64,000 nt of DNA from an uncultured archaeon (GTDB lineage Archaea > Aenigmatarchaeota > Aenigmatarchaeia > QMZP01 > JAFGSV01), in assembly GCA_964559215.1 (NCBI GenBank), contig CAZLFZ010000003.1, forward strand, positions 18,779 through 82,778. The letters run 5' to 3'. Within the stretch, counting starts at the first letter, position 1, and every line of letters starts with the position of its first letter. Below the pieces are notes generated by a model. That model searched no databases, was not told the origin of the DNA, and saw nothing but the letters and a program-made list of their open reading frames with translations. This document shows positions 1-64,000 of the stretch, piece by piece. Both the position numbers and the translations under genes were made by a program.

Positions 1-3000
1 TCTAAATCACCATTAACATAGTAGTTACCCTTCCCTGCCGATTTCTTGTACCAGATTCTGAAGTCAAAGTAAGTGTTGGGAGAATACGTTTTTGTAGTGT
101 CCTCAAAAGCGGTCTGGTTAAGATATTTTATTTTGCCGTCAGAACAGAACAAGATAGTCAATCTTCTGTTATTCTGCTCGCCGAAATAGTTTGAGAAAAC
201 ATTTTTATCCGTTTGACTCGCATCCCCTTTGAATTCCACGACATAATCCCCATCCGGTTCCAACATTGTGTGATGAACCTGCTTCCAGTATGCCCCGGTA
301 GATGACCCAGAACTTATTTTCAACTGGTTATTTTCAACACTTGAATATGCCTCATAACCACCATCTTCTATCCAGTCATTTCCAACTGTGGCATTGTCAG
401 GTCTTTTGAAATCGTCGCCGAAAACGAATGTCCCGCTTATGTTGCTCTCGCTGGCAGCATCTGGATTTCCATAGTACATGTAAATCGAAAGGTTCGAATT
501 TTCCTGCAGCAGGGGAATTTTAACCCACACGGTTGTGTTGCCTTGGTTGCAGTCGTCGCCAATCCAATGATAAAGTCTTGTGTTTCCTCCCTTGCTTACC
601 GAATCATTGAAAAATACGAACCTGACATCACTACAGTCATTATTCATCCTGTTTCTTTGTATAAAATCAGTGGTGTTCAGGGTTATGTTCACCTGATAGT
701 CCGTCAGATTGCTTCCAGACTCTTCGGTTATGTTGATTTTTATCCTCCACTCCCAAGATTTGTTCCACCAATTTTGGGTATCGATGGAAACATACTGATT
801 CGGGCCATAGATTGTTTCTTCGGTCTGCAAGTCGATACTCGCATTCACCCTCAGATAAAACTCCTCAGGCGAACCCGAAGTCTCGTTAGCGAAATCCATC
901 GTATTGTTCGCCCAAATCCAGTACGAATAATCACCCCAGTCCCATATGCTCTCAAACACACCTGAATAGATATTCCCTGATCCGGAATAATCCAAGTCCA
1001 GCCATGTCCAGGTGCCGTTGGGGTATGTGACGTTCGCCCTGACCGTGTCTATCTCGACCCTTGACCAGACATCCGCAGATATTGTTACGTTCTGAGCATA
1101 ACCTTGAATTTGTGGTATCGCAACAACATTATCTATGGTAATCTCGTCTTGGACACTTACACTTACAGAATCATTCTGTTTCGAATTGGTATATACCAAA
1201 TCAGAGCCAGCATAACTAGCATTAACCGTGTTGGAGCCAATGTTAGCATCGTAAGGAATCATAGTGTGCAGAGCAGCATAACCACTACTATTCGTATCGT
1301 CAGAACCCAACACATTCCCATTTAACTTAAACGTTATCGATTCGCCTGTCACGGGGGAGGAATTGTCGTACAAAAGCCTTGCCTGGATTAGGATAGATCC
1401 GTTCCTGTACGGGTTCGTATCGTTGACCAGAACAATAGGTATCGATGTGTTTGCATAAACCGTTACACTTTTTGTGTCCCAGTCAGCTTCTTCTTCCTCG
1501 GACTCCGATCTCAGCTCTATTTCCTTTTGTCCAAGTCCCGCATCGTAAGACAGGTTCGCAGTTATGTTATTCCACAACAGACAGCCTGCACATAAAGTCT
1601 CATTGGAAATATTCATATCTCCCGTTATGTTCGTCCATTCAGGCGGAAGGGTCCAGTTAAGGGTTACGTTGTTCGTAATCTCCTCTCCTGTGTTGTTAAC
1701 ATAACCCTTTAACACATAACTCTGACCTCTCGTAACCTTTACAGAATACGCACTTATGTTAACGCTTAGCTTGGTCGGTCCCCTCACGCTTAGTATCTGG
1801 TTTTGCTGTTCGGCTAAAGACCTTTCCTCAAGACCGGGATTTGTATAGTTGACTGTGGCGGTGATGTCATACTCACCGGGCACGGTCGAGGAATTCGTTG
1901 TAATGTTGAAGGACGCTGTTTTATTCTCGGTGCTTGAGACATTGCCCAAATAACAATAACCTATCTGGTTTAGTTGCCCTGCCAAGGAGCAGTTACAGGT
2001 CATATTCACATCACAGCCAATCGTAACATTCACAGAAGTCATGTTGAGCGACCAGGGATTGACTATCGTTATATTGTAAACGGCTGACTGGTTCTGCTGT
2101 ACTTTACTTGGAGATATAACCGAGGACAGATTATCAGGTACATGGTGAATGATGAACGTGCTCGTTGCATTGTAATTGGGCGGAGAGCCGCCGCCGGACC
2201 AGTTAATCGTCACATTCCAGGTATATGTCCCTGGGTCAGCACCTGTCTGTATGGTGTCCTGAGCAAACTGGACTTCACAAGTCTCCCCCACAGACAGCGA
2301 ACCGCATAAGATTGACTGCTCATCAAACCATGCCGCCAGATCATTCTGCGGATCCAGCAAATTCAAGGTCACGTTCACATCATAAGCCGTGGATCCACCA
2401 GTGTTGTTGACCGTAACGTTGGCCCAGTCAATCGTATCCCCAGTCTCGTACTCATTGACAGAATTATCATACTCGTTCTCATGCTCCAGCTCAGTCACGT
2501 TCAAATCAGGGACGAGTATGGTCAAGGTAGTATACGCATTGTCAACCGAGCTCGCGCTGTAATACAAACTCGAATTGTCACCTATGGTGCAGTTGACCGT
2601 GTGCATCCCACCATCGACATCGCTCGTGTTCCACTCATAAACGGCATAACCGCTCTGGTTCGTGTAATTCGCACCGAGCTGCCCACCCTCGTGCCAGAAC
2701 ATGACAGAATAATCCTCAATTCCCGTCGAATAATTCGCATCACCGACCAGACATGTCAGGTTGATGACAGAACCCCTGGGACAGCTCCCGTCGTCAGGAT
2801 CAATCCAGGTCACGTTAGACCATCCGTAAACATCCCATGTAACCACAGAACCGTTATCCACATTAGCAGAAGAATCGTTCGCATAAACCGTTACGTTGTA
2901 GGTGCCCCTCTCCGTCGATTTATAGGTCAAATTATACGTATCACCAGACAGTAAAGTCAATGACCTGTTATCATCAAAACCACCACTTGGCATACCAATA

Positions 3001-6000
3001 TAAGCCCAGCTGGCATTCACACCGCCAGAATTGTCCGTTATATCAGCCGTTATGTTAACAGTCTGGTTTATGTTAATCAAGTCAGGGGTCACATCCTCGT
3101 TGGAGATCACAGGTGGGGTCACGTCCTGAATGTTTACGTATTTCATATCCGTCGTGTTGGAGTTCCCTTTCGTGTCATTCGCCACGAATCTGTATGCTAT
3201 GGTTTTCAGTTCAGCAGAACTTGGAATCTGCCTCGTTATGTTGCTCCAGTCAGGATTTCCAATGAACGAGCCAGAACCGTTCTGTTCCATAGACCCGGAA
3301 ACATTCCACTCAAAAACCCACGAATCCAGCTCACCGTTATCCGACCAGTTGCAGTAAAACTTGATCCATTCCAAAGGCTTAGGATTCGTGTTGTTTGCCC
3401 CCAGATTGTTCCATTCAGGTTCATCCCGGTCAATATAGAACGTATAATAACCCGAAATGTTATCTCCCGTATCATTTGTCAAAACATTTCCGTAAGGGTC
3501 TGTCAAAGTCACTAAAACGTTGTAATAGCCAGTCCCGTTTTTTGTTGTGTTCCACGGATTGGCATTCCAGACGCTTGCTATATCCAAAGTCTTACCGGCA
3601 CTCACATTCCTCTTCGTCTCTGTCTGAGCATCATCCACCTGCGTCGCGATAATCTCCCCAGTATCATTGACCTGTACCTGCATCAGGAAGTAAAGAGAAA
3701 TGTTCGTAGTCCCTGTATTTTTCACAGACGCCGCCGATAAGTTGACTAACCCGTCATCACCATAAACCGAATATTCAGTAGTGAGGTTCACCGTGACGTT
3801 GGCCCTCACAGAAAACTGATAGTTCGACGAAGTTTCATTTGCATCCCCGAAATTGTCCTGAGCCCATATGGAATAGTTGTAATCCCCCCACTGCCATGTA
3901 TAGCTGAAATTACAAGCCCAGGTATCACCTTGTGTGTTCACCATATCCACTGAGGTAGTAGAACTGTTGGGGTAAATTATATTGATTTTGGCCTGAGCTA
4001 CACCTGCACTGTCCGTGATTGTTGCCGATATCGTCAAATTCTGGTCATAACCAATTATTTGCGGCGTTGCCGTCACATCTGCAATATCAGGTCCTTCCAC
4101 CTCAATTCTGAATACATCACTTCCGTTAATAAAACCACCACTGTCGTTTTTCAGAACAGCTCCATCCAACCCTCTGAAGGCGGTGTAAACCCTGTAATAT
4201 CCGGTTGTGTTTCCGGTGGTATTCCAAGGGTCAGAATTCCAGATGTTGACAAGATTCAAACTATCACCTGCATTTATAGTTCTGGTAAATGTTTCATCCG
4301 CAACTACGCCTATGACCTCCCAATACCCACTTCCATTGCCCTCCACCTGCATCAACAAATACCCGGAGATGTTTAACGACCCCGTGTTTCTTATGCTGTT
4401 CCCAGCAATCTCCTCGCTCATGTTCGAAACCGTAGGATATGTGCTTAAAAACTGCCGACCGTATATCTCTACAGGTCCGGCAAATACCATCCAGCCGACG
4501 GTTTCATCTGCACCACCCTTTTCAGTACCAGAGCATGGATCTTCCTCCACTCCGAAATCTACAGAGCTTGTGGTCGGGTTGTTATATCTAATATAAGCAT
4601 TATCCCCACCTCCTACGGTTTGCATATTGGCTATGAGAACAGGTGGGTTGGTTACGGGGATCGAGAATGTCTGGGTTGCCCAGGGGCATTCATAAGGCGA
4701 TGCACAGTAATCAATATATCTGTCAGCTACTGTTGTTCCAAAATTGTAATCAACACCATTAACAGAACCGTTTCCAGGCTCGACTGCGATCCACCCAACC
4801 ATTTCGGGGCCATGGATATCTGACTGGCCCTCGTCCTCGTTGTGGGAAATCCGGAAGCTGCTTGAAGTTACGTCCATCATCCTTGTTTTATCATAGTCTG
4901 AATCGTCATAGCCCATTGTCTGTGAGACGACGACAGGCGCAGAAGAAAAGCTCATTCTGTACGATATAAGGTCATAAGCAGCGGGGTCAGCAGTATTATC
5001 ACCACCTATAGCCCTCCCGGTGGTTGTAGAGGTGGAATAATTACCCGCCTCTAATTTACGTCCGTCCGACAACACCCATGAGCCGTTCTCGACGACTATG
5101 TAGCTTATATTCTCGTCTGGGTGCACGTCGTCTCTGCAACCTCCCTCATTTGGCTCCTGCAACTTGAATTCAAACCCGTCCGAAGACACATTTGTTACCC
5201 TGCCAACAACTTCCTCATCCTGATTGGCATCGAAGTCGGCCGGACCGTGAACCACAACCGGTGTGGTATAGCTGTGTTTCAGACTAATTGTATGCCACGT
5301 CGTGTTGACCTTTGTTACGTTGGCCTCGCCAATGACTTTCCATGCGGCTGTGAAGTTGCTTTTGTTCTCAGCGTCAAGATTGCCGTAATACATGTAAATC
5401 GTCTGATTTGACAAAGCATCGAGTGATGGTATTTTTACCCATATTGAGGTATTGGTGTCATTGCAATCCGATTCGAGCCAGAATGGCAGCTCATCTCCGG
5501 TTGAGTTTGTAAATCTGATGTCGCTACATGAACCGTTCATCTTGCCCTGTGAAATCAGGTCTTTTGTATTGACGGAAATGTTCAATGCATACTCGACCAA
5601 GTCTGCACCCGAATTTTCGCTTATGTTAAACGGCATCCTGTAAGGCCAGTCTAAATCCAACCAAGTTTGATTGTCGAGCAAAACATTTTGGTTTGAACCA
5701 TAAAGATATTTTTCTGTCTGGACACCAACGCTCGCATTAGCCCTGAGATAAAAGGTCTCAGGCGAACTTGACGTATCGTTCCCAAAATCCACCGTGTTGT
5801 TTGCCCAGATCCAGTACGAGTAATCCCCCCAGTCCCAGATCCCAGCAAAAACACCGGAGTAGGAATTCCCGGACCCCGAGTAACCCATATCAACCCAGGT
5901 CCAGGAACCATTGGGATATGTCACGTTCGCCCTCACGATACCTATCTCAATCCTTGACCACACATCCGCAGATATGGTCACGTTCTGGCCATAACCCTGA

Positions 6001-9000
6001 ATCTGAGGCGTCGCAGCGACGTTGCCTATGCTGATATCATCCTGTACGCTGGCAACGAGAGAATCGTTGTATCTGGGATTCGTATAGATCGAACCAGAGC
6101 CTGCATAGGTTGCATTTACCTTTTTTGAGCCAAGGCCCGCATCGTACGGAACAGTAGCATAAAGAACAGCATAACCGGTGCTGTTCGTGGAGTTGGAGCC
6201 GAGCACGGTATCATTCAGCTTGAACATTATAGACTCCCCTGTGACGGGACTCGAGTTGTCATACAAAAGCCTTGCCATAATCTTGACAGAACTATTCCTG
6301 TAAGGATTGGTGTCATTCACCCAAACCTCGGGTATCGACGTGTTCGCATAAACGGTCACGGTTTCCGTTTTCCAGTCAGGCTCCTCTTCCTCAGACCCCG
6401 CTCTCAGTTCTATTTTCTGCTCACCAAGTTCAGCATCATAAGAAAGATTGGCGGTTATGTTGTTCCACAGCAAACAATCAGCACACAACGTTTCGTTCGA
6501 AACGTTCATATCCCCTGTTATATTCGTCCACTCAGGGGGCAGGGTCCAGTTAAGAGTCACCTGATTCGTGACCTGCGTCCCCGTGTTGTTCACATAACCC
6601 CTCAGACCCGTCGCAGAACCCCTCGTCACCTTTACCGAAAAGACCGTTACATTGACCCTCAATTTCGTCGGCCCTCTGACACTCAGTATCTGATTTTCCT
6701 GCTCAGTCCACGACCTCAACTCAAGTCCGGGATTCGTATAATTAACATTTGCATTGATGTCGTACTCCCCAGGCACGGTTGACGAATTCGTCGTGACATT
6801 GAACGATACCGTTTCATTTCCGCCATCAGAAACATTCCCCAGATAACAATAATTCAACTGATCCGTCTGTCCCGCCAACGAACAGTTGCAGGTCATATTC
6901 GAATGACAGCCAATCGTAACATTCACAGAGGTCACGTTCAGCGACCAGGGATTGACTATCGTTATATTGTAAATCACCGACTGCTTCTGCAGAATCTTGG
7001 TCGGAGATAATGATGAAGACAGATTATCAGGCACGTGATGTACAAAGAATGTGCTTGACGTGTTGTAATTTGGGGGACTGCCACCGCCAGACCAGTTAAT
7101 CGTAACGTTCCATGTATAAGTCCCGGGATCAGCACTTTCGAGTATCGTGTCACCCGAAAACTGAACCTCGCACACCTCCGAAACAGACAGCGAACCGCAC
7201 TCCTCAACCTGCTCGTCAAACCAGGTTGCCAAATCCCCAGCCGGATCCAGCAAATTCAAGGTCACGTTAACCTCGTAAGCGGTCGATCCTCCCGTATTGT
7301 TTACCGTAACGTTCACCCAGTCGATAGTATCCCCTGTCTCGTACTCATTCACAGAATGGTCATGCTCGTTCTCATGTTCGAGTACCGTCACGTTCAAATC
7401 AGGCACAAGCACCGTCACACTAGTGTACGCATTGTCAACCGCCGAAGCGTTGTAATACAAACTCGAATTGTCACCTATGGTGCAGTTGACCGTATGCAAC
7501 CCACCATCGACATTACTCGTGTTCCACTCGTACAAGGCATAACCGCTCTGGTTCGTGTAATTCGCTCCAAGTTGGCCGCCCTCATGCCAGAATGTGACAT
7601 AATAATCCGAAATCGCACCTGAGTAATTCGCATCCTCAACCAGGCAAATCAGGTTTATGACGCTCCCCCTTGGATAGCTTCCATCATCGGGATCAATCCA
7701 GCTCACGTTTGACCATCCATAGACATCCCAAAACACAACGGAACCATTATCAGCATTCCCTGACGAATCATTCGCATAAACCGTAGCGTTATACGTTCCC
7801 CTCTCCGTCGACTTATAGCTCAAGTTATACGTGTTCCCCGACAATAGGGTCATGGTCTCATTCTCATAACCGTCTCCAGGCACCCCTATGTACATCCAGC
7901 TCGTATTCACCGCCCCCGAATTATCCGTCACATCGGCCGTTATGTCAACACTCTGATTTATGTTGATCATACCAGGACTGACATACTCGTTCGATATCAC
8001 CGGGGGCGTCACGTCCTGCACATCGATATACTTCGTATCGGTCGTGTTATCATTGCCCTCGGTATCATTGGCGACGAACCTGTAAGCAATCGTGCGTATC
8101 TCCATCGAGCTCGGGATCTGCCTCGTTATGTTGCTCCAGTCAGGATTTCCAATGAACGAGCCAGAACCGTTCTGTTCCATAGACCCGGAAACATTCCACT
8201 CAAAAACCCACGAATCCAGCTCACCGTTATCCGACCAGTTGCAGTAAAATTCGACAAATTCCAAGGGCTTCGGATTGGTGTTGTTCGCTCCCAGATTATT
8301 CCATTCAGGCTCAGCCCTGTCGATGTATAAAGTATAATAACCCGTTATGTTATCTCCCGTATCATTTACCAGAACATTCCCGTCCAGATCAGTCAGGACA
8401 ACCAAAACGTTGTAATAACCCGTGCCATAATCATCGGTGTTCCAAGGATTCGCATTCCAGATGGGGCCCAACTCCAAATAACCCCCGGTGCTCACGTTCC
8501 TCATCGTCTGGGTTTGACTGTCATTCACTTGGGTCGCAATTACTTCCCCAGTATCGTTATCCGTAACCTGCATCAGCAGGTATCCAGAGGTATCAGTCGT
8601 ACCTTCATTATCAACAAGATTTGTAAGTTCTTCTTCACCTAGATTCATAACGGATGGAGCCTGTTCCACATATTTTCTCCCGTAGATTGTTGAAGTGTTA
8701 TCTATAGCAAACCAGCCAACGGGCTCTATTCCGTGACCTCCCGTGAAATCTGGGGTTTCCTCTATGGTTATATCGAATTGTGCAGTGCCAACATCCTTCA
8801 TTCTTGTGTTCGAATTATCTGTATAACCGTTTTCGTTCATCATCGCCCCTATCATACCGGGAGTATCACCAAAATTATTTGTGAACGACAGGGTCAGCCA
8901 TGCAGGCGAACTTCCAAGATCCGGCCCACAATCGTCCCAGCCGGTTTCAAAGTAAACACCATTTGTATAGGTTGTATTGGCAACGCCTTCTTCAATCGCC

Positions 9001-12000
9001 AAATAACCGATAGTTTCATAAGTATGGGAGCCGCTATCATTTGCTTCCTCAACCCTTATCTCCATGCTTGAAGATGTGGGGTTGTTTTGCCTGGTGTGGG
9101 CTCCTGCTTCAGCAGTCCCTGAATCACCCCCCTCGTTGTAGGATTGTATATCCGATATAACAGCTGGCGTGGAGCCGAAATCAAATCCAAAGTTTACCGT
9201 TTTATAGTTACTGTCTATTGAATCGGTTCCAACATCAGCCCTTAAATTTCCTATTATCCAACTCCCATTTTTTAAGGCAACCCACCCAAAGATCTCTGTT
9301 CCATGCGGACCATCCAAATTGTGGTATTCTTCCACCCTGACATCAAAACCACCTTTTCTGGTTGCGTTTATCCTTGCAGACATTTTCGCGTTGTCATTAT
9401 AAGTCATGGCATCAGCAAAAACCACAGGCGCTTCGGAATACATATAATTGAAATTAACAGTTTTCCAGTTATGATCGGTATCAATCGTTCCGGCCTCACC
9501 AACGATTTCGTATGTTGAACTGATGTTGCTTTTACTTCCCGCCTGCTTGTAACCATAATACATGTAAATAGTCTGTTTTGCTGAACCCTGCAGTAATGGT
9601 AGTTTGACCCACACCTTCGTATCGGTTGTGTTGCAACCCGATTCCAGCCAGAATGATAACTCGTCATTACTTGAATTTACAAATCTTATGTCGTTACAAG
9701 AGCCGTTCATTTTCCCCTGAGAAATCAAAGACTTTGTGTCGACAGAGATGTTTACCTGATAATTTGTAAGGTTGACTCCGAGATTTTCGGAAATGTTTAT
9801 CGGCATCCTGTAAGGCCAAGATTTGTTCATCCAGCCTGCCCATTCCGTGAGATATACATTTTTATTCGCACTATAAGTTTCTTTTTCTGTGTTTACCAGC
9901 ACAGTTGCGTTCACCCTTATTGAGAAATTTTCTGGATTATCAGAACTTGAGACTGGGAGTGCCGATGTGTCTTCTGCCTGCACAAAATACGAATACTTTC
10001 CCCATTGCCATGTATCGTTGAAATCCAGCTCCCAGATGTCACCCGACTTGTAGCCCATATTAAGAAGGACCGAGGAATTGTTTGGAAAAGTTACATTTGT
10101 TTTGACACTGCCCGAATCCACACCTACATTATCAGTAATATTCGTGGCTATGGTCACGGTTTGTCCATAACCAGTTATATTGGGTGTCGCGTTGAACCAA
10201 TTTATTTGGGGCGGTTCGGCATCAATTTTCGACTGTACCGATATAGTTTTTATATCGGTTGCGTTTAGATTCCCCCGGGTGTCATTTGCGTAAAATCTGT
10301 ATCCAATGATTTTTCCAGCAGAGTACGCTGGAATTTGCAGCGTTTTGTTTGACCATTTTCCTGTACCAGAAAAGCTCTCTGCTGACTTGTTCTCCCAAGA
10401 ATCATCTACCGTAGCATTCCAGGAAAATATCCATGATGAGAGATTGTAATCATCCTCCCAGTAAGCGTAGAATTTAACATAATCGTCAATCGATGGGTTC
10501 GTTTCGTTGGCACCGACATTTGACCAGGCAGGTGCTGCCGGATCATAAACCGTGAGCAATCTCGGGGTCGAATTTGATTCGCCTGCGTTTGATGCATTGC
10601 ACTGAACCCTGAAGTAATAGTTGCCTGTTACCGGAGCGGTTATGTTGAAATAATTCTCTGATGTCGTACTTGCTGTTATATTTCCTACAAAATAATAAGT
10701 AGCGTTCGAATAGATATCCTGTCCGCTTGTGGGCGTGTCGTTCCAAACTTCGGTGCGGTTGTCCTGCAGAATTATATAGACGTCCGTTGCGTTGGTGTCT
10801 CCGTCCACTTCTGAACAGTTTCCCTGAAAAAAGACGCTCTGGTTGAAAGCGATTGAAGGAAGACCGATGAAATCCCCTTCCGCAGTAAGGTTTGTCGGGT
10901 ATTCGATAGTCTCGTTCGAATAGATGAAACCGCTGCTTGAGTTGAAGAAAATCGCGAGCCACGGCTCGGCAATATGGCCCTGCTCAGCATCCCCGTTCTG
11001 ATCCTCTTCTGCGAGGAAATAACACATGTTGCTGCCGGCGTCATAATCCCCTGCTGGATACAGGCCGTTCCCCCCGTCTATCTCTGTGCTTGAACCGAAG
11101 CACGCCCCGTCAGCATAACTGGCAGAAAGGGTGACGTAATAGCTTCCGATATCGTACGGGTCGTTCTGGGAACCCAGGACACTGTCCGACTCCCAGCAGA
11201 GTTCGTATGTGTACGTGTCCGTCCCGTTACCCGTCTCATAAGTGTTGCACGCCTCGCTGTTGTAGTCGTCGTTTATTTCCCATGCAATGTAACCGCCTTC
11301 CTCATCCAGGGTATGCAATGCGCAGGGGTTGTAGCTCCCCTGGCACTCGAGGCCGTTAAGTCCTATCTCGACGCAGGAATTGTCCCATACGTTGGCCTGG
11401 GTGCCGCACTGGTGTATGTACCAGATTATGGTGTCGTCGTCGTCGGCTGTCTGGACCGAGGCCAGGACCGCCGGCCTGTAAGTCCACGAATACTGGAAAC
11501 TCCTTTCGTTCTGTACGTAATTCCAGCCGGAGGGGGTTCCCGCCCCGCTGCCGCAGTAGTCCTTGTCAAGCGTGAAATTCTGAACCTCGACCATCCTGGA
11601 ATTCCCTCCGTCATTGTCCGTTACATTGTGGATGCCCTTCTTCATTGCCATCCAGTACATGCCGACTCCCGTCGAGGGACAGTCATCGTCCTCGGTACCG
11701 GAGTCCCACGACTCCGCCCTGGCATAAAACCCTTCCTTGGTGACGTTCTTTATCCTCGTGGCGCACGGGTTGTCGTCATAGTTATAATCATATTCCACGT
11801 AGTGGACTACAACGGGAATACCATCAAACTCATTTTTGAATTTCACTTCAGTCCATGAACCTTGCTGCAAATCCGTTTCATGACCCCACTCACCAACAAT
11901 CTTCCTTTCTGTTGCCTTGTTGCGTGCATACGCGACATACTCGCCGAACCTGAATTCAAGGGTATGCACCCCAGGCGTCAGGACCTTGCTGATCTCATAG

Positions 12001-13736
12001 CCTGTTTCATTGCATGAGTAGTTTTCTATAAATACCGATGAATTACCAGGGCCGTTGTCGATCCATTGGTATTCCAGCACAGCGTAACCGCATTTTATTC
12101 CCAAAAATTTCAAATCATAATCTTCATTGACGTTGCTCCAAGTAGTTCCGTTTACCGCTGTAATCGTGAGATTCGCGGTTCCATTCGTCTCGAAAATCAC
12201 GGTCCATTTCCCACCTACTGTCGGATAGGATTGGACGTTTATTATGTTTATGTCCGCTCCTGCGTATCCACTGAATTCCGTAACTGTAAAAGTCACATGA
12301 GTCCCGTTCTCTGTGAAAGGCATGCCCGTTTCAGTCCATTCCCCTTCACATTCAAAATTGTCAAAGTCCCAGTCGTCGCATCTCAATATCATGCTGACAG
12401 GACCGTGCTTAGGCAGGGTGATTTCAGCATCCGAGAAATTTATGGGATTGACGGCAATCACTTCCGTGTTTATCACTTTCTCTTCCACTTTCTCTCTCAC
12501 AAGTCCGGTCTGGATGTTCTTTAACTCGGAAATGTTCCTCAGGCCGAATAATCTTATCAAACCACCCCTCCCTCCAACACTTCCGTCAAACTGGACATCG
12601 AGATTGAATCTCTCACCAATCTTCTTTAGTTCACCAAACTCTATTTTTTTAGAGTGTTTTCCTAATCTGAGTGTGCTGAGACTGTTCTTGAGCCGAGCCA
12701 TTTCCATTTCTGCAGCCGTGATGTTTTCGGCAGATGGAACGACAATCTCTTCCAGCATGGAATAAACTATCTCATAAATTTCCAACCTTGTTCCAGGCTC
12801 GACTTCGAAAACTAGTATGTAAGAGCTTTCCTTGAATCCAAACAGCGAGCATGTCTCAATGCACTCCTCATCAAATGTTATGACAAATTCTTCGGTTATG
12901 TTCGGCATTTCTGTTACATTCTCTGTTATGTTTTCCAGAAGGGTAACATTTTCAATGACAGTCGGAACCGTTAAATTCTTGGCGACGGTCACATTTTTGG
13001 ATGATGTAAGATTGGTCTCATTTTGATTCGTTACATTTTCGATTAAAGGCACCGTGACATTCGTTACATTTTCTATTGTCACGTTTTCGATTATCGGGGC
13101 GGTAAAATTCGTCACATTCCCCCCCGTTTCATTCAACGTTTCATCAATTTCTTCTTCGTCTTCTCCATTCCCGGTATTATCTGTTTCATTCGTCAACGTT
13201 TCATTTATTGTAACATTAGTCAAATTTGATTCATTAGAACTGATTATAAAACCTGTTACAGAGATGGTGTTTCCAGCCAGTCTGTATTTGTTACCCATTC
13301 CGGAACTGTCAAGAACCAAGTATCTTTCACCGTCTTTTTCAAGATAAACCCTGACGGTTCCGTTCCCTTCAATTTTCCCATTCAACTTTAAAGATACAAG
13401 TTCTCCTGCATTCTCCGGCTTCCATAAGTATTCTCTAGGCTCTTCATATGAAAGCCCCAGTTTATCAACATGAATTGTTTCCCTTTCTTGAATAAAAAGC
13501 CCGGTAAAGTTGATGCTAAAGATTCCAAAGAAAGTTGTGGAAATGGAGATAACCAAAATTAATAATAAAACCCTTTTGTTCCACTGACCCGCAAAATTTC
13601 TAATTCTCAAAGTAGTGGGAGAAGGGGGTTTTGTACCAAGATATTTTGTTTTAACTTTATCTCCCACCCTATAATTTTCATAGTAATAAGGACCGAAAAC
13701 CTTGTTGCCACGCTTTATGTATTTCTTGTGGACCAA
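1..13736 (-). CDS. giant N-glycosylated cell-surface protein, 5' portion of gene (TTG start at 13736 preceded by in-frame TGA; reading frame open to position 1, >4570 codons; 3' end outside window)
   Basis: Hand translation of large parts of one minus frame gave no stop; the ORF track shows only short out-of-frame ORFs on either strand here. N-terminus (L)VHKKYIKRGNKVFGPYYYENYR followed by a hydrophobic signal-anchor is paralogous to the N-terminus of the 19813-25857 product. There are hundreds of NxS/T sequons. The segment ..NVQSYPTVGGKWTVIFETNGTANLTITAVNG..ENYSCNETGYEISKVL..HTLEFRFGEYVAYA is about 60% identical to the protein encoded at about 62790-63090 on the plus strand. Confidence 0.75.
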   Translation of the reverse strand, partial: MVHKKYIKRGNKVFGPYYYENYRVGDKVKTKYLGTKPPSPTTLRIRNFAGQWNKRVLLLILVISISTTFFGIFSINFTGLFIQERETIHVDKLGLSYEEPREYLWKPENAGELVSLKLNGKIEGNGTVRVYLEKDGERYLVLDSSGMGNKYRLAGNTISVTGFIISSNESNLTNVTINETLTNETDNTGNGEDEEEIDETLNETGGNVTNFTAPIIENVTIENVTNVTVPLIENVTNQNETNLTSSKNVTVAKNLTVPTVIENVTLLENITENVTEMPNITEEFVITFDEECIETCSLFGFKESSYILVFEVEPGTRLEIYEIVYSMLEEIVVPSAENITAAEMEMARLKNSLSTLRLGKHSKKIEFGELKKIGERFNLDVQFDGSVGGRGGLIRLFGLRNISELKNIQTGLVREKVEEKVINTEVIAVNPINFSDAEITLPKHGPVSMILRCDDWDFDNFECEGEWTETGMPFTENGTHVTFTVTEFSGYAGADINIINVQSYPTVGGKWTVIFETNGTANLTITAVNGTTWSNVNEDYDLKFLGIKCGYAVLEYQWIDNGPGNSSVFIENYSCNETGYEISKVLTPGVHTLEFRFGEYVAYARNKATERKIVGEWGHETDLQQGSWTEVKFKNEFDGIPVVVHYVEYDYNYDDNPCATRIKNVTKEGFYARAESWDSGTEDDDCPSTGVGMYWMAMKKGIHNVTDNDGGNSRMVEVQNFTLDKDYCGSGAGTPSGWNYVQNERSFQYSWTYRPAVLASVQTADDDDTIIWYIHQCGTQANVWDNSCVEIGLNGLECQGSYNPCALHTLDEEGGYIAWEINDDYNSEACNTYETGNGTDTYTYELCWESDSVLGSQNDPYDIGSYYVTLSASYADGACFGSSTEIDGGNGLYPAGDYDAGSNMCYFLAEEDQNGDAEQGHIAEPWLAIFFNSSSGFIYSNETIEYPTNLTAEGDFIGLPSIAFNQSVFFQGNCSEVDGDTNATDVYIILQDNRTEVWNDTPTSGQDIYSNATYYFVGNITASTTSENYFNITAPVTGNYYFRVQCNASNAGESNSTPRLLTVYDPAAPAWSNVGANETNPSIDDYVKFYAYWEDDYNLSSWIFSWNATVDDSWENKSAESFSGTGKWSNKTLQIPAYSAGKIIGYRFYANDTRGNLNATDIKTISVQSKIDAEPPQINWFNATPNITGYGQTVTIATNITDNVGVDSGSVKTNVTFPNNSSVLLNMGYKSGDIWELDFNDTWQWGKYSYFVQAEDTSALPVSSSDNPENFSIRVNATVLVNTEKETYSANKNVYLTEWAGWMNKSWPYRMPINISENLGVNLTNYQVNISVDTKSLISQGKMNGSCNDIRFVNSSNDELSFWLESGCNTTDTKVWVKLPLLQGSAKQTIYMYYGYKQAGSKSNISSTYEIVGEAGTIDTDHNWKTVNFNYMYSEAPVVFADAMTYNDNAKMSARINATRKGGFDVRVEEYHNLDGPHGTEIFGWVALKNGSWIIGNLRADVGTDSIDSNYKTVNFGFDFGSTPAVISDIQSYNEGGDSGTAEAGAHTRQNNPTSSSMEIRVEEANDSGSHTYETIGYLAIEEGVANTTYTNGVYFETGWDDCGPDLGSSPAWLTLSFTNNFGDTPGMIGAMMNENGYTDNSNTRMKDVGTAQFDITIEETPDFTGGHGIEPVGWFAIDNTSTIYGRKYVEQAPSVMNLGEEELTNLVDNEGTTDTSGYLLMQVTDNDTGEVIATQVNDSQTQTMRNVSTGGYLELGPIWNANPWNTDDYGTGYYNVLVVLTDLDGNVLVNDTGDNITGYYTLYIDRAEPEWNNLGANNTNPKPLEFVEFYCNWSDNGELDSWVFEWNVSGSMEQNGSGSFIGNPDWSNITRQIPSSMEIRTIAYRFVANDTEGNDNTTDTKYIDVQDVTPPVISNEYVSPGMININQSVDITADVTDNSGAVNTSWMYIGVPGDGYENETMTLLSGNTYNLSYKSTERGTYNATVYANDSSGNADNGSVVFWDVYGWSNVSWIDPDDGSYPRGSVINLICLVEDANYSGAISDYYVTFWHEGGQLGANYTNQSGYALYEWNTSNVDGGLHTVNCTIGDNSSLYYNASAVDNAYTSVTVLVPDLNVTVLEHENEHDHSVNEYETGDTIDWVNVTVNNTGGSTAYEVNVTLNLLDPAGDLATWFDEQVEECGSLSVSEVCEVQFSGDTILESADPGTYTWNVTINWSGGGSPPNYNTSSTFFVHHVPDNLSSSLSPTKILQKQSVIYNITIVNPWSLNVTSVNVTIGCHSNMTCNCSLAGQTDQLNYCYLGNVSDGGNETVSFNVTTNSSTVPGEYDINANVNYTNPGLELRSWTEQENQILSVRGPTKLRVNVTVFSVKVTRGSATGLRGYVNNTGTQVTNQVTLNWTLPPEWTNITGDMNVSNETLCADCLLWNNITANLSYDAELGEQKIELRAGSEEEEPDWKTETVTVYANTSIPEVWVNDTNPYRNSSVKIMARLLYDNSSPVTGESIMFKLNDTVLGSNSTNSTGYAVLYATVPYDAGLGSKKVNATYAGSGSIYTNPRYNDSLVASVQDDISIGNVAATPQIQGYGQNVTISADVWSRIEIGIVRANVTYPNGSWTWVDMGYSGSGNSYSGVFAGIWDWGDYSYWIWANNTVDFGNDTSSSPETFYLRANASVGVQTEKYLYGSNQNVLLDNQTWLDLDWPYRMPFNISENSGADLVEYALNISVNTKDLISQGKMNGSCSDIRFTNSTGDELPFWLESDCNDTNTSIWVKIPSLDALSNQTIYMYYGNLDAENKSNFTAAWKVIGEANVTKVNTTWHTISLKHSYTTPVVVHGPADFDANQDEEVVGRVTNVSSDGFEFKLQEPNEGGCRDDVHPDENISYIVVENGSWVLSDGRKLEAGNYSTSTTTGRAIGGDNTADPAAYDLISYRMSFSSAPVVVSQTMGYDDSDYDKTRMMDVTSSSFRISHNEDEGQSDIHGPEMVGWIAVEPGNGSVNGVDYNFGTTVADRYIDYCASPYECPWATQTFSIPVTNPPVLIANMQTVGGGDNAYIRYNNPTTSSVDFGVEEDPCSGTEKGGADETVGWMVFAGPVEIYGRQFLSTYPTVSNMSEEIAGNSIRNTGSLNISGYLLMQVEGNGSGYWEVIGVVADETFTRTINAGDSLNLVNIWNSDPWNTTGNTTGYYRVYTAFRGLDGAVLKNDSGGFINGSDVFRIEVEGPDIADVTATPQIIGYDQNLTISATITDSAGVAQAKINIIYPNSSTTSVDMVNTQGDTWACNFSYTWQWGDYNYSIWAQDNFGDANETSSNYQFSVRANVTVNLTTEYSVYGDDGLVNLSAASVKNTGTTNISLYFLMQVQVNDTGEIIATQVDDAQTETKRNVSAGKTLDIASVWNANPWNTTKNGTGYYNVLVTLTDPYGNVLTNDTGDNISGYYTFYIDRDEPEWNNLGANNTNPKPLEWIKFYCNWSDNGELDSWVFEWNVSGSMEQNGSGSFIGNPDWSNITRQIPSSAELKTIAYRFVANDTKGNSNTTDMKYVNIQDVTPPVISNEDVTPDLININQTVNITADITDNSGGVNASWAYIGMPSGGFDDNRSLTLLSGDTYNLTYKSTERGTYNVTVYANDSSANVDNGSVVTWDVYGWSNVTWIDPDDGSCPRGSVINLTCLVGDANYSTGIEDYSVMFWHEGGQLGANYTNQSGYAVYEWNTSDVDGGMHTVNCTIGDNSSLYYSASSVDNAYTTLTILVPDLNVTELEHENEYDNSVNEYETGDTIDWANVTVNNTGGSTAYDVNVTLNLLDPQNDLAAWFDEQSILCGSLSVGETCEVQFAQDTIQTGADPGTYTWNVTINWSGGGSPPNYNATSTFIIHHVPDNLSSVISPSKVQQNQSAVYNITIVNPWSLNMTSVNVTIGCDVNMTCNCSLAGQLNQIGYCYLGNVSSTENKTASFNITTNSSTVPGEYDITATVNYTNPGLEERSLAEQQNQILSVRGPTKLSVNISAYSVKVTRGQSYVLKGYVNNTGEEITNNVTLNWTLPPEWTNITGDMNISNETLCAGCLLWNNITANLSYDAGLGQKEIELRSESEEEEADWDTKSVTVYANTSIPIVLVNDTNPYRNGSILIQARLLYDNSSPVTGESITFKLNGNVLGSDDTNSSGYAALHTMIPYDANIGSNTVNASYAGSDLVYTNSKQNDSVSVSVQDEITIDNVVAIPQIQGYAQNVTISADVWSRVEIDTVRANVTYPNGTWTWLDLDYSGSGNIYSGVFESIWDWGDYSYWIWANNTMDFANETSGSPEEFYLRVNASIDLQTEETIYGPNQYVSIDTQNWWNKSWEWRIKINITEESGSNLTDYQVNITLNTTDFIQRNRMNNDCSDVRFVFFNDSVSKGGNTRLYHWIGDDCNQGNTTVWVKIPLLQENSNLSIYMYYGNPDAASESNISGTFVFGDDFKRPDNATVGNDWIEDGGYEAYSSVENNQLKISSGSSTGAYWKQVHHTMLEPDGDYVVEFKGDASQTDKNVFSNYFGEQNNRRLTILFCSDGKIKYLNQTAFEDTTKTYSPNTYFDFRIWYKKSAGKGNYYVNGDL
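240..10300. repeat. intragenic tandem super-repeats (at least 3 units of about 4.2-4.9 kb) within the giant gene; unit junction landmarks '..a(t/a)tacatgtaaat(c/a)g' near 475, 5388 and 9557
   Basis: DNA self-similarity at offset of about 4.9 kb, e.g. 990-1170 vs 5880-6070 (about 80% identical) and 700-900 vs 5600-5800. A block of about 130 bp at 3228-3360 is essentially identical to 8119-8250. Antisense artefact ORFs 2481-2954 and 7356-7622 in the track encode near-identical peptides, which confirms the duplication. Confidence 0.7.
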
Positions 13737-14200
13737 TCACTTCACCAGTTAACCTATAGGTGGCATGCTACCGATTTATAATTGGAATAAATCAGTTAAC
13801 CTACACTATATTATTCGGGAAGGTTGCTTAATAATATAGCTTAAGAAAAAACCAGAAACATGACGAAATGTTCGGAAAAGATCTGATCAAAACGGAAATT
13901 TGTTTTACCCAGCAGGATGGTTCGAATGAAATTTAAGTTCGGAAAGCCTTATAGAATACTTGGCAGGGGAGTAGAAGTTATTTCGGGACAACGCACGTGA
14001 AAAGGCGGACAGTTAACTTTTTAAAGCTTTGCTTACATCCATATAGATTAGAACTGGAAAATACTGCTCCTTCTAGGCAGGTTAACCAGAGCATAAAGAA
14101 TATGCGAAAACAATAAGAACAATGAGAAAATAAAACATATTGAGAACAAGATTAAGATTAAATATAAAATCATGATTATCGATTAAGGAGATGATAAAGT

Positions 14201-16003
14201 ATGATAAATGCAAAGAAGATAGTCCCGGACACCAGCGTCCTAATTCCTGGGACAGTATCGGGACTCATAAAAGCTGGTAAAATCAAGCGCGCCAGGGTGA
14301 TAATACCAATGGCCGTTGTCGACGAACTGCAGGCGCAGGCCTCGAGGCACAGGGACATCGGCTTTTCCGGCCTTGCTGAGATAAAGAAAATCAGGGAAGT
14401 TGGAGAAAAGCAAGGCGTGCGTATAGAATTCGTGGGTGAGCGGCCCACCATGGAAGAGATACAGCTTGCCAAGAAGGGCAGGATAGACGCGCTAATCAGG
14501 GACGTCGCCAAGCACGAGCATGCGATGCTGCTAACGTCTGACTATGTGCAGGCATTGGTGGCCGAGGCAGAGAACATCGAGGTAAAGTACCTACCAAAGG
14601 AACCATTGAGAAGAATCAGACTCGAATCCTTTTTCACCCCGGACACACAATCGGTTCACCTGAAGGTCGGGGTTAATCCTATGGCCAAAAAAGGCAGGCC
14701 CGGCAACGTGAACCTCGTGAACATCCGGAACAAGAAATGCACAGAGGAGGAAATAAAGGGCATAATAAACCAGGTCATGTCCAAGGCCAGGACAGATCAG
14801 GAGTCATTCATAGAAATAAGCAAACAGGGAGCCTTGGTTGTGCAGCTCGGAGATTACCGAATAGCCATAACCAGGCCTCCGTTTTCGGATGCGCTCGAGT
14901 TGACAGCCGTCAGGCCTATTGCGAAAGTCCGGCTAGCCGACTACAAGATGCACAAGCAATTGGAAAAGGACATAGTCGAAAAGTCTAGCGGCGTGCTCAT
15001 AGCAGGCCCTCCCGGTTCAGGGAAGTCGACTTTTGCCGCGAGCCTGGCCGATTACCTTGTTTTCCACAACAAGATAGTCAAGACATTCGAGCAGCCCAGG
15101 GATTTGCAGGTAGGGCCAGAGGTGACGGAGTATGCTCCCCTGGAGGGAGACTGGGAGAAGACGGCAGAGCTGCTGCTGCTTGTCAGGCCCGACTATACGA
15201 TATTCGACGAGATCAGAAAAACAAAGGACTTCAGGGTTTTCGGGGACATGCGCCTTGCCGGCGTTGGCATGATAGGCGTGGTTCATTCCACCGGCCCTGT
15301 CTCGGCGATACAAAGATTCATAGGCAGGCTTGAGCTGGGCATAATACCCCATGTCATAGATACCGTCATCTACATAAAGGACGGGCATATAGAAGAGGTT
15401 TACGCCCTTTCGCTCACGGTTAAGATACCGACGGGCATGCAGGACGAGGACCTCACCAGGCCAGTTGTGGAGATCAGGGATTTCGAAACCAAGGAGCTCA
15501 AGTATGAGATATACACATACGGTGAGGAGAACGTAATAGTTCCTGTCCAGGCAGATGAAAAGGAATCGTCCCTCAAGAAACTCGCGAAGGAATCCATATA
15601 TTCCAAGCTCAGGCACTGGGACCCGGCCATGCAAGTAGAATTCCTGAGTGAAAACCGGATAGCTATAAGGGTAAGAAACGACGTTATAGCCAAACTGATA
15701 GGCAAAAAAGGCAAGAACATAGAGCAGATAGAGAAACAGCTGGGCGTGCGTATATCTGTGGAGCCCAAGCAGGCAACGCTGAAGGGTGAGATAGACTTCG
15801 ACTGGGAAGAGACGGGCGCCAATTTCTACCTGCTGGTGGACCCGAAACTCACGGGCAAGAACTTGGACATATACGACGGCGAAGACTTTCTATTCTCTGC
15901 GATAGCTGGCAGAAACGGCAGGATAAAAATCAGGAAAAGGACCGAGCTGGGAAGAAAGGCCCTGCAGGCGTATCTGAGCAAGAACCTGAGGGTACTAGTC
16001 TGA
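14201..16003 (+). CDS. PIN-domain / PhoH-PilT-like P-loop ATPase / KH-domain protein (COG1855-type)
   Basis: N-terminal PIN-like acidic residues (IVPDTSVLIPG.. AVVDELQ). Walker A GPPGSGKSTF. C-terminal KH motif IGKKGKNIEQIEKQLGV. GGAG upstream of the ATG. Confidence 0.88.
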   Translation: MINAKKIVPDTSVLIPGTVSGLIKAGKIKRARVIIPMAVVDELQAQASRHRDIGFSGLAEIKKIREVGEKQGVRIEFVGERPTMEEIQLAKKGRIDALIRDVAKHEHAMLLTSDYVQALVAEAENIEVKYLPKEPLRRIRLESFFTPDTQSVHLKVGVNPMAKKGRPGNVNLVNIRNKKCTEEEIKGIINQVMSKARTDQESFIEISKQGALVVQLGDYRIAITRPPFSDALELTAVRPIAKVRLADYKMHKQLEKDIVEKSSGVLIAGPPGSGKSTFAASLADYLVFHNKIVKTFEQPRDLQVGPEVTEYAPLEGDWEKTAELLLLVRPDYTIFDEIRKTKDFRVFGDMRLAGVGMIGVVHSTGPVSAIQRFIGRLELGIIPHVIDTVIYIKDGHIEEVYALSLTVKIPTGMQDEDLTRPVVEIRDFETKELKYEIYTYGEENVIVPVQADEKESSLKKLAKESIYSKLRHWDPAMQVEFLSENRIAIRVRNDVIAKLIGKKGKNIEQIEKQLGVRISVEPKQATLKGEIDFDWEETGANFYLLVDPKLTGKNLDIYDGEDFLFSAIAGRNGRIKIRKRTELGRKALQAYLSKNLRVLV

Positions 16004-16004
16004 T

Positions 16005-16268
16005 TCACCCCCTTTTTGAATAGTGATATTTCATCAAAATCAGCGTCACGTTTAGAACAACACCTACAATATTGGCCACCACGACGGCGAAGCTGCCTAT
16101 ACCAAGGCCATAGACGAGCCACATCAGCATGCCGAAACCCAACAATATGTTAAGCCAATATGACAGATCGTGAAGACTCTTCGTTTTGTATCCCCTTACG
16201 ATTTGGGGCAGGAAGCCCGATGTTGTTATGGCGGCAGCAAACAGACCGAACAGTTCCCAGTTAATCAT
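16005..16268 (-). CDS. SemiSWEET (PQ-loop/MtN3 half-transporter), 87 aa, 3 TM
   Basis: FLPQIVRGYKTKS PQ-loop motif; ..WLVYG.. and ANIVGVVLNVTLILMKY align closely with bacterial SemiSWEETs (e.g. FLPQVLRV..TK..D.S..W..YG..ANV..LYYKL). Confidence 0.8.
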   Translation of the reverse strand: MINWELFGLFAAAITTSGFLPQIVRGYKTKSLHDLSYWLNILLGFGMLMWLVYGLGIGSFAVVVANIVGVVLNVTLILMKYHYSKRG

Positions 16269-16382
16269 ATTAAAAATATGATTCGCACTTATATTATTTC
16301 ACCACAGTTTAACACGCATGTTGCCAATCGTTAACATCGATCGGATCTTAAGCTTAAAAAACCACCCAACAATAATAAAACC

Positions 16383-17282
16383 ATGAGAAAATCACCTAAG
16401 CTTGTTGCTTGGACATTGGCGATTTTTTTATTCTTCGTTCCCCTTTCCAGCGCTAGCTCATACACATTTTACTTGGAACCGACGGATGGGATGGTCGAGC
16501 TGGAAATAAGACAGCCGGGGGTTTCCCTGAAAAGGATGTATTTCAACATTCCAGGGCAGAACAAGAGATTCGTGGTGAGGGTTGACAGGATAGACGCCGA
16601 TGTAGACTGGGTTTACGATTATTTCATGATCTCCAGCACGGGTATGCAGGGCGAACCGGAGTCTGTTGCTTTTGACATCAGGGTGAACAAATCATGGGTC
16701 AGCGATAACAACATAGACCTGAAAACGATCGCCCTTGGCATCTACGACGAAGATTGGACCAGGCTGTCTGTTATACCGGTCTCGGAAGATGCCGATTTCT
16801 TGCACTACAGAGCGGATCCGCCAAAACTGGAGGGTTTGTTTGCCCTGTCGGGAGAGCCGGTGCTTGTAGACATACGAGTCACAAGCCCCTGCAACGAGAA
16901 CGATGTTTGCGAGCCGGAACGCGGGGAAGACAGGGAAAACTGCCCTGACTGCATCAGGATCGTCCCAGGCAGATGCGTCCCCTCGGAAAAATACTGCATT
17001 GATGACTACCTTTTCAGGTGCAGCGCCGACGGCTCGGAATACAGCCTCGAGAGGTGCGAATTTGGGTGCGCTGGCGATACGTGCCTGTTAGCGGCAGGCG
17101 GAACGTCGGCCGGTATGGCCATTGCGCTGAATCCTGTATTCGTTTCTGTGCTGGCTGTCTTGCTGACTGTTGTAATTTACCTGGCATTGCTGGTAAAAAG
17201 GATGAGGAATGAATTGCTGAACGTAGAGGAAGTAAAAATCTCGCACGAAGACGTCAAGAAAATCGTAAAAAGAAAAGCGTGA
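16383..17282 (+). CDS. secreted Cys-rich protein with N-terminal signal peptide and C-terminal TM anchor plus basic tail
   Basis: Signal peptide MRKSPKLVAWTLAIFLFFVPLSSASS; Cys-rich block CNENDVCEPERGEDRENCPDCIRIVPGRCVPSEKYCIDDYLFRCSADGSEYSLERCEFGCAGDTC; C-terminal hydrophobic helix followed by KRMRNE. Confidence 0.6.
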   Translation: MRKSPKLVAWTLAIFLFFVPLSSASSYTFYLEPTDGMVELEIRQPGVSLKRMYFNIPGQNKRFVVRVDRIDADVDWVYDYFMISSTGMQGEPESVAFDIRVNKSWVSDNNIDLKTIALGIYDEDWTRLSVIPVSEDADFLHYRADPPKLEGLFALSGEPVLVDIRVTSPCNENDVCEPERGEDRENCPDCIRIVPGRCVPSEKYCIDDYLFRCSADGSEYSLERCEFGCAGDTCLLAAGGTSAGMAIALNPVFVSVLAVLLTVVIYLALLVKRMRNELLNVEEVKISHEDVKKIVKRKA

Positions 17283-17312
17283 ATCCCTTTTTGGCAGAAA
17301 ACAAAGCCAAGT

Positions 17313-18317
17313 TCAGATAATTTCCCTTCTTTTCTCGATGTCCGCACTGTAATCTGCCAACATGTTAAGGTTCTTCATCAGAGAAGTTTTCATATCTTCC
17401 TTTGTGCAAAAGAAAATGCCCTTGACATCGCTTTTTCTCAGCTTGTTGATAAGCGAGTGGGCAAATCTTATTACCATCTCCTCGTCCTGATACGCCAGCA
17501 AAGTTGAAATCGAATCGAAGATCAACCCGTCAAACCTTTTGCTTTGCAGGCATTTTTCTACCGACAGCAAAATTTCGGTCATGTCAGATGGACCCGTGAG
17601 TTTTTCATAGTTTTTGCCCTTGGAAACGGTTTCACCCTCAGAAGAAGCATCTATGAAATAGAAACAGTCGGTCTTTATCCCGTTGTTTTTCAGGATTTCT
17701 ATTATCGAAAAATACGGCTTGTTAACCGTAACGAATATGATTCTTGGAATGGCCTTGGTGACAGCCTTTATTATCGACAGGGAATCCACCGGATATAGCG
17801 CGTTTGATATCAAGAAAGTCAGTACCTGGTTTTTTTCGGTTTCCCTTTTAAGGTCTATCGAGTGCCTTCTGACCAAGACCTTGAGATCCCTGTAGGAGCT
17901 TAAACTAACACTCTCTTCTTTGAATTCCTCGTCCATGGCAGTGATGATGTCGGTGGTGGTTATTATGCCAGACAGTTTCCCCTTCTTCATCACAGGCAGT
18001 TTTTTTATGTCATTCGCTTTCATCAGCTTTACGGCCTCTTGCAAGGTCCTGCCTTCGTCAATGGTTATGACGTTTTTAGACATAACCTCCCTTATTTTTA
18101 TATTGTCCGGATTTTTTGCAGACATCACTACCTTGCTGAGTATGTCTCTTTCAGTGATGATGCCAACGACATCAACCCCCTCGACTATCACTATCGAGCC
18201 CATCCAGTATTTGGACATCTTCTCTGCGGCCCGCTTTATCGTATCATCAGGGCCCAGGGTCCTTACATTCTTGTTCATTTCCTGCTTTACAAGGGCAACC
18301 ATAACAAATAATATCAA
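17313..18317 (-). CDS. CBS-pair fused to Walker-less KaiC/RecA-fold (MEDS-like) domain protein
   Basis: Two CBS motifs (..GIITERDIL.., ..GIITTTDII..). The C-terminal 180 aa are paralogous to the small proteins at 26862-27410, 27541-28089 and 34872-35444 (FIDA/FIDC ... (I/L)FDSIS(T/A)LL ...). The probable true start is an internal Met (MNKNVRTLGPDD, about 18278). Confidence 0.75.
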   Translation of the reverse strand: MILFVMVALVKQEMNKNVRTLGPDDTIKRAAEKMSKYWMGSIVIVEGVDVVGIITERDILSKVVMSAKNPDNIKIREVMSKNVITIDEGRTLQEAVKLMKANDIKKLPVMKKGKLSGIITTTDIITAMDEEFKEESVSLSSYRDLKVLVRRHSIDLKRETEKNQVLTFLISNALYPVDSLSIIKAVTKAIPRIIFVTVNKPYFSIIEILKNNGIKTDCFYFIDASSEGETVSKGKNYEKLTGPSDMTEILLSVEKCLQSKRFDGLIFDSISTLLAYQDEEMVIRFAHSLINKLRKSDVKGIFFCTKEDMKTSLMKNLNMLADYSADIEKRREII

Positions 18318-18527
18318 TTCCTTCTTAAAAAGCTGACTATTTCAACTTCAAAATTTGTAGAATTCCCGAAAATTTCAAATCATAAAAATTTGTCAAAGAA
18401 CTATTTTAATAGATGGCGGATTTCTCATGATACTTTATATCAAGGTATCAAGGTTTCGGATAGGAAAACAAAATAAATCTTCTGTCACTAGCGAAAATTC
18501 GACGGAAACACAGCTTTTCAGAACAAG

Positions 18528-19028
18528 CTACTGTCGAATTTTGTACAATTTTCTTTGACACTTCAGTTCTGATACCAAAACCCCCCTTAGTTCTATCTCA
18601 CGCAGATATTCGCTGCACCCAGTCCTCGATAATTTCAGCAATTCGCTCAGTTGGGGGGCACCCAAGCTTCCATGCTGCTGAATTAACATGATTATCATTT
18701 CTTTTACCCTCATTTTTCTGACGCTCGGGCTGGTTTTCCCTTGACTGTTCGACTGGTACAAAAACATCAATTCGTCCATTTTCTCGGCAACTTCCTCGAG
18801 TCTGGTGTTCATCTCGTTAGTTCTGTCTTCAAGGCCGTGCTCCCTCACGTTGCCACTCCTGATGTTGTAGAGAACAATGACACCATCAGCCAGGAACTCC
18901 TCCACTCCTGTTGGACTGTATATCTTCGGGTCCTGGTTGGTCTCTGATATGAGGAACGTGTTGACATTCATCTCCTCGAAGAATCTGAAAAGCCGGTTTA
19001 TGTACAGCCTGTAGGTCTCGCCCTTCAT
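18528..19028 (-). CDS. chimeric ORF: C-terminal about 65 aa of a KaiC-like ATPase fused to the wHTH C-terminal domain of the 55679-56140 family (probable recombination remnant)
   Basis: Residues 1-66 (ETYRLYINRLFRFFEEMNVNTFLISETNQDPKIYSPTGVEEFLADGVIVLYNIRSGNVREHGLE) match the C-terminal third of the KaiC at 41728-42585. Residues 67-166 are about 88% identical to the C-terminal 100 aa of 55679-56140. The ATGA overlap with the KaiC stop at 19025-19028 indicates translational coupling. Confidence 0.6.
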   Translation of the reverse strand: MKGETYRLYINRLFRFFEEMNVNTFLISETNQDPKIYSPTGVEEFLADGVIVLYNIRSGNVREHGLEDRTNEMNTRLEEVAEKMDELMFLYQSNSQGKTSPSVRKMRVKEMIIMLIQQHGSLGAPQLSELLKLSRTGCSEYLREIELRGVLVSELKCQRKLYKIRQ

Positions 19029-19780
19029 GTCTTACGCATCGTTGCTATAGTCGGCGTCTTTATCTTAAGCAACTCCAGTCCCTTTTTGGTTATGGCAAAG
19101 GGGTGGATAAATGTTGAATGATCTGTTCTTCTCATCTTACTGATTAGCATAGTTCTGTTGTAGCGCTCTGCAACAGGAACGAACTCGAGGCCGATGACAG
19201 CATCCACAACGAATTCGGTCAATGCCTCCTCACCAAGAATTACCCCTTGTTCTGCTATCCCTTCTGTGAACATGGTCGTTACTCCAAGTTTCTTTAACAA
19301 TTTAGTAAGACTCATCAACGTAACTCTTGACGTGTATCGGTTCTGTATAAACATTTGCAGAATCGACACAGAATCGATAACCACCCGCTGCGCTTTCATC
19401 GATTTAACATCTTCAGCTATTTTATTGGTGAATTCAGATATGTACGCTTTTATGAGGCGGTCAGTCTTTTCCTCTTTGCCAGCAGCTAGGGGCATTACTG
19501 ATACGAACTTCAACAGCCCCTTTTTCTCCAAGGATTTCAGGTCCCAGCCAAACATCTTTTTAATATCCATCCGAATGTCATCCTCTTCTTGCTCGGTGGT
19601 GACATACAATCCCGGTTCTTTATTCAAAGCACCAGCATACAAGAAGGAAGAGCAGAAAGCGGTCTTCCCCGTCCCTGCTTTGCCCCTAATCAAAACAACA
19701 CTGTTATTTACAAATCCGCCTTCTATCTTTTCGTCGAAACCGATTACCCCGCTCTTCAGTCTTTCCTCACCCTCAGCCAT
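19025..19780 (-). CDS. single-domain KaiC-like RecA-superfamily ATPase
   Basis: Walker A GKAGTGKTAF, Walker B-like VVIDSVS, and an overall KaiC/RadA (COG0467) pattern; 251 aa. Confidence 0.9.
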   Translation of the reverse strand: MAEGEERLKSGVIGFDEKIEGGFVNNSVVLIRGKAGTGKTAFCSSFLYAGALNKEPGLYVTTEQEEDDIRMDIKKMFGWDLKSLEKKGLLKFVSVMPLAAGKEEKTDRLIKAYISEFTNKIAEDVKSMKAQRVVIDSVSILQMFIQNRYTSRVTLMSLTKLLKKLGVTTMFTEGIAEQGVILGEEALTEFVVDAVIGLEFVPVAERYNRTMLISKMRRTDHSTFIHPFAITKKGLELLKIKTPTIATMRKT

Positions 19781-19812
19781 AATATTTTTTACTCTAGATG
19801 ATTAAAATAGTT

Positions 19813-20540
19813 TTATTTCTTACCCTTGTTTTTCCCCACATCTTTCGCTTTTTTCTTTTTCTCTTTCCGCTGCTTGCCATAGTCCTTTTGCACGCGCTTT
19901 GTGTCCTCAGCGGTTTCCAGCAGTTTAGCCATACTCTTTTCTGCCTGTTCTTCTTTCTCAGCTTCTTCCTTGATGTGTTTCTCAATCGCCCTTACATCCT
20001 CCAGCTCCTCGAGCAATTCCAATCCCTTTTTTTGTTCTTCAGCATCTTTTTTGGTAAGCTTTGGGAGCTTTTTCAACTCCCCCTTTTTCTTCTCGTAGTC
20101 CTTTTGCACGCGTTTTATGTCCTCTAACTTTTCCATTAGTTCGTTTTCCCTCTTCCATATTTTTTCCTGCTTCTCGGCCTTCTGTTCGGACTCTTTTTCC
20201 AGGGCCTTGGTATTCTCCAGCTCCTCGAGCAGCTTCAGCTCTTTGTCCCTCTTCTCGATTTCTGATTTCTTCAGTTTCTTTACCTTTATCCTTGTTCCGG
20301 TCTTTTTCAACCATTTATCGTATTGTTTCTGTACCCCCTTCATATCCTCAGCTTTTTCGAGCACAGCAAACCATCTTTTCTCTTTCCTTCTCTTAACTTT
20401 CCTGTCAGTTTCTTTCTGAACGGCTTTTACATCTTCAAGCTCTTCAAGCATCTGCTCTGTTGCTATTTGCTTTGCCTTCTCCTTCTTTCTCGGCTCCCTT
20501 GTTTTTTTCGGCAAGCCGGAGGGGAGTCTCGCCCCTGACA
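19813..20540. repeat. tandem coding repeats of about 215-220 bp (6 copies of the LEELEDxKxVQKDY motif) in the cytoplasmic tail
   Basis: Recurring DNA strings ctccagctcctcgagca (about 19995, 20215), gtccttttgcacgcg (about 19883, 20098) and tcttcaagctcttcaagca (about 20437). These generate the low-complexity artefact ORFs seen on the plus strand. Confidence 0.6.
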
Positions 20541-23500
20541 GTTTCCAGGCCCACAATATCCAGAAAATGAATGCAAGTGCTATGAGTATGAACTGCCACA
20601 GTTCGTCAGGGATGTGTGTCACTATTTCCCATGTGTAGGTTTTCTCGATCCAGACGATACCGGCGATCATTGCCAGATTGCTGAGATGCATGAGCGGCAG
20701 GCCAATGACCAATCCCAGCGCCCTCTTTCTGCCCGTGACACCCACCGTAGCTAATACAAGCGCTGCGTAGATGAGTAGGGACTCCAATCCCGTCACCTGC
20801 ACAGCTCTGGTGACGGCATCAGCAAGTGGGATGAAACCCAGCACATTCGTGATGAAAAGTACTTCTTCCCTGACGACTGCCTGCACAATGCTCATGTCGG
20901 GACGCAGCCAGCGTATAAGATACACCGGGATGCAGAACACGAGAAGCCGGAGCGCAAAGTACAAGAGGTATACCCCCTTCCGCTGCATCGCACTCGATTT
21001 CGTTGAGGCGATGGCCCACCTGAGCGAACGTAAAATCAGTACGGGGAACTTAAAGAGCTGCGAAAGAATGTACCGGGGCCGCACGATTTCGTGTAGCTTC
21101 TTTCCATTTTCCTCTATTAGACTGCTTATCTCAAGCAGCCTGTCATGCTCTTTGGTGATTATCTTCAGGTACGTGGCTTTATCGATTTGCCTGGTGAAAT
21201 ACTGAGCCTCTGTTGATTCTTCTGTTTTGGCAGTTATTTTTGCCTCTTCTCCCAACTTCCTGGTCTCTTTTTTCAGCCTGTAGAGGGGGATGAAGAGCTG
21301 GGTTGTAAAGAAGCTTGCGAAGAAGATGGCAAGTGCTATTCCTGTGATGTACCATTTGTTCTCAAACAGGAACTTTTGAATCCCCACCCTGGCTAATCCA
21401 AGTCCAATTTCATTAATCCCCATTTCTATCCTGGAAATTGAAATCCTTAATTCTTCCAGATCGTCCATTTTTATAGCATCCATTGACTCCGAAATCGTTT
21501 TTTCGATGTTCTTTACCTTTCCATGCAAGGCGCCAACATCAACGCCTGCCTTGGCATACTCATTGACCCTTAAAACCAAGTCTGGTACCTGTTTTTCCAG
21601 CCCATTTAAAGAAGTAATCAAGGGGTTTTCAAGCACAACGATATTTACACTTTTACTTTTCTCCAAATCAGCAGTGCCTATTCTAACAGTTAGCAAATAC
21701 TCTCTCAACTCTGTGTTAAGGGGCACGTGGATAATTACCGAAAAATCTATTTCGCCCTTAACGGGCAAATAAAATTCTTTGTCTATGAAGACAGCACAAC
21801 ACTCCTTTGTTATGTTAGAGCTCAGGTTGAGATCAAGGTTTCCCATGTTAGCAATGGAGCCGATAACCGTCCCGTTCTCACCCCCAACTATTTCAATAAC
21901 CCTGGTGTCAACTGTCACGTTAAAATTCTCAGTCCAAATTATGCATGCCGGGTCTCTGGCACAGTCTGTGTCACCGCAATCCACAAATCCGTCACAATCG
22001 TTGTCAAGCCCATCAGAGCAATTCTTTGGAGTTGGGACACATGTAACATTGCTTATGTTGCCGACAATGCTGGGTCCTCTTCCCCTACTTGGCGGGGGCT
22101 CTGCGGCTTCCTCGGCTTTCGTTTTAAGTGATAAAGAGCCAGGTCCTGTGTTGTTATACTCGTCTGTTGCATTAGCCGTCAAGTAAAATTCGATTCCTGG
22201 TGTTGAGGATGACCTGCAGTCAGCGGAAATGTTGTAATACAAATCACCGGTTCTTTCCAGTGAAAAATTGCCGTTGGGGCAAAACAGGGCCACGTTCACG
22301 GTGTAACCCAATAGTTCATTTCTTGAGTTATACACCTCTATCTGGGGTATGGGGGATATCCCGGAATTGGCAGAATACTCGGTCCCGGCAGGGGGCTGGG
22401 TGAATACGGGAAGCAGGCTGGAGCTTACGTTGAAATACCATGTACCGTTTCCCCTATTCTCCTGTTTTGACACATTTGCAAACATGGTGCAGTTTCCAGC
22501 TGGGTCGCTTTCATTTATCTGATAAGTATAGGTTGTGTTGGTTTCGTTGAATATCATTGCTTCGCTCTGGTTATATCTCGTCAGATTAACGGTCCAATTA
22601 ACCGAACTTACCAAATTGTCATTAACATCATAAACCTTGAGTGTCAGGGTTTCCCCTCTGCTATAAACAGATTCGTTCGTGGTCAGATTTAACGTGTACG
22701 AATCACTGACGTAGAAGGTGAGATTTTCCGGACAGCCCACATCCTCCCCGCTCTTTTTTTCATTATTGCCAATATCTACCGCTGTTATTCTTATCGTACA
22801 ATTCCCTGTTCGGTTTAATTCAAGGTTTTCTACATTATTTCCAGCACCGAATTTAAATTGCCAGATATCACTCGAAATCTTTTCCAAAGTCCCATTAACG
22901 CTGATGTTATCAGGATAGGTGATGTTGGCTCTTACAGATACGAGACTCACGTCATCTGTGGCATTCACAAAAATTGAAAGGGAAGTGAAAAGATTTGTTT
23001 TGTTCACCCCTATCCCACTGTAGTTGAACCAGAAATCGGTCACATTTGGTGGTATGGGGTCTTCCAGTATAACATCTATTGACAGTGAAGAATAGTTAAA
23101 CCCTCCCTCTCTGGTGCTGGAATTCACATAAGTCGTTGTGTTTGTCACGCCAACAGCACTTGCGTTTATGCTCCAATTAACAGAAGAAGAGGAGCCACTC
23201 GGGATAAAAGATATGTTTTTCGTCCAATTTTCACCAGCGCTTATGTTCAAGATAGTCTGATTCTCGATACTAAGGTTTATGGTTAAATTCCTGAGATCGC
23301 CATTGTCCGCGGAAACCAGGGTTTTGTACGTCTTTGTTTCGCCCTTAATTATGACTTCCGGCGCATCTATCGACACCAGGGACTCTCCAAAATTGACCAC
23401 AAAGCTTGCATTATTCCTGACAGAACTATCCTGGGTGTAAACGGTGGCGTTAACGATGTGAGCACCGGACAGTGTTATGTTCGTGTAATTAAACTCATAG

Positions 23501-25857
23501 ACATAGCACATGGAAACTCTTTCCTCTGCTGTAAATAATCTGAACTCATAGATTATCAGGACAGCTGACGAGGAGTGATTTACCCTTATTTGGTTTGTTC
23601 TGAAGGGCGAGAATCCGGAAAATTCAGTCAAATTCTTGTCGTCGGGCGGGTTCACATCGGTGAAAAGAGGCATCCATGCACCGCTTTTTTTGTATAAAAT
23701 AGAAACATTTGCCTGACCGGCGCCATCCTCCCATAAGGCCTCGATTCTATCAAAGGTATAGCTGTCATTCAGCGTTATCTCAAGCCATGATGGGGTTTCA
23801 TCGCCAATCCAGGCAGTGTCAGTATTGTTGTCTATAGACAAGTTGCAGGACCCGACGTTGCAATTACCGCTTGTCCCTAAGTCAAGTAGCGCAACATTTT
23901 GACCTGTTCCTGTCCCAGCTTCTACACATTCGCTTTCATTTAGAATAGCAACCAATGCAGAGCTTGTGAAATCAACCCCAGCTAAATAGGGCTTTTCTAT
24001 GCTGAAGTTCAGCATATTTATGGGTGTCACATTTCCCACCACCTCTGTCCTTAGGGTTGTGTCGCCTGTGATGTTTATTGTGCTTGGAAATACAGTAATG
24101 TCTGGTAAAATAACTTCGTGTGAAATAGAATCCTCAGCACCAGTGCCATTGGCAGGGGTTGCATGCAAAGAGACACGTGTAAATCCTTCCTGTTTTGACT
24201 CTGCTTCCCATTTCACCGTTATTGTTGTCCCGTTTGTAATATTATACAGCTCCGGTTTGGACCACGTTCCCCCGGGGGTGAGGTTCAGAACACTTCGGTC
24301 CGTGATATTTAAAGTCAAATTCACCTGCATCAAATCCCCGTTTATAGCGGTAACGTTTACAGTGATGTTGCACGTTTGATTAGCAAGAATTCTGAAATTT
24401 GGAAAGATGAACTGGAGCTCAGTTGAGCCAAAACCCACCTCAAAGGAAAGATTGGTATAATCTTCAAAGTTTATATTCCCCAGGGTATCGTTTGCCCAGA
24501 CTTGCATTACATTATATGTTCCTAGCTGAGAAGTATCGTTCCACTCATAGATCCAGAAATCAGTGCCACTAGAATTAGAAAGAGTTACATTAACCTCTGT
24601 CCCATTTGGATACATAAAAGTCGCATTAACCGCGCTAACACCACTCGTGTCGTTTACTGTTACATTGAACAACACTCCATGACCAGGCTGGATTTTCGTC
24701 TCGTTCAACTGCGGGTTTGAAATTGTTGGACCTGTTGTATCATAGCTTAGTGTCTTCCATGCAGTACAATTATAGGTACCAGAGCAGTAGAATTCCATCT
24801 TTACTGGTATACCACCAACCCATTCAAGACACTCCCATTGTTGACAGACCTTCTTTGTTTCATCCCAAAAACTACAGTTCCATCTGTCACAGTAGTAGTC
24901 TGTTTCTGAGAATGCTCCATCGATTGAGCCTAAACACTCCCATTGATCGCAATAATTTCCATTCCAAGCAGAGCAATTCCATCCATTTGAACAATACCTG
25001 TCATACTCCTCTGAACTTTCAGCCCATGCTGTGCAGTTCCAAGCCTCGCAAACATCTCCATTCCAAACTATACAATCCCATACACCAGAACAATAAGAGT
25101 CTGCCTTTTGAGTTGATCCCTGAGCCCATTCGGTGCAATTCCAAATGTCACAATTAGTTCCGTTCCAGTTTGTACAGTTCCAGATGCCAGTAGAATAGTA
25201 ATCAGAGTCGTCATTTTCACTAAGAGACCAAGCTGTACAGTTCCAGTATCCACAATACCCCCCATTCCACTCTAGGCAATCCCAGTCACCAGAACAATAC
25301 ATAAGTCGTCTATCTTTTCCGCTGTTTGTCCACCCCTCGCACTTGTATTCTGCACAAGTAACCCCATTCCAACGTGTGCAGTTCCAGTTGCCTATACAGT
25401 ATTTTGACTGCTTGTCATCATCATATGTCCATGCCGTGCAGTTCCATAATTCACACTTCTCTGTAGTCTGTCCATAATCATTTAACTGGATTGGGGATTC
25501 ATCAAAATTATTGCCATCTGCCGGTCCCTTATCACTTACCCAAAAACCTTCAGACGACATAAAGAATGCGAGTGTCGCTTTTGGAGTAGCTGATACTAAA
25601 GGAATAAAGAAAAAAATGGTAAATAAAGAAATTAAGAAAACACCGAAAAACATACCTCCTTTTTTTCTACGCAGGATGTTTCTAAAAGGTCTCCGCCTGG
25701 GCTTGTGTTTCTTTCTAATTTCTTTCAACTTTTTTGTTGCCCCAGAGAAATCCTGACCAAGATAAACGTTGATGACCCGGCCATCCTTGTCCCTGAAGCT
25801 TTCATAATAATAAGGCCCGTGAATTTTTTTGCCTCTTTTTATATACTTCTTGTACAC
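19813..25857 (-). CDS. giant cell-surface glycoprotein (2014 aa): cytoplasmic N-terminal motif, signal-anchor, Cys/Trp repeat array, sequon-rich Ig/CARDB-like region, multi-TM segment and Lys/Glu-rich cytoplasmic repeat tail
   Basis: Complete ORF in the track. N-terminus MYKKYIKRGKKIHGPYYYESFRDKDG followed by TM FFGVFLISLFTIFFFIPLV. About 7 copies of WNCTAW..YCSG.W(N/D)C..WNG..C. More than 100 NxS/T sequons. About 7 predicted TM helices near the C-terminus, then LEELEDVKAVQK(D/E)Y repeats. Confidence 0.85.
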   Translation of the reverse strand: MYKKYIKRGKKIHGPYYYESFRDKDGRVINVYLGQDFSGATKKLKEIRKKHKPRRRPFRNILRRKKGGMFFGVFLISLFTIFFFIPLVSATPKATLAFFMSSEGFWVSDKGPADGNNFDESPIQLNDYGQTTEKCELWNCTAWTYDDDKQSKYCIGNWNCTRWNGVTCAEYKCEGWTNSGKDRRLMYCSGDWDCLEWNGGYCGYWNCTAWSLSENDDSDYYSTGIWNCTNWNGTNCDIWNCTEWAQGSTQKADSYCSGVWDCIVWNGDVCEAWNCTAWAESSEEYDRYCSNGWNCSAWNGNYCDQWECLGSIDGAFSETDYYCDRWNCSFWDETKKVCQQWECLEWVGGIPVKMEFYCSGTYNCTAWKTLSYDTTGPTISNPQLNETKIQPGHGVLFNVTVNDTSGVSAVNATFMYPNGTEVNVTLSNSSGTDFWIYEWNDTSQLGTYNVMQVWANDTLGNINFEDYTNLSFEVGFGSTELQFIFPNFRILANQTCNITVNVTAINGDLMQVNLTLNITDRSVLNLTPGGTWSKPELYNITNGTTITVKWEAESKQEGFTRVSLHATPANGTGAEDSISHEVILPDITVFPSTINITGDTTLRTEVVGNVTPINMLNFSIEKPYLAGVDFTSSALVAILNESECVEAGTGTGQNVALLDLGTSGNCNVGSCNLSIDNNTDTAWIGDETPSWLEITLNDSYTFDRIEALWEDGAGQANVSILYKKSGAWMPLFTDVNPPDDKNLTEFSGFSPFRTNQIRVNHSSSAVLIIYEFRLFTAEERVSMCYVYEFNYTNITLSGAHIVNATVYTQDSSVRNNASFVVNFGESLVSIDAPEVIIKGETKTYKTLVSADNGDLRNLTINLSIENQTILNISAGENWTKNISFIPSGSSSSVNWSINASAVGVTNTTTYVNSSTREGGFNYSSLSIDVILEDPIPPNVTDFWFNYSGIGVNKTNLFTSLSIFVNATDDVSLVSVRANITYPDNISVNGTLEKISSDIWQFKFGAGNNVENLELNRTGNCTIRITAVDIGNNEKKSGEDVGCPENLTFYVSDSYTLNLTTNESVYSRGETLTLKVYDVNDNLVSSVNWTVNLTRYNQSEAMIFNETNTTYTYQINESDPAGNCTMFANVSKQENRGNGTWYFNVSSSLLPVFTQPPAGTEYSANSGISPIPQIEVYNSRNELLGYTVNVALFCPNGNFSLERTGDLYYNISADCRSSSTPGIEFYLTANATDEYNNTGPGSLSLKTKAEEAAEPPPSRGRGPSIVGNISNVTCVPTPKNCSDGLDNDCDGFVDCGDTDCARDPACIIWTENFNVTVDTRVIEIVGGENGTVIGSIANMGNLDLNLSSNITKECCAVFIDKEFYLPVKGEIDFSVIIHVPLNTELREYLLTVRIGTADLEKSKSVNIVVLENPLITSLNGLEKQVPDLVLRVNEYAKAGVDVGALHGKVKNIEKTISESMDAIKMDDLEELRISISRIEMGINEIGLGLARVGIQKFLFENKWYITGIALAIFFASFFTTQLFIPLYRLKKETRKLGEEAKITAKTEESTEAQYFTRQIDKATYLKIITKEHDRLLEISSLIEENGKKLHEIVRPRYILSQLFKFPVLILRSLRWAIASTKSSAMQRKGVYLLYFALRLLVFCIPVYLIRWLRPDMSIVQAVVREEVLFITNVLGFIPLADAVTRAVQVTGLESLLIYAALVLATVGVTGRKRALGLVIGLPLMHLSNLAMIAGIVWIEKTYTWEIVTHIPDELWQFILIALAFIFWILWAWKLSGARLPSGLPKKTREPRKKEKAKQIATEQMLEELEDVKAVQKETDRKVKRRKEKRWFAVLEKAEDMKGVQKQYDKWLKKTGTRIKVKKLKKSEIEKRDKELKLLEELENTKALEKESEQKAEKQEKIWKRENELMEKLEDIKRVQKDYEKKKGELKKLPKLTKKDAEEQKKGLELLEELEDVRAIEKHIKEEAEKEEQAEKSMAKLLETAEDTKRVQKDYGKQRKEKKKKAKDVGKNKGKK
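24750..25440. repeat. array of about 34-residue Cys/Trp-rich repeats (WNCTAW..(x11)..YCSGxW(N/D)CxxWNGxxC) within the giant protein
   Basis: Visible in the translation: WNCTAWTYDDD.., WNCTRWNGVTC, WDCLEWNGGYCGYWNCTAWSL.., WNCTNWNGTNCDIWNCTEWAQ.., WDCIVWNGDVCEAWNCTAWAE.., WNCSAWNGNYCDQWECLG.., WNCSFWDE... Each unit carries an N-C-T sequon. Confidence 0.65.
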
Positions 25858-26083
25858 CAGCTCACCAACTACTTGCCTTATTTTCGCATCCAGGAATAGC
25901 TAATTGATAGCTAATTATTACTAATTATTATATTGTAAGTAACCTTTAATAAAGAGCTGGTTAAACCCACATGTTTGGTGAGCTTTCATTACCTCATAAT
26001 CGGGCGCATTCACCTGTTACTTACATTAATGGAATGGGTAAGAAACTGAAATGTTCGACGACTGAAACGTTATCAATTGGATG

Positions 26084-26854
26084 CTATTGTTTGTCAAAAA
26101 GGCTCTGCGCCTGGACATCTATCCCTTTGTTGGTAATCGTGAAATTGTAATACCCTTCGGTGAACGCAGAGCCACGTATCTTTTGTATGCTCAATCCCCT
26201 ATATGCTTTCCCCTCGCTATGCACATAGTCTAATTGTATGACCCCGTCAGCAATGAATTTCAACTGTTGCCAGTAGCCTGTTTCCGCCTCAACGGTAACC
26301 AGGGCGGTGACACCCAATTTTGCTATGTGTTTAAAGAAGGTCATGGCTCCCATCCTCGCCAGCGACTCAGAATCTGCCATCAAACTGATCGCGGTCAGGG
26401 GGTCTATGACCAAGCGTCGTGCACCAATTTCATTGACCGCCTCCTTGATAAGTTCAATGAGCGTATTGGTCGAAAGAAAATGGACACTTTTTTGGGCTTG
26501 TGACGTTGAACTAGTATATGCCGATAAAGCATTCTCAATATCACTAGAGACCGCCCTTATGTAAGGGATCACGCGGACCAAGTTTTCCCTTTCCAGTTTC
26601 TCTAGATCCCAGCCAAAGGATTTGATATTGCTTAACATCTTTGGCTTATCTTCTTCCAGATTGACGAGGACGCCCGGCTCCTTGAACTTGGCTGCACCAT
26701 TATAGATGAACTCCAACCCAAATATAGTCTTCCCTGTTCCGCAACCGCCAGTAATCACATAGATTTTCTTTTCTGGCAACCCTCCGTTTAAGAGTTCATC
26801 TAACCCTGCTATCCCGGTTTTGACCCGTTTCGGACCTGGTCTTTTTTCGCCCAT
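26084..26854 (-). CDS. single-domain KaiC-like ATPase
   Basis: GIAGLDELLNGGLP, Walker A GGCGTGKTIF, ..LVIDPLTA..; 256 aa. Confidence 0.9.
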   Translation of the reverse strand: MGEKRPGPKRVKTGIAGLDELLNGGLPEKKIYVITGGCGTGKTIFGLEFIYNGAAKFKEPGVLVNLEEDKPKMLSNIKSFGWDLEKLERENLVRVIPYIRAVSSDIENALSAYTSSTSQAQKSVHFLSTNTLIELIKEAVNEIGARRLVIDPLTAISLMADSESLARMGAMTFFKHIAKLGVTALVTVEAETGYWQQLKFIADGVIQLDYVHSEGKAYRGLSIQKIRGSAFTEGYYNFTITNKGIDVQAQSLFDKQ

Positions 26855-26861
26855 TTTCCCT

Positions 26862-27410
26862 TCACCTACCCTTTTCCTTACCCGTAAATATAATTTTATC
26901 AGAAAACATGCCCAAGTTTTTTATGAAATCTTCGTGCGCATCTTCTTCGAGACAGATAAAAATGCACCCCTTCTCAGATATTCTAAGCTTCGATACCAGC
27001 AAGTGCGTGAACTTGATGGCACTTGCCTGACTCCCATAGACCAAAAGGGTGGACAAGGAATCAAACAAGATGCAATCCACGTGCATGAGCAATGCCTTGG
27101 TAACCGTTATGCTCAATTCGGTGAGCGCATCAGGAGAAGATACAAATAACACCTGCCCTTCTTTCTGTTTTTCATCTACCCCCTTTACACAATCTATAAA
27201 AAGTATCTTCTTCGTATCGATTCCTCCCCCTTTAAATTCCTTTGTCAAGGTCGTGTACGGCTTGTTAAGAGACAAGTAACATATCATATTATGAATCTTT
27301 GTAGCAGCGCCAACAATCTCCTCTAGGGCGGTTCTATAGTTTTTGCTGGGAACAACAAAAACAACGACTTGATTTTCCTTCATCTCCATCTCTAGGTTTA
27401 TTTTCAGCAT
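26862..27410 (-). CDS. Walker-A-less KaiC/RecA-fold small protein (MEDS-like), 182 aa; operon partner of the KaiC at 26084-26854 (7-nt gap)
   Basis: Aligns along the KaiC core, but the P-loop is replaced (VVVFVVPSKNYRTALEEI). Conserved FIDCV ... ILFDSLSTLLVY ... FICLEED shared with three paralogs in the window. Confidence 0.75.
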   Translation of the reverse strand: MLKINLEMEMKENQVVVFVVPSKNYRTALEEIVGAATKIHNMICYLSLNKPYTTLTKEFKGGGIDTKKILFIDCVKGVDEKQKEGQVLFVSSPDALTELSITVTKALLMHVDCILFDSLSTLLVYGSQASAIKFTHLLVSKLRISEKGCIFICLEEDAHEDFIKNLGMFSDKIIFTGKEKGR

Positions 27411-27540
27411 CGTTACCTCGCGCTTCTACAGATCACGATTCGTGTTATGTTTTTCGTATTTTATTTTTATATGCTCTGCTTAATTAAGTTTTGGTAAGAA
27501 GCCTCATATTTATTAACGAAGAGAATACTTAAGATTTAAT

Positions 27541-28089
27541 ATGAAAAGTTTGGAAAGTTTAAACAAAATCCTTGAAAATGTGCTGAAAAAGAGGGCAATA
27601 ATTCTGCTCTCGTTTCTAAGCAAGGAATACAGAACTGGGATGACGAATCTAATAGCCTTTGCGACACACACGTTCAATAAGACCTGCTACGTCACGCTTA
27701 ATGATCCCTACGAAAGTATAGCCAGCAGGCTGGATGAGGAGCAGAAGTCCAAGCTGTTCTTCATAGACTGCATGACGGCTACGATCAAAACACCGGAGAC
27801 AAAAGAAAATGTGGTTTTCGTGTCGTCACCCCACGCTTTGACGGAGATGAGCATAGCATTAAAAAAAGTCATGGAAAAGGAAAAAATTGATTTTGTCATA
27901 TTTGATTCAATTTCAGCTTTGCTGGTTTATGAACAACCCTTATCGGTCCTGAAATTCGTTCATAGCCTAATCCTGATGTCCAGGGAAGCGAATCTGGGTA
28001 ACTCTTTTGTAATCCTGAAGGAGGATGTCAGCGAGCAATTGATGAAAGACCTGGCCATGTTTGTTGACAAAATTGTGGAGGTGGTATGA
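27541..28089 (+). CDS. Walker-A-less KaiC/RecA-fold small protein (MEDS-like), 182 aa
   Basis: Paralog of 26862-27410 (FFIDCMTA .. VIFDSISALLVYEQ .. VILKEDV). The stop TGA at 28087-89 is immediately followed by the GTG start of the PAS protein. Confidence 0.75.
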   Translation: MKSLESLNKILENVLKKRAIILLSFLSKEYRTGMTNLIAFATHTFNKTCYVTLNDPYESIASRLDEEQKSKLFFIDCMTATIKTPETKENVVFVSSPHALTEMSIALKKVMEKEKIDFVIFDSISALLVYEQPLSVLKFVHSLILMSREANLGNSFVILKEDVSEQLMKDLAMFVDKIVEVV

Positions 28090-28998
28090 GTGGTCGAAGG
28101 GATTGAAGATTTGATGAAAACCAGGGAAATCTACAGGGAACTCGCCGATACAGAGGGTGACGCAATTATAATTTTGGATTCAAAGGGCAAATTTGTGTTT
28201 TTGAACAAAGAGGTTGAGATAAAGACTGGTTATACGGAAAGCGAATTGATAGGAAAAGTGTTTACGAAGCTGTTGACGAAGCCCAGTGTATTAAAAGCTC
28301 TCTCCACTTCCCGAAAGGCTTTGTCAGGTGCACGGGTTAACCCGTATGAAATCGAAATCAAAAAAAAGGACGGAAGCATTATACCTGTGGAGGTTCAGGC
28401 AACGCCGATAAAGAGGAAAGGCAAAGTAATCGGGTTTCTGGTGATTGCAAGGGATCTCACCGAACGGAAGAAAGTAGAGGAGGAACTGAGGATTAAGGAA
28501 AGCGCCATAAAATCGTCCATCGATGCCATTGCAATGTCAGACCTTAATGGCAATCTGACATACGTGAATCCATCCTTTCTCAAGATGTGGGGATATGATA
28601 ACGAAAAGGAGGTTCTGGGGAAGCCAGCTGTAGGGTTTTGGCAGACGGAAGAGAAGGCTTCAGAGGTAGTAGTGGCCTTGCGTGACACGGGAAGCTGGAA
28701 GGGTGAACTGGTCGCCAAAAAAAAGGACGGCTCAATGTTATATGTCCAGCTTTTGGCAAGCATGACTAAAGACGAGAATGGCAAACCCATCTCCATGATG
28801 TCTTCATTTATAGACACCACTGCTCGCAAGAGGGCTGAGGAGGAGCTAAAGAAAAAGACAGAAGAACTGGAGAAATCGAAGAAAGAACTGGAAGCAAAGA
28901 TTCATGACCTCGAAAGGTTCAGCAAGATGTCTGTCGGCAGGGAACTGAAGATGGTTGAATTGAAGAAGAGGATAAAGGAATTGAAAAACGGGGGATAA
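28090..28998 (+). CDS. double PAS (S-box) domain protein with C-terminal coiled-coil module and no recognisable output domain
   Basis: Two PAS-like blocks (..ADTEGDAIIILDSKGKFVFLNKEVEIKTGYTESELIGK.., ..IDAIAMSDLNGNLTYVNPSFLKMWGYDNEKEVLGK..); C-terminal ELEKSKKELEAKIHDLERFSKMSVGRELKMVELKKRIKEL. Confidence 0.85.
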   Translation: MVEGIEDLMKTREIYRELADTEGDAIIILDSKGKFVFLNKEVEIKTGYTESELIGKVFTKLLTKPSVLKALSTSRKALSGARVNPYEIEIKKKDGSIIPVEVQATPIKRKGKVIGFLVIARDLTERKKVEEELRIKESAIKSSIDAIAMSDLNGNLTYVNPSFLKMWGYDNEKEVLGKPAVGFWQTEEKASEVVVALRDTGSWKGELVAKKKDGSMLYVQLLASMTKDENGKPISMMSSFIDTTARKRAEEELKKKTEELEKSKKELEAKIHDLERFSKMSVGRELKMVELKKRIKELKNGG

Positions 28999-29064
28999 TA
29001 ATAAGTAAATAATATTAATTAATATTATATTAATAATTATTTAAACAAAGTATAACAAAGTATA

Positions 29065-30462
29065 ATGAGGGGCGTCAATATGAGCAGGGAGGTAAAAACA
29101 ATTGCCTTTTTCGCATTGCTTTTTTTAACAATATTCATATCGGGATGTGTAACTCAGGAAGATGTTTCCCTTGGGGCTGGAGAAACGCAACAGCCAGAGG
29201 TTCAGGAAAAAACAAAACTTGTCTATGCAGTCCACTGGATGGATGAAACCCAGATAAACGGAACTTATGAGAATGGTGAACTGAAATCAAAGGGTTTAGT
29301 ACATTATCTGAACGAATATGAGGAATTGCACCCCGAAATAGAATTCGAGATAATGCAAATTACATACTCAGAATATGAAAGCAAACTCAGAATCCTGCAT
29401 GAACTTGATGAGGTTCCCGACATTTATCAGGTTTATTCTACATGGGGGGTTTCTCACCAAAACTTAGGCATATTGGACGAACCGCCTCAGGAGATAAAGG
29501 ATGATGTTGCCCAAAATTACACATCAACCGCGGGTGTTACAATAAATGGTGATACATGGGGTATTCCCACGGAAATCAACGTCTTCGCCCTCCTTTATAA
29601 CAAGGCGCTTTTCAAGGAAGCAGGAGTTATTGATGAGCAAGGGGAGCCAAAGATCCCCGTGACCTGGAATGAACTGATTGATGCGGCATCGAAAATAACA
29701 AAAAAAGACAGCGAGGGCAATATTATACAATATGGTTTTGCTTTCTCAAAAGGAATGGACTGGGGTGTGGTAGATCCTTTCCTATGCCTGTTAGTCAGTA
29801 ACGGCGGAAAATATCTATCGGATGATAACAGCCAGTGTCTTGTCAATAGTTCAGAGGGTGTCGAGGCACTGGAAAAGATATTGGAATTGTTTAGCAAAGG
29901 TGGAACTGATGCGTACGGTGATGTTATCAGTGGTTTCGGAGAAGGCAAGACAGCGATGATTTTAATGCCTCCTTGGGTGGAAGGAATGTTTAGGGACGCC
30001 CTTGGTGATAAATTTGATACGGATGTGGGCGTTGCCCCTGTTCCCTATCTGAAAAAACCCGGTACTTTGCAGTATAGCTGGTTCATGGGCGTATTGAGTA
30101 AAAGTAAACATAAAAAGGAGGCGTGGGAGTTCCTTAGGTGGTTCACTTCAGAGATTCAGCCAAAGACAGGTACGACAAGGTATGGTGATCTGTTAACAGA
30201 TCCTATTGGCGCTATCCCAAGCAGGAGGTCAGATATTGAGGGTAATAAGGATAAACTAAATACACCATTCAAGAGGGTATTTGTTGAAGAACTAGAAAAT
30301 TCTGTCCCAGAGCCAAACATAATGCAGGCTTCCCAAGTAAAGAATATATTGATGGGCGAGATTGAGTCGGCATGGGCTGGTGAAAAAACTGCTAAAGAAT
30401 CTTTGGACTCAGCGTGTGCTAAAATAAATGAAATTCTGGCGAAGTATTATCCGCAAAAGTGA
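29065..30462 (+). CDS. extracellular solute-binding protein (ABC-type, family 1/MalE-like), lipoprotein-like signal (…ISGC)
   Basis: Signal peptide plus Cys; 465 aa with the typical SBP_bac_1 architecture (..WGIPTEINVFALLYNK.. ..MPPWVEG..). An alternative start is at 29080. Confidence 0.8.
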   Translation: MRGVNMSREVKTIAFFALLFLTIFISGCVTQEDVSLGAGETQQPEVQEKTKLVYAVHWMDETQINGTYENGELKSKGLVHYLNEYEELHPEIEFEIMQITYSEYESKLRILHELDEVPDIYQVYSTWGVSHQNLGILDEPPQEIKDDVAQNYTSTAGVTINGDTWGIPTEINVFALLYNKALFKEAGVIDEQGEPKIPVTWNELIDAASKITKKDSEGNIIQYGFAFSKGMDWGVVDPFLCLLVSNGGKYLSDDNSQCLVNSSEGVEALEKILELFSKGGTDAYGDVISGFGEGKTAMILMPPWVEGMFRDALGDKFDTDVGVAPVPYLKKPGTLQYSWFMGVLSKSKHKKEAWEFLRWFTSEIQPKTGTTRYGDLLTDPIGAIPSRRSDIEGNKDKLNTPFKRVFVEELENSVPEPNIMQASQVKNILMGEIESAWAGEKTAKESLDSACAKINEILAKYYPQK

Positions 30463-31451
30463 GAAATTTGAAATTCAAAATAGGCAGGTTAACGATTAAA
30501 ATAACTCTTTTCATAATCTCTTTGATATTCCTGTCTTTATTTGTTTTTTCCTTTGTTTTTTTACTGTCTGAGCAGAACAAAATGTCCGAGGAAATACTGG
30601 AAGATGGGCTGATTTTCGCAGAGTTCATTACGCGTTCTATATATGATGACTATGTGAGGGAGTATACCCATATTCATTCGCAGGAAGGTTTCGATGGATT
30701 TAAGGAGGGTGTAGAGCAAAAACTGGACAAAAACAAGGATGTAACCAAAGTCTCTTTAGTTGGTATAAACGGAAAAGTTATTTTCGATTCTGATGAATTC
30801 AAAGAAGGCAAAAAATATAACGGGTCGGGGAGATTTATTGAGGATTCTGTTACTTTGGGGCTTCTTAAAAACGAAGATGTGTCTTACTTGAAAAGGCAAT
30901 TAAATGGCGAAGATATCATTGAAATAGTCATGCCGATAGAGGAAACGTCAGGAGGCCATCTCATGTCAATGAGATATATCGTTTCTTATAATTCTCTTAT
31001 AGAAAGAATGGCTGAAGTATACCAGCAAATTCTTTTGATAATTGTGCCCATATTCATAATTACTTTTGTTTTGACAATCACCTTTTCGATAAGTTTAACC
31101 AAACCAATTATTATGTTAAGGGGGTTGACCGAAAAGGTAAGAAAAGGTAATCTGAGTGTGAAAATTAATCTAAAAACCCGTGACGAGATAGGAGAGCTCG
31201 CATCCTCATTCAACCAGATGACAAAGGACCTGAAGGAGTCTAGGAAAGGGCTGGAAGAATACAGCAAGGACCTGGAAAAAGAAGTAAAAGAGAGGACTGT
31301 TGAACTTGAGAAATCCAAAAAAGAGCTGGAAGCAAGAAACGAGGAGCTCGAACGGTTCAACAAGATGGCGGTGGGCAGGGAACTGAAGATGGTTGAATTG
31401 AAGAAGAGGATAAAGGAATTGGAAAACGAACTTAAAAAGAAGCAGAAATAG
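30459..31451 (+). CDS. membrane sensor: TM - extracytoplasmic domain - TM - HAMP - coiled coil, no kinase domain
   Basis: GTGA overlap with the upstream stop. HAMP: IIMLRGLTEKVRKGNLSVKINLKTRDEIGELASSFNQMTKDL. The C-terminal ELEKSKKELEARNEELERFNKMAVGRELKMVELKKRIKELE is almost identical to the C-terminus of 28090-28998. Confidence 0.8.
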   Translation: MRNLKFKIGRLTIKITLFIISLIFLSLFVFSFVFLLSEQNKMSEEILEDGLIFAEFITRSIYDDYVREYTHIHSQEGFDGFKEGVEQKLDKNKDVTKVSLVGINGKVIFDSDEFKEGKKYNGSGRFIEDSVTLGLLKNEDVSYLKRQLNGEDIIEIVMPIEETSGGHLMSMRYIVSYNSLIERMAEVYQQILLIIVPIFIITFVLTITFSISLTKPIIMLRGLTEKVRKGNLSVKINLKTRDEIGELASSFNQMTKDLKESRKGLEEYSKDLEKEVKERTVELEKSKKELEARNEELERFNKMAVGRELKMVELKKRIKELENELKKKQK

Positions 31452-31525
31452 TATCAAGCTGCGTTTAAACAAATTCTATTCGTGTTTATTTAAATATCAT
31501 ATAAAACAAAAATATTATAGGTAAC

Positions 31526-32623
31526 ATGGTAGCAGAAAAATTGGCTAGTGGTTATGGAAAAGTCATAATACCTGTCATATTGATATTGATTATCGTTGCT
31601 GCAGTTTCGTCTTTTTATCTGTTACCTTTCGGTGAGGAAGGACCGCAATCAGCGAGTGGAACTTCGGGGGTGCCTGCACAAAAATTCAAAATTCTTCATA
31701 TCATGAGTTACCACTCTCCTTGGAAATGGACCGACGATCAGCTTGATGGATTCAAGGATGCCATGGCTGGCATAGATGCGGAATATCGGGTATTCCAGAT
31801 GGACACCAAGCGGAAAAGTAGTGAGGAATGGATGCAAGAAGCCGCCCGGCAGGCGCGAGAATTAATCGATACGTGGCAGCCTGATTTGGTATACACAAAC
31901 GATGATAATGTCCAGGAGTATGTTGTCAAACATTATGTAAATTCTGATACACCGTTCGTATTCAGTGCGGTCAACGCGGATCCGTCTGTTTACGGGTTTA
32001 CAGGAAGCAGCAATGTTGCCGGGATACTTGAGGAGGAGCATTTCGTGCAGACTGTGAATTTGCTGAGACAAATTGTGCCAAATGTCAAGAAGATAGCGGT
32101 TATTTTTGACGAGGGCTTGACATGGATAGGGGTACGTCAAAGGATGGAAGAAAAGGCGCCAAAACAGCTTCAAGATATAGAGTTCGTAAGCTGGGACACG
32201 ATTCACACCTTTGAAGAGTACAAGCAGAGAATAGGGGAGCTCCAAAACGAGGCGGATGCGATCGCACTTCTGGGTATATTCACGTTCAAGGACGAGAACG
32301 GCACCAATGTCCCCTATCAGGACGTGCTGGAATGGACGGCTGAGAACAGCAACCTGCCCGACTTCAGCTTCTGGGAAGACCGCATATCTTATGGTACACT
32401 ATGTGCCGTAACTGTTTCGGGGTATGAGCAGGGCCTGGCGGCAGGTGAGATCGCAAGGGGCATTCTGGTTGATGGCAAAAGCCCGCCAAGCTTCCCATTC
32501 GAGCCAACAGTCAAGGGAGAGCCGGTCATAAGCCTTGCAAGGGCGAATAAATTGGGACTCCAAATAAGCAGCGAACTGCTTTTGTCTGCGGATATCATCG
32601 AAACGTTTGAATGGGAGAAGTAA
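31526..32623 (+). CDS. ABC-type substrate-binding-like protein (COG2984/PF04392-type), the kind commonly paired with sensor kinases
   Basis: N-terminal TM; periplasmic-binding-protein-like fold signature; the stop TAA abuts the ATG of the histidine kinase at 32624. Confidence 0.7.
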   Translation: MVAEKLASGYGKVIIPVILILIIVAAVSSFYLLPFGEEGPQSASGTSGVPAQKFKILHIMSYHSPWKWTDDQLDGFKDAMAGIDAEYRVFQMDTKRKSSEEWMQEAARQARELIDTWQPDLVYTNDDNVQEYVVKHYVNSDTPFVFSAVNADPSVYGFTGSSNVAGILEEEHFVQTVNLLRQIVPNVKKIAVIFDEGLTWIGVRQRMEEKAPKQLQDIEFVSWDTIHTFEEYKQRIGELQNEADAIALLGIFTFKDENGTNVPYQDVLEWTAENSNLPDFSFWEDRISYGTLCAVTVSGYEQGLAAGEIARGILVDGKSPPSFPFEPTVKGEPVISLARANKLGLQISSELLLSADIIETFEWEK

Positions 32624-34351
32624 ATGAAGAACCTTAGCGTTCGCGCTAAGATAATTTCGATTTCAACACTAATAATGCTTTTTGCACTTAGCTTAAACAG
32701 TTTTTATAGCGGTAATTTCTTCGCGGCTGAATATTCCAAAGCCCTCCATTCAAAGTCATTAAACGTAGGGCAGGTTTTAACGCAACGCTTAGGCGTCTTG
32801 CTTGAATTGGGAATAGACATAAATGGAATTGTGGGTTTCGAAAAACAATGCAAAGATGTAGTCGAGAACTACGAGGAAATCTCGTATGCCATGGTCGTGG
32901 ATTTAGACGGCAAGATAATTTTTCACAACGACCCTTCCCAACACGGCAAAACATTGACTAATCATGAAGTTCTAATGGTGATAAAAACCGAGAATAGTAC
33001 CACTAGACAGCACTCCATTGAAGGGGAGAAATTCTATGGCAGCTTTGTCCCTGTCTTTGGCAAAGATAAAAACCACATCGCAGCAATTATGGTAGGGGTT
33101 CCTGTGAGTTTTATTGAAGAAAAGATGCGAAACATGTTCATGAACTCTCTCATGGTTACGATTTTATTTCTGGTTATTGGCATATTGTTGTTGATTACTA
33201 CGCTTTCCATGTGGGTAACAAAACCGCTTGGAAAATTGGTCGATGTGATTCGGGAAATAGGGGAGAAGGGCAAACTTAGCAAAAAGGTTAGAATCAATTC
33301 CGATGACGAGATAGGACAGCTCGCCTCCGCATTCAACCAGATGATAGATGATTTAAAGGGGTCGAGGATTAAGCTAGAGGAATACAGCAGGTCTCTGGAA
33401 AAAAGGGTCACCGAGAGGACAAATGAACTGAATAAAAAAGTCGAGGAAGTGACAAAGACGAAAACGGCCATAATGAACATGATGGAAGATACGGACGAGG
33501 CGAACAAACAGCTTATAAAAACCCAGAAGGAACTGAAGGAAAGCTTGAGGGAACTGAGAGAAATGGACATAAAGAAGGATCAGTTCATATCAATCGCAGC
33601 GCATGAACTCAAGACTCCACTGACATCCATTCACGGATTCTCGCAGTTGCTTCAAGATAGGAAAATTGCAAATAAGTTCACGAGGAGGAACAGATACCTT
33701 AAGATAATGGAACATGAAAGCAAAAGGCTTGCCGGGCTTGTGAGCAATATTCTTGACCTATCCAGGCTAGACCTCGGGACGGTGAAGCTCAGTCTTGAAC
33801 CAGTTGATATGAACGAACTAATGGAGGATTTAAAAAAGGAAATGAGTATACCGGTAGAGGAGAAGGGGCTGGAATCGAAATATGAAATAGAAAAAGAGTT
33901 GCCAAAAATTTTAACAGACAGGGAGAGGGTGACCGAGATATTGATAAACTTCATAAACAACGCTTTGAAGTACACGTCGAAAGGTAAAATAACGGTAAAG
34001 GTTTCCAGGGAAAAGAAAAATCTGCATTTCATGGTCAAGGACACGGGAATAGGCATATCAAAAGAGAACCACGAAAAGATATTCCAGAGGTTCTATCAGG
34101 TGGATTCATCCTATACAAGAAAGGCAGGGGGGACAGGTCTTGGCCTGTCCTTGTGCAGGGAATTCCTAAAAATACTCGGCGGGGAGATATGGGTAAAGAG
34201 CGAACTGGAAAAGGGGAGTGAATTCCACTTTACACTGCCCATCAGAGGCGTTTCAAAAGAGCATCTCTGGGAGGAGGAAGCAAAGGCTAAAGAGAGTCTC
34301 AAAAAAGCAGAGGAAGTGATAAAAAGTGTGGAAATACTGAGCGGAAAATAA
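32624..34351 (+). CDS. sensor histidine kinase (TM-sensor-TM-HAMP-coiled coil-HisKA-HATPase_c)
   Basis: HAMP KPLGKLVDVIREIGEKGKLSKKVRINSDDEIGQLASAFNQMIDDL; H-box ISIAAHELKTPLTSIHGF; N/G-boxes ..INNALKYT.. DTGIGIS..GGTGLGLSLC. Confidence 0.9.
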   Translation: MKNLSVRAKIISISTLIMLFALSLNSFYSGNFFAAEYSKALHSKSLNVGQVLTQRLGVLLELGIDINGIVGFEKQCKDVVENYEEISYAMVVDLDGKIIFHNDPSQHGKTLTNHEVLMVIKTENSTTRQHSIEGEKFYGSFVPVFGKDKNHIAAIMVGVPVSFIEEKMRNMFMNSLMVTILFLVIGILLLITTLSMWVTKPLGKLVDVIREIGEKGKLSKKVRINSDDEIGQLASAFNQMIDDLKGSRIKLEEYSRSLEKRVTERTNELNKKVEEVTKTKTAIMNMMEDTDEANKQLIKTQKELKESLRELREMDIKKDQFISIAAHELKTPLTSIHGFSQLLQDRKIANKFTRRNRYLKIMEHESKRLAGLVSNILDLSRLDLGTVKLSLEPVDMNELMEDLKKEMSIPVEEKGLESKYEIEKELPKILTDRERVTEILINFINNALKYTSKGKITVKVSREKKNLHFMVKDTGIGISKENHEKIFQRFYQVDSSYTRKAGGTGLGLSLCREFLKILGGEIWVKSELEKGSEFHFTLPIRGVSKEHLWEEEAKAKESLKKAEEVIKSVEILSGK

Positions 34352-34363
34352 AATCAGCCTGAT

Positions 34364-34732
34364 TTACTCCAGCGCTTTCTTTACCCTTTTGACGAGGTCC
34401 TGGTTGTCAAAAGGTTTCGTGATGTAATCCAGAACATCCATCTTTTCCAGAACATCCTTCCCCGCCTCTGAGAATTTTGCCACAGTGAGGAATGCGATTT
34501 TCAAGTCCTTTGTTTCAGGGTCCTTCCTTATACTTTCACAGACTTCCCTTCCACTCATCCCTGGCATCATCATATCAAGCAAGATGAGATCGGGTTTCAC
34601 CGTTTTCAGTTTTTCCAGGCATTCCTTTCCGCTCATGGCCGGGATTACTTCGTAGTTCTCTTGTTCCATAAGCGCCTTAACAAGCTCGACCAAACTTTCC
34701 TCATCATCCACGATCATTATTTTTTTTGCCAT
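34364..34732 (-). CDS. single-domain response regulator (CheY-like receiver)
   Basis: IMIVDDEE ... DLILLDMMMPGMSG ... KIAFLTVAK; 122 aa. Confidence 0.9.
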   Translation of the reverse strand: MAKKIMIVDDEESLVELVKALMEQENYEVIPAMSGKECLEKLKTVKPDLILLDMMMPGMSGREVCESIRKDPETKDLKIAFLTVAKFSEAGKDVLEKMDVLDYITKPFDNQDLVKRVKKALE

Positions 34733-34774
34733 GTTATCATTTAGTTATTGAATTAAAGTATATAAATTCTTTAT

Positions 34775-34870
34775 GCTCGGGTACCTGATGTGTCCCAATA
34801 CCGCTCGGGTGTCCATTACACGCATCAGGTCTTCAGTTCCCTGGATCCTAGCCTGATGTGTCCCAATGCC
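34775..34870. promoter_or_regulatory. upstream element of the response-regulator gene: 16-bp direct repeat cctgatgtgtcccaat (about 34784 and 34852) plus an 8-bp-arm inverted repeat acctgatg..(26 nt)..catcaggt; TATA-like tatataaa at about 34759-34768
   Basis: Read directly from the intergenic sequence between the MEDS-like gene stop (34872) and the RR start (34732). Confidence 0.3.
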
Positions 34871-34871
34871 C

Positions 34872-35444
34872 CTAATCCGGCTTCTCTGTCATGTCAACAG
34901 TAGTGTCAGCAAACATACACAAGTCTTTTATCATACCCTGATTTTCTCCACCTGGCAAACCACTTCCTTTAAGGACGATGTAGATTTTCTTGGTTTTTTC
35001 CTGCATCTTGTCAGTCATTATTTCGTGCGTGAACCTAACGATGGAATAGCTCTCCTGGTATATCAGCAGGGACGAGATGGTATCAAATATTATCACGCTG
35101 CATTTTTTCTCCATGATGACCTTTTCTATCGCCAGTCTTATCGAAACCAGTTCTGGTGGTGCTTCCAAAAAGATGCAGTTTTTAACGGGTTTTGGCTTAA
35201 AGTAATGCGAGCTAAGGATATCTATGAAGAAGAAGTTTTTGTCATTGACGCCTATTCTCTTTAAATCCTCAATAACATCCTTGTAGGGTTTTGACAGGCA
35301 GACATAGCATATTTTTGTTTTGGTTTCCCCTATGTTTTTTACTATATCTTTCAATTTCATTTCATACTGCTTCTCTTCAAGCAGCAGCATCAGAAACCTT
35401 GACTTGGTTATTTCTTGCAGCAAATTCATACCATCCTGCTCCAT
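34872..35444 (-). CDS. Walker-A-less KaiC/RecA-fold small protein (MEDS-like), 190 aa
   Basis: Paralog of 26862-27410 and 27541-28089 (FFFIDILS .. IIFDTISSLLIYQE .. IYIVLKGS). Confidence 0.75.
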   Translation of the reverse strand: MEQDGMNLLQEITKSRFLMLLLEEKQYEMKLKDIVKNIGETKTKICYVCLSKPYKDVIEDLKRIGVNDKNFFFIDILSSHYFKPKPVKNCIFLEAPPELVSIRLAIEKVIMEKKCSVIIFDTISSLLIYQESYSIVRFTHEIMTDKMQEKTKKIYIVLKGSGLPGGENQGMIKDLCMFADTTVDMTEKPD

Positions 35445-35543
35445 CTTTATTATGTGATATATTTTTATTTAAAAGAGCTTCTATTTAAAATAAGTTTAAA
35501 CATATAATAAAAATATTTAACTAATTATAACAATTATTAAAAC

Positions 35544-36665
35544 ATGACTCGATTCTCTGATATCAAGATTCACGATACCACCCTCAGAGACGGCGAACAG
35601 ATGCCTGGTGTTGTCTTTGATTTTAACGAAAAAATCAAGCTTGCTGAAAAAATAATGCAATTTGACGCGGATTTGATTGACATAATGCCCGTGGTTTCCG
35701 ATTCAGAGTTCAGGGTCACAAAAGAACTCACGGATATGTTTGGTGATAAGGTTTCTGCTACATGCAGAATCAAAAAATCGGATGTAGATATAGCCATGGA
35801 TGCGGGTGCCGAAAGGGTCACACTGTTCACACCGCTTTCTGATTTGCACATAACCCACAAACTGCGGATAAGCAGAGAGGAAAATCTCAAAAAGACGTCT
35901 GAAATGGTTGATTATGCAAGAGCCCACGGACTGATCGTGGATTTCGCAGGGGAAGACACGAGCAGGGCCGACTTCAATTATTTTAAGCGATTTTTAAAAG
36001 AAATCCACAACAGGATATCCGTATTCTTCATAGCCGATACTGTCGGCTGTCTTACCCCCAAATCTACAAGAAACTTGGTCTCTTACCTTAAAAAGAATCT
36101 CAACTGTCAGGTCGGAATCCACACGCACAACGATTTCGGCATGGCAACCGCAAACGCCGTGGAGGGCGTGCTTGCGGGGGCTGATTATTTTTCAGGAACC
36201 TTTACGGGGATTGGAGAAAGGGCTGGAAACGCAGCAATCGAAGAGGTCTGCATCGCATTGAAGCACTTGCATGGAAGGGACCTTAAAGTGAAGTCCGAAA
36301 TGCTGCTGGAAATATGTGACATGGTCCAGGAATTCTCAGGTGTGAAGATTCAGCGACACAAACCTGTTATAGGGGAAAATGCCTTTGCCCACGAATCAGG
36401 GATTCACGTAGATGGGGTTCTTAAAGATCCGAGAACTTATGAGTTTTTTGAACCGGAATCGGTAGGGCAGAAAAGAAAGATTTGCATGGGCAAGCATAGC
36501 GGGAGGAGTATTCTGAAGCACATGTTCGGTGGGGGAATCCTTCAGGATTCCAGCGTTGCCATCAAGGAGATAAAAGCCATCTATGAGGCCAAGGATGTTC
36601 CTTTCTCACGCAAAGATGCTGCTATCAAGTTGTCATGGGTGAAGAAGCGTCTGGTGACTGTATGA
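35544..36665 (+). CDS. HMGL-like DRE-TIM metallolyase: short-form 2-isopropylmalate/homocitrate/citramalate synthase family
   Basis: IHDTTLRDGEQMPG, HTHNDFGMATANAVEGV, GIGERAGNAAIEEV. 373 aa, lacking the LeuA C-terminal regulatory domain. Confidence 0.85.
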   Translation: MTRFSDIKIHDTTLRDGEQMPGVVFDFNEKIKLAEKIMQFDADLIDIMPVVSDSEFRVTKELTDMFGDKVSATCRIKKSDVDIAMDAGAERVTLFTPLSDLHITHKLRISREENLKKTSEMVDYARAHGLIVDFAGEDTSRADFNYFKRFLKEIHNRISVFFIADTVGCLTPKSTRNLVSYLKKNLNCQVGIHTHNDFGMATANAVEGVLAGADYFSGTFTGIGERAGNAAIEEVCIALKHLHGRDLKVKSEMLLEICDMVQEFSGVKIQRHKPVIGENAFAHESGIHVDGVLKDPRTYEFFEPESVGQKRKICMGKHSGRSILKHMFGGGILQDSSVAIKEIKAIYEAKDVPFSRKDAAIKLSWVKKRLVTV

Positions 36666-37474
36666 AGGGTAAGGCTGTTTGGCTCGTCTACAGGAAGCTG
36701 AGGCCGGCATTCGGGATATCTTTCGCCTTCATACTCCTGTCGGGAGTGTTCTTGGGAGTCATGAATTTCAAGGTCATCATGGCTGCACTGGGGTTCCTTT
36801 TCATAGAGCTTTTCGCGGCTTTCTACAACGACTACTGGGATTTTTCCGATGACATAAAGAACGAGAGAAAGGACAAATTCACGACCCTTGGCCTCATGAG
36901 CACGAGGTCGTGCCTGTACCTGTCCCTCATCCTGGCATGCCTGTCCTTGATCTTCCTTATGTTCACAGACACATCTTTCCTGATGATTGGTATACCGTAC
37001 CTAGCGCTTGGGTTCCTCTATTCCCACAAGAGGGTCAGGCTGAAGGGGACGATCACCGGTTATGCTATCCTCTCATCCCCCTTCTTTATCCTCCCGCTAC
37101 TCATCGCGGGTGCAAATGGCATTCCGCTGACGAGAGCCATGCCCATATCCACCTTCCTCTTCTTCCAGTACATGTACATACTCTGCCAAAAGGATTCGAC
37201 AGACATGAGGGACAAGAAGAATGTCTTCATGGTCTATGGCTGGAAGAGAACGAGTATGTCTGTAACCCTTTTCAGTATCTCGGCTTCTATTTCGTTGTTC
37301 ATCATTTCTTTATCGTTTCCCCCATTGATGCTGATATGGTTATTCAATACGGCACTGAAGTCACTCAACATAAAAGACATAGCAAAGGGCACCGTAACGA
37401 GAGGAAGGCGGGGCAGAATCATTCTGCTCGACTATACCACAGAATACCTTTATATCTTAGGTGGATTACTGTGA
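36662..37474 (+). CDS. UbiA-family prenyltransferase (ATGA overlap with the upstream stop)
   Basis: NDYWDFSDDIKNERKD (NDxxDxxxD motif); about 8 TM helices. Start moved to the ATG at 36662 (MKGKAVWLVYRKL) overlapping the TGA at 36663-65. Confidence 0.8.
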   Translation: MKGKAVWLVYRKLRPAFGISFAFILLSGVFLGVMNFKVIMAALGFLFIELFAAFYNDYWDFSDDIKNERKDKFTTLGLMSTRSCLYLSLILACLSLIFLMFTDTSFLMIGIPYLALGFLYSHKRVRLKGTITGYAILSSPFFILPLLIAGANGIPLTRAMPISTFLFFQYMYILCQKDSTDMRDKKNVFMVYGWKRTSMSVTLFSISASISLFIISLSFPPLMLIWLFNTALKSLNIKDIAKGTVTRGRRGRIILLDYTTEYLYILGGLL

Positions 37475-38235
37475 TTAACGAAATGCTGGATTTCATCAGA
37501 TTCAGGATATGCCTCACTATCTTTTTCACCTCCGCATCCGGATACCTTTTGTTCAATCCGGTGGGCTTGAATTTGCTCATTGCTGCCTTGAGCTCTTTTT
37601 TTGTTTTCTCGGGAGGATATGCATACAATAACATATTTGACAGGAAGGAGGACATCATAAACAGAGGGAGAATAAACCCTTTCGTCAAAAGCGGGAAGAG
37701 CTACCCCATAGTGTTTCTTTGCTTCGCCGCTGGGTTCCTGCTTTCCCTGCTTTTGCCCCCACATTCCATTCCTTTCTTCATTCTGATGTTAGGAGCAAAC
37801 ATTTTCTATTCGTTACTCAGAATCAAAAGATACACCCTTTTGAAAAATTTGTACACAGGTTTCGGCATATCACTAGCCTTCCTCTTCGGTGCCATAACGG
37901 GTTTTGAGCTCAACGTTGAGGTCATGGCATATTATTTTCTGATGTCGCTCCTGATTTTCATTGGAAGTGTGATCTCGGACCTGAGGGACTACGATGGCGA
38001 TGAAAAGGCAGGCATAAATACGATTCCCGTGACCTTTGGTTTCCACAAGACAAAAAATATGGTATACATACTCCTTGCACTGCTTTCCTTCCTGGTCGTA
38101 TTCTTCCACAGGGTTATTGTCCTGCTTCCATTCGTGTTCGCAACATTCATTTATCTATATAAAAACAAGATCTCATTTGCACACTCGTTCGGAGGGCTCT
38201 CCTTGATAGCTTTGAGCATATGGTTATTGCTGTAA
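37471..38235 (+). CDS. second UbiA-family prenyltransferase (GTGA overlap; alternative ATG at 37483)
   Basis: YNNIFDRKEDIINRGRINP and DLRDYDGDEKAGINTIP Asp-rich motifs; polytopic membrane protein. The track ORF 36910-38235 has an unrealistically early start in this frame. Confidence 0.8.
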   Translation: MINEMLDFIRFRICLTIFFTSASGYLLFNPVGLNLLIAALSSFFVFSGGYAYNNIFDRKEDIINRGRINPFVKSGKSYPIVFLCFAAGFLLSLLLPPHSIPFFILMLGANIFYSLLRIKRYTLLKNLYTGFGISLAFLFGAITGFELNVEVMAYYFLMSLLIFIGSVISDLRDYDGDEKAGINTIPVTFGFHKTKNMVYILLALLSFLVVFFHRVIVLLPFVFATFIYLYKNKISFAHSFGGLSLIALSIWLLL

Positions 38236-38278
38236 AGCTGAATTCATATTTTGTTGATGGTTCGTCATCGGAGAATCT

Positions 38279-39289
38279 CTACCGTGAGAAGACTATCTCG
38301 AGGTTCCTGTACGACTCCTTTACGTTCGATATTTTCAGTTTGTTGTCTATTAACCACAGATACCCCAAGATAACATTTATCAGGAAAGTCCAATCATCCT
38401 TTTCCCTTTGCAATCCGTAAGGTGGGTTGTAAATACTGAATGTTATCTTGCTGCTCAGCTTTATTTTTATGGTCCCCCAACCAGTAGAGTGTAGAACGTT
38501 TTTCAGCAAATTCAGCTTTTTGTCATCTGTCGTATCCTTATCTACTATCTCTCTGAAAAATTCATGTGAAAGGAAAGGGACACTATCCAACAGGACACTC
38601 TCGGCTGAAAAGAGATGAAAAAGAGTGTTTTCTATAGGAATGAGGGATTTCCCTCGGAAATACATCCTGTTGTTTTGTTTCAACTGAATGATTCCGGCCT
38701 TAAGAGCCTTTTTGAGGGTAACCCCACCCCCACTCTTAAATTGGTTCAATCTTATGTAAAGGTCCTTGTCTTTGGATTCCATGTCTTCGAAAGGACTTTC
38801 CCCCAACGAAAATACATAAGTGCATTTCTCCTTTTTTTGAGCGGCTTCAATACGCTTGAATTCCAAGTTGAAATAAAGCCTCAGAAAAGCGCCCCACCCA
38901 CCTACTGAGAACCTGTTTTTACCTATAACCCTCGTGATGTACTCATTTCTCGTTTCTATTTTGATGTTATTCTCTTTCTTTTCCACTTTGAGATTATCCA
39001 TCAGCCCTATGTTCGTCCAGATCTTTTTCCCGATCTGATTAAATAAGAAACCCAAGGGCAATTTATTGAAAGTATGAGGAAGGAAGCACTTCGCTGTCAG
39101 ATACATCCATTTGTTACCGACCCTTTCAGTCATCTCTTCTTGACCAGCCTTTTCACATTCCAATATGTATTTGGCTAAGATGTCCTCGAAGAACAGAATA
39201 TCTCTCCTGCTTTTCACCTTGAACTTGTTTATAATACCCCCGACTACGGTCTCCATAATACCCCTTCTCAAAGATTCCGACAGCCTCAT
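38279..39289 (-). CDS. hypothetical protein, possibly V4R (4-vinyl-reductase-like) domain containing
   Basis: C-terminal ..STGWGTIKIKLSSKITFSIYNPPYG...FLINVILGYL resembles the V4R pattern G.G.l.......i.f.v.n......C.f..G.l.G; weak. Confidence 0.55.
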   Translation of the reverse strand: MRLSESLRRGIMETVVGGIINKFKVKSRRDILFFEDILAKYILECEKAGQEEMTERVGNKWMYLTAKCFLPHTFNKLPLGFLFNQIGKKIWTNIGLMDNLKVEKKENNIKIETRNEYITRVIGKNRFSVGGWGAFLRLYFNLEFKRIEAAQKKEKCTYVFSLGESPFEDMESKDKDLYIRLNQFKSGGGVTLKKALKAGIIQLKQNNRMYFRGKSLIPIENTLFHLFSAESVLLDSVPFLSHEFFREIVDKDTTDDKKLNLLKNVLHSTGWGTIKIKLSSKITFSIYNPPYGLQREKDDWTFLINVILGYLWLIDNKLKISNVKESYRNLEIVFSR

Positions 39290-39325
39290 GTTTAACTTTT
39301 TTATCCAGATGTTTAAATTTTATAT

Positions 39326-40453
39326 GTGAATAGGTACTTTTTCAGCAAGGCTGTAGAAAAAATCCAGTTCTCCAAGGCGACTGGTTATTTTGGAAAGGTT
39401 CACAGAGATATTGTGGATTTTTCCTTAGGAGAACCAAAAGACAGGCCTCCAGATTCAGTGATAAGAACATACGTGGAATCCTTGCAAGACGGGAGTAACA
39501 GATACGCCCCTGTTCAGGGATTAACAGAACTGAGGGAAAAGGTTGCGGAAAAGCTCAAAGAGCAAAATAAAATCGATGCAAATCCCGAAGAGATTTTTAT
39601 AAGTGTTGGGGCCACCGAGGGTATAGCTTTCTCAATCATGTCTTTGATAAACAAATCTGATGAAGTGATAATAATGGAACCGAGCTATCCCATAATAGCC
39701 CCTATGGTAAGTTTCTGTGGAGGAAAACCCATCAGCCTTTTCCTAAAAGATGAAAACAGCTTTTGCCCGGACCTTGAAAAACTAAAGGAAATGGTCAACA
39801 ATCGCACGAAAATGGTGGTGCTAAACACACCTCATAACCCGACAGGTTATGTGTTTGATAAAAAATATCTAAAAGCGATATCCGAGATATTCGGGGGGCT
39901 GATACTTATGGACGAGGTTTACGAGAATTTCGTTTATGGAGCGGAACACCGTTCGCTAGCTTCCCTTGCGGATATACCTGAAAACATCATTACAGCCAAC
40001 TCGTTCTCAAAGACCTATTGCATGTGTGGCTACAGGGTTGGCTATCTGCACGCAAGAAAGGATATAATAAAGCAGTTACTAAAGCTTAAACTTTGCATAT
40101 CGACCTGTACCAGCAACCCTGCCCAGCGGGCTGCCATAGCCGCACTGGAAGATAAGGATTTCCCTAAAATGATAAGGAAAAAGTTCGAGCTAAGGAGAAA
40201 CCTGATGGTGAGGGGACTCAAAGCACTCAAGATGCCGCTAGTTGAGCCAAAGGGCGCATTTTACGTCTTCCCTGATATAACAGAATTCGGCAGCGATGAG
40301 GAGGCTTTCGATCTTTTCCTAAAAGCAGGTGTTCTAACAATGCCAGGAAGCGTGTTCCACAGCAACTGTAACAAATATGTGAGATTCAGCTTTGTCAGCG
40401 ACGTGAACGAAATCATGAATGGGATCGAAAGGCTTGAAGGTGTTTTGGCATAG
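39326..40453 (+). CDS. class I/II pyridoxal-phosphate aminotransferase (aspartate-aminotransferase family)
   Basis: NTPHNPTG, SFSKTYCMCGYRVGY (PLP-Lys), ..GAFYVFPD..; 375 aa. Confidence 0.85.
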   Translation: MNRYFFSKAVEKIQFSKATGYFGKVHRDIVDFSLGEPKDRPPDSVIRTYVESLQDGSNRYAPVQGLTELREKVAEKLKEQNKIDANPEEIFISVGATEGIAFSIMSLINKSDEVIIMEPSYPIIAPMVSFCGGKPISLFLKDENSFCPDLEKLKEMVNNRTKMVVLNTPHNPTGYVFDKKYLKAISEIFGGLILMDEVYENFVYGAEHRSLASLADIPENIITANSFSKTYCMCGYRVGYLHARKDIIKQLLKLKLCISTCTSNPAQRAAIAALEDKDFPKMIRKKFELRRNLMVRGLKALKMPLVEPKGAFYVFPDITEFGSDEEAFDLFLKAGVLTMPGSVFHSNCNKYVRFSFVSDVNEIMNGIERLEGVLA

Positions 40454-40622
40454 GAAAGAAAATTTGTAAGATAGATAGACTTAAAAAATTCAGTCCCTTT
40501 TTACTAAAGTGTTATGAAATCGGACACTTTGCTGATGAAGAAAATGATAGCTAAATTGAGCAGTATAGAGAAGGAAATAATAACAAACAAAAAAATCGAC
40601 GGTCTGCAGAAGATGTTGAAGC

Positions 40623-41297
40623 CTAGATGACCTTGGTTTCTGTAAGTCTTATGTATTTGTTATCTATTAAAAGCTCGTGGGGCAGCTTGGCATCGAAATT
40701 TGTGTATCTCATCTTATGCACTACCAAGGCCCGCATGGGCTTCTCCTCGAGCTCCAGGAATATCAACTGCATCACGCCATCACATTCAAATGATTCATGA
40801 CCGCTTGAATCCAACTTTTCATCAGAGTCTGTTTCGCACAAAAGCAGCGAGGATTTTGCGTTTTTCAGGCTGTTGATAAGCTCTATGAAGTAGGCCCTGT
40901 AAGATTTCTTGCTCTCAGAGAACATCAGCAGCTTGTTGACATTATCTATCACTATTCTGTCTATTTTTGGGTAGCTCGAGATAATGTCTATAAACCTCTT
41001 CATGGACAAATTGCTCTGAGCCATTGGTATGTATTCTATGGCCAGGTTTTTCCCCATGTATTTTTTCACACTGTTCAGGGATTTTACGGACTCGCATGCC
41101 TTGATTAACTCCTCTTTGTTTTCATTTAGCGTTATGTAACAACATTTCTCACCTTTTTTGGAACCCTCTAGCATAAATTTTAGACCCAGCAGCGTTTTTC
41201 CAGTTCCCGGACCTCCGGAAAGCAAAATGACCGACTTTTCTGGGAACCCTCCGGCTAGCATGCTGTCCAGTTTTTTCAGGCCTGTTGTGACTCTCAT
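40623..41297 (-). CDS. single-domain KaiC-like ATPase (start at internal ATG with GAGGAGGA SD; track ORF extends to a TTG at 41327)
   Basis: GLKKLDSMLAGGFP, Walker A GGPGTGKTLL, ..IVIDNVNK.. Confidence 0.85.
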   Translation of the reverse strand: MRVTTGLKKLDSMLAGGFPEKSVILLSGGPGTGKTLLGLKFMLEGSKKGEKCCYITLNENKEELIKACESVKSLNSVKKYMGKNLAIEYIPMAQSNLSMKRFIDIISSYPKIDRIVIDNVNKLLMFSESKKSYRAYFIELINSLKNAKSSLLLCETDSDEKLDSSGHESFECDGVMQLIFLELEEKPMRALVVHKMRYTNFDAKLPHELLIDNKYIRLTETKVI

Positions 41298-41298
41298 A

Positions 41299-41628
41299 TC
41301 AATCCTCCTCAAATTTTGGTATACCAAGCCTGGAGCTTTTTATTTTTATCAGCAGGAATGCGTCACCGTCCAAGGCAAAGATGTTTGATGGCACTTTCTT
41401 TTCCATCATTTCAATGCCGAATTTTCCCAGTATCTTTTTTGGCAACATTATCCTGTTGCTGTTGCCTAATTTCCCTGTTGTGAGGCTGTAAGTGAGCGAG
41501 TCTTTCCCGCAAGGCAGGAGAAGAATGTCAGTCACGTGATCTTTCAGAATTTTATATTCAGCCATGTTGATGGAAAGCTTTATTTCAATCCCACCGTCAT
41601 GCATATTAATGCCTTTTATCTCGGCCAT
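41299..41628 (-). CDS. small protein with C-terminal AbrB/SpoVT/MazE-like swapped-hairpin motif, immediately upstream of the KaiC gene
   Basis: ..GNSNRIMLPKKILGKFGIEMMEKKVPSNIFALDGDAFLLIKI resembles the AbrB-N consensus (GRivIPkeiRkkLgi..gd.v.i...d..i.L.k). Its stop lies 1 nt before the KaiC ATG. Confidence 0.55.
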   Translation of the reverse strand: MAEIKGINMHDGGIEIKLSINMAEYKILKDHVTDILLLPCGKDSLTYSLTTGKLGNSNRIMLPKKILGKFGIEMMEKKVPSNIFALDGDAFLLIKIKSSRLGIPKFEED

Positions 41629-41727
41629 AGTAGATTAAAACACCCAAAAGATTTAAACTTTTCTGTTTTTTGTATATTTTTTCGATTTAAATAAAAATCT
41701 TTTTAATCCCAAAACGAATTATTATTC

Positions 41728-42585
41728 ATGCTAAAAACAATAAAGGGGGGGGAGGTGCAGGAATTAAAACCCGAAAACGAAAGGGCGCCAGCACAGAAAA
41801 AAAGGACCGCTAATAAAAAAAAGGTACCAGAAGCGAAACTTCAGCAAAAAACAGATCAGCACGAGTTCATAAAAACAGGCATACCGGGCCTCGACGCCCT
41901 CTTTGAACACGGGATACCAAAAAAATCTAGCGTGCTTATTGCTGGCGGTGCCGGTTCCGGCAAGACCCTGCTCTGCTTGCAGATTATGGTCAATGCTGCC
42001 AAGGCCGGCAAGAAATGCATGTACATGTCCTTTGAGGAGTCCGCCGCCAGGCTGAAAAACCACATGGAAGAATTTGGCTGGATTTTAGGGAAATATGAAA
42101 AGAACGTTGTTATAGAGAGGTTCAACCTGTTCGACATTACCAGAGTCATAGATGCGCTGCTTGCGAAGCAATCAGGGGATTTGCTTATAGATGTTAAGCC
42201 TGTCCTATTCCCGGAAAATTTCAAGCCGGATATTATAGTTATTGATTCTCTGACAGCCATAGCTTCCGCTTTTAGCAAAAGAGAAGAAACCTACCGGATA
42301 TATATAGAACAGCTTTTCAATTATTTCGAAGAGTTGGGGGTTAGTACATTCCTTATATCAGAGACTGAGCAGGAGCCTAGAATATTCAGTCCAACGGGGG
42401 TAGAAGAGTTCCTCGCTGATGGGGTCATTATTCTTTACAGCATAAGAAAAGCAAATGTCAGGGAAAATGGACTTGAAGTACTCAAGATGCGGGGCGCGAA
42501 GCACAAGAAAAAAATCGTGGCCATGCAGATACTTGATAAGATAGGCATAGAGGTTTATCCGGAGCAGGAAGTTTTCGGCGTGTGA
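41728..42585 (+). CDS. single-domain KaiC-like ATPase with Lys-rich N-terminal extension
   Basis: GIPGLDALFEHGIP, Walker A GGAGSGKTLL, ..IVIDSLTA.., C-terminal ..LEVLKMRGAKHKK. Confidence 0.9.
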   Translation: MLKTIKGGEVQELKPENERAPAQKKRTANKKKVPEAKLQQKTDQHEFIKTGIPGLDALFEHGIPKKSSVLIAGGAGSGKTLLCLQIMVNAAKAGKKCMYMSFEESAARLKNHMEEFGWILGKYEKNVVIERFNLFDITRVIDALLAKQSGDLLIDVKPVLFPENFKPDIIVIDSLTAIASAFSKREETYRIYIEQLFNYFEELGVSTFLISETEQEPRIFSPTGVEEFLADGVIILYSIRKANVRENGLEVLKMRGAKHKKKIVAMQILDKIGIEVYPEQEVFGV

Positions 42586-42667
42586 GCTTTCTCTGTGTTA
42601 ACTGTGTTAAAACTGAATGCTAATTTTTATAAATAGCAAATTGTAGAATTTTTTCAGGCAAGAATTT

Positions 42668-42907
42668 TCATAAAACATTCTTTAATTTTATGTACCAACG
42701 TCCTGTCTCGCTTCTCTTGACTTTCCCTGTCAGGGTGTATTTGCCTTTACGTAACTCCTCCATGCTGCTTACCAATATCTGGCCTGTTTGATCTTTAAGC
42801 TTGTACCAGTAAACAACAGCTTCGCCTATTTTTATTTGCTTGAAAAGCTGCATGTTACCTTTTAACACGACCTCTTTTTCAACCATCGGGGTGGCCTTTG
42901 CAAGCAA
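42668..42907 (-). CDS. small hypothetical protein (OB-fold-like pattern), 79 aa
   Basis: ORF only; weak V.LkG.v......D.TGqI.V pattern; no strong signal. Confidence 0.35.
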   Translation of the reverse strand: MLAKATPMVEKEVVLKGNMQLFKQIKIGEAVVYWYKLKDQTGQILVSSMEELRKGKYTLTGKVKRSETGRWYIKLKNVL

Positions 42908-42998
42908 ATCGGAAATTTTTACGATTTTGGGTTTGGTAGGTAGGGTTTCGGCCCCTCTAACGAAACGGGGTGACGCACCTTATAGCCAGGCCCTGTCT

Positions 42999-45900
42999 TT
43001 ACTTTGGGGATCGGTTTGGCTTTATGCGTTTTAGTTGAGGTTTTTTAACTTTAGCCTTGCGTGGTTCACGCCTTTCCTTTTTCACTTTTTCAGGGACTGG
43101 TTTTTCAGCCCGGGGCAACCTGTATTCGCGGTGTTCTTTCTTGAGTATCTTGACTTTTTCAGCTTCCAGCCTCTCCATCGTCCTGCCAAGTTCTTTTTTG
43201 TATTTTTTCATCCGGGTTTCATAGTCTTTTTTGCCCAAGCTTTTCTTGTTGAAATAACCTTCCTGCAAGGTCTTCATCGAGTTTTTTATGTTGTCGACCT
43301 CATTCTCCAAGCTTTTCATCATGCGGGCTTTTTTCACTTTTTTCAGCTTTACGAAAGCAGGAACAGACGCTAAAACAAGCAAAACAACGCAGGCAGATAT
43401 AATCAGCCTGTGTGCATAAATCATTTTACCAAATACATCAACGAGATTCTCTCTTGCAGCCATGGAAAGTGCGGCCTCCCTTTCAATAGAGTCCAACCTG
43501 TCCATCGCCTGGGTCAGCAATGTCTCTGCCTTTTCATAATTTTCTTTAGCAAATTCGTCTACTCCATTGCGGAACAAATTCCTAGACTCAGAGACATCGT
43601 GACCCTCGGAAGAAAGCTCATGCATTCTCAGCTCCACATCGTCTATCATTTCGTCAACTACGATTGCTTTCTGTTTTATCACAAAAACGTACCTTGCTGT
43701 GGTCAAAGCAAGGTCGTACTTCCCGCGTAAAAGCAGCACCTTGGCTTCTCCCAGCGTGTGATTGGCATATTCTGTTCCAAAGCCAAGAGCTTTCATTTCG
43801 TCTATAACTGTTTCGGCCTGAGTCATGGCAGCCGTAGCATCCTCTTCCGTCACGTTTTCCAGGGCTTCCAAAACAGAGGGGAAGACCGCCACACAAGCCA
43901 ACAAAACCAAAAACCAAATCACACCCTTAGATCGTTTTGGTTTTTTAAGCTTGCTTAAATCTCTTTCTATTTCTGCAAGCTCCCCCTGCAGCTCTTTGAT
44001 GGTTTCTTTGTACTCGCTCTTGCTTATTTTTCCAAATTCGAAATAGTCACGTTGCAGGTCTTTCATCCTCTTTCCCACCTCATTCTTCTCCCTGTTAAGG
44101 CTTTCTCTCCTGTCTCTGCCTTTCATCATTGCGATTTTTGTGGCGAGTTTTAGCTCGAGTGAGCCTAGTTTGGCAAGCCTTTTTTCGTAATTCCGTTTCC
44201 TCATGTCATAATCAAGCATTGATATTTTTTTCCTGTTGAAATAATCATCCTGCAAGTCATGTATGAGCTTTTTCAGACTCCTTTTATCCCCCCTTATACT
44301 TTCCAGTTTCATTTCCATTGACCTTATTTTCAACCTTCCTCTGAGAAAAATGGATATTATCGCTGCCGATAAGAGCAAAGTAACAATTGCGTACCAGTAT
44401 TTGTAGAGGAACTTGATCAAGGGCAAGATATATTTGGTCTCAAGCTGGTATGCATTTATCGCTGCCTGGATCCTTTCCTCAGCCCTTTCATAGTCGCCCC
44501 TGTCGAAGGCGGATTTCGCCAAGTCCTGCATCTTTTTTGCTCCCTCAACTCTTACACCGTATCTGGCGGCATCTGCTATCATGTTTGCAGACTGTTTAAT
44601 GAGATCAAATACAATAAAGGCCTTTTCCTTGAGTTCGATTATTTCATTTGCTATTTCCTTGGCTTTGTCGAAATTCAAGCCAGAATAAGCCTTTCTAGCA
44701 TCTTGCAGCATTGAGGCCAGGACAGAAACGCTGAAGTTCATGCCTTTCATGTCTTCCAATGCGATTTCGGCACTCTTTATAGAGCTGAAGCTCACGTTTT
44801 CGACTACACCATGAACCGAAAATACAATCTTGCCAGAACTCAGTAAAGAGCTGTTACCGGCAGCGTAATAGCCAATCGCTGAAAGGGAGATGTCCACTAT
44901 ATAGTCCCTTCCTTCGATATAGGTTGGTGCACTGATTTCCAGGTAAAAGGTTTTGGTTTGATTAGGAGCAATGTACTTAATTGTGCTCGGTATTTTTTTA
45001 ATCAGGGTTTCAGGATAACCGCTTATTTCAAGATTGACTTGTGTGAGGTTTGTGTTTTCTACAGTATTCGTTACTTCTATGGTGAAGTTGTAGAAACCGC
45101 CTTTTAGGAGATCAATCCTATCAGGCATCGCGACATCCATTCTCGGTTCTTTTATGATAACCTCACCAATGCCTACGTATTCAGTCACCCCCCTCCCAAC
45201 GCTTGGTCCTTCGCAGTCAATGTCTGTGAAATAGTTGCAACCCGCTCCACAGACACCATCCGAATTCGAGCAACTAACCTGTACGATATCACAGTCAGAG
45301 CTGCTCAGGTTCCCTTTACCACTGGCATTCACGCATACACTTGATATCCCGCTTAAAGCTGATGAACTTACTGCCACAACCAGATCGCTTGTGTTTGTTG
45401 ACTTGGAAGTGATATTACCAATGTACAGGTTCACGTTTCCGCTGGTGTTTGTCCAACCAACTGGAAGCGTCCAGTTAAACCAGACATCTTCAGCAGTTTC
45501 ATTGCCAATGTTTTTAACAGTGGCACTCAAGTTTACACCTGTTGTGCTCTGCGTCACTGAAACAGGACACGTAACAATGTTTAGATGAGGATAAGGCCCG
45601 CCGCTATAGGAATTCATGGTCACGGTGGTATTCAATGCACTTGGTGTCGCGGTTTTTTCAGGGGCAGAGGGCTCAGCGGACATCGTTATTGTCATATTCT
45701 TTACGCTGTCAGAACTTGCATATTCGGCAGTGACGTTGATGCCTATTACGCTTTTCCCATCTATTGCGAATTGTTCCGTTGTGTTATAGTAAACATCTAG
45801 CAAAGGCCGCCAGTCGTCCGTTAGGGTGATTATGAGAGTGTCGTCTCCGGTATTGTTTACGGTTATAATCCCTACGTTGCTTATACTATTCACAAGCCCG

Positions 45901-47267
45901 TATGCATCAATAGAGGAAGGGTTTCTATTCCATGAGTAATCCCAGGTGACATTCACGCTGTCGTTTTGACAGGTGTTGGCGCGTCCTAGGGTGTCATTTG
46001 ACCATATCCTGTAATAATATAGCCTTTCAGAGGATATGGTGGTAAAAGACGCATTCCATAAATTGGTGCCTATTTTGCTCATAGTCAAGTTGATCCAGTC
46101 TACATCGTATTTGTATTGAAATATCGCACCGCTTACATTGCTGGGGTCTGTTATTTCGGCGGTGACATTTATCGTTACACTGGGGTCAATATCGGCAGCG
46201 GAACTTGGGGACATGTTGATGTAATTTACAACAGGACCGGAGAAGACATCTACACTGAAGGTATAGTTGTCGATGTACCATGATTTCTGGGACTCGTTGT
46301 CATAAACCAAACAATTCCAGGTATAAGTCCCGTCAGGGATGCCGGTCAAAGTCCAGTTTGCAGATTTATTTCTGTAATCACCAAAGGCTTTCATGTAAGA
46401 AGCGTTTATCTCGTCTGGGCTTTTTGGTATGTTGGATATTCTGAGTTCATCAAAAGTGGAATACGCTTGATAGTACTTGTTTGAATCACTTCCAAGATAC
46501 ATGTCATTTCCAAATGGAGCGTAAGAATAGAATCCACCAGAGTATATGACAGAATCATTGGAGCCGTCCAGGAAAAGATCCAGTATTCTCCCGCTGCCGA
46601 CCAAGTTATACACATCCCATATGCCTGCCACATGGTGCCATTCTCCAGGATTCCAGGTGCTTATATCCCTGTACGCGGTTGTTTGAGAAGCGTAGTCATC
46701 GTTATAGTAAAAATACAGTGTTCCATAATCAGCGTATAATTGAATTTCGTCCGTGCCTGTTTTACCCGTTGAGAAAAGCCAAGCCGTATCAGAATAAGGA
46801 TCGAAACCGACCTTTAACCAGAATTCGACAGTGCCCTGAGCGGAGTTTATGTTATTTGAAGTTTGATATTTCAAGGAATCCGATTCATCATTTATCATGA
46901 CCCCTTGCATGAACTTGCCGGTCACGAAGCCGGTGGAATCGTTCACACCCACCTCCCCGTCCTCACATGTATAGTCGCCATTAAAATGGCAAAGAAGCAT
47001 GGTGTCTGAATCGGGATCAAACTCCATTGTCCGCTTTGTGCCATGGAAATCAAAGGTGCCGTTTATATCATGGTAAAAAGAGAAACTGAGCACATTTTCG
47101 TCATCCGTTCCGTTGCAAATAAAGGTTAGGTTATTTGTAGAGGTAGAAACATTCCCATCAACCGGTGAAACCAGGGTAACATTGGGATAATTGGAAGCTG
47201 CAACGCTAGGTAAAAATGGGAATAGAAGTAGTATTAGAACTAAGATGGAGAGATATCCGTTAGCCAT
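42999..47267 (-). CDS. giant cell-surface glycoprotein (1422 aa): signal peptide, LamG/ConA-like domain, Ig/CARDB-like domains, then 3 TM helices alternating with helical ecto-domains and cytoplasmic (L/M)xxLQxDYF coiled-coil repeats
   Basis: Signal MANGYLSILVLILLLFPFLPSVAAS; LamG-like ..GTVEFWLKVGFDP..AWLFSTG..LDLFLDGSND..; many NxS/T; C-terminal motifs LQDDYFNRKKIS, LQRDYFEFGKIS, LQEGYFNKKSLG and a basic tail. Confidence 0.85.
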   Translation of the reverse strand: MANGYLSILVLILLLFPFLPSVAASNYPNVTLVSPVDGNVSTSTNNLTFICNGTDDENVLSFSFYHDINGTFDFHGTKRTMEFDPDSDTMLLCHFNGDYTCEDGEVGVNDSTGFVTGKFMQGVMINDESDSLKYQTSNNINSAQGTVEFWLKVGFDPYSDTAWLFSTGKTGTDEIQLYADYGTLYFYYNDDYASQTTAYRDISTWNPGEWHHVAGIWDVYNLVGSGRILDLFLDGSNDSVIYSGGFYSYAPFGNDMYLGSDSNKYYQAYSTFDELRISNIPKSPDEINASYMKAFGDYRNKSANWTLTGIPDGTYTWNCLVYDNESQKSWYIDNYTFSVDVFSGPVVNYINMSPSSAADIDPSVTINVTAEITDPSNVSGAIFQYKYDVDWINLTMSKIGTNLWNASFTTISSERLYYYRIWSNDTLGRANTCQNDSVNVTWDYSWNRNPSSIDAYGLVNSISNVGIITVNNTGDDTLIITLTDDWRPLLDVYYNTTEQFAIDGKSVIGINVTAEYASSDSVKNMTITMSAEPSAPEKTATPSALNTTVTMNSYSGGPYPHLNIVTCPVSVTQSTTGVNLSATVKNIGNETAEDVWFNWTLPVGWTNTSGNVNLYIGNITSKSTNTSDLVVAVSSSALSGISSVCVNASGKGNLSSSDCDIVQVSCSNSDGVCGAGCNYFTDIDCEGPSVGRGVTEYVGIGEVIIKEPRMDVAMPDRIDLLKGGFYNFTIEVTNTVENTNLTQVNLEISGYPETLIKKIPSTIKYIAPNQTKTFYLEISAPTYIEGRDYIVDISLSAIGYYAAGNSSLLSSGKIVFSVHGVVENVSFSSIKSAEIALEDMKGMNFSVSVLASMLQDARKAYSGLNFDKAKEIANEIIELKEKAFIVFDLIKQSANMIADAARYGVRVEGAKKMQDLAKSAFDRGDYERAEERIQAAINAYQLETKYILPLIKFLYKYWYAIVTLLLSAAIISIFLRGRLKIRSMEMKLESIRGDKRSLKKLIHDLQDDYFNRKKISMLDYDMRKRNYEKRLAKLGSLELKLATKIAMMKGRDRRESLNREKNEVGKRMKDLQRDYFEFGKISKSEYKETIKELQGELAEIERDLSKLKKPKRSKGVIWFLVLLACVAVFPSVLEALENVTEEDATAAMTQAETVIDEMKALGFGTEYANHTLGEAKVLLLRGKYDLALTTARYVFVIKQKAIVVDEMIDDVELRMHELSSEGHDVSESRNLFRNGVDEFAKENYEKAETLLTQAMDRLDSIEREAALSMAARENLVDVFGKMIYAHRLIISACVVLLVLASVPAFVKLKKVKKARMMKSLENEVDNIKNSMKTLQEGYFNKKSLGKKDYETRMKKYKKELGRTMERLEAEKVKILKKEHREYRLPRAEKPVPEKVKKERREPRKAKVKKPQLKRIKPNRSPK

Positions 47268-47429
47268 ATTTATTATGTTTTCTTTTACCTAATATAACTA
47301 GGTTTAAACTTTACCTCTCTGGACCTCCCTGATATAGTTTATAATCTGACACGAATACCCAATCTAAGTTTAAATAATGCTGCATTTATCTTCCAAGAAA
47401 AGTAAAAATTCATTTACCTGATACCTGAT

Positions 47430-48881
47430 TCACTCCACCAAGAATTCATACAAATTTATCATGCTGCGCTTTATATGAACCCTCGGGTCGCGCTTAAAGC
47501 TGGAAACCAGCTTAAGTTTCAGCCCTTCGCATTTTTCATCCCCTGCTACGGAGAGAACTGTTTTATTCACCGAGAGAAATTCTTTTATCACTTCACAACC
47601 AGTTGTTGTGCTGGACACTTTCGTCAGGTTTACCTGGTAATAGGTAAAGTACTTATAGGCAAAACCGCTTAAAACGATAATGCTGTCTGGGCCGTAATTA
47701 GAATTAACGTAAGAAATGAGCTGAACTGGGGGAGCTGGTTTGGTGCTAATCTCAAATGCCAGAAAGAGGGAGTGGGTCAAAACAAGCACGATGAGAAAGC
47801 CAAACAACGCATATCTTTGAGTTGCCCTTTTCAAACTCCAGATGGCTTTTGTGAAAATCAAGGAAAGCAGGGGAACGAGGATTATAAGATACCTGGGATT
47901 GAAAGGAGGAAGGAGCATGAAAATCAGGAGCAAGTAAATAAAAATCCCTGAGGCAAAAAAGAGCGCCCTCTTGCCCCTTAGATTAATGTTTTTAAGACAA
48001 AAAATTGCCAGGACGGCCATTAAAAACAAAAGGATGATGCTGAATATCCCAAGACCGGCCAAGTTGATTCCATAGCCGCCCAGCAAAAAATAATAAAAGA
48101 AACCGAACAATTTCAAGGCTAGGATGTTCGAACTGTAATCAGTGCCAAGGAGTGAAATATCAGGTTTGCCGACCCTGAAACCAAACTGGTTTGATGCAGA
48201 AGAGACATACTCAGAAATGCCTGTTATCAATAACAAGGGCAGCAACCACGCCAAAATAGCGAGAAAAAAGAGGAGAAAACCCTTAAACCTAATTCGGGCG
48301 TCTTTTTTGTGCGATAAAGACACGTAAACAAGGACAGGCAACAGTATAAAAAATGTGTGAATTCTCACCCCCGTTGAGATTCCTGCCAGGAAGGCCCCAA
48401 GGTAAAAATGGCCAGGTTTCTCATACTTGACGTACTTGTAAATTAAAAGCATCGAAGCGAGTGTAAAAAAGAGCCCGGTGATATCAGACATCGCCTTTAC
48501 GCTGTTAAGCCAAAAAAGAGGCGTAAAAGCCATCAAAACGGATGAGGCCAAGGCTATTTCCATGTTGAGCATATCCTTGACCAGTAAATAGAAGACAAAA
48601 ACGGACAATGTGCCGAACAAGGCGCTCATAAATGTGAGGCTTAGCACCTCGTTTTTGAAGAATGTGTTAAAGAACATGCCCAATGCCATGTATACAGGAA
48701 ATCCGGGAGGGTGAGGCTGATACTTTGTCACATTGAACTCTTTAAGTCCCAAGGCGAAATGGACAGCATCTTCTTCATCCAAGGATACGCTAAGAGTTGA
48801 AATATAAATCAAAAAAATCAGTATGGAAAAAAGAACCGCAATCCTATCCAAGTCATTTTTTTTCAACATGCTTCTCCTCAT
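47430..48881 (-). CDS. GT-C fold polyprenyl-phosphate-sugar-dependent glycosyltransferase (PMT/ArnT GT39/GT83-like; N-terminal loop motif resembles the DUF2723/TMEM260 type)
   Basis: About 12 TM helices; first extracytoplasmic loop DEEDAVHFALGL..YQPHPPGFPVY; large C-terminal soluble domain. Confidence 0.8.
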   Translation of the reverse strand: MRRSMLKKNDLDRIAVLFSILIFLIYISTLSVSLDEEDAVHFALGLKEFNVTKYQPHPPGFPVYMALGMFFNTFFKNEVLSLTFMSALFGTLSVFVFYLLVKDMLNMEIALASSVLMAFTPLFWLNSVKAMSDITGLFFTLASMLLIYKYVKYEKPGHFYLGAFLAGISTGVRIHTFFILLPVLVYVSLSHKKDARIRFKGFLLFFLAILAWLLPLLLITGISEYVSSASNQFGFRVGKPDISLLGTDYSSNILALKLFGFFYYFLLGGYGINLAGLGIFSIILLFLMAVLAIFCLKNINLRGKRALFFASGIFIYLLLIFMLLPPFNPRYLIILVPLLSLIFTKAIWSLKRATQRYALFGFLIVLVLTHSLFLAFEISTKPAPPVQLISYVNSNYGPDSIIVLSGFAYKYFTYYQVNLTKVSSTTTGCEVIKEFLSVNKTVLSVAGDEKCEGLKLKLVSSFKRDPRVHIKRSMINLYEFLVE

Positions 48882-49125
48882 GTATAAGAATCAGGTTTCT
48901 TGTGTATATCAGTATGCCGAGACTCTGGCCTATGATAAACACGGGGTCCATTATGTGTATGGAGTAAATCAACAGCCCCAAGCCGCCAAGTGTACTCAAA
49001 TACCAGAAGTGTGTGGGAATTACGCTTTTCTTTCTCCGTTCGGATGCGATCCACTGAACAAAAAACCTGAGGAAAAAACAACCTTGCGCCGCAAGCCCGA
49101 AGATCAGCCAGAAGCTCATTTGCAT
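48853..49125 (-). CDS. LAB_N (lipid-A-disaccharide-synthase N-terminal domain-like, PF07578-type) small membrane protein
   Basis: FLRFFVQWIASERRKKSVIPTHFWYLSTLGGLGLLIYSIHIMDPVFIIGQSLGILIYTRNLIL matches the LAB_N consensus (FLVQW.ASE..KkSV.P..FW..S..G...Ll.Yai.r.DpVFi.GQ..G..iY.RNL.L). Confidence 0.75.
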   Translation of the reverse strand: MQMSFWLIFGLAAQGCFFLRFFVQWIASERRKKSVIPTHFWYLSTLGGLGLLIYSIHIMDPVFIIGQSLGILIYTRNLILIHEEKHVEKK

Positions 49126-49126
49126 T

Positions 49127-49810
49127 TTAACAGCACCTTAACAGTTCCCTGTGTTTAAATTTAACCATAAACAGTGTTTTAAGATTTCCGAACAAACGGT
49201 TACCTATGCCATATTTGGAGGTTCCATGAATGCGAGGATAGTGATTTACCTTGTACTCATTTATTCTGAAACCCTGCAACTTTATCATTGCTGGGATGAA
49301 TCTGTGAAAGTTTTCAAAGTACTGGATTTTTGAGACACACACTCTTCTAAAGACCTTTACGGGGCAGGTGTTGTCGTGCAAATTTACACCCAGCAGTTTA
49401 TTGTTAAAAGAGTTTCCAATCTTTGACGAGATATTTTTTATAAGACCATCCCTCCTCTTATACCTCCACCCAAAGACGCAGTCGTATCGAGTGCCGAGTA
49501 TCTTGACCATTCTGGGTATGTCCCTGGGGTCGTTCTGCCCGTCTGCGTCAATCGTGGCTATAATAGTACCCTTCGCCTTTTTCAACCCTTCGTACAGAGC
49601 AAAGGATTTCCCCCGATTTTTATTCAGTCTTATTATCTTGAGTCTCTTGTCTCGTATCTTTCTGATCTCAACACAGGTTTTGTCGGTAGAGCCGTCATCA
49701 ACGGCTATAATCTCGTAGTCTTTTCCTAGCATAGCTTTTTTAACCCTTTCGTACACCTGAATTATGTTCTCCTCTTCATTATAAGCCGTGGTTATTACAG
49801 ATACTTTCAT
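49127..49810 (-). CDS. GT2 family glycosyltransferase, dolichyl/polyprenyl-phosphate hexose synthase (DPM1/ArnC-like)
   Basis: VITTAYNEEENI, EIIAVDDGSTD, IDADGQNDP, ..GFRI.E.PV.H..R..G.SKY. Confidence 0.9.
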   Translation of the reverse strand: MKVSVITTAYNEEENIIQVYERVKKAMLGKDYEIIAVDDGSTDKTCVEIRKIRDKRLKIIRLNKNRGKSFALYEGLKKAKGTIIATIDADGQNDPRDIPRMVKILGTRYDCVFGWRYKRRDGLIKNISSKIGNSFNNKLLGVNLHDNTCPVKVFRRVCVSKIQYFENFHRFIPAMIKLQGFRINEYKVNHYPRIHGTSKYGIGNRLFGNLKTLFMVKFKHRELLRCC

Positions 49811-49962
49811 AATTTTTCGGTATCCTCCAGCTATGCATCAAATTCTTTCCCAGTTCTTTCACTTCTTTCTTGATTATCTTTTCAAACCAGATAATTAAAT
49901 TAATAACAATAATAACGAAATATAAATACCGAAATTCAGAAATTTCAAAAAATAAGCAAGAG

Positions 49963-49982
49963 TTTAAACAAATGGCGAATTT
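49963..49982. promoter_or_regulatory. palindrome GCGAATTT-ttat-AAATTCGC overlapping the TATA-like box about 28-35 bp upstream of the sulfatase-like gene ATG (50010)
   Basis: 8-bp perfect arms around tttataaa; divergent intergenic region 49811-50009. Confidence 0.3.
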
Positions 49983-50009
49983 TTATAAATTCGCAAAAAA
50001 ATATATGAC

Positions 50010-51503
50010 ATGAATTCAAGATTCTTAATTCCGGTGTTTGTTTTAATATTCATAGTTTTAATACCCACCAGCCTCTTTGGAGGTCTTGAGACAGCGAGGG
50101 AGATAGCAAAATTCTTCGCACCCCAAAATCATCCGGGTGTAAGCTACGCATGTCCAGACTGCAATCTACTCATCTTCACAATTGACACCCTCAGAGCTGA
50201 CCACATTTCATCTTATGATTATTTCCAAAAAACAAGCCCTGTTATCGATTCTGTTGCAGAGAAGGGAATAACCTTTACTAACGCATTTTCCCAAATTCCT
50301 CACACCCCCCCATCCCATTGGTCCATATTCACATCTCTTTATTCGTACAAGCATGAAAAATTCTTGCCTGGAGAAAACGGAACAGGACTCACCACCCTGT
50401 CCGATATTCTCAAAGATAACGGCTATTTGACAAGCGGTTTTATAAGCAGCTGGATACTTATCGGATTCAACGATGAATTTGATTATTTTAACGGGTACGG
50501 ATACAAGGACAAAAGAAGAAACAAGAGATTCCTTTCAAAGAAAGCGGTTGAAACTACCGAAGCTGTTCTGCCCTGGCTGGAAAACCACTCCGGTGAAAGA
50601 TTTTTCTTGTGGGTTCATTATTTCGACCCGCACAGCCCTTACGACCCGCCCGAGGAATATGACATCTACAATTACACCGTCACCAGTGTTTATTCTGATG
50701 CAAAATACGAGCAGATCGGCCTTTCAAGGACAGGACCAATAAGAGGAGACATAGCAAAATATGACGGTGAAGTGAGATATTCAGATGAAAACATAGGTAT
50801 TGTTCTCAAAAAACTGGAAGAGCTTGGGCTTATAAACAACACGCTTGTAATAATTACCGCTGACCATGGAGAATGCTTTGGTGAACACAATTTTTCCAAC
50901 TTCGGATACGAGGAGGAAAAGCCGTGCATTTTCCATGGAAAAACATTGTACGATGAAGAGATACACGTACCCTTTGTAATATTCAATCCGCACTCCCCGT
51001 CGAAGAACGTGAAAATAAACGATTTGGTGGAAACCGTAGACATTATGCCAACGGTTCTGGATATTCTGGGCATAACCAATGAGCCTGAAATTGACGGCGA
51101 AACTCTTGTTCCCCTTATCCGCGGGGTTAGAAAGACGAAGAATTACAGCATATCACAGACAAGGCCGATAAAGAACAGAGCCTTTTCGATAGGTATCAGA
51201 ACAAATGAGTGGAAGTTCGTGATCATGGCACCTGGTGAACTAGAACTGGAGAAAGACATTGCAGAACAGGAGGGTAAAAGTGTAAACTTCACAGATTATG
51301 AGGGGGAGGCGGGGGCTCCAGTAAAAAAATTATTATTCAATGTGAATGAAGGGGAAAATAAGAATTATGTTGAAGTCGAAAGAGACGTGGCCGGGGCTCT
51401 TGAAAGTCAACTGAGAGATGCGATTTCCGTTAGGGGATTTCCCAAAACAGTTTCAATTGATGAAAAAACGGAGGATTTGTTGAAATCGCTTGGTTACATT
51501 TAA
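50010..51503 (+). CDS. sulfatase-family (alkaline-phosphatase superfamily) protein with non-canonical active-site motif
   Basis: FTIDTLRADH (metal-binding Asp motif), ITADHGECFGEH. The position of the C-x-P-x-R formylglycine motif reads HTPPS instead. Confidence 0.82.
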   Translation: MNSRFLIPVFVLIFIVLIPTSLFGGLETAREIAKFFAPQNHPGVSYACPDCNLLIFTIDTLRADHISSYDYFQKTSPVIDSVAEKGITFTNAFSQIPHTPPSHWSIFTSLYSYKHEKFLPGENGTGLTTLSDILKDNGYLTSGFISSWILIGFNDEFDYFNGYGYKDKRRNKRFLSKKAVETTEAVLPWLENHSGERFFLWVHYFDPHSPYDPPEEYDIYNYTVTSVYSDAKYEQIGLSRTGPIRGDIAKYDGEVRYSDENIGIVLKKLEELGLINNTLVIITADHGECFGEHNFSNFGYEEEKPCIFHGKTLYDEEIHVPFVIFNPHSPSKNVKINDLVETVDIMPTVLDILGITNEPEIDGETLVPLIRGVRKTKNYSISQTRPIKNRAFSIGIRTNEWKFVIMAPGELELEKDIAEQEGKSVNFTDYEGEAGAPVKKLLFNVNEGENKNYVEVERDVAGALESQLRDAISVRGFPKTVSIDEKTEDLLKSLGYI

Positions 51504-51660
51504 TTTAATTTCATATTAAATTGTCGACCGACATTTGACATTGAGATTTGGTTTTCATGGAACTGTTTTTGAACCCATGTGAATCCATGTTTAATGTGTA
51601 TTATCCCATAACATTTCGGGACACCCCACAGTTTTTAATGCAGGAATCATAATGCAGAAA

Positions 51661-52545
51661 TCACATATACCCAAGCGACCGCAGTCGCCTCATCGTGAAC
51701 TCCCGCTCTTTGTCCTGCGCCCTGCCGGCTCTTTCAGGGGTTTTGGTAATTTCCAGTTCCTGGATTATCTCATCGATACTAGACGATGCCGATTTTATGG
51801 GTGATGTGCAGCACCGGCATCCGAGTGACCTGTACCGCAGGCCATTCCTCGCGAAGTAAAGTGGATTTACAGGAAGATTCTCCCGCTTCGTGTATCTCCA
51901 TACATCCAATTCAGTCCAGTGCAGTATTGGATGCACCCTAACATGTGAGCATTCTTCACCAAAGTCGGTCTGGTACAAGTTCCACAGCTCTACAGACTGC
52001 AGAGACTCAAACGGGGCATCACCCATTTCTCCCCTGGTTTTTGGCCTTACAATGTGCCATTTGAACTCTTTGTCTCTTGGCGAGAAATATCTTTCTATGT
52101 TTCTCATATAATGCTCGTCCCTTCTTATGGACAATATCAAAGCGTCGAAACCATGCTTTCTGAGAACCTGCTTTAGCGCTTCTGTTTTCAAAGCCGTGCA
52201 ACAGAAAAAATGGCCGTCCCTTTCTGGAGAAACGCCTCTTTTCATTGCTTCCCCGTTTTTCCCTATTATAAGATTAAGGTTCCATTCATTCGCTAGCGTG
52301 TCCCTGAACTCGTAAATCTCCGGGAACTTGCGTCCTGTATCCAAGTGTATGACGGGAAAGGGGATCTCACCAAAAAACGTACTCCTAATCAGATGGAGCA
52401 TGCACGTAGAGTCCTTGCCGGTTGACCAGAGCACCGCGGGATTCTTGAACCTTGATCTGACCTCTTTCAGTATGTACTCTGTCTTGGATATCAAATCTTT
52501 CATAGGTCCATTAGACTTTGTCCAAGCACTCATATTAACACCCAC
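51661..52545 (-). CDS. PAPS-reductase/ATP-sulfurylase-small-subunit family (PF01507-like) protein
   Basis: ..AVLWSTGKDSTCMLHLI.. (SGGKDS-type PP-loop), ..YRSLGCRCCT... The probable true start is at the internal Met (52533 or 52503). Confidence 0.8.
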   Translation of the reverse strand: MGVNMSAWTKSNGPMKDLISKTEYILKEVRSRFKNPAVLWSTGKDSTCMLHLIRSTFFGEIPFPVIHLDTGRKFPEIYEFRDTLANEWNLNLIIGKNGEAMKRGVSPERDGHFFCCTALKTEALKQVLRKHGFDALILSIRRDEHYMRNIERYFSPRDKEFKWHIVRPKTRGEMGDAPFESLQSVELWNLYQTDFGEECSHVRVHPILHWTELDVWRYTKRENLPVNPLYFARNGLRYRSLGCRCCTSPIKSASSSIDEIIQELEITKTPERAGRAQDKEREFTMRRLRSLGYM

Positions 52546-52549
52546 ATTT

Positions 52550-53326
52550 TTATAAAGTCAAGTAAAGTTTCAAAATCATCAATGCCCCAAGTGACGTTAT
52601 GAAAGCGCCCAGTATAGGTTTGCTGCGCTTGGATTCCATCCGCTTTGTCAATAATGTGCCAAAAGGCGTAGCGGCAATTGCGCCTATACATAACACAAAC
52701 AGCAACCCCCATTCTGCTATTCCATTCAAAAACACATAGGAGAGAAAGCCTGCGAGACATATAGGCGATTCAGCCACAGTCGTACATCCTATGGAATCCC
52801 TTTGGCGGTTTCCTGATATAATCTGACCTCCAGTGACTACCGGGCCAAAACCCCCGCCCGACAGACCTTTGTTGAATGCTGCCAGAATTCCAACACCTAT
52901 CATTTTTTTCCATGAAAAACTGAATTTTTTATTTATCAACATTATTATTCCCACCAACGTTACCAAGAGACCTATGTACGCCATCAGGACCGCCTTTGGG
53001 ATACTTACTGCGACAAATACAGAAATGATAGTCGCTGTTACACCAAACAACGTAAATATGCATACTATATAAGTATCCCTGGAATGCTTGCTGAAGTATA
53101 TGTTTTTGCGCTTGTGATGCAAAATTCCTGCCGCAAGGCCGCTCAGTCCCTGAGACAGAAGTAAAGAAGGTATTACAAGCAGGGGGTCAAAACCGGCAAT
53201 TATCAGTATCGGTGACAGCATGGTCCCATATCCCATCCCGAGCGAACAGTCAATGAGTTCTCCTATGAATGCCAAGATTGCAATCGCTATTTGCTCCATT
53301 AACTCCACCATCTTCACGTGTGCCAA
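52550..53326 (-). CDS. TauE/SafE family (sulfite/organosulfonate exporter-like) membrane protein
   Basis: Gly-rich TM repeats ..FNKGLSGGGFGPVVTGGQI.. and ..LSQGLSGLAAGIL..; 7-8 TM helices. Confidence 0.85.
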   Translation of the reverse strand: MAHVKMVELMEQIAIAILAFIGELIDCSLGMGYGTMLSPILIIAGFDPLLVIPSLLLSQGLSGLAAGILHHKRKNIYFSKHSRDTYIVCIFTLFGVTATIISVFVAVSIPKAVLMAYIGLLVTLVGIIMLINKKFSFSWKKMIGVGILAAFNKGLSGGGFGPVVTGGQIISGNRQRDSIGCTTVAESPICLAGFLSYVFLNGIAEWGLLFVLCIGAIAATPFGTLLTKRMESKRSKPILGAFITSLGALMILKLYLTL

Positions 53327-53451
53327 TTTGCACCCGATTTTTGCCTCATAACATCATATTGCTTGCCCTTTGACCAGAGCACCGCGGGATTCTTGAATCT
53401 CGATTTGACCTCTCTCAGTATGTACTCGGTTTTGGCTTCCAAATCCTTCAT
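53314..53451 (-). pseudogene. truncated duplicate of the 5' end of the PAPS-reductase-like gene (45 codons, then frameshifted/terminated)
   Basis: Encodes MKDLEAKTEYILREVKSRFKNPAVLWSKGK.., versus the intact gene's MKDLISKTEYILKEVRSRFKNPAVLWSTGKD. DNA at 53340-53451 is about 85% identical to 52420-52503. Its ATG overlaps the TGA of the phosphodiesterase gene. Confidence 0.6.
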
Positions 53452-55586
53452 TTGACCACCAGACTTTTCCCGTCCATTTCCTCTGGTGTATCCAGACCCA
53501 ACAGAGAAAGCACGGTCGGCGCTATATCGATGAGGCTTGGATTTTCTTTTTCGATTAGAAAGTTGGTAAATATCACCCCCGGAACATAATTCCTGTCAAT
53601 CAGGTGATCACCGGTCCACACCTTCTCATTATCAGAAAAAATTTCAGGGCTTACCCCTCCAATCGCATTCTGCCAGGATATCCTGTAGCCCGGCTTAAAA
53701 CCAATGACAATATCCGGAGCATCTTTTGCATACTCCCCCCTGTAAATCTCCTCCTTCCTGTAAAGGTTCGCAATTGCCCTCATGCCCGTTTTTGGGTCGG
53801 TCAACCCCTTTAACCTTTCAATGATCTCGTTAATAAGCCGGTCCTTGTCCTGGTCTTCGACTATTCCTTTCCCTTCCCTATCTTTCAGGTTGATGTATAA
53901 GCTGGCGAATCCCAGCGAGTATGCCTTGGTTTTGCTCCAATCTACGTATTTAAACAGGTTGCCGGAGTCGTTTTCTTCGGGCTTTTTAGTTAATGTCATG
54001 TATCCATTCTTAACCAACCACGTGTTGATGCTAACAGCCCTTTCAAAGGAGCTGAATCCGTGGTCTGAGAAAACTAACAGATAAGTGTTATTGTCTATCC
54101 TGTCAAGCACTTTGCCTAGGAATGAATCTTTCTCTTTGTAATAGTCTTCTATAGCCTTTGATATTTTCAATTCACTTTTGTTCCCGGTCAGGTCCTTATT
54201 TTCCCAGCAAATGTGCTGCAGCCTGTCGCCAGCATCAAAGGCAAACGCATAAACCCCTCCGGTAAACCTGTCAAATTCGTACCAAAACATCTTTGTCCTC
54301 TCATCTTCGATATGTTTAACCTGATTCAGGAACACATCTTTACCGATTCTGCCTTCTTCCAAGGCTTTTGTGTCTTCAGGGATACCCATAGTATAGAACA
54401 GCCCTATTTCATTTGCAAGTTCTTTGCCGTATTCCCTTGGATAGGTGATGTCAACTACCGGATTCACCGGGTCTATCTGTACGGATGTTACATACATGTT
54501 AAACTCTGGCTCGATACCCAGCAGGTAGACTTTGAATATCCCGTAAACATCTGTCAGGAAATCGATTTTGAATTTAACCCTTATCCAGTCACTCCAGTTC
54601 TTGGCTCCAACTTTATACGCTGCCTCATCAATCTCTATTACTGCATAATCATCGTGCAATTTAATTTTAATCGGGACAGCGGATTCAACTATATCTTTCC
54701 CACTTTTAACGAGAGGTCCGAATATCTCGGTTTCAATCTCCCTATTATGTTCGCTTACCTTAATCACCTTCCCTACATCATCCCGATTTTTTTCATAATC
54801 CCCACTAGTGTAAAAAGAGTAGCTGTTCAAGAACCCTTTGATATCCACAACACCCAATCCGGAGAGCATTCTCCCCGTAACTTTTTCGGGTGGGAAGGTG
54901 GCGGGCCACCTTATCACAGTGGTTGGGATGCCCCCTTCACTTGTTATTCGCCAGAAGGGTATCCCCTTCATTGCGGATTTGTATGTCGTCCCAAGCAACC
55001 CTTTGCTTTGTTCGGCCAGGCTTAATTTCGGCAAATAAGTAGCAGTGTCCCTGCCAACATAATCAAATATGCCATACTTGCCTGGATTGGAACCTGTGGC
55101 AGCCGCGCTCCATGCAACGGGGGATTCAGGAGGGATGGTAGTTTCTAACCTAGAGTAATCTCCCCCTTCTTTCAGTTTTTTGAAATTCGGCAACTTGCCG
55201 TCTGCTACCATCTTTTCAACAACTTTTGGGTCCATTGCGTCAATTCCTATGACGAGCACCTTCTTTCCCGAAAAGGCCATTTCCTCCCCACCACCAAAAG
55301 TTCCTATAAAACTCTTTGTAATCCAGATATTATAGGCAGCAATTGTTATAATTATAATTATTATGATCAGAGTAAAGATAAACTTTCCCTTCTCCCCCCC
55401 TGACAATTTCCTGAGAAACCTGACAATTTTCGTTAACGCCTTTTTTAACGGTTTGAAAAAATAGGTCATTAAGAAAGCACCGACCAACGCCAAAATGCCG
55501 GCAACAAGACCCCACAAAGAACTAAACACAAGCCCCGCTGTTCCGGGGTCTATGTAAGCAAATGGGCAATGCGCTTTCGGAATCAT
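53448..55586 (-). CDS. type I phosphodiesterase/nucleotide pyrophosphatase (alkaline-phosphatase family, PF01663-like) with N-terminal membrane anchor
   Basis: ..KVLVIGIDAMDP.. ..PPESPVAWSAAATGSNPGKYG..; N-terminus MIPKAHCPFAYIDPGTAGLVF plus 2 TM helices. Start placed at the internal ATG (the track ORF reaches a TTG at 55667). Confidence 0.82.
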   Translation of the reverse strand: MIPKAHCPFAYIDPGTAGLVFSSLWGLVAGILALVGAFLMTYFFKPLKKALTKIVRFLRKLSGGEKGKFIFTLIIIIIIITIAAYNIWITKSFIGTFGGGEEMAFSGKKVLVIGIDAMDPKVVEKMVADGKLPNFKKLKEGGDYSRLETTIPPESPVAWSAAATGSNPGKYGIFDYVGRDTATYLPKLSLAEQSKGLLGTTYKSAMKGIPFWRITSEGGIPTTVIRWPATFPPEKVTGRMLSGLGVVDIKGFLNSYSFYTSGDYEKNRDDVGKVIKVSEHNREIETEIFGPLVKSGKDIVESAVPIKIKLHDDYAVIEIDEAAYKVGAKNWSDWIRVKFKIDFLTDVYGIFKVYLLGIEPEFNMYVTSVQIDPVNPVVDITYPREYGKELANEIGLFYTMGIPEDTKALEEGRIGKDVFLNQVKHIEDERTKMFWYEFDRFTGGVYAFAFDAGDRLQHICWENKDLTGNKSELKISKAIEDYYKEKDSFLGKVLDRIDNNTYLLVFSDHGFSSFERAVSINTWLVKNGYMTLTKKPEENDSGNLFKYVDWSKTKAYSLGFASLYINLKDREGKGIVEDQDKDRLINEIIERLKGLTDPKTGMRAIANLYRKEEIYRGEYAKDAPDIVIGFKPGYRISWQNAIGGVSPEIFSDNEKVWTGDHLIDRNYVPGVIFTNFLIEKENPSLIDIAPTVLSLLGLDTPEEMDGKSLVVK

Positions 55587-55678
55587 TAAGAAGTTTAAGT
55601 TTTTGTTTAATATTAATATAAAGGCAAAAGGCAATTTAGAGCTGGATATGGATAGGAAATAACACAAAATTCAAAATT

Positions 55679-56131
55679 CTACTGTCGAATTTTGTACAAT
55701 TTTCTTCGACACTTAAGTTCGGACTCTAAAACACCCTTCAATCCCATCTCCTTCAAATATTCGCTACACCTAGTCCTTGATAAATTCAGCAATTCGCTCA
55801 GTTGGGGGGCACTCAAGCTTCCATGCTGCTGAATTAACATGGTTATCATTTCTTTTACCCTCATTTTTCTGATGCTCGGGCTGGTTTTTCCTCGACTGTT
55901 AGATTGATATAAAAACATCAATTCATCCATTTTTTCTGCAACTTCCTCGAGTCTGGTGTTCATCTTGTTGATCCTGTCTTCAAGGCCTATCTCCTTGAAC
56001 TTTTTGAAAATTATGCTTTCTAGCCTCTGGTTTACGGATTTTTGCTTTTCCAGCTCCCGGATTTTTTCCAGCTCCGAAACAGAATCGAGCTTTTCCTTGT
56101 CCATTTTACGCAACTTAAGAAACTTCATCAT
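55679..56131 (-). CDS. coiled-coil plus winged-HTH putative transcriptional regulator
   Basis: C-terminal ..MITMLIQQHGSLSAPQLSELLNLSRTRCSEYLKEMGLKGVLESE..KLYKI (wHTH). Its C-terminal 100 aa are duplicated in 18528-19028. ATG at 56131 (the track ORF starts at a TTG at 56140). Confidence 0.75.
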   Translation of the reverse strand: MMKFLKLRKMDKEKLDSVSELEKIRELEKQKSVNQRLESIIFKKFKEIGLEDRINKMNTRLEEVAEKMDELMFLYQSNSRGKTSPSIRKMRVKEMITMLIQQHGSLSAPQLSELLNLSRTRCSEYLKEMGLKGVLESELKCRRKLYKIRQ

Positions 56132-56140
56132 ACTATCCAA

Positions 56141-56154
56141 TTGTCGGTCGACAA
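56141..56154. promoter_or_regulatory. palindrome TTGTCG-GT-CGACAA at the start of the wHTH gene in a divergent promoter region; a related palindrome TGTCG-AC-CGACA lies at about 51522-51533
   Basis: Perfect 6-bp arms; lies between the divergently transcribed regulators (55679-56131 - and 56213-57295 +); TATA-like aatataaaa at about 56178. Confidence 0.3.
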
Positions 56155-56212
56155 TTTAAACTTTTCCCTGTTAACAGAATATAAAAGGTTCGACAGTTAT
56201 TGACATTAATAG

Positions 56213-57295
56213 TTGTGTACATTAATGTATAAACTGTCAGACAGGTGCGCGCGTTTGACGAACAATCCAAATTCTACAGACCTCAGGAAGGCTATAATAG
56301 ATGCATTGCGCCAGCATCCCGAGGGCCTGACACTCAGGGACATAGCAGAAATCGTGGGCAGGCACAGGCACACGATAACGAAATACGTGTACGAGTTGAT
56401 TGGGGCGCGGGTTATCTACCAGAGGGACGTTGGTGCCGCCAAGCTATGCTACCTGAAGGAGAATTACAACGGCCCAGAGAAAGGGAAGGGCGTGAAAATT
56501 TTTAGCAACATGTCTAAGGGACAGGTCCAGCTGATGGCGCTTTTCATGCTGCTTTTGCTGGTGCCTGCAACGGTTATCGTTGCCCAAAATGTGACAAATT
56601 CTTCAAGTGGCCTTGAAGGGATGGCAACGGCTATGGACATAGAACTTAATGAAACGCTCGATGACGTTTTGAATGAGACGATCCTGGATGAAAATGTATC
56701 AGGGGATATACCTGAAGGGGAAGCCAATCACCAAGTCCCGGGCAACACGACCGAAGAAGAAACATCCGAAGAGGAAACAGCCCCCCAAGAGCCCGATAAC
56801 GTGACCGAAGAAAATATAACAGAACCAGGACTCAACATCACACAGCCTTCCGTCAATGTCACAATCAATGTCACAATAAACGAAACCCAAGAAAACGCAA
56901 CCACGAATATCACACAGCCCGAGGAAAACGTAACGATGCCGGAAGAAAACGTTACCATAGTCAATGAAACCAACGTAACCTACCCTGAAGAAAACATAAC
57001 AATACCCGGGCCACTCGAACCGGAACTCTTTGTGAACATCACATCGCCGGATAATATCACAAGAGGGGAATCGGCAAGGCTTGAGGCGGTCATTGAAAAC
57101 ACAGGCGGCGAAGCCGAGGATGTAATCCTAGAATGGATACTGCCCGATTTCTTCGTTGTTGTCGCCGGGTCTGAGCGTGAAGAAGTAGGGACTTTGGCTG
57201 CAAATTCGTCTTTTGCATCTGAAATAACGGTTTCCAGCACGATCAATGTGAGTTTGGGCATAAACGAAATCAAGGTGAGGGTGAGCTATGAATAA
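56213..57295 (+). CDS. membrane-tethered winged-HTH protein: cytoplasmic wHTH - single TM - sequon-dense acidic stalk - C-terminal CARDB/Ig-like ectodomain
   Basis: N-terminal ..AIIDALRQHPEGLTLRDIAEIVGRHRHTITKYVYELIGARVIYQR..; TM LMALFMLLLLVPATVIVA; about 30 NxS/T in 150 aa; ..ITRGESARLEAVIENTGGEAEDVILEWILPDFF... A likely start is an internal Met (about 56227). Confidence 0.7.
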   Translation: MCTLMYKLSDRCARLTNNPNSTDLRKAIIDALRQHPEGLTLRDIAEIVGRHRHTITKYVYELIGARVIYQRDVGAAKLCYLKENYNGPEKGKGVKIFSNMSKGQVQLMALFMLLLLVPATVIVAQNVTNSSSGLEGMATAMDIELNETLDDVLNETILDENVSGDIPEGEANHQVPGNTTEEETSEEETAPQEPDNVTEENITEPGLNITQPSVNVTINVTINETQENATTNITQPEENVTMPEENVTIVNETNVTYPEENITIPGPLEPELFVNITSPDNITRGESARLEAVIENTGGEAEDVILEWILPDFFVVVAGSEREEVGTLAANSSFASEITVSSTINVSLGINEIKVRVSYE

Positions 57296-57791
57296 AAGAG
57301 AAATGGAAAAATTAATCGGAAAGGGGGAAAATCGGAAGCTGGAGTTCAAGCCTTCATTGTCACAATCCAACGAGATTATTGAAACAATTTCCGCGTTTTC
57401 AAACACAAACGGTGGGAAGATTTTAATTGGAATCTCTGATTCCGCTAAAATAGTTGGGATAAAAATAGGGAAAGATACGATAGAAAAATTAACAAACAAA
57501 ATTCTCGGCAACAGCGAACCCAAAATTTATCCCAAAATTTCAGTTGAGAAAATCGATGATAAGACCGTGATTGTAATCGAAGTCGAAGAGAAAAAGTTAA
57601 CAGAACTTAACGCACGGCAGAAAGGGGCGATGGATTACGTAAAGGAATGTGGAAAAATCAGTAGAAGGGAATATTGCGACATAAACAAAGTTTCTGTGAG
57701 AACAGCATTTCTAGATCTGAAAGATATGGCCAAGAAAGGCTTTTTGCGTGAGACTGGGAAAGGAAGGTCAGTTGTTTATGTATTCAGGTAA
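57288..57791 (+). CDS. AlbA_2 (Schlafen-like, PF04326-type) putative DNA-binding domain protein with C-terminal HTH-like region
   Basis: GENRKLEFKPSLSQ...ETISAFSNTNGGKILIGISD is the AlbA_2 signature; the ATGAATAA overlap with the upstream gene suggests co-translation. Confidence 0.8.
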   Translation: MNKREMEKLIGKGENRKLEFKPSLSQSNEIIETISAFSNTNGGKILIGISDSAKIVGIKIGKDTIEKLTNKILGNSEPKIYPKISVEKIDDKTVIVIEVEEKKLTELNARQKGAMDYVKECGKISRREYCDINKVSVRTAFLDLKDMAKKGFLRETGKGRSVVYVFR

Positions 57792-60700
57792 ACGATTAGG
57801 TAAACGGTTGGGTAAACGATTGGCTCAGATCCGTTTCGGTTGTGCACCAAGGCTGAAAAGCCAGAGCTCTGTCTATATACTCAGTTTCATCCTGTCGTTA
57901 ATGGCTGTTGCGGTGTCGCTTGTTGTCACTTATGCAATTCCAATTTTGATACTCACGCTTTGCCTGGCTTCAGGCCTGGCTTCAGGTTTGCTTCTTTTCA
58001 AAAAGAAGGGATCAAGCGGCCAGACCGAGATTCTTGTTTCGATTATTCTGATGCTACTTGCTGCGGGGTCTGTTGTCGCATACAGTGCGTACAACTCGAC
58101 GATAAACTCGAGTTTCACAGGGAATTTCCTCGCTGTGGGTGTAAATGGTACGCAAAATGAAACCCCAACAATAAAAATAATAGAAAAGACGAAAACGATA
58201 GAAGTCTGGGCCAACACGTCCTTGGAATTGGGCTATTTCAACAATTCGGTAAATACAAGACTGCTGCTGGATAATGGCTCAGCCGTGCCAAATCAGACAA
58301 TAAATTTTTATTTGAATAATTCTCTAATCGAATCGGATTTAACGGATTCTGACGGATATGCAGAGATTGGATTAAATCTGGAAAACGGGACGCATTTTAT
58401 TAGAGCGGAATTTACTGGAAATCCTAAGGAATATCTCAATCGAGCCCAGGCAGAAATTCAAGTAACAATCGGGTTGCCAGAAGAGGAAAATGAAACATGG
58501 CCGGATGTTGATTTATCTATCCCTGAAGAAGTGACCAGGGGAGAAAATTTAAGTATTACTGCGACAGTAGCTGGATTCAATGTCACAAATATCACTTTAG
58601 ATTTGATTTTGCCTGAAGATTTTGAATTGCTTTCAGGGAGCAAAACAATAATTTGCGACGTTATCGATTCCTGCATTAACAATCTTTTGGTTTCAACAGT
58701 AAACGCAAGTCTTGGCGAGAAAGAAGTAACAGCAACAGCTTCCTCGGGTAATTTGAACATTTCAAAAACAAAAACAATCAACGTGACAGAAAACATAACG
58801 CAACCGGAAATAAAAATATTGAAAATAGAAGCCCCTGATATAGTGAACCAATCAGAAGAATTTGAAATAAAAGCCTTTATCACTTCTCTTTACGCAGATT
58901 CAACAAATGTAACAGTCCAAATAGGAACATCTCCTGAATTTGAAGTTGATGAATCTGGAAAATTAATACAAGAAATAAAGGAAAACGAATCTGTTACTTT
59001 AACCTGGGCATTGAAAGCAAATTCTTGCGGAAATTATACACTCACTGTAAATGCAGAGAACCAAGATGGAAACAAAGATTCTAAGAGTTTTGAATTAGAA
59101 GTGAAATGTCTACCGGCAGAATATGATTGGATATCTTATGACACGGAAACTGACACAATAAGAATTGTCGGTGACGAATTACACTGCACTGCTTCTAATC
59201 CTTGTACATTAACTGACATTTATAATGCAGACCAAGCAAATGGGTGGAATCAAACTGAAAAATTAAACAGCTTCTTCAAGATTAATGCAAAATTAACAAT
59301 TGGAGATGGCATAAACGAAACAAGTGTTTCATCACAAAATAAATATATCTTCTTAAATAAACCGATAGAAGTACTCGCAAAGGGTGACTTAAAATTTGGA
59401 AATCCTATTACGGGACAGGGGTGTTGGTTAGATGTAAATGTTTCAGAAAACGATCAATTAGAATATGACTCGGCTATAATAGTTCGTGACGGAGGTTCCT
59501 TATCTTTCTTTGATTCAAGTTACAGAGTTTTTCATCCAGTTGAATCAAGATGCGCACCAGGATATCCGAATTGTACTTATGAAAGAGATATTTGGATAAT
59601 TTTGAATCAAGCCTCGATGAGTAACATATATGCTGAGGAAGGTGTAAAAGTAAAACTCAATAGATTTGACATGCAAAGAAATGAATTTAATTTTCCAACT
59701 GTTTTCTTCTTACCTTCGGACGCCGAAATTAATGACACTTTGTTTACTCACGGAGGAATGTACATAGAGTTAAATGGCACGGTTGATATAAACGATGTGA
59801 TTAACGAGATTAAAAATAGTGCGGTGTTCCCGAATAAAAAAAATAAGTCAGAGGGAGGACGATTTACTCTTGCAATCACGCAAACTGAAAATGAGAATAT
59901 ATATCCCAGAGAAGAGCTGGTTAACCCATTCGATCCAATTACAAAGAACACTATAGCTTGTGGTCCACCGATTGTAGTTACTGCTGGTACTGAATCCAAT
60001 CCTGAAACAATAGAGAATATAGCTGCGGCATGCGCTTCAGTAACTAAAAGTGGAAATTATTTTGAATTTAGTGCAAACTTGGAAGTTGGTAATGCTGCTG
60101 ATACAGTAAGCTGGCTTCAGTCATTAAATGATTTTATAAGAATAAACAACAATTGGCGAGTACTGGAAAATGCACATTTAATGTTTGGTAGTTTATCTGC
60201 TAGTGGGCAACCACAGCAAGGTTCTTCAATGGAAACTGTTGTTGGGACTCAAACCTGTGACCAGGCAGCTGTTTGTGCTTATGACGATTACAATGATGCT
60301 GATTCAGGGGGTGAAATACGATTATATGATACTAACTACGATGTTGCTCATACTACCAACAGAAACAACTTAGATGTTGGTTCAACAGATTCTATGGACA
60401 ATGAACCTTATGGTGGAGTGAGTACAGCGCAACTGAGAATAAAAAGATTTACGATGGAAAGATACGAGAAACATTACAATTATATGATTCTTTACGTCCC
60501 TTCGAACACAACCATGGACGATTACTCATTTTATAGTGGAAGATATGGTATGGAGATGGCGGGTGAACCAGTACAAGAATTTACCACCGTTAACATTCAC
60601 GATGCATGTGCAGGAATAAGGATATGTTATTCCAACGGAACAGTCAGAGGTTATAAGGGTTATGACAACTATCTGGACGTAAGAATGGGATTCCACCAGT

Positions 60701-63700
60701 TGATACTAAAAGATTCTGAAATTAACGAAAGCGGTTTATATGGGTGGGCACAATGTCCAGATACTACTAATTACGGTGATGCTTGGGATACTTGTGGTAC
60801 TGGCGCTTCTGGTGGTACTCGTTATAAAAGGCTTTTGAAATTACAGAATTCGTTCAATGTTAAGGTTAAAGACCTGTCAGGTATAGGTATAGTCAACACG
60901 TCCATAAAGGCACTGGACGTGAGAGGTGACACAAGTTTTGGTAACTTGACTGACAGTGACGGGATACTAGAGGAGCAGATGCTAAGTTACAGAATGTACT
61001 GGAATGATACAGATGATAACCCTGGTGGTTCAGCTGATGGACCAGTTTTTTTGAAAAGAGCAACTTATACTCCACATACGATAACTTATAAGAAATACGG
61101 TAAGATGTTTATCGAGGGTGTTCTATCTTTTTCAGGTCCGATAGCTCTCGAACAACAGCTCTTGGATAATCCGTATACAACATTACTAAGTGAAAGTGAA
61201 GCAAATGCGCAAACAGGAATAAAATACGACCCGCCTGGCATGGTAACATATTCTGATAATGAGTATGGGACGGTAAATGCTAGCTATCAAATTAAACTTG
61301 AAAACACGCCCGTTACACAGTCAGAGTTTCTATCTCTGTTGGACGAAAGTTGGCCATTGGAAGACGGTTACACGTATCAACAATCAAAGCAGGTCCCTGC
61401 AGGGAACATAACAGAAATAGACTATGAAACAGGTGTTGTTACTTTTACACCTGGATATGAGGGGAGGAGCGTAAGGGCTGTTTACTCACATGGGGGGAGC
61501 ATCAATATCACAGGAACCAAAAACACAAGCAACATCTATGACTATATGCAGGCAAATCTTTCAGACGTTTTCAGTGCATCCACGAAAACTATCTATAATT
61601 CTTATGTTGATATAATCTTGGGTAACTCTACGAATTCCGGAGTGATAAACGAGACCGAAGACATTACTATAAACATAAAGGAAGGTTATGGATTTTCCGC
61701 AAGTTCCCAAAATGGGACAATCGTGAATGTTCTATCGGGTGACTGGAACTTCAGATGGTTCGCGGATAACGGGACGTTTAGCAGGAAGTACACGCTTGAT
61801 GTGACAGTTCAGAACCCCGATGGAGAGCCCATAGAAGAGGCAAATGTCACTTTAAAGGATGAAAATGGTAATACTGTGTTTTCTATAAACACATCATCTG
61901 ATGGAACAATATCCCAACAAGCGGTTACTTATGCTGAGTATAATTATACAGGCAATCAAACCTTTTTCCCCTTTACCCTGAGCGTCACCAAAAGTCCATA
62001 TAACCCGTACAGCGCTCCCCTCGATCTGGACAGGAAAACGTCCACGACTGTAACTATGTCATTGCCCTGCGACCCAGATTTTAGCTACGAATATGAAGTC
62101 TTAACAGGCCAAGATGAAAACACGAACAGGAGCGCGGGTGCCCCCAATCTAACCTTGTCAGTCATTGTATATTCTGGGATGAAATTTGATTCGGAGAACC
62201 TAGAGCCGAATGGATTTGAAATCAAGGCTCCTAAAGCATCATGGACGAGTCCGGACCAGGAGCCAGGGGAACAGGAAGCGAAGGTGGGGGATTGTCCTAT
62301 CTTTGATTCACTTTTTGGCAGTTCAAATTCCTATCAAACAATTCCCGAAATTGAAGACCCATATCCCAAGTCTGAATTCGGCCAGACCTCAGAAGAAAAT
62401 GAAAAATCAAGCCCATTAAATCAAATCTTAGAATCTGCTTTTAAGTATATTGAAAAAGATATAACTACTCTTTTCAATTTCAATGAAGAGCTTACTGTAG
62501 AAGAAAAGCCAGCTTATCAGAAAAATGAAATTCTAATGGAGCCATTCGTCCCTAGACAAAGATATAAGAAAAGTGTGATTGTAAACTCAGACGAACACCA
62601 TGAAAATGTCGAAACTTATAGCAATATACCAGAAGAGCTTTCACAAGAAGGGTATACGATTAGACTTTATCACGTTGGAAACGATTCTAGAGTTGACATA
62701 ACCGACGATGAGAAATATAAAGTTTCCTTTATCGATTCTGATAGTAACGGTTTGATTGATAGAGTAGATTGGGTTATACCTCATCTGTCCGAAGAAAAAT
62801 TCGAGGTGGAAGCATATATCACAATTATCAATGTACAATCCTATCCAGCTCTTTATGGAAATTGGACTGTCAGGTTTAACACCACCGGCACGGCCAATTT
62901 GACGATTACGGCCATTGATGGAACTGCGTTTGGAAGGGACATAGAATTTTTAGAGTTAAGATGCGGAGACAATATTTTAACAACCGGGCTTACTGATGGG
63001 GTTATTTTTGTCGAAAACTATAGTTGCGATGAAACTGGATACGAAATCAGCAAAGTTCTTATAGCAGGCAAGCACACCTTAGAGTTCAGGTTCGGGGATG
63101 ATGTTGAGTATGCGTATAACAGCCCAGATGAACAGGCCACATATAATTCAACTCTGGGTGCACCTGAATGTACGACTGGAGAATCAGCTTGTACTGCTGG
63201 TTCATTAGTAATATGTATGGATAATACTCTTACTACTCCAGAACCAAACCAGCCAAATACAATAGATACTTGTACAGATTCTGCTGAAACAACTGAGAAT
63301 TGTGGAGAAACTCAAGAAGTAGATAACATTACAATAACAAAAACTGGTGGAGGTAATTTCAATCCTGGAGATGAAGTTACCATAAGTGCCATGGTTCACT
63401 GTGATGTTGCTTCAGATTGGGTGAATTTTTTCTACACAAATGATACCGGAACCATAAATTGGCAAGAATTATCTGTTGATCAAGGTGAAGATGGTTGTCC
63501 AGGTGCAGGTGATATGGAATTTACCAGAACTTTCAATCTTAACGATACAATAGGCAAACATGCCGTTAGGGCAGTTATTGTCTATAATGCACAAATAACT
63601 ATACCATGTCCCACTGAGTCTGACAGGGACGTAGATGACCTTGCCTTTCAAGTTATAGCTGCAGGAGCCCCGACCCTTGATAACATAACCATGAATGCTC

Positions 63701-64000
63701 CAACAACAGACTTGGTTATTAATGAAAGTGACAGCTTTGCAATGAACTGCACCGCTTTGGTTGGTCAGGATACGGGAGTTAACATGTCCTTCCAGTACAA
63801 TTACACAGGACAATCTAATTTTGTCAACATACCGACTTCTGGAGATAATTACATAGACTCCCCGAACCCTGAAGTTGATGTCAGTAACAACACGATGTAT
63901 AATCATACAGTTAAGTTAGGAATAAATGGTACTTATTATGTCAGATGTCAGATTTACAACAGCACATCAACACTCAACTCAACAGTGCGAAAAGTGACAG
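57778..64000 (+). CDS. giant N-glycosylated cell-surface protein, N-terminal part (>2030 codons; runs off the window); start at ATG 57778 or ATG 57901
   Basis: Frame open from 57778 to 64000 (hand-translated). N-terminus ..MAVAVSLVVTYAIPILILTLCLASGLASGLLLFKKKG.. is a signal-anchor. Contains a CarboxypepD_reg-like block (..DENGNTVFSINTSSDGTISQQAV..), probable beta-helix/Ig-like domains, and a domain shared with the 1-13736 gene product. Confidence 0.8.
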   Translation, partial: MYSGKRLGKRLGKRLAQIRFGCAPRLKSQSSVYILSFILSLMAVAVSLVVTYAIPILILTLCLASGLASGLLLFKKKGSSGQTEILVSIILMLLAAGSVVAYSAYNSTINSSFTGNFLAVGVNGTQNETPTIKIIEKTKTIEVWANTSLELGYFNNSVNTRLLLDNGSAVPNQTINFYLNNSLIESDLTDSDGYAEIGLNLENGTHFIRAEFTGNPKEYLNRAQAEIQVTIGLPEEENETWPDVDLSIPEEVTRGENLSITATVAGFNVTNITLDLILPEDFELLSGSKTIICDVIDSCINNLLVSTVNASLGEKEVTATASSGNLNISKTKTINVTENITQPEIKILKIEAPDIVNQSEEFEIKAFITSLYADSTNVTVQIGTSPEFEVDESGKLIQEIKENESVTLTWALKANSCGNYTLTVNAENQDGNKDSKSFELEVKCLPAEYDWISYDTETDTIRIVGDELHCTASNPCTLTDIYNADQANGWNQTEKLNSFFKINAKLTIGDGINETSVSSQNKYIFLNKPIEVLAKGDLKFGNPITGQGCWLDVNVSENDQLEYDSAIIVRDGGSLSFFDSSYRVFHPVESRCAPGYPNCTYERDIWIILNQASMSNIYAEEGVKVKLNRFDMQRNEFNFPTVFFLPSDAEINDTLFTHGGMYIELNGTVDINDVINEIKNSAVFPNKKNKSEGGRFTLAITQTENENIYPREELVNPFDPITKNTIACGPPIVVTAGTESNPETIENIAAACASVTKSGNYFEFSANLEVGNAADTVSWLQSLNDFIRINNNWRVLENAHLMFGSLSASGQPQQGSSMETVVGTQTCDQAAVCAYDDYNDADSGGEIRLYDTNYDVAHTTNRNNLDVGSTDSMDNEPYGGVSTAQLRIKRFTMERYEKHYNYMILYVPSNTTMDDYSFYSGRYGMEMAGEPVQEFTTVNIHDACAGIRICYSNGTVRGYKGYDNYLDVRMGFHQLILKDSEINESGLYGWAQCPDTTNYGDAWDTCGTGASGGTRYKRLLKLQNSFNVKVKDLSGIGIVNTSIKALDVRGDTSFGNLTDSDGILEEQMLSYRMYWNDTDDNPGGSADGPVFLKRATYTPHTITYKKYGKMFIEGVLSFSGPIALEQQLLDNPYTTLLSESEANAQTGIKYDPPGMVTYSDNEYGTVNASYQIKLENTPVTQSEFLSLLDESWPLEDGYTYQQSKQVPAGNITEIDYETGVVTFTPGYEGRSVRAVYSHGGSINITGTKNTSNIYDYMQANLSDVFSASTKTIYNSYVDIILGNSTNSGVINETEDITINIKEGYGFSASSQNGTIVNVLSGDWNFRWFADNGTFSRKYTLDVTVQNPDGEPIEEANVTLKDENGNTVFSINTSSDGTISQQAVTYAEYNYTGNQTFFPFTLSVTKSPYNPYSAPLDLDRKTSTTVTMSLPCDPDFSYEYEVLTGQDENTNRSAGAPNLTLSVIVYSGMKFDSENLEPNGFEIKAPKASWTSPDQEPGEQEAKVGDCPIFDSLFGSSNSYQTIPEIEDPYPKSEFGQTSEENEKSSPLNQILESAFKYIEKDITTLFNFNEELTVEEKPAYQKNEILMEPFVPRQRYKKSVIVNSDEHHENVETYSNIPEELSQEGYTIRLYHVGNDSRVDITDDEKYKVSFIDSDSNGLIDRVDWVIPHLSEEKFEVEAYITIINVQSYPALYGNWTVRFNTTGTANLTITAIDGTAFGRDIEFLELRCGDNILTTGLTDGVIFVENYSCDETGYEISKVLIAGKHTLEFRFGDDVEYAYNSPDEQATYNSTLGAPECTTGESACTAGSLVICMDNTLTTPEPNQPNTIDTCTDSAETTENCGETQEVDNITITKTGGGNFNPGDEVTISAMVHCDVASDWVNFFYTNDTGTINWQELSVDQGEDGCPGAGDMEFTRTFNLNDTIGKHAVRAVIVYNAQITIPCPTESDRDVDDLAFQVIAAGAPTLDNITMNAPTTDLVINESDSFAMNCTALVGQDTGVNMSFQYNYTGQSNFVNIPTSGDNYIDSPNPEVDVSNNTMYNHTVKLGINGTYYVRCQIYNSTSTLNSTVRKVT

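What the first reader, a model, noticed from the sequence alone, without database searches (positions are those of the whole stretch)
25660..25857. Conserved cytoplasmic N-terminal module (KKYIKRGxKxxGPYYYE) preceding the signal-anchor in two giant surface proteins
The 19813-25857 product starts MYKKYIKRGKKIHGPYYYESFRDKDGRVINVYLGQD, followed by a basic stretch and a TM helix. The 1-13736 product starts (L)VHKKYIKRGNKVFGPYYYENYRVGDKVKTKYLG followed by a TM helix (coding 13650-13736). A structured, conserved, about 35-residue cytosolic module ahead of a signal-anchor is unusual for archaeal secreted proteins. It may be a sorting or secretion-coupling tag specific to this giant-protein family.
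Basis: seen in the sequence. Interest (0 to 1): 0.5.

Follow-up and report, generated by a model that had tools for sequence, protein, structure and literature searches.

The report
Conserved N-terminal handle on DPANN surface proteins
The two giant surface proteins begin with a real, previously undescribed 34-residue folded, very basic domain followed by a membrane helix; the same cassette heads more than 1,500 families of surface proteins in tiny symbiotic (DPANN) archaea, and its function is unknown.

Summary
Both giant minus-strand genes (19813-25857; partial 1-13736) start with MV[YH]KKYIKRGxKxxGPYYYExxR...GKV..YLG, then a basic linker and a hydrophobic helix. The start codons are sound.

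- **Family size.** A profile of the motif finds 1,506 protein clusters. The match starts at residue 1 in about 95% of the best 150.
- **Taxa.** All 80 genome loci examined come from DPANN archaea.
- **Position.** A membrane helix follows in 76 of 79 cases.
- **Translation.** Synonymous codons vary at every conserved residue.
- **Structure.** AlphaFold2 predicts a three-stranded beta-sheet (pLDDT 90-95).
- **Ectodomains.** They are unrelated to one another (lectin, beta-helix, propeller and others) and heavily sequon-rich.
- **Variants.** The cassette also exists as 70-105 aa mini-proteins with no ectodomain. In three genomes it is a separate gene upstream of a giant gene.

My reading: this is a membrane-anchored cytoplasmic "handle" shared by DPANN surface proteins, not merely a tag of one giant-protein family or a leader acting only on its own polypeptide. 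The partner and function are unknown. I found no description of it.

The parts
25756..25857 (-). Module of gene A, residues 1-34 (MYKKYIKRGKKIHGPYYYESFRDKDGRVINVYLG). Predicted three-stranded antiparallel beta-sheet, net charge about +6.
   Evidence: Translation. AF2 strands 2-8, 11-22 and 28-34 with pLDDT 90-95. Profile hits.
25654..25755 (-). Basic linker of A, residues 35-68. AF2 predicts a helix at 37-50. The stretch is K/R-rich (KKHKPRRRPFRNILRRKKGG).
   Evidence: The stretch between module and helix (residues 36-79 as computed) has net charge +13.
25588..25653 (-). Hydrophobic helix of A, residues 69-90 (MFFGVFLISLFTIFFFIPLVSA). It ends in a possible signal-peptidase site, VSA|TP.
   Evidence: Hydropathy. 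AF2 helix 59-89. Resembles the ordinary signal peptide ...LPSVAA|SN of the third giant ORF.
25862..25866 (-). GGTGA Shine-Dalgarno-like box, 4 nt upstream of the GTG start of A.
   Evidence: Sequence. Same box upstream of B and of the orthologues L066 and L080.
19813..25857 (-). Gene A, 2,014 aa. Order of parts: module, linker, helix, a sequon-rich ectodomain of about 1,370 aa (11 WNCTxW repeats, F5/8 type C domain), five more hydrophobic segments, then a K/E-rich repeat tail.
13635..13736 (-). Module of gene B, residues 1-34 ((M)VHKKYIKRGNKVFGPYYYENYRVGDKVKTKYLG), net charge about +8.
   Evidence: Translation. Alignment with A. Orthologues in L066 and L080 have the same TTG-GTC-CAC start.
13572..13634 (-). 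Linker of B, residues 35-55 (TKPPSPTTLRIRNFAGQWNKR); net charge +4 over residues 37-56.
13488..13571 (-). Hydrophobic helix of B, residues 56-83 (VLLLILVISISTTFFGIFSINFTGLFIQ). It contains the FTG motif at residues 77-79 (13500-13508).
   Evidence: Hydropathy. The hydrophobic-residue-TG motif follows signal helices in related archaea.
13742..13746 (-). GGTGA Shine-Dalgarno-like box, 5 nt upstream of the TTG start of B. An in-frame TGA at 13737-13739 closes the frame upstream.
   Evidence: Sequence.
1..13736 (-). Gene B, more than 4,578 aa, 3' end outside the window. After the module and helix comes an ectodomain with 259 sequons, carrying DUF2341 x3, H-type lectin, NPCBM_assoc and Filamin-like domains. 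An internal duplication has an offset of about 1,630 aa.

Best explanation
The 34 residues form an autonomously folding, strongly basic, tyrosine-rich three-stranded beta-sheet. With the basic linker and the hydrophobic helix that follow, they make one conserved N-terminal cassette.

Proposed mechanism:
1. The domain folds as soon as it leaves the ribosome. Being folded and highly positive, it stays on the cytoplasmic side.
2. The following helix engages SRP/Sec and inserts N-in/C-out.
3. The ectodomain, anywhere from 0 to more than 4,500 residues, is threaded outward and N-glycosylated.
4. The domain remains at the inner face of the membrane. Its nearly invariant surface (K..Y.K...K..GPY.YE.YR) docks one common partner. 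It therefore acts as a shared handle that anchors, localises or couples many different surface proteins.

Shown here: conservation, translation, N-terminal position, predicted fold, the following helix, the charge and sequon asymmetry, diverse or absent ectodomains, and occurrence as a separate gene.

Inferred: the topology, persistence of the domain after insertion, and the existence of a common partner.

Unknown: the partner's identity. Candidates are translocon/SRP components, the ribosome or RNA, DNA, and anionic lipid.
For: - **Family size and position.** 1,506 clusters match the profile, and the match starts at residue 1 in about 143 of the best 150. The remaining seven all have an internal Met exactly at the module start.
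- **Genome loci.** All 79 instances in 80 loci sit at the extreme N-terminus, and 76 are followed by a membrane helix beginning at residues 37-79. The uncharged run has a median of 24 aa.
- **Selection on the protein.** Several synonymous codons (both, for two-codon residues) are used at every conserved position.
- **Structure.** AF2 gives pLDDT 90-95 for three strands, in two independent runs.
- **Topology.** Module charge is +6 (A) and +8 (B), linker +13 and +4, and the region after the helix -5 and -3. In A all 87 sequons lie in residues 105-1470, with none in 1-80 or 1500-2014. In B 259 sequons lie in the ectodomain and none in 1-56.
- **One handle, many cargoes.** Ectodomain Pfam content is unrelated among members.
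- **The cassette is the constant core.** Mini-proteins without an ectodomain occur on long contigs (P0291, P0286, P0354). A three-gene arrangement (module-plus-helix mini-gene, then a protein of about 70 aa, then a giant gene with its own helix) is conserved in three genomes. In at least 10 loci a module gene sits directly downstream of rpl7ae-rps28e-rpl24e, and its length there ranges from 52 to more than 3,368 aa.
Against: - No experiment or proteomic datum bears on topology, processing or partner.
- No conserved partner gene appears in 80 neighbourhoods.
- Both window proteins have plausible signal-peptidase sites after the helix (VSA|TP in A, FTG in B). If these are cut, the handle would be detached from the mature protein.
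- Some module-only ORFs are split genes. In L065, one extra A in an A7 tract would fuse the module ORF to the next ORF.
- The mini-proteins could be decay products, although P0291 and P0286 each recur on three contigs.
- The third giant surface protein in the window lacks the cassette, so it is not required for large surface proteins.
Confidence: 0.5

Rival explanations
1. Extended cleavable signal peptide, which is the first reader's idea and works like ESPR. On this view the module plus helix form a leader of about 80-90 residues. It acts only on its own polypeptide, to route or pace export of very large cargo, and signal peptidase then removes it.
For: - It lies directly N-terminal of a hydrophobic segment in large secreted proteins.
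- A ends its helix in PLVSA|TP, much like the ordinary signal peptide PSVAA|SN of ORF 42999-47267.
- B and many homologues carry a hydrophobic residue followed by TG-x-[VA]-[VI] about 27-29 residues after the helix start. The same motif follows ordinary signal helices in neighbouring genes without the module: 29 of 256, against 10 of 891 ORFs with no N-terminal helix.
- There is precedent. The 25-residue ESPR extension heads long signal peptides of type V secretion proteins and slows their export (PMC8151025).
Against: - Conserved mini-proteins consist of module plus helix only.
- In three genomes the cassette is encoded separately, next to giant genes that have their own helix.
- A confident folded domain is unlike the linear n-region motifs of known signal-peptide extensions.
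- The hydrophobic run is the length of a membrane span (median 24 aa).
- Another giant glycoprotein in the same window is exported without it.
Confidence: 0.22
2. Membrane-tethered nucleic-acid-binding or regulatory domain. On this view the module resembles an AP2 or integrase arm-type domain and binds DNA or RNA (or a small transcription factor) at the membrane. It could couple giant adhesins to gene expression or to the translating ribosome, possibly after proteolytic release. The architecture matches ToxR or anti-sigma factors.
For: - The predicted fold is a three-stranded sheet followed by a helix.
- Net charge is +6 to +8, with 5 (A) to 6 (B) tyrosines.
- In the split arrangement a highly conserved winged-helix-like protein of about 70 aa lies between the mini-gene and the giant gene.
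- A module gene recurs directly downstream of three ribosomal-protein genes.
- A family-specific DNA motif, GTTACACTACAAA, lies upstream of many module genes in related lineages.
Against: - Foldseek finds nothing with E<1.
- hhalign against the lambda Int arm domain gives probability 1.5%.
- Many paralogues per genome carrying a nearly identical DNA-binding surface would be unusual for regulators.
- The winged-helix assignment is sub-threshold and that neighbour is found in only three genomes.
- The upstream motif is absent from the two window genes.
Confidence: 0.15
3. The conservation reflects DNA or RNA function rather than protein function. The 5' end would be a recombination cassette, a phase-variation site or an mRNA element. 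Alternatively the true start lies downstream (for example Met69 of A), so the module is never translated.
For: - One 59-nt stretch of A is 95% identical to L005.
- Poly-A runs of 7 or more occur in the first 270 nt in 38% of module genes, against 5.7% of control windows.
- L065 is split at an A7 tract.
Against: - Several synonymous codons (both, for two-codon residues) are used at every conserved residue across 81 genes.
- The module begins exactly at ATG, TTG or GTG in every case, with stop codons 0-30 codons upstream.
- A Shine-Dalgarno-like box lies directly upstream in both window genes.
- AF2 folds the sequence confidently.
- The AAA share of lysine codons is the same as in the rest of the genes (0.67 against 0.70). 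The poly-A runs therefore follow from lysine richness.
Confidence: 0.03

Closest known systems
DUF6788 (Pfam PF20586), an uncharacterised family of about 100 aa in bacteria and archaea
   Same: Both share the core G.GPY[YW]Y..[YW]R...GK....Y[VL], which corresponds to strand 2, the turn and strand 3. It is the only recurrent Pfam match: 17 of 44 N-termini at E<=1, best 2.6e-4, always aligned to profile positions 44-76. About 30% of the short homologues in the protein database carry a precomputed PF20586 hit.
   Different: - Scores are 12-17.5 bits against a gathering cut-off of 27.2.
- The module lacks the CGKxxCxC knuckle and the flanking helices. A consensus sequence I recalled from memory scores 114 bits on this model and shows what those features look like.
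- The module sits at residue 1 and is followed by a membrane helix.
- DUF6788 has no known function, so the link explains nothing yet.
ESPR, the extended signal peptide region (PF13018) of type V secreted proteins
   Same: Both are lineage-restricted, conserved N-terminal extensions ahead of the hydrophobic core of the export signal in large surface proteins (adhesins among them). ESPR affects export kinetics rather than targeting (PMC8151025).
   Different: - ESPR is a 25-residue linear motif in diderm bacteria and is always part of a cleaved signal peptide.
- There is no sequence similarity: no Pfam hit at E<=10.
- The present module is a folded sheet, is archaeal, and also occurs without cargo.
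KxYKxGKxW and YSIRK signal-peptide motifs of Gram-positive surface proteins
   Same: Both are Lys/Tyr/Gly-rich conserved motifs in the n-region of large, glycosylated or wall-anchored surface proteins (YSIRK: PMC5962339; the rest from my own knowledge). KKYIKRGxK looks superficially like KxYKxGKxW.
   Different: No NCBIfam or Pfam hit at E<=10. The spacing differs. Those motifs lie within a normal-length signal peptide and are not folded domains.
Arm-type DNA-binding domains of tyrosine integrases, and AP2 domains
Bitopic membrane regulators (ToxR/CadC, anti-sigma factors such as RseA and FecR)
   Same: Same architecture: a small N-terminal cytoplasmic domain, a single membrane helix, then an extracytoplasmic domain.
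   Different: The resemblance is in architecture only. The folds differ, the ectodomains here are adhesin-like and up to thousands of residues long, and there is no evidence of signalling.

Membership tests
DUF6788 (PF20586) | Score at or above the Pfam gathering cut-off (27.2 bits) | tested here: not met
   Window protein A scores 12.4 bits (E 0.19) and B gives no hit. The best member whose score was printed reaches 17.5 bits (the best member overall has E 2.6e-4; its score was not printed).
DUF6788 (PF20586) | Conserved GPY[YW]Y...R..GK....Y core | tested here: met
   Matches always align residues 9-42 to profile positions 44-76. The core is shared with a consensus that scores 114 bits on the model.
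DUF6788 (PF20586) | Cys knuckle (CGKxxCxC) before the GPY core, and flanking helices covering the 103-position profile | tested here: not met
   The module starts at residue 1 with MVYKKYIKRG and has no cysteines. Only about a third of the profile is covered.
ESPR (PF13018) | Match to the ESPR profile at the N-terminus of a long signal peptide | tested here: not met
   No hit at E<=10 for either N-terminus.
KxYKxGKxW signal peptide (the NCBIfam/TIGRFAM model TIGR03715 and its Pfam counterpart, accessions as I recall them) and YSIRK | Match to the family profile | tested here: not met
   NCBIfam returns no families at E<=10. These families do not appear in the Pfam lists.
Integrase arm-type / AP2 DNA-binding domain | Three-stranded sheet packed on a C-terminal helix, with significant structural similarity | tested here: inconclusive
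Integrase arm-type / AP2 DNA-binding domain | Sequence or profile similarity | tested here: not met
   hhalign of the 47-sequence profile against lambda Int 1-64 gives probability 1.5%. No Pfam arm-domain hits.
Integrase arm-type / AP2 DNA-binding domain | Sequence-specific DNA binding | not testable with these tools
   Needs gel-shift or footprinting assays with purified module.
Known archaeal N-terminal sorting signals (Tat, lipobox, class III/prepilin) | Family-wide conserved twin-arginine motif, lipobox cysteine, or [KR]G|[ASQ] ahead of the helix | tested here: not met
   By inspection of 79 N-termini and the window proteins. There is no conserved RR-x-FLK; A has an RRRPF string that B and the homologues lack. 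There is no cysteine at the end of the helix, and no conserved glycine before the helix.

The most novel reading that the evidence does not exclude
The module may be the cytoplasmic end of a DPANN-specific coupling system: a membrane-tethered, nucleic-acid- or ribosome-binding beta-sheet domain, distantly related to DUF6788 and perhaps to arm-type/AP2 folds. It would link the giant host-contact proteins to the cell interior. Possible routes are tethering the translating ribosome or mRNA during very long co-translational export, or holding and releasing a small winged-helix regulator when the ectodomain engages a host. The ectodomain-less mini-proteins and the gene trio (mini-gene, winged-helix-like gene, giant gene) would be the separately encoded form of the same device.
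Probability: 0.15. Interest if true: 0.85.

Novelty: new variant of a known kind. Interest (0 to 1): 0.6.

Why it matters
DPANN archaea live attached to other cells. Their surface proteins are presumed to mediate attachment to and exchange with the host, yet most are unannotated. [quoted passage not shown]

A 34-residue signature at residue 1 that marks more than 1,500 protein clusters offers three things:
- a simple way to list a large part of the DPANN surface proteome from sequence alone;
- a pointer to a shared cytoplasmic partner or pathway that has not been described;
- a small, confidently folding domain that can be made and tested for binding to lipid, RNA, DNA, or SRP/Sec components.

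It also gives a first biological context for the DUF6788-like GPYYY core.

Tried and rejected
- **Sequence families.** NCBIfam gave nothing at E<=10. Pfam gave only sub-threshold DUF6788.
- **Solved structures.** A profile search of PDB sequences gave one chance hit, E 0.48.
- **Fold comparison.** hhalign against the lambda Int arm domain gave probability 1.5%. Foldseek against PDB found nothing with E<1. The afdb50 library was unavailable.
- **Viruses.** The scan of viral contigs found no relative.
- **Conserved neighbour genes.** All-against-all clustering of 1,316 ORFs from 80 loci plus the window found no partner shared by more than 9 loci. The KaiC-like genes flanking gene A are particular to this window.
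- **Upstream DNA motif.** The weight matrix built from related loci does not match upstream of the two window genes at 10 bits or more. I therefore report it only as a feature of related lineages.
- **Phase variation at poly-A tracts.** The runs are enriched at the 5' end, but the AAA codon share is unchanged, so lysine richness explains them.
- **Literature.** There were no papers for 'DUF6788' and no relevant paper for GPYYYE, GPYYY or HGPYWY. DPANN surface-protein papers do not mention the motif.
- **Tool limitation.** The search for homologous proteins with a short profile returns only short proteins. Family size and protein lengths therefore come from the exhaustive representative search.
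Full report
**1. What is in the window**

Reading the minus strand confirms both N-termini.

Gene A (19813-25857, 2,014 aa) starts at GTG 25857. An in-frame TAG lies 14 codons upstream, with no alternative start codon in between. A GGTGA box lies 4 nt upstream of the start.

Gene B (1-13736, more than 4,578 aa, running off the window) starts at TTG 13736. That TTG directly follows an in-frame TGA, and GGTGA lies 5 nt upstream.

The two modules share 20 of 36 residues. A six-frame motif scan finds no other copy in the 64 kb. The window has no tRNA or Rfam match.

The organism is probably an Aenigmatarchaeota-like DPANN archaeon. The closest named homologues of a citramalate/homocitrate-synthase-like gene carry that label. 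The species-representative contig behind locus L066 shows conserved gene order with part of the window and carries an orthologue of B.

**2. It is a large family, and always at residue 1**

A 36-position profile built from the two window copies and 18 database hits was searched exhaustively against 1.84 billion cluster representatives. It found 1,506 clusters at E<=1e-3 and 398 at E<=1e-10.

In the best 150, the match begins at residue 1 in about 143. The seven exceptions all have a Met exactly where the module begins, so they are over-extended gene calls.

A scan of one genome per prokaryotic species gave at least 196 confirmed sites. The best 80 loci are labelled Woesearchaeota, Pacearchaeota, Nanoarchaeota or Undinarchaeales. 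One record is labelled "bacterium" and one "Methanobacteriota". The latter's protein is close to those in an Undinarchaeales MAG and in archaeon UBA55 (all 1,657 aa).

In all 79 instances the GPY triplet sits at residue 14-15 of the ORF. In 76 a hydrophobic helix begins at residues 37-79. Across 151 non-redundant members, the uncharged run starts at about residue 51 and has a median length of 24 aa.

Complete genes have a median length of 1,305 aa. Of 47 complete genes, 27 are at least 1,000 aa and 7 are at least 2,000 aa.

**3. It is translated and folded**

At every conserved residue the 81 genes use several synonymous codons (both, for two-codon residues). Gly uses all four codons, Arg five or six of the six, and Ser five. 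Selection therefore acts on the protein, not on the DNA.

Homologues begin ATG or TTG followed by GTN. Gene A has CTG-GTG, so it starts one residue later.

AlphaFold2 was run with alignments of database members. It predicts strands 2-8, 11-22 and 28-34 with pLDDT 90-95. A helix follows (37-50 in A), and then a membrane helix (59-89).

**4. Predicted topology**

| Region | Gene A | Gene B |
|---|---|---|
| Module net charge | +6 | +8 |
| Linker net charge | +13 | +4 |
| About 30 residues after the helix | -5 | -3 |
| Sequons in the N-terminal region | 0 (residues 1-80) | 0 (residues 1-56) |
| Sequons in the ectodomain | 87 (residues 105-1470) | 259 |

A also has no sequons in residues 1500-2014. 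This fits a cytoplasmic N-terminus and a glycosylated ectodomain. It remains a prediction.

**5. What it is attached to**

Ectodomains are unrelated among members:
- F5/8 type C in A;
- DUF2341, H-lectin, NPCBM_assoc and Filamin-like domains in B;
- beta-helix/NosD, SBBP propeller, LamG, CBM96 and dockerin elsewhere;
- one member with a C-terminal HerA-like ATPase.

The third giant surface protein of the window (42999-47267) has an ordinary signal peptide and no module.

The cassette also occurs without any ectodomain. P0291 (79 aa), P0286 (71 aa) and P0354 (79 aa) lie on contigs of 17-132 kb, and the genes that follow them are unrelated or on the opposite strand.

In three genomes there is a trio of genes:
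- a module-plus-helix mini-gene;
- a gene for a protein of about 70 aa, 81-90% identical across the three genomes, with weak winged-helix similarity;
- a giant surface-protein gene that has its own membrane helix.

In at least 10 loci a module gene lies 115-700 nt downstream of rpl7ae-rps28e-rpl24e on the same strand. Its length there ranges from 52 to more than 3,368 aa.

The constant part is therefore the module plus helix. The ectodomain is variable or optional.

Some module-only ORFs are split genes. In L065 the module ORF overlaps the next ORF by ATGA, and one extra A in an A7 tract would fuse them.

**6. Comparison with known families**

The only recurrent Pfam match is DUF6788: 17 of 44 N-termini, best E 2.6e-4, 12-17.5 bits against a cut-off of 27.2. 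It covers only the GPYYY...GK...Y core.

I recalled a DUF6788 consensus from memory and it scores 114 bits on the model. This shows that bona fide members have a Cys knuckle and flanking helices, which the module lacks.

NCBIfam gave nothing. There was no match to ESPR, YSIRK or KxYKxGKxW.

I found no paper describing the motif.

**7. Interpretation**

The pattern is one nearly invariant module, many unrelated cargoes, and a restricted lineage. That is the pattern of a shared recognition element.

It does not explain the cargo-less mini-proteins or the separately encoded arrangement.

I therefore favour a membrane-anchored cytoplasmic handle that docks a common partner, at confidence about 0.5. 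The alternatives are a cleaved extended signal peptide (about 0.2) and a membrane-tethered nucleic-acid-binding or regulatory domain (about 0.15). Explanations based on DNA-level function or a wrong start codon are essentially excluded.

No conserved partner gene was found in the neighbourhoods.

**8. Verdict**

The feature is a new variant of a known kind, namely lineage-specific N-terminal elements of surface proteins. It is unusual in being a folded domain that also exists on its own.

Noticed in passing
Related loci, for example L018:9983-9996, L015, L022, L033, L021 (14-100 nt upstream of the module start codon): A DNA motif, consensus AGTTACACTACAAA, lies upstream of about half of the module genes in Woese-/Pacearchaeota loci. 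It often comes with a second, inverted copy 50-140 nt upstream and an AAAGAGG box. In the 45 nt upstream, TTACAC occurs in 12 of 68 module genes against 5 of 848 other ORFs, and CCTACA in 9 against 1. Of 131 weight-matrix hits in 1.06 Mb (both strands scanned), 40 fall in the 125 nt upstream of module genes. It is not found upstream of the two window genes. Only a weak look-alike, GGTTACTTACAATA, lies at window 25931-25944.
   Followed up: partly
Related loci (for example L041:10146-10571, L074:18189-18800, L067:12848-13432); window B residues 77-79 (13500-13508): A motif of a hydrophobic residue followed by [TS]-G-x-[AV]-[VIT] (ITGYA, FTGKV and similar) sits about 27-29 residues after the start of N-terminal signal or membrane helices. 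It occurs in proteins with and without the module: 29 of 256 ORFs with an N-terminal helix, against 10 of 891 without one. It may be the processing site or the mature N-terminus of secreted proteins in these archaea.
   Followed up: partly
L085:5001-5231 / 5393-5614 / 5611 onward; L086:5001-5252 / 5420-5626 / 5623 onward; L043:4519 onward / 4989-5180 / 5180-10648: A gene trio is conserved in three genomes. First comes a module-plus-helix mini-protein (76-104 aa). Next comes a protein of about 70 aa, 81-90% identical across the genomes, with sub-threshold winged-helix similarity (TBPIP, Penicillinase_R). Last comes a giant surface protein with its own membrane helix.
   Followed up: partly
L014, L026, L045, L060, L065, L071, L072, L075, L089, L091: A module gene lies directly downstream, on the same strand, of the ribosomal-protein genes rpl7ae-rps28e-rpl24e. 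Its length at this conserved position ranges from 52 aa to more than 3,368 aa.
   Followed up: partly
L065:1694-1855 and 1816-3105: A module-only ORF of 53 aa overlaps the next ORF by ATGA. That next ORF encodes a protein with a signal peptide. One extra A in an A7 tract would fuse the two. Poly-A runs of 7 or more occur in the first 270 nt of 38% of module genes against 5.7% of control windows, but lysine richness explains this.
   Followed up: partly
window 17313-19780 and 26084-28089: Gene A is flanked on both sides by KaiC-like ATPase genes (19025-19780 and 26084-26854). Further KaiC-like or DUF7504 fragments lie nearby (18528-19028, 26862-27410, 27541-28089), along with a CBS-plus-KaiC-like gene (17313-18317). 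KaiC-like genes were not among the gene families recurring in the related loci.
   Followed up: no
window 24820-25446 (minus strand; A residues 138-346): Eleven copies of a Cys/Trp repeat, W[NDE]C[TSLI]xW (mostly WNCTxW, each carrying a sequon), lie at the start of A's ectodomain. No Pfam match.
   Followed up: no
window 19813-21350 (minus strand; A residues about 1500-2014) and 42999-43400: After its ectodomain, A has five more hydrophobic segments and then a Lys/Glu-rich tail carrying three LE[EK][LA]E[DN].K motifs spaced 29 and 44 residues apart. The third giant ORF (42999-47267) and several related proteins end in a similar membrane helix plus K/E-rich tail.
   Followed up: no
window about 860-3420 and 5760-8310 (minus strand; B residues about 1809-2660 and 3440-4290): Gene B contains a large internal duplication with an offset of about 1,630 residues. 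The copies share many exact 12-mers.
   Followed up: no
window 42999-47267 (minus strand): A third large surface protein (1,422 aa; Laminin_G_3, NPCBM_assoc) has an ordinary short signal peptide, MANGYLSILVLILLLFPFLPSVAA|SN, and no module.
   Followed up: yes
P0081 (3,670 aa, database protein): This module-bearing protein has a CBM96 domain and, near its C-terminus (residues 3219-3286), a HerA/DUF87 ATPase-like stretch. That suggests a cytoplasmic C-terminal domain on some members.
   Followed up: no

Follow-up and report, generated by a model that had tools for sequence, protein, structure and literature searches.

The analysed window, a 64,000-nucleotide stretch of DNA from an uncultured archaeon, encodes three small proteins and a CBS-fused fourth that adopt the KaiC/RecA fold and lack the Walker A motif. 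We hold with moderate confidence that these catalytically dead proteins are most likely non-enzymatic protein–protein adaptors built into a two-component pathway. A preliminary description of this DNA had seen in it a module devoted to signalling, in which inactive KaiC-like domains take part, and this is the best reading because the linkage of these genes to KaiC ATPases and two-component genes is conserved across many genomes. As judged from profile matches, the small proteins correspond to Pfam DUF7504, the regulator-linked copy being DUF835-like, and so fall within a class already described as "inactivated KaiC" (iKaiC).

All four genes were recovered by ORF calling where the preliminary description had placed them. 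iKaiC-A (27541–28089, + strand; 182 aa) heads the sensor/kinase operon; iKaiC-C (26862–27410, − strand; 182 aa) is divergent from iKaiC-A and lies 7 nt upstream of a KaiC-family ATPase gene (26084–26854, − strand), the spacing given earlier; and iKaiC-B (34872–35444, − strand; 190 aa) belongs to a DUF835-like clade. The fourth copy is a 334-aa CBS-CBS-iKaiC fusion (17313–18317, − strand), with a CBS score of 96.9 bits in two stretches. The four proteins are true paralogs, with pairwise phmmer E-values of 1e-20 to 3e-33 and identities of 25–37%, and the family profile matches iKaiC-B and iKaiC-C with E-values of 2e-60 and 1e-62, respectively. The other reported gene junctions were also found: the stop codon of iKaiC-A (28087–89) abuts the GTG start (28090) of a PAS-PAS gene, and iKaiC-B is located upstream of a CheY-like, REC-only regulator gene (34364–34732) on the same strand. 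The latter two are separated by 139 nt, which amounts to no tight coupling in the window, and the gap shows no structured RNA (fold z-score −1.0, no Rfam match).

The iKaiC proteins have a RecA-like α/β core superimposable on KaiC or PH0284, in agreement with the earlier view of them as P-loop-less KaiC/RecA-fold proteins. An AF2 model of the iKaiC fold has a pLDDT of 94.2, and the best PDB sequence match is FlaH (E 0.0027). The sequence VVVFVVPSKNYRTA occupies the P-loop position, and the Walker A motif GxxxxGK[ST] is present in 0/112 family members versus 66/68 neighbouring KaiC ORFs. The catalytic glutamate pair (EE in KaiC) is replaced by N-(K/D), and the C-terminal ~60 residues of KaiC, including the hairpin region, are missing. 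The conserved blocks FIDC and (I/L)FD(S/T)(I/L)S(A/T/S)LL are found in the paralogs; the Walker B aspartate in (I/L)FD(S/T) is kept in 99% of family members, and the rest of the site is lost. PF06745 scores of the iKaiC proteins amount to 15–23 bits, below the 26.6-bit cut-off.

The label "MEDS-like" used in the preliminary description did not hold up. The MEDS profile (PF14417) matches 1/38 family members (E 0.043) and none of the small window proteins, and the sole window protein with a weak MEDS match is an active KaiC (19025–19780; E 0.0097). Searches of the same 38 members returned instead DUF7504 in 37 (E up to 1), KaiC in 37 (weakly) and DUF835 in 35, and the iKaiC-B clade (n = 18) matches DUF835 in 16 cases (best E 4.6e-7) and KaiC in 16. 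Against the DUF7504 gathering cut-off of 27 bits, iKaiC-A (29.8 bits) and the CBS fusion (32.4 bits) score above and iKaiC-C (23.1 bits) below, and iKaiC-B has no match. The window iKaiC-B reaches 13.2 bits with DUF835 (PF05763), for which the cut-off is 33.1 bits, and precomputed PF05763 matches are present on many of its homologs. DUF7504 (PF24336) is a family of unknown function for which a search of the literature library returned no paper. The iKaiC family profile is matched by 3087 representative clusters. Fusion partners within the family comprise CBS pairs, two-TM anchors, coiled coils and uncharacterised N-terminal regions; the first three are as expected of a transducer module. The 20 multidomain representatives scanned include one sub-threshold CheC match and no REC, kinase or PAS fusion, and neither REC nor kinase fusions occur among the best 150 family representatives or 120 listed iKaiC-B homologs. 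The REC linkage of the iKaiC-B clade is thus that of an adjacent gene and not a fusion, so that the argument from fusions comes from the sister families only.

Pfam searches confirmed the parts listed for the neighbourhood, namely KaiC, PAS-PAS, two solute-binding proteins, a HAMP membrane protein, a kinase, REC and a CBS pair. Behind iKaiC-A, all on the + strand, lie five genes. The first encodes a kinase-less cytoplasmic sensor (28090–28998; PAS_9, 107 bits in two stretches) that consists of PAS-PAS and a C-terminal 45-aa helix motif, LERF..VGRELKMVELKK. It is followed by a solute-binding lipoprotein of the SBP_bac_1 type (SBP1; 29065–30462; PF01547, 109.7 bits), with a lipobox-like FISGC after an N-terminal hydrophobic stretch, whose gene overlaps the next by 4 nt. 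That gene (30459–31451; 330 aa; HAMP, 45.4 bits) encodes a kinase-less membrane sensor formed by a TM segment (residues 6–24), a ~150-aa outer domain, a second TM segment (residues 183–220), HAMP and the C-terminal helix motif. The second solute-binding protein, of the ABC_sub_bind, COG2984 type (SBP2; 31526–32623; PF04392, 70.4 bits), is membrane-anchored by an N-terminal TM segment, and its stop codon abuts the start of a membrane histidine kinase (32624–34351) with the order TM, sCache, TM, HAMP, HisKA, HATPase (sCache_3_2 44, HAMP 50.8, HisKA 66.7 and HATPase_c 111.6 bits). Among the window ORFs near the SBP1 gene, Pfam searches revealed no ABC permease or ATPase; SBP1 is likely a co-sensor, and SBP2 likely a co-sensor of the kinase. 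The REC-only regulator (− strand; Response_reg, 95 bits) has no output domain. The H-box of the kinase, AAHELKTPL, is intact, and the regulator has DD9-10, D53, T83 and K106 and is 57–82% identical to its DPANN orthologs. By these motifs the pair has the makings of a classical two-component system, and phosphotransfer between the two is predicted.

The 45-aa helix motif at the end of the kinase-less sensors, LERFxKxxVGRELKMxELKK, falls in a region that is 57% identical over 87 aa between the PAS-PAS and HAMP sensors. It is located at residues 306–315 of the 330 in the HAMP sensor, and 30 DPANN sensors carry it 10–31 aa before their C-terminus. Searches of the PDB and the literature gave no match, and the motif is undescribed so far. 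Its interpretation as a degenerate HisKA H-box (GRELKM versus SHELRTP) is unsupported because HisKA matches only with an E-value of 0.14 and on a different register. In ANME-2 and Patescibacteria the motif is likewise encoded beside kinase/REC genes, and the 2–6 kb of flank examined there contain no iKaiC (loci L089 and L091 end at contig ends); this occurrence away from iKaiC genes weakens the case for the helix as an iKaiC docking site.

The gene next to iKaiC-C (256 aa; PF06745, 196.8 bits) has an intact Walker A motif (GGCGTGKT), the EE pair and Walker B. The preliminary description had called it a bona fide KaiC; it is indeed a KaiC-family ATPase, but of the single-domain archaeal type and not a two-domain clock protein, because it scores 161.7 bits with the NCBIfam circadian KaiC model (NF006799/TIGR02655), whose cut-off is 408 bits. 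A second single-domain KaiC-family ATPase (19025–19780, − strand; PF06745, 200.3 bits; Walker A GKAGTGKT) scores 152 bits with the same model and is located on the far side of a giant surface protein gene, and the order iKaiC, KaiC, giant protein, KaiC is repeated at another DPANN locus (L029). A nearby chimeric ORF (18528–19028, − strand) consists of a KaiC C-terminal fragment (30.8 bits, residues 4–62), a coiled coil and a winged helix (HTH_24). Its N-terminus resembles the KaiC at 41728–42585, and its C-terminal 100 aa are near-identical to the paralog at 55679–56140. A role in transcriptional output is speculative. KaiC–winged-helix fusions were rejected as a common output: the matches at many loci fall on the KaiC-fragment half of the ORF, and synteny of the winged-helix half is confined to the four closest relatives (L009, L015, L017 and L018).

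A Methanosarcinales origin, as previously assumed, was not borne out. The nearest relatives and synteny partners are MAGs of Aenigmatarchaeota and other DPANN, by which the source organism is assigned to the DPANN archaea, close to Aenigmatarchaeota; a few of the relatives' records are labelled "uncultured Methanosarcinales". The preliminary description had made its reading depend on a neighbourhood conserved in related genomes, and it is conserved. The Aenigmatarchaeota MAG JAFGSV01 carries iKaiC, kinase, REC, iKaiC, HMGL, UbiA and UbiA in the same order as the window. Over 79 DPANN loci, REC genes reach a density of 0.171 per kb in the nearest 1 kb around iKaiC versus ~0.02 per kb at 5–10 kb, an enrichment of ~8-fold with a rough Poisson p of ~2e-15 (25 REC genes, 0.171/kb over 146 kb, against the 5–10 kb background). 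Flanks of 5 kb or more on either side were available for 35 loci; a two-component part lies within 5 kb in 26 of them, and a two-component part or KaiC in 33. For KaiC genes the enrichment around iKaiC is diffuse (0.096 per kb over the nearest kb versus 0.02–0.09 per kb beyond).

The gene context of iKaiC is clade-specific across several DPANN phyla. Of 27 members of the iKaiC-B clade, at least 20 are immediately followed by a REC-only regulator gene in the same orientation, and only two have a KaiC within 400 bp (L072, where it is divergent, and L077); same-strand iKaiC-to-REC pairs number 23 overall, with gaps of 0–107 nt. Copies resembling iKaiC-A precede PAS/HAMP sensors and the kinase, and those resembling iKaiC-C precede KaiC, an order that recurs in L029 and L043. 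The operon at locus L024 begins with a CBS-iKaiC gene, after which come iKaiC, REC, iKaiC, iKaiC and REC. Of the wiring originally listed, the core of iKaiC, PAS/HAMP sensor(s), kinase, REC and second iKaiC stands, but the pair of solute-binding proteins is an insertion that varies between loci: within 5 kb of 108 iKaiC genes, SBP2 is found in two cases and SBP1 in none, and at L024 both lie ~5–8.5 kb from the nearest iKaiC genes.

These distributions bear on the proposal that the small proteins serve chiefly as regulatory subunits of adjacent KaiC ATPases, comparable to Rad51 paralogs or Elp4/5/6, which would cap or join rings and tune ATPase or autokinase activity, the two-component genes being merely co-regulated. 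The 7-nt spacing between iKaiC-C and KaiC is consistent with such a role, as are KaiC-to-iKaiC pairs at Altiarchaeota/Iainarchaeota loci lacking two-component genes in the vicinity (L040, L044, L052, L062, L060, L064, L066, L070 and L075). We nevertheless consider it unlikely: the sharply enriched neighbour is REC and not KaiC, the iKaiC-B clade is tied to REC and is seldom close to KaiC, and the missing C-terminal hairpin region makes mixed KaiC/iKaiC rings less likely.

It is rather doubtful that the small proteins are ligand-binding sensor domains, as proposed for MEDS, in which a remodelled nucleotide pocket would feed a small-molecule input to the kinase or regulator instead of serving as a passive adaptor. 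MEDS match a single family member, the module is already rich in sensor domains (two PAS, sCache, two solute-binding proteins and the CBS pair), and in the CBS fusion iKaiC follows the ligand-binding CBS pair, which places it where an effector would be expected. Ligand binding is still conceivable since polar residues around what was the nucleotide site are invariant (Y30, D76, the Walker B residue D122, S125 and H141), and N54-(K/D)-P is conserved there as well; iKaiC-A heads a sensor/kinase operon, and MEDS has been grouped with iKaiC domains and is found in archaeal kinases as their sensor (PMC5847659). It is highly improbable that the proteins are degenerate recombination mediators of the RadB/Rad55 type, or belong to an anti-virus defence island, with incidental signalling neighbours, given that several DPANN phyla keep the clade-specific proximity to REC, kinase and PAS genes, KaiC and PH0284 scores clearly above those of recombinases, and a PADLOC search in which no defence model matched any iKaiC and active KaiCs gave only weak P-loop matches.

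Under the adaptor reading, the physical contacts, the route that information takes and the final output are all inferred, as follows. Outside signals would be received by the two solute-binding proteins, paired with the TM-HAMP sensor and the sCache kinase, and inside signals by the PAS-PAS protein. The kinase would phosphorylate the REC-only regulator, and the phosphorylated form is proposed to act by binding iKaiC-B, encoded just upstream, because the regulator has no output domain. REC and iKaiC-B may then represent a split equivalent of the REC-DUF835, iKaiC-REC and MEDS-REC fusions of other archaea. iKaiC-A, whose translation is coupled to that of the kinase-less sensors, would act on the input or kinase side, iKaiC-C would pair with the active KaiC-family ATPase, and the CBS-fused copy could bring an adenosyl-ligand input. 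As a far more tentative extension, to which we give little credence, the three pseudo-KaiC paralogs might form a dedicated relay, the missing output stage of DPANN two-component signalling. Phospho-REC would dock on the DUF835-like pseudo-KaiC, kinase-less PAS/HAMP sensors would plug in through the highly conserved 45-aa C-terminal helix, which ANME archaea and Patescibacteria also have, and the relay would drive the KaiC ATPases flanking giant surface proteins. If true, it would link what these DPANN episymbionts sense of their environment or host to the behaviour of their cell surface.

The general picture is unchanged because inactivated KaiC domains as signalling parts have already been published (PMC5847659); their place in archaeal signalling also appears in Makarova et al. 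(2017, mBio 8:e01959-17). Bare REC domains make up about 40% of archaeal response regulators, and according to the 2018 census most of these lack a conserved neighbourhood from which a target could be read (PMC5847659). DPANN were barely sampled in these surveys (4 complete genomes). In Haloferax volcanii, suppressors that bypass quorum-sensing inhibition of motility map to the KaiC-like CirA and a two-component regulator (PMC13464002). A stand-alone dead KaiC-fold protein encoded beside a highly conserved REC-only regulator across DPANN phyla provides a candidate partner for an output-less REC. A further result is a conserved, putative output helix at the end of the kinase-less sensors, and the module offers a simple system of small soluble proteins for a biochemical test of the "KaiC hub" hypothesis.

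Among known systems, Elp4/5/6 and the Rad51 paralogs XRCC2 and RAD51D are pseudo-ATPase RecA-fold subunits that serve a different process, have no signalling context and are only distantly similar. PH0284 (PDB 2dr3), SSO2452 and ArlH/FlaH are single-domain archaeal KaiC-like ATPases whose intact Walker A binds ATP, and ArlH autophosphorylates; unlike them, iKaiC lacks Walker A, both catalytic glutamates and the C-terminal ~60 aa. ArlH is linked to a CheY-type regulator via adaptor proteins in the archaellum motor. At the system level, the cyanobacterial KaiC-SasA/CikA-RpaA pathway is analogous in coupling a KaiC-family protein to a histidine kinase and a response regulator. The window module differs from this clock in that it has no KaiA, KaiB or double-domain KaiC, shows no sign of oscillation, and carries catalytically dead KaiC-fold parts beside its kinase and regulator. 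The closest relatives are the DUF835, iKaiC-REC and MEDS-REC proteins documented in archaea (Galperin et al. 2018, PMC5847659), which share a KaiC/RecA fold without a working P-loop, the association with REC and histidine kinases, and a proposed role as non-enzymatic signalling hubs or adaptors. The proteins described here differ in that they come from DPANN, that their DUF835 scores fall under the gathering cut-off, and that they are stand-alone proteins of ~185 aa and not output domains fused to REC. A locus carries three or four of them as paralogs, and each paralog has a conserved partner of its own, which is REC, PAS/HAMP sensors plus kinase, or KaiC.

All of the ORFs named in the preliminary description are present in the window where it had placed them. 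Pfam profiles identify a single-domain KaiC-family ATPase (26084-26854, minus strand; 196.8 bits), a PAS-PAS protein (28090-28998, plus), an SBP_bac_1 solute-binding protein (SBP1; 29065-30462, plus), a membrane HAMP protein without a kinase domain (30459-31451, plus), a PF04392 (COG2984-type) solute-binding protein (SBP2; 31526-32623, plus), an sCache-HAMP-HisKA-HATPase kinase (32624-34351, plus), a REC-only regulator (34364-34732, minus) and a CBS pair fused to a domain of the small-protein type (17313-18317, minus). Three further KaiC-family genes (19025-19780, 40623-41327 and 41728-42585) all have an intact Walker A motif. The last two are a divergent pair (minus and plus, respectively) located downstream of HMGL-UbiA genes, and this pair is syntenic in an Aenigmatarchaeota MAG (locus L007, 19043-20567).

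A coiled-coil and winged-helix module occurs in two copies in the window (18528-19028 and 55679-56140, both minus), whose C-terminal 100 residues are near-identical. The N-terminus of the former is instead a 66-aa fragment that resembles the C-terminal portion of the 41728-42585 KaiC, and its gene overlaps the stop codon of the KaiC gene at 19025-19780 by 4 nt; this arrangement suggests a recent duplication or chimera. Four very large ORFs are also found: 3-13736 (minus; ≥4578 aa, truncated by the left window end), 19813-25857 (minus; 2014 aa), 42999-47267 (minus; 1422 aa) and 57721-63999 (plus; ≥2093 aa, truncated by the right end). The proteins of 3-13736 and 19813-25857 and a 2127-aa protein of a related locus, L029, have in common a cytoplasmic KKYIKRGxKxxGPYYYE motif at the N-terminus, with a TM helix after it, and KaiC genes lie on both sides of the 2014-aa gene in the window and L029 alike. 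A PIN, PilT-like ATPase and KH protein (14201-16003, plus) and a PGF-pre-PGF surface protein (16383-17282, plus) are encoded just upstream of the CBS fusion gene.

The three small proteins, encoded at 27541-28089 (plus), 34872-35444 (minus) and 26862-27410 (minus) and hereafter referred to as iKaiC-A, -B and -C (inactivated KaiC), are clear paralogs of one another and of the C-terminal half of the CBS protein, with pairwise E values of 1e-20 to 3e-33 and identities of 25-37%, in agreement with the CBS-fused fourth copy described previously. The motifs that had been quoted for them are all present. An AlphaFold2 model of iKaiC-A, built with 38 homologs, has a mean pLDDT of 94.2 and a pTM of 0.90, and its top Foldseek matches in the PDB are KaiC and PH0284, a single-domain archaeal KaiC-like ATPase (E ~1e-6, TM 0.66-0.74). 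By sequence alone, the closest PDB relatives are FlaH (E 0.0027) and KaiC (E 0.0039). The pattern GxxxxGK[ST] is found in none of 112 iKaiC family members, as opposed to 66 of 68 KaiC ORFs in the neighbourhood; S-K-x-Y-R stands at the P-loop position, both catalytic glutamates are replaced by N-(K/D), and the last ~60 residues of KaiC are missing, while the Walker B aspartate is retained in 99% of members. The model, the structural matches and the loss of Walker A and of the catalytic glutamate pair thus show that a KaiC fold devoid of a P-loop, as originally proposed, is the correct description of these proteins. A rival to the adaptor role discussed below is that the remodelled pocket senses a ligand.

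In eight family members (P0133, P0136, P0143, P0152, P0157, P0160, P0166 and P0186), two hydrophobic helices extend the C-terminus, which makes them membrane-anchored iKaiC proteins. P0091, a 396-aa family member, gives a sub-threshold match to CheC (E 4e-4), a family of CheY-phosphate phosphatases.

The label "MEDS-like" is not appropriate for this family: the MEDS profile matches none of the window iKaiC proteins and only 1 of 38 family members (E 0.043), whereas DUF7504 matches 37. DUF835 matches 35 of the 38, and KaiC matches 37, weakly. The clade of iKaiC-B is nearer to DUF835 (16 of 18 match, versus 5 of 18 for DUF7504), and many of its 218 homologs have a precomputed DUF835 match. The family is large, with 3087 representative clusters at 50% identity matching its profile (E ≤1e-3). 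DUF835, MEDS and divergent PF06745 domains have been grouped as "iKaiC" by Galperin et al. 2018, who list them as REC-fused output domains in the arrangements REC-DUF835, iKaiC-REC and MEDS-REC (PMC5847659).

Identical genes were found on JGI and Logan metagenome contigs, and the close homologs that bear names all belong to Aenigmatarchaeota MAGs, and not to Methanosarcinales as had been assumed. The one-genome-per-species scan found 141 relatives, and its top genome match is 58-60% identical, which indicates that the species of the window is absent from that collection. The 79 loci retained represent Aenigmatarchaeota, Woesearchaeota, Nanoarchaeota, Altiarchaeota and Iainarchaeota/Diapherotrites, together with a few MAGs that bear the label Methanosarcinales; their ORFs were called and labelled with the window queries and a family HMM.

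The gene neighbourhood is conserved, as a synteny comparison of the kind proposed in the preliminary description shows. In 26 of the 35 loci that extend ≥5 kb in both directions, a two-component part lies within 5 kb, and in 33 either such a part or a KaiC does. REC genes have a density of 0.171 per kb up to 1 kb from iKaiC genes versus 0.012-0.029 per kb at 5-10 kb (rough Poisson p ~2e-15, from 25 REC genes over 146 kb and a background of 0.02 per kb). For the 108 stand-alone iKaiC genes, a REC lies within 300 bp in 36%, a kinase within 3 kb in 47%, a KaiC within 1.5 kb in 32% and another iKaiC within 5 kb in 52%. In the Aenigmatarchaeota MAG JAFGSV01, the order iKaiC (188 aa), kinase, REC, iKaiC (193 aa), HMGL, UbiA, UbiA is exactly that of window positions 27541-37474, and the PAS, solute-binding and HAMP genes are absent. 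The wiring listed earlier is retained in its iKaiC, PAS/HAMP sensor, kinase and REC parts, but not in its solute-binding proteins: apart from locus L024, where both lie beyond the kinase, ~5-8.5 kb from the nearest iKaiC genes, SBP2 is within 5 kb of 2 and SBP1 of 0 of the 108 genes. Both are a variable input outside the core.

Clustering reveals that the gene context differs by iKaiC clade, each paralog having distinct, conserved partners. At least 20 of 27 members of the iKaiC-B clade are immediately followed by a same-strand REC, and over all clades together, 23 iKaiC genes have a same-strand REC gene at a distance of 0-107 nt. Proteins like iKaiC-A precede PAS/HAMP sensors or a kinase, and the stop codon often overlaps the next start. 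In L024, a CBS-iKaiC fusion heads an iKaiC/REC operon. Proteins like iKaiC-C precede KaiC in L029 and L043, the former with the same succession of iKaiC, KaiC, giant protein and KaiC as the window, and KaiC-to-iKaiC pairs occur in Altiarchaeota and Iainarchaeota. A second rival takes iKaiC proteins to be mainly KaiC regulatory subunits. A role in recombination or defence, incidental to the signalling genes, is contradicted by the conserved synteny and by an empty PADLOC scan.

The two-component and KaiC proteins of the window have intact motifs. The H-box of the kinase is preserved, and the REC-only regulator contains the DD pair, D53, T83 and K106; its 57-82% identity to DPANN orthologs of other phyla is unusually high for a REC domain. 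A lipobox-like FISGC is present in SBP1, and SBP2 is anchored by its N-terminus; in the HAMP protein and the kinase, an outer domain lies between two TM segments. Because no ABC permease or ATPase is located near SBP1 or SBP2 in the window, SBP-dependent sensing would be the natural reading.

The spacer between the iKaiC-B and REC genes is unusually GC-rich and, at 139 nt, contrasts with the 0-107 nt of orthologous spacers. It contains an exact 16-nt direct repeat, CCTGATGTGTCCCAAT, at 34784-34799 and 34852-34867 (68 nt apart), with an imperfect inverted copy at 34820-34829. Its RNA fold is not significant (z -1.0), and Rfam returned 0 matches.

The PAS-PAS and HAMP proteins share a highly conserved C-terminal helix of ~45 aa, ELE(R/K)F..(L/M)..GREL(K/R)M(I/V)ELKK, encoded at 28837-28998 and 31275-31451 and also found in loci L010-L084, L089 and L090. 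A regular expression search retrieved the motif from 30 further DPANN proteins. In all of them it lies 10-31 residues before the C-terminus, and no kinase contains it; the carriers are PAS or HAMP sensors without a kinase domain, 185-1207 aa long, the few shorter matches being fragments. From their coordinates, about 17 motif-bearing sensor genes lie directly downstream of an iKaiC-A gene. The motif also occurs in ANME-2 (PAS-motif, hybrid kinase, REC, REC-MetOD1) and Patescibacteria (kinase, REC, 88-aa motif protein); the 2-6 kb of flanking sequence examined there contain no iKaiC, so that the motif is linked to two-component genes at large. The local Pfam copy contains no model of it and the PDB no relative, and the literature search found no mention. 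For one homolog, P0302, a remote database lists PF28175 alongside HAMP and ECM11.

We propose that the iKaiC proteins act as non-catalytic adaptors. The phosphorylated REC-only regulator would dock on iKaiC-B, as a split counterpart of the REC-DUF835 fusions; iKaiC-A would be the partner of the kinase-less sensors and the kinase, and iKaiC-C that of an active KaiC, while the CBS fusion may add an adenosyl-ligand input. Proximity suggests the KaiC ATPases, the coiled-coil/winged-helix proteins or the neighbouring giant surface proteins as candidate outputs.

The general idea of such hubs is already published: a 2017 paper by Makarova et al. reportedly presents KaiC-like ATPases and their inactivated homologs as archaeal signalling hubs. 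REC-fused iKaiC domains are likewise catalogued, in a census that covered only four complete DPANN genomes and found no conserved neighbourhood for most REC-only regulators (PMC5847659). In the literature searched, we found no description of stand-alone, multi-paralog iKaiC proteins with clade-specific operon partners across DPANN, of their tight pairing with a REC-only regulator, or of the common C-terminal helix of the kinase-less sensors. An experimental parallel is provided by Haloferax volcanii, in which suppressors that bypass the quorum-sensing inhibition of motility map to the KaiC-like CirA and a two-component regulator (PMC13464002).

What the first reader, a model, noticed from the sequence alone, without database searches (positions are those of the whole stretch)
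28860..28998. Near-identical C-terminal coiled-coil module shared by the PAS-PAS protein and the HAMP sensor (second copy 31300-31451)
Both output-less sensors end in ELEKSKKELEA(K/R)..ELERF(S/N)KM(S/A)VGRELKMVELKKRIKEL. A 47-bp stretch (ggcagggaactgaagatggttgaattgaagaagaggataaaggaatt) is identical at 28936-28982 and 31374-31420, which implies gene conversion or strong shared constraint. The module sits where a DHp/HisKA helix would be (F-x-KM-x-VGRELKM vs F-x-x-N-M-SHELRTPL) but lacks the phosphorylatable His. A plausible reading is that kinase-dead DHp-like stubs heterodimerise with the neighbouring histidine kinase or another common partner such as KaiC.
Basis: partly seen in the sequence, partly recalled or inferred. 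Interest (0 to 1): 0.55.

Follow-up and report, generated by a model that had tools for sequence, protein, structure and literature searches.

The report
Conserved C-terminal coiled-coil cap on sensors
Two sensor proteins in this archaeal window end in the same short helical "cap"; the same unnamed cap ends thousands of otherwise output-less sensor and response-regulator proteins in bacteria and archaea, so it is probably their output element, although what it binds is unknown.

Summary
Both genes end in ...ELERF(S/N)KM(S/A)VGRELKMVELKKRIKEL, and 47 bp are identical at 28936-28982 and 31374-31420.

Protein constraint does not explain the DNA identity. Other genomes encode the same peptide with different codons. 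All 15 comparable codons in the tract are identical, against 11 of 19 just upstream. A related population carries a hybrid gene made by one crossover inside the tract. Gene conversion or recombination between the paralogues is the best reading.

The module is not a generic coiled coil. It is a signalling helix (ERT motif) followed, a whole number of heptads later, by a nearly invariant cap, V-G-R-E-L-(K/R)-M-(V/I)-E-L-K-x-x-I-x-x-L. It is always at the C-terminus. It occurs on PAS, GAF, HAMP, Cache and receiver-domain proteins with no enzymatic output, in DPANN archaea, CPR bacteria, Geobacter relatives and others. No Pfam, NCBIfam or PDB entry covers it.

The "kinase-dead DHp stub" idea fails the profile tests. 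The module does sit where a DHp helix would begin, and histidine kinase genes are frequent neighbours. KaiC-like neighbours occur only in archaeal loci.

The most likely function is an in-trans docking output helix. The partner is unidentified.

The parts
28090..28998 (+). PAS-PAS sensor gene ending in module copy 1 (302 aa)
   Evidence: ORF. Pfam finds two PAS domains and nothing after residue ~255.
28843..28998 (+). Module copy 1: signalling-helix-like coiled coil (KKT at 28852-28860 in place of ERT) plus cap (GRE at 28936-28944), then a 4-residue tail and the stop codon
   Evidence: The spacing from KKT to GRE is 28 residues, which is 4 heptads.
28936..28982 (+). 47-bp tract identical to 31374-31420: the conversion tract, and the crossover site in related strains
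29065..30462 (+). SBP_bac_1 periplasmic solute-binding protein gene. Its stop overlaps the start of the HAMP sensor gene.
30459..31451 (+). Transmembrane-HAMP sensor gene ending in module copy 2 (330 aa)
   Evidence: The AlphaFold2 model of residues 205-330 has one continuous helix from HAMP AS2 to the C-terminus.
31281..31451 (+). Module copy 2: signalling helix (ERT at 31290-31298) plus cap (GRE at 31374-31382), then the tail ENELKKKQK
31374..31420 (+). Second copy of the 47-bp identical tract
31526..32623 (+). ABC_sub_bind periplasmic binding protein gene, directly upstream of the kinase gene
32624..34351 (+). sCache-HAMP-HisKA-HATPase histidine kinase. Its HAMP/signalling-helix DNA (33266-33436) is 70% identical to 31143-31313.
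34364..34732 (-). Single-domain response regulator, 70-81% identical in related DPANN loci
27541..28089 (+). DUF7504 / inactivated-KaiC-like gene abutting the start of the PAS-module gene. This adjacency is conserved in L008, L024 and L038.
26084..26854 (-). KaiC-family ATPase gene
26862..27410 (-). DUF7504 / KaiC-like paralogue
34872..35444 (-). KaiC-like paralogue (weak Pfam KaiC match)

Best explanation
Shown: each module is a signalling helix (S-helix, ERT-type coiled coil) extended by a nearly invariant C-terminal cap with consensus ELERFNK-h-h-V-G-R-E-L-(K/R)-M-(V/I)-E-L-K-x-x-I-x-E-L-E. A short variable tail and the stop codon follow. The cap belongs to a very large, unnamed family that always ends the protein. 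It replaces the enzymatic output domain on PAS, GAF, HAMP, Cache and receiver-domain proteins across bacteria and archaea.

Inferred mechanism: the sensor or receiver domain changes the register or rotation of the parallel dimeric S-helix, as in kinases and cyclases. That movement is read out at the cap. The cap carries a polar Arg layer (GRE) in the same heptad position as the Arg of ERT. It also carries a second, outward-facing conserved hydrophobic seam (V, L, V at b, f, b). I propose the cap docks in trans onto a conserved partner, or onto other cap-bearing proteins, and so acts as a protein-interaction output. The partner is not identified. Two-component proteins encoded nearby are the leading candidates, with inactivated-KaiC proteins as an extra candidate in DPANN archaea.

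The 47-bp identity between the two copies in this window comes from recent gene conversion or recombination between the paralogues. The same tract served as the crossover point for a 2.4-kb deletion in a closely related population.
For: Family and position:
- A scan of genome contigs with one peptide pattern gave at least 525 confirmed matches. They came from DPANN archaea, CPR bacteria, Desulfuromonadota, Nitrospirota, Planctomycetota, Verrucomicrobiota and others.
- In 76 loci, all 117 core matches lie 8-43 residues from the stop.
- An HMM of the cap found 181 C-terminal hits and no significant internal hit.
- An exhaustive profile search found 4,637 cluster representatives at E<=1e-10. Of the best 150, 147 end with the module, two carry tandem copies, and one is a kinase matched only through its PAS linkers.

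Output-like role:
- 107 module proteins carry only input or transducer domains: PAS 58, GAF 22, HAMP 21, receiver 10, plus Cache, PocR, MASE3 and others. No HisKA, HATPase, GGDEF or EAL appears among the 25 of 29 matched families that were listed.
- Ten are receiver-...-module proteins, and two of these have nothing else.

Structure:
- The spacing from the Arg of ERT to the Arg of GRE is a multiple of 7 in 192 of 200 proteins. It is 21 in 150 of them and 28 in both window copies.
- ERT occupies heptad positions c, d, e according to PMC1592074.
- AlphaFold2 predicts one continuous helix with pLDDT 98 through GRE.
- The b, c and f positions of the cap are as conserved as a and d.

Context:
- 19 of 77 immediately downstream genes are HisKA/HATPase kinases, 12 contain receiver domains, and about 18 are periplasmic binding proteins that precede the next sensor.

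Conversion:
- 15 of 15 comparable codons in the tract are identical, against 11 of 19 in the 5' flank (Fisher p = 0.0045).
- Locus L005 encodes the identical peptide with 6 synonymous differences. The longest identical run between a window copy and any other genome is 23 nt.
- Among 93 between-genome pairs with equal or higher peptide identity, the longest run is 37 nt.
- The hybrid allele in L001-L004 matches copy 1 at 20 of 20 diagnostic sites 5' of the tract and copy 2 at 7 of 7 sites 3' of it.
Against: - No partner was found. No single neighbouring gene family is shared by all loci.
- Neighbouring kinases and regulators are diverse. An invariant cap fits poorly with paralogue-specific docking.
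- No multimer prediction or experiment was possible, so the docking step is inference only.
- The loci were collected with the pattern EL[KR]MVELK, which inflates the apparent invariance of those columns. The HMM-based hits show the same core with some variation.
- The count of 20,585 hits at E<=1e-3 is inflated by the PAS-linker part of the profile.
- The hybrid allele comes from metagenome assemblies. Chimeric assembly across a 47-bp repeat is unlikely, since four assemblies agree, including a Logan contig that runs straight through the repeat. It was not excluded by read mapping.
Confidence: 0.6

Rival explanations
1. Kinase-dead DHp stub. The cap is a degenerate HisKA helix-1 with Arg in place of the phosphorylatable His. 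It inserts into, or heterodimerises with, the DHp bundle of a neighbouring histidine kinase and modulates it.
For: The cap lies exactly where DHp helix-1 begins, after the S-helix. The upstream coiled coil aligns weakly with the pre-DHp coiled coil of kinases (hhalign probability 40%). There is a local likeness between G-R-E-L-K and S/A-H-E-L-K/R. Kinases are the commonest immediately downstream gene, 19 of 77. The HAMP/S-helix of the window's HAMP-module gene is a paralogue of the kinase's.
Against: hhalign of the cap against the H-box region gives 0.6% probability. HisKA is not among the 25 most frequently matched Pfam families at E<=10 for the 115 modules. No kinase appears in the PDB profile search. 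Aligning Arg to His needs a one-residue shift, and the hydrophobic spacing after it differs from HisKA (read directly from the sequences). There is no second helix. Ten family members are response regulators, which places the cap downstream of phosphotransfer. The cap is invariant, whereas DHp specificity residues vary between paralogues.
Confidence: 0.15
2. Homotypic hub. Caps of different paralogues bind one another to form mixed four-helix bundles, so the many cap-bearing sensors of one genome form mixed oligomers that pool signals. Gene conversion keeps the caps compatible.
For: Several paralogues sit in one locus with near-identical caps, up to 5 in L031 and L037. Paralogues from the same locus share longer identical DNA runs than proteins from different loci. 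Small transmembrane proteins exist with two caps in tandem (P0034, P0155). The cap has a second conserved hydrophobic seam.
Against: No cap-bearing protein with an enzymatic or DNA-binding output was found, so a pure cap-cap network has no exit. AlphaFold2 gives a straight helix with no fold-back. Oligomeric state was not tested.
Confidence: 0.15
3. The cap is a KaiC or inactivated-KaiC binding motif that ties PAS/HAMP sensors to the archaeal KaiC signalling hub.
For: The window has one KaiC gene and three DUF7504/KaiC-like genes around the sensors. A DUF7504-like gene abuts the PAS-module gene here and in L008, L024 and L038. KaiC-like genes occur in 11 of 28 archaeal loci. KaiC-like ATPases have been proposed as archaeal signalling hubs (Makarova et al. 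2017, as cited in PMC5847659).
Against: None of the 48 non-archaeal (mostly bacterial) loci has a KaiC-like neighbour, yet the cap is equally conserved there. The association may be with archaeal two-component clusters in general rather than with the cap.
Confidence: 0.08
4. The cap is only a stabilising terminator of the dimeric stalk with no output role. The proteins act as ligand sinks, or as decoys that heterodimerise with full-length kinases through their PAS/HAMP parts.
For: No partner was identified. The locus looks dispensable: related strains have deleted one sensor gene and truncated and frameshifted the other.
Against: A mere zipper would not keep outward-facing b, c and f positions and the G-R-E layer nearly invariant across phyla. 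It would not keep a fixed heptad phase relative to ERT. It would not be the sole addition to receiver domains.
Confidence: 0.1
5. The 47-bp identity reflects a DNA- or RNA-level element, such as a structured RNA or a binding site, embedded in both genes.
For: Perfect identity at all synonymous sites.
Against: No Rfam match in 27500-32700. The fold energy is not unusual (z = -1.17). Other genomes encode the same peptide with different codons. In L009 the identical tract between paralogues covers a different part of the module.
Confidence: 0.02

Closest known systems
Signalling helix (S-helix) of Anantharaman, Balaji and Aravind 2006 (PMC1592074)
   Same: The first ~40 residues of the module are an S-helix. 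They have an ERT signature (KKT in the PAS copy), form a parallel coiled coil of about 5 heptads, and follow directly after HAMP, PAS or receiver domains. The Arg of the cap's GRE falls in the same heptad position (d) as the Arg of ERT, 2 to 5 heptads later (commonly 3; 4 in both window copies).
   Different: An S-helix is described as a connector between an input domain and a downstream catalytic domain. Here nothing follows except a 17-residue invariant cap and a short tail. In the cap the outward-facing positions are also conserved, whereas the paper reports S-helix conservation concentrated at positions a, d, e and g.
DHp / HisKA (PF00512) helix 1 of histidine kinases
   Same: Same position in the protein, right after the S-helix. 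Both are dimeric helices. There is a local string likeness, x-E-L-(K/R).
   Different: No phosphorylatable His, no helix-2 or hairpin, no CA domain, no profile similarity, and a different hydrophobic spacing.
Receiver domains with coiled-coil-only outputs (for example HalX-type regulators discussed in PMC5847659; FrzS/AglZ-type from my own knowledge)
   Same: Ten family members are receiver domains followed only by helical coiled coil. The output must therefore act by protein-protein contact.
   Different: No sequence relationship was tested or is expected. The cap is much shorter and is also used by PAS, GAF and HAMP sensors.
Anti-kinase proteins that bind the DHp bundle (Sda, KipI; from my own knowledge)
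   Same: A possible functional analogy: a small helical element regulating a kinase in trans.
   Different: No homology and no evidence of kinase binding here.

Membership tests
HisKA / DHp domain (PF00512) | Conserved phosphorylatable His in an H-box (h-S-H-E/D-L-R/K-T-P-L) | tested here: not met
   Both copies read V-G-R-E-L-K-M-V-E-L. There is no His anywhere in the cap, and Arg and Glu are invariant in 271 of 271 family members examined.
HisKA / DHp domain (PF00512) | Helix-turn-helix hairpin (alpha1-alpha2) forming a four-helix bundle in the dimer | tested here: not met
   Only 8-43 residues follow the 10-residue cap core. The AlphaFold2 model is a single continuous helix to the C-terminus.
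HisKA / DHp domain (PF00512) | Significant sequence or profile similarity to HisKA | tested here: not met
   No Pfam HisKA hit on the full proteins at E<=0.01. HisKA is not among the 25 most frequently matched families for the 115 modules at E<=10. hhalign of the cap against 38 DHp regions gives 0.6% probability. No kinase in the PDB profile search.
Signalling helix (S-helix) | ERT signature at heptad positions c, d, e in the central heptad of a ~40-residue parallel coiled coil | tested here: met
   The HAMP copy has ERT at 31290-31298 and the PAS copy has KKT. In alignment A2, E is present in 65, R in 74 and T in 79 of 115 sequences. The heptad assignment is from PMC1592074.
Signalling helix (S-helix) | Lies between an upstream sensor or receiver domain and a downstream catalytic or output domain | tested here: not met
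   The upstream sensor is present. No downstream domain exists in either window protein. None appears among the 25 listed Pfam families for 107 relatives.
   G, R, E, L, M, E, L and K are invariant or nearly so. The module is exclusively C-terminal in 117 of 117 and 181 of 181 hits. Its phase relative to ERT is fixed in 192 of 200 proteins.
KaiC-associated signalling component | Consistent genomic association with KaiC-family genes | tested here: inconclusive
   11 of 28 archaeal loci and none of the 48 non-archaeal (mostly bacterial) loci have a KaiC/DUF7504-like gene within about 6 kb. The adjacency to the PAS-module gene is conserved in four DPANN genomes, counting this window.

The most novel reading that the evidence does not exclude
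The GRELKM cap is an unrecognised, widespread output module of prokaryotic signal transduction. Thousands of PAS, GAF, HAMP and receiver proteins now annotated as output-less or as 'PAS domain S-box protein' would then signal through this 17-residue helix to one conserved, still unknown cellular target. That target would be shared by Geobacter-like bacteria, CPR bacteria and DPANN archaea.
Probability: 0.4. Interest if true: 0.75.

Novelty: new variant of a known kind. Interest (0 to 1): 0.55.

Why it matters
Sensor proteins with no recognisable output domain are a long-standing loose end in censuses of microbial signalling. A large share of them, including response regulators, turn out to end in one invariant cap phased with the signalling helix. 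That turns a vague category into a defined family with a testable prediction: a common binding partner.

Members occur in cultured strains, including Geobacter sp. OR-1 and Desulfobulbus elongatus DSM 2908, so pull-downs and cap mutations are feasible.

The family is also prominent in the small genomes of CPR bacteria and DPANN archaea, whose signalling is almost unknown.

Locally, the two caps are a concrete case of gene conversion between paralogous sensor tails. The identical tract has also acted as a recombination site that deleted a sensor gene and its binding-protein gene in a sister population.

Tried and rejected
- DHp homology: tested with Pfam at permissive thresholds, a PDB profile search and hhalign against 38 kinase DHp regions. 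All negative.
- Named families: nothing in Pfam, NCBIfam or PDB covers the module.
- Literature: full-text search for the motif strings found nothing relevant. Searches on output-less sensors, the S-helix and coiled-coil outputs found no description of the cap.
- Internal copies of the cap in neighbouring kinases: none found.
- A specific conserved response-regulator subfamily as partner: the regulators are conserved among DPANN loci but diverse in bacteria.
- A universal neighbouring gene family: clustering of 1,431 ORFs gave only binding proteins, FIST, KaiC-like and two-component genes, none of them universal.
- Helix break or hairpin at the conserved Gly: suggested by the G/D/N pattern, but AlphaFold2 predicts an unbroken helix.
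- Stand-alone mini-proteins made of the module alone: the examples examined sit among fragmented ORFs and are probably remnants or miscalls.
- RNA element: no Rfam hit and no unusual fold.
- bZIP-like DNA binding: the weak Pfam bZIP hits cover only the zipper part and look like coiled-coil bias.

Full report
**1. The observation**

The region holds a PAS-PAS protein gene (28090..28998, 302 aa) and a transmembrane-HAMP protein gene (30459..31451, 330 aa). Their C-termini are ...KKTEELEKSKKELEAKIHDLERFSKMSVGRELKMVELKKRIKELKNGG and ...KERTVELEKSKKELEARNEELERFNKMAVGRELKMVELKKRIKELENELKKKQK. Neither protein has any output domain in Pfam or NCBIfam.

The wider repeat is 144 nt at 83% identity. There are only two copies in the window.

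**2. Why the DNA is identical**

- Codon identity. Within the tract, all 15 codons that encode the same degenerate amino acid are identical. In the 30 codons just upstream, only 11 of 19 are (Fisher p = 0.0045).
- No protein-level constraint on the codons. Locus L005 encodes the identical peptide VGRELKMVELKKRIKELE with six synonymous differences. No other genome shares more than 23 consecutive bases with either window copy. Among 93 between-genome pairs with equal or greater peptide identity, the longest identical run is 37 nt, against 48 here.
- A recurrent pattern. Paralogues in one locus generally share longer identical runs than proteins from different loci. The Nanoarchaeota relative L009 has a 51-nt run in a different part of the module.
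- A hybrid allele. Four metagenome contigs (L001-L004, about 98% identical to the window) carry a hybrid gene. All 20 diagnostic sites 5' of the tract are copy-1 type and all 7 sites 3' of it are copy-2 type. The 2.4 kb between the copies, holding the binding-protein gene and the HAMP sensor gene, is missing. This is the product of one crossover inside the identical tract. It was found in three JGI assemblies and one Logan contig, so I consider it real, but I could not map reads.
- No RNA element. An RNA-level explanation has no support.

**3. What the module is**

The module is not a generic coiled coil.

- Distribution. A single-pattern scan of one genome per species returned at least 525 confirmed matches. 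They came from DPANN archaea (Aenigmatarchaeota, Nanoarchaeota, Woesearchaeota), Methanosarcinales, CPR/Patescibacteria, Desulfuromonadota including Geobacter, Nitrospirota, Planctomycetota, Verrucomicrobiota, Acidobacteriota and others.
- Position. In the 76 loci fetched, all 117 core matches lie 8-43 residues before the stop. An HMM of the cap gave 181 C-terminal hits and no significant internal hit.
- Family size. An exhaustive profile search of 1.84 billion representatives gave 4,637 hits at E<=1e-10. The looser count of 20,585 is inflated by the PAS-linker part of my profile. Of the best 150, 147 end with the module, two have it in tandem with the second copy at the end, and one is a kinase matched only through its PAS linkers.
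- No existing name. No Pfam, NCBIfam or PDB entry covers it. I found no paper that mentions the motif.

**4. Anatomy**

- Two parts. The upstream part is a signalling helix with its ERT signature. The paper that defined the S-helix places ERT at heptad positions c, d, e (PMC1592074).
- Fixed phase. The distance from the Arg of ERT to the Arg of the cap's GRE is a multiple of seven in 192 of 200 proteins: 21 in 150, 28 in 20, 14 in 13 and 35 in 9. In both window copies it is 28. GRE therefore also sits at c, d, e, with Arg in a core d position.
- One helix. AlphaFold2 on the HAMP-to-C-terminus fragment, with 127 aligned sequences, predicts one continuous helix from HAMP AS2 to the end, with pLDDT 98 across GRE.
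- Exposed conservation. In the cap, outward-facing positions are as conserved as the core: V at b, G (rarely D or N) at c, L at f, V/I at b, E at c. This differs from what the S-helix paper reports for the S-helix itself. It points to a second contact surface. Part of the apparent invariance comes from the pattern used to collect the loci, but the HMM-derived hits show the same core.

**5. Role by position**

A Pfam scan of 107 cap-bearing proteins found only input or transducer domains: PAS 58, GAF 22, HAMP 21, receiver 10, plus Cache, PocR, HisKA_7TM, MASE3, CHASE8 and 5TMR-LYT. No HisKA, HATPase, GGDEF or EAL appears among the 25 of 29 matched families that were listed.

Ten proteins have an N-terminal receiver domain and the cap at the end. 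Two of these, about 230 residues long, consist only of a receiver, coiled coil and cap. The cap thus occupies the place of an output domain, including downstream of phosphotransfer.

**6. Context**

- Downstream genes. Of 77 genes immediately downstream on the same strand, 19 are HisKA/HATPase kinases, often 900-1,200 residues and followed by a small regulator. Twelve contain receiver domains. About 18 are periplasmic binding proteins that precede the next sensor.
- Upstream genes. These are mostly binding proteins, FIST proteins, kinases and regulators, plus two CheB-CheR-kinase fusions.
- KaiC. KaiC or DUF7504-like genes lie within about 6 kb in 11 of 28 archaeal loci and in none of the 48 non-archaeal (mostly bacterial) loci.
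- Closest relatives. The window's closest relatives are DPANN genomes. There, a DUF7504-like gene directly precedes the PAS-module gene in L008, L024 and L038, as it does in the window. KaiC-like ATPases have been proposed as archaeal signalling hubs (cited in PMC5847659).

**7.

The cap does sit where DHp helix-1 begins. The coiled coil before it aligns weakly with the pre-DHp coiled coil of kinases (probability 40%). The cap itself does not align with the H-box (probability 0.6%). Pfam and PDB searches give only generic coiled-coil noise. There is no His and no second helix. Matching G-R-E-L-K to S-H-E-L-K needs a one-residue shift, and the hydrophobic spacing afterwards differs. I therefore do not file it as a DHp relative. 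Whether it touches a kinase is untested.

**8. Best explanation**

The two window proteins are members of a large family of sensors whose output is an S-helix plus cap. The sensor domain would alter the S-helix register or rotation, and the cap would present or hide its exposed seam and polar layer to a partner. The near-invariance of the cap across paralogues and phyla argues for a common target, or for cap-cap association, rather than paralogue-specific docking. I could not identify the target.

The family membership, the C-terminal exclusivity, the heptad phase and the conversion are shown. The docking mechanism is inferred.

**9. Verdict**

The finding is of moderate interest because it defines an unnamed but very common terminal module of "output-less" sensors and response regulators.

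Noticed in passing
L001-L004 against window 28292-31451: Sister-population contigs carry a PAS gene whose 5' end is replaced by 124 unrelated bases before the equivalent of window 28292. They also have an extra A in two poly-A runs, which shifts the frame, and the hybrid module tail. The sensor locus looks as if it is decaying there.
   Followed up: partly
window 35640-41568: About 5.9 kb present in the window is absent from L001 and L002, with no repeat at the junction. In those contigs the HMGL-like gene (35544..36665) is cut to 67 residues and a KaiC-like gene follows directly.
   Followed up: no
window 31143-31313 and 33266-33436: The HAMP and signalling-helix coding DNA of the HAMP-module gene is 70% identical over 171 nt to that of the neighbouring histidine kinase gene. 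The output-less sensor and the kinase are therefore paralogues up to the point where cap or DHp begins.
   Followed up: partly
window 26862..27410(-), 27541..28089(+), 34872..35444(-), 26084..26854(-): Three paralogous ~180-residue DUF7504 / KaiC-like proteins with weak or sub-threshold Pfam matches, plus one full KaiC-family ATPase, surround the sensor genes. Orthologues in DPANN loci keep the same positions.
   Followed up: partly
window 30459-30462 and 32623-32624: Each membrane sensor gene is preceded by a periplasmic binding-protein gene with an overlapping or abutting stop and start. The same pairing recurs in many bacterial loci, with Phosphonate-bd, ABC_sub_bind, SBP_bac_5 and Peripla_BP families.
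   Followed up: partly
L054:1382-6153 and L057:1919-6153: In two Desulfuromonadales loci (a Pelobacter sp. MAG and a Geobacteraceae MAG), a ~1,080-residue protein that matches CheB methylesterase is followed, with abutting stop and start, by a receiver-...-cap protein. I read the large protein as a CheB-CheR-PAS-kinase fusion, but only the CheB match was seen.
   Followed up: no
P0034 and P0155 (metagenome proteins): Two small membrane proteins carry two cap modules in tandem, separated by a 30-50 residue linker. This could mean that caps pack against each other.
   Followed up: no
window 33470-33530 (kinase residues ~283-300) and kinases in L007, L008, L019, L024, L030: The DPANN kinases share a conserved A-x-L-N-M-M-E-D-x-D-E-x-N coiled-coil segment between the signalling helix and the DHp. 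This is another unnamed conserved linker motif.
   Followed up: no
window 19813..25857(-): A 2,014-residue predicted surface protein with many C-x-x-W-N-C-T-x-W repeats and a lysine- and glutamate-rich repetitive tail.
   Followed up: no
L039, L041, L050, L055, L069, L070: A subfamily of the cap, in Planctomycetota, Verrucomicrobiota, Acidobacteriota and Desulfobulbus, has a longer conserved tail: ...ELK-x-E-(I/V)-N-x-L-C-x-x-L-G-x-P-P-x-Y.
   Followed up: no
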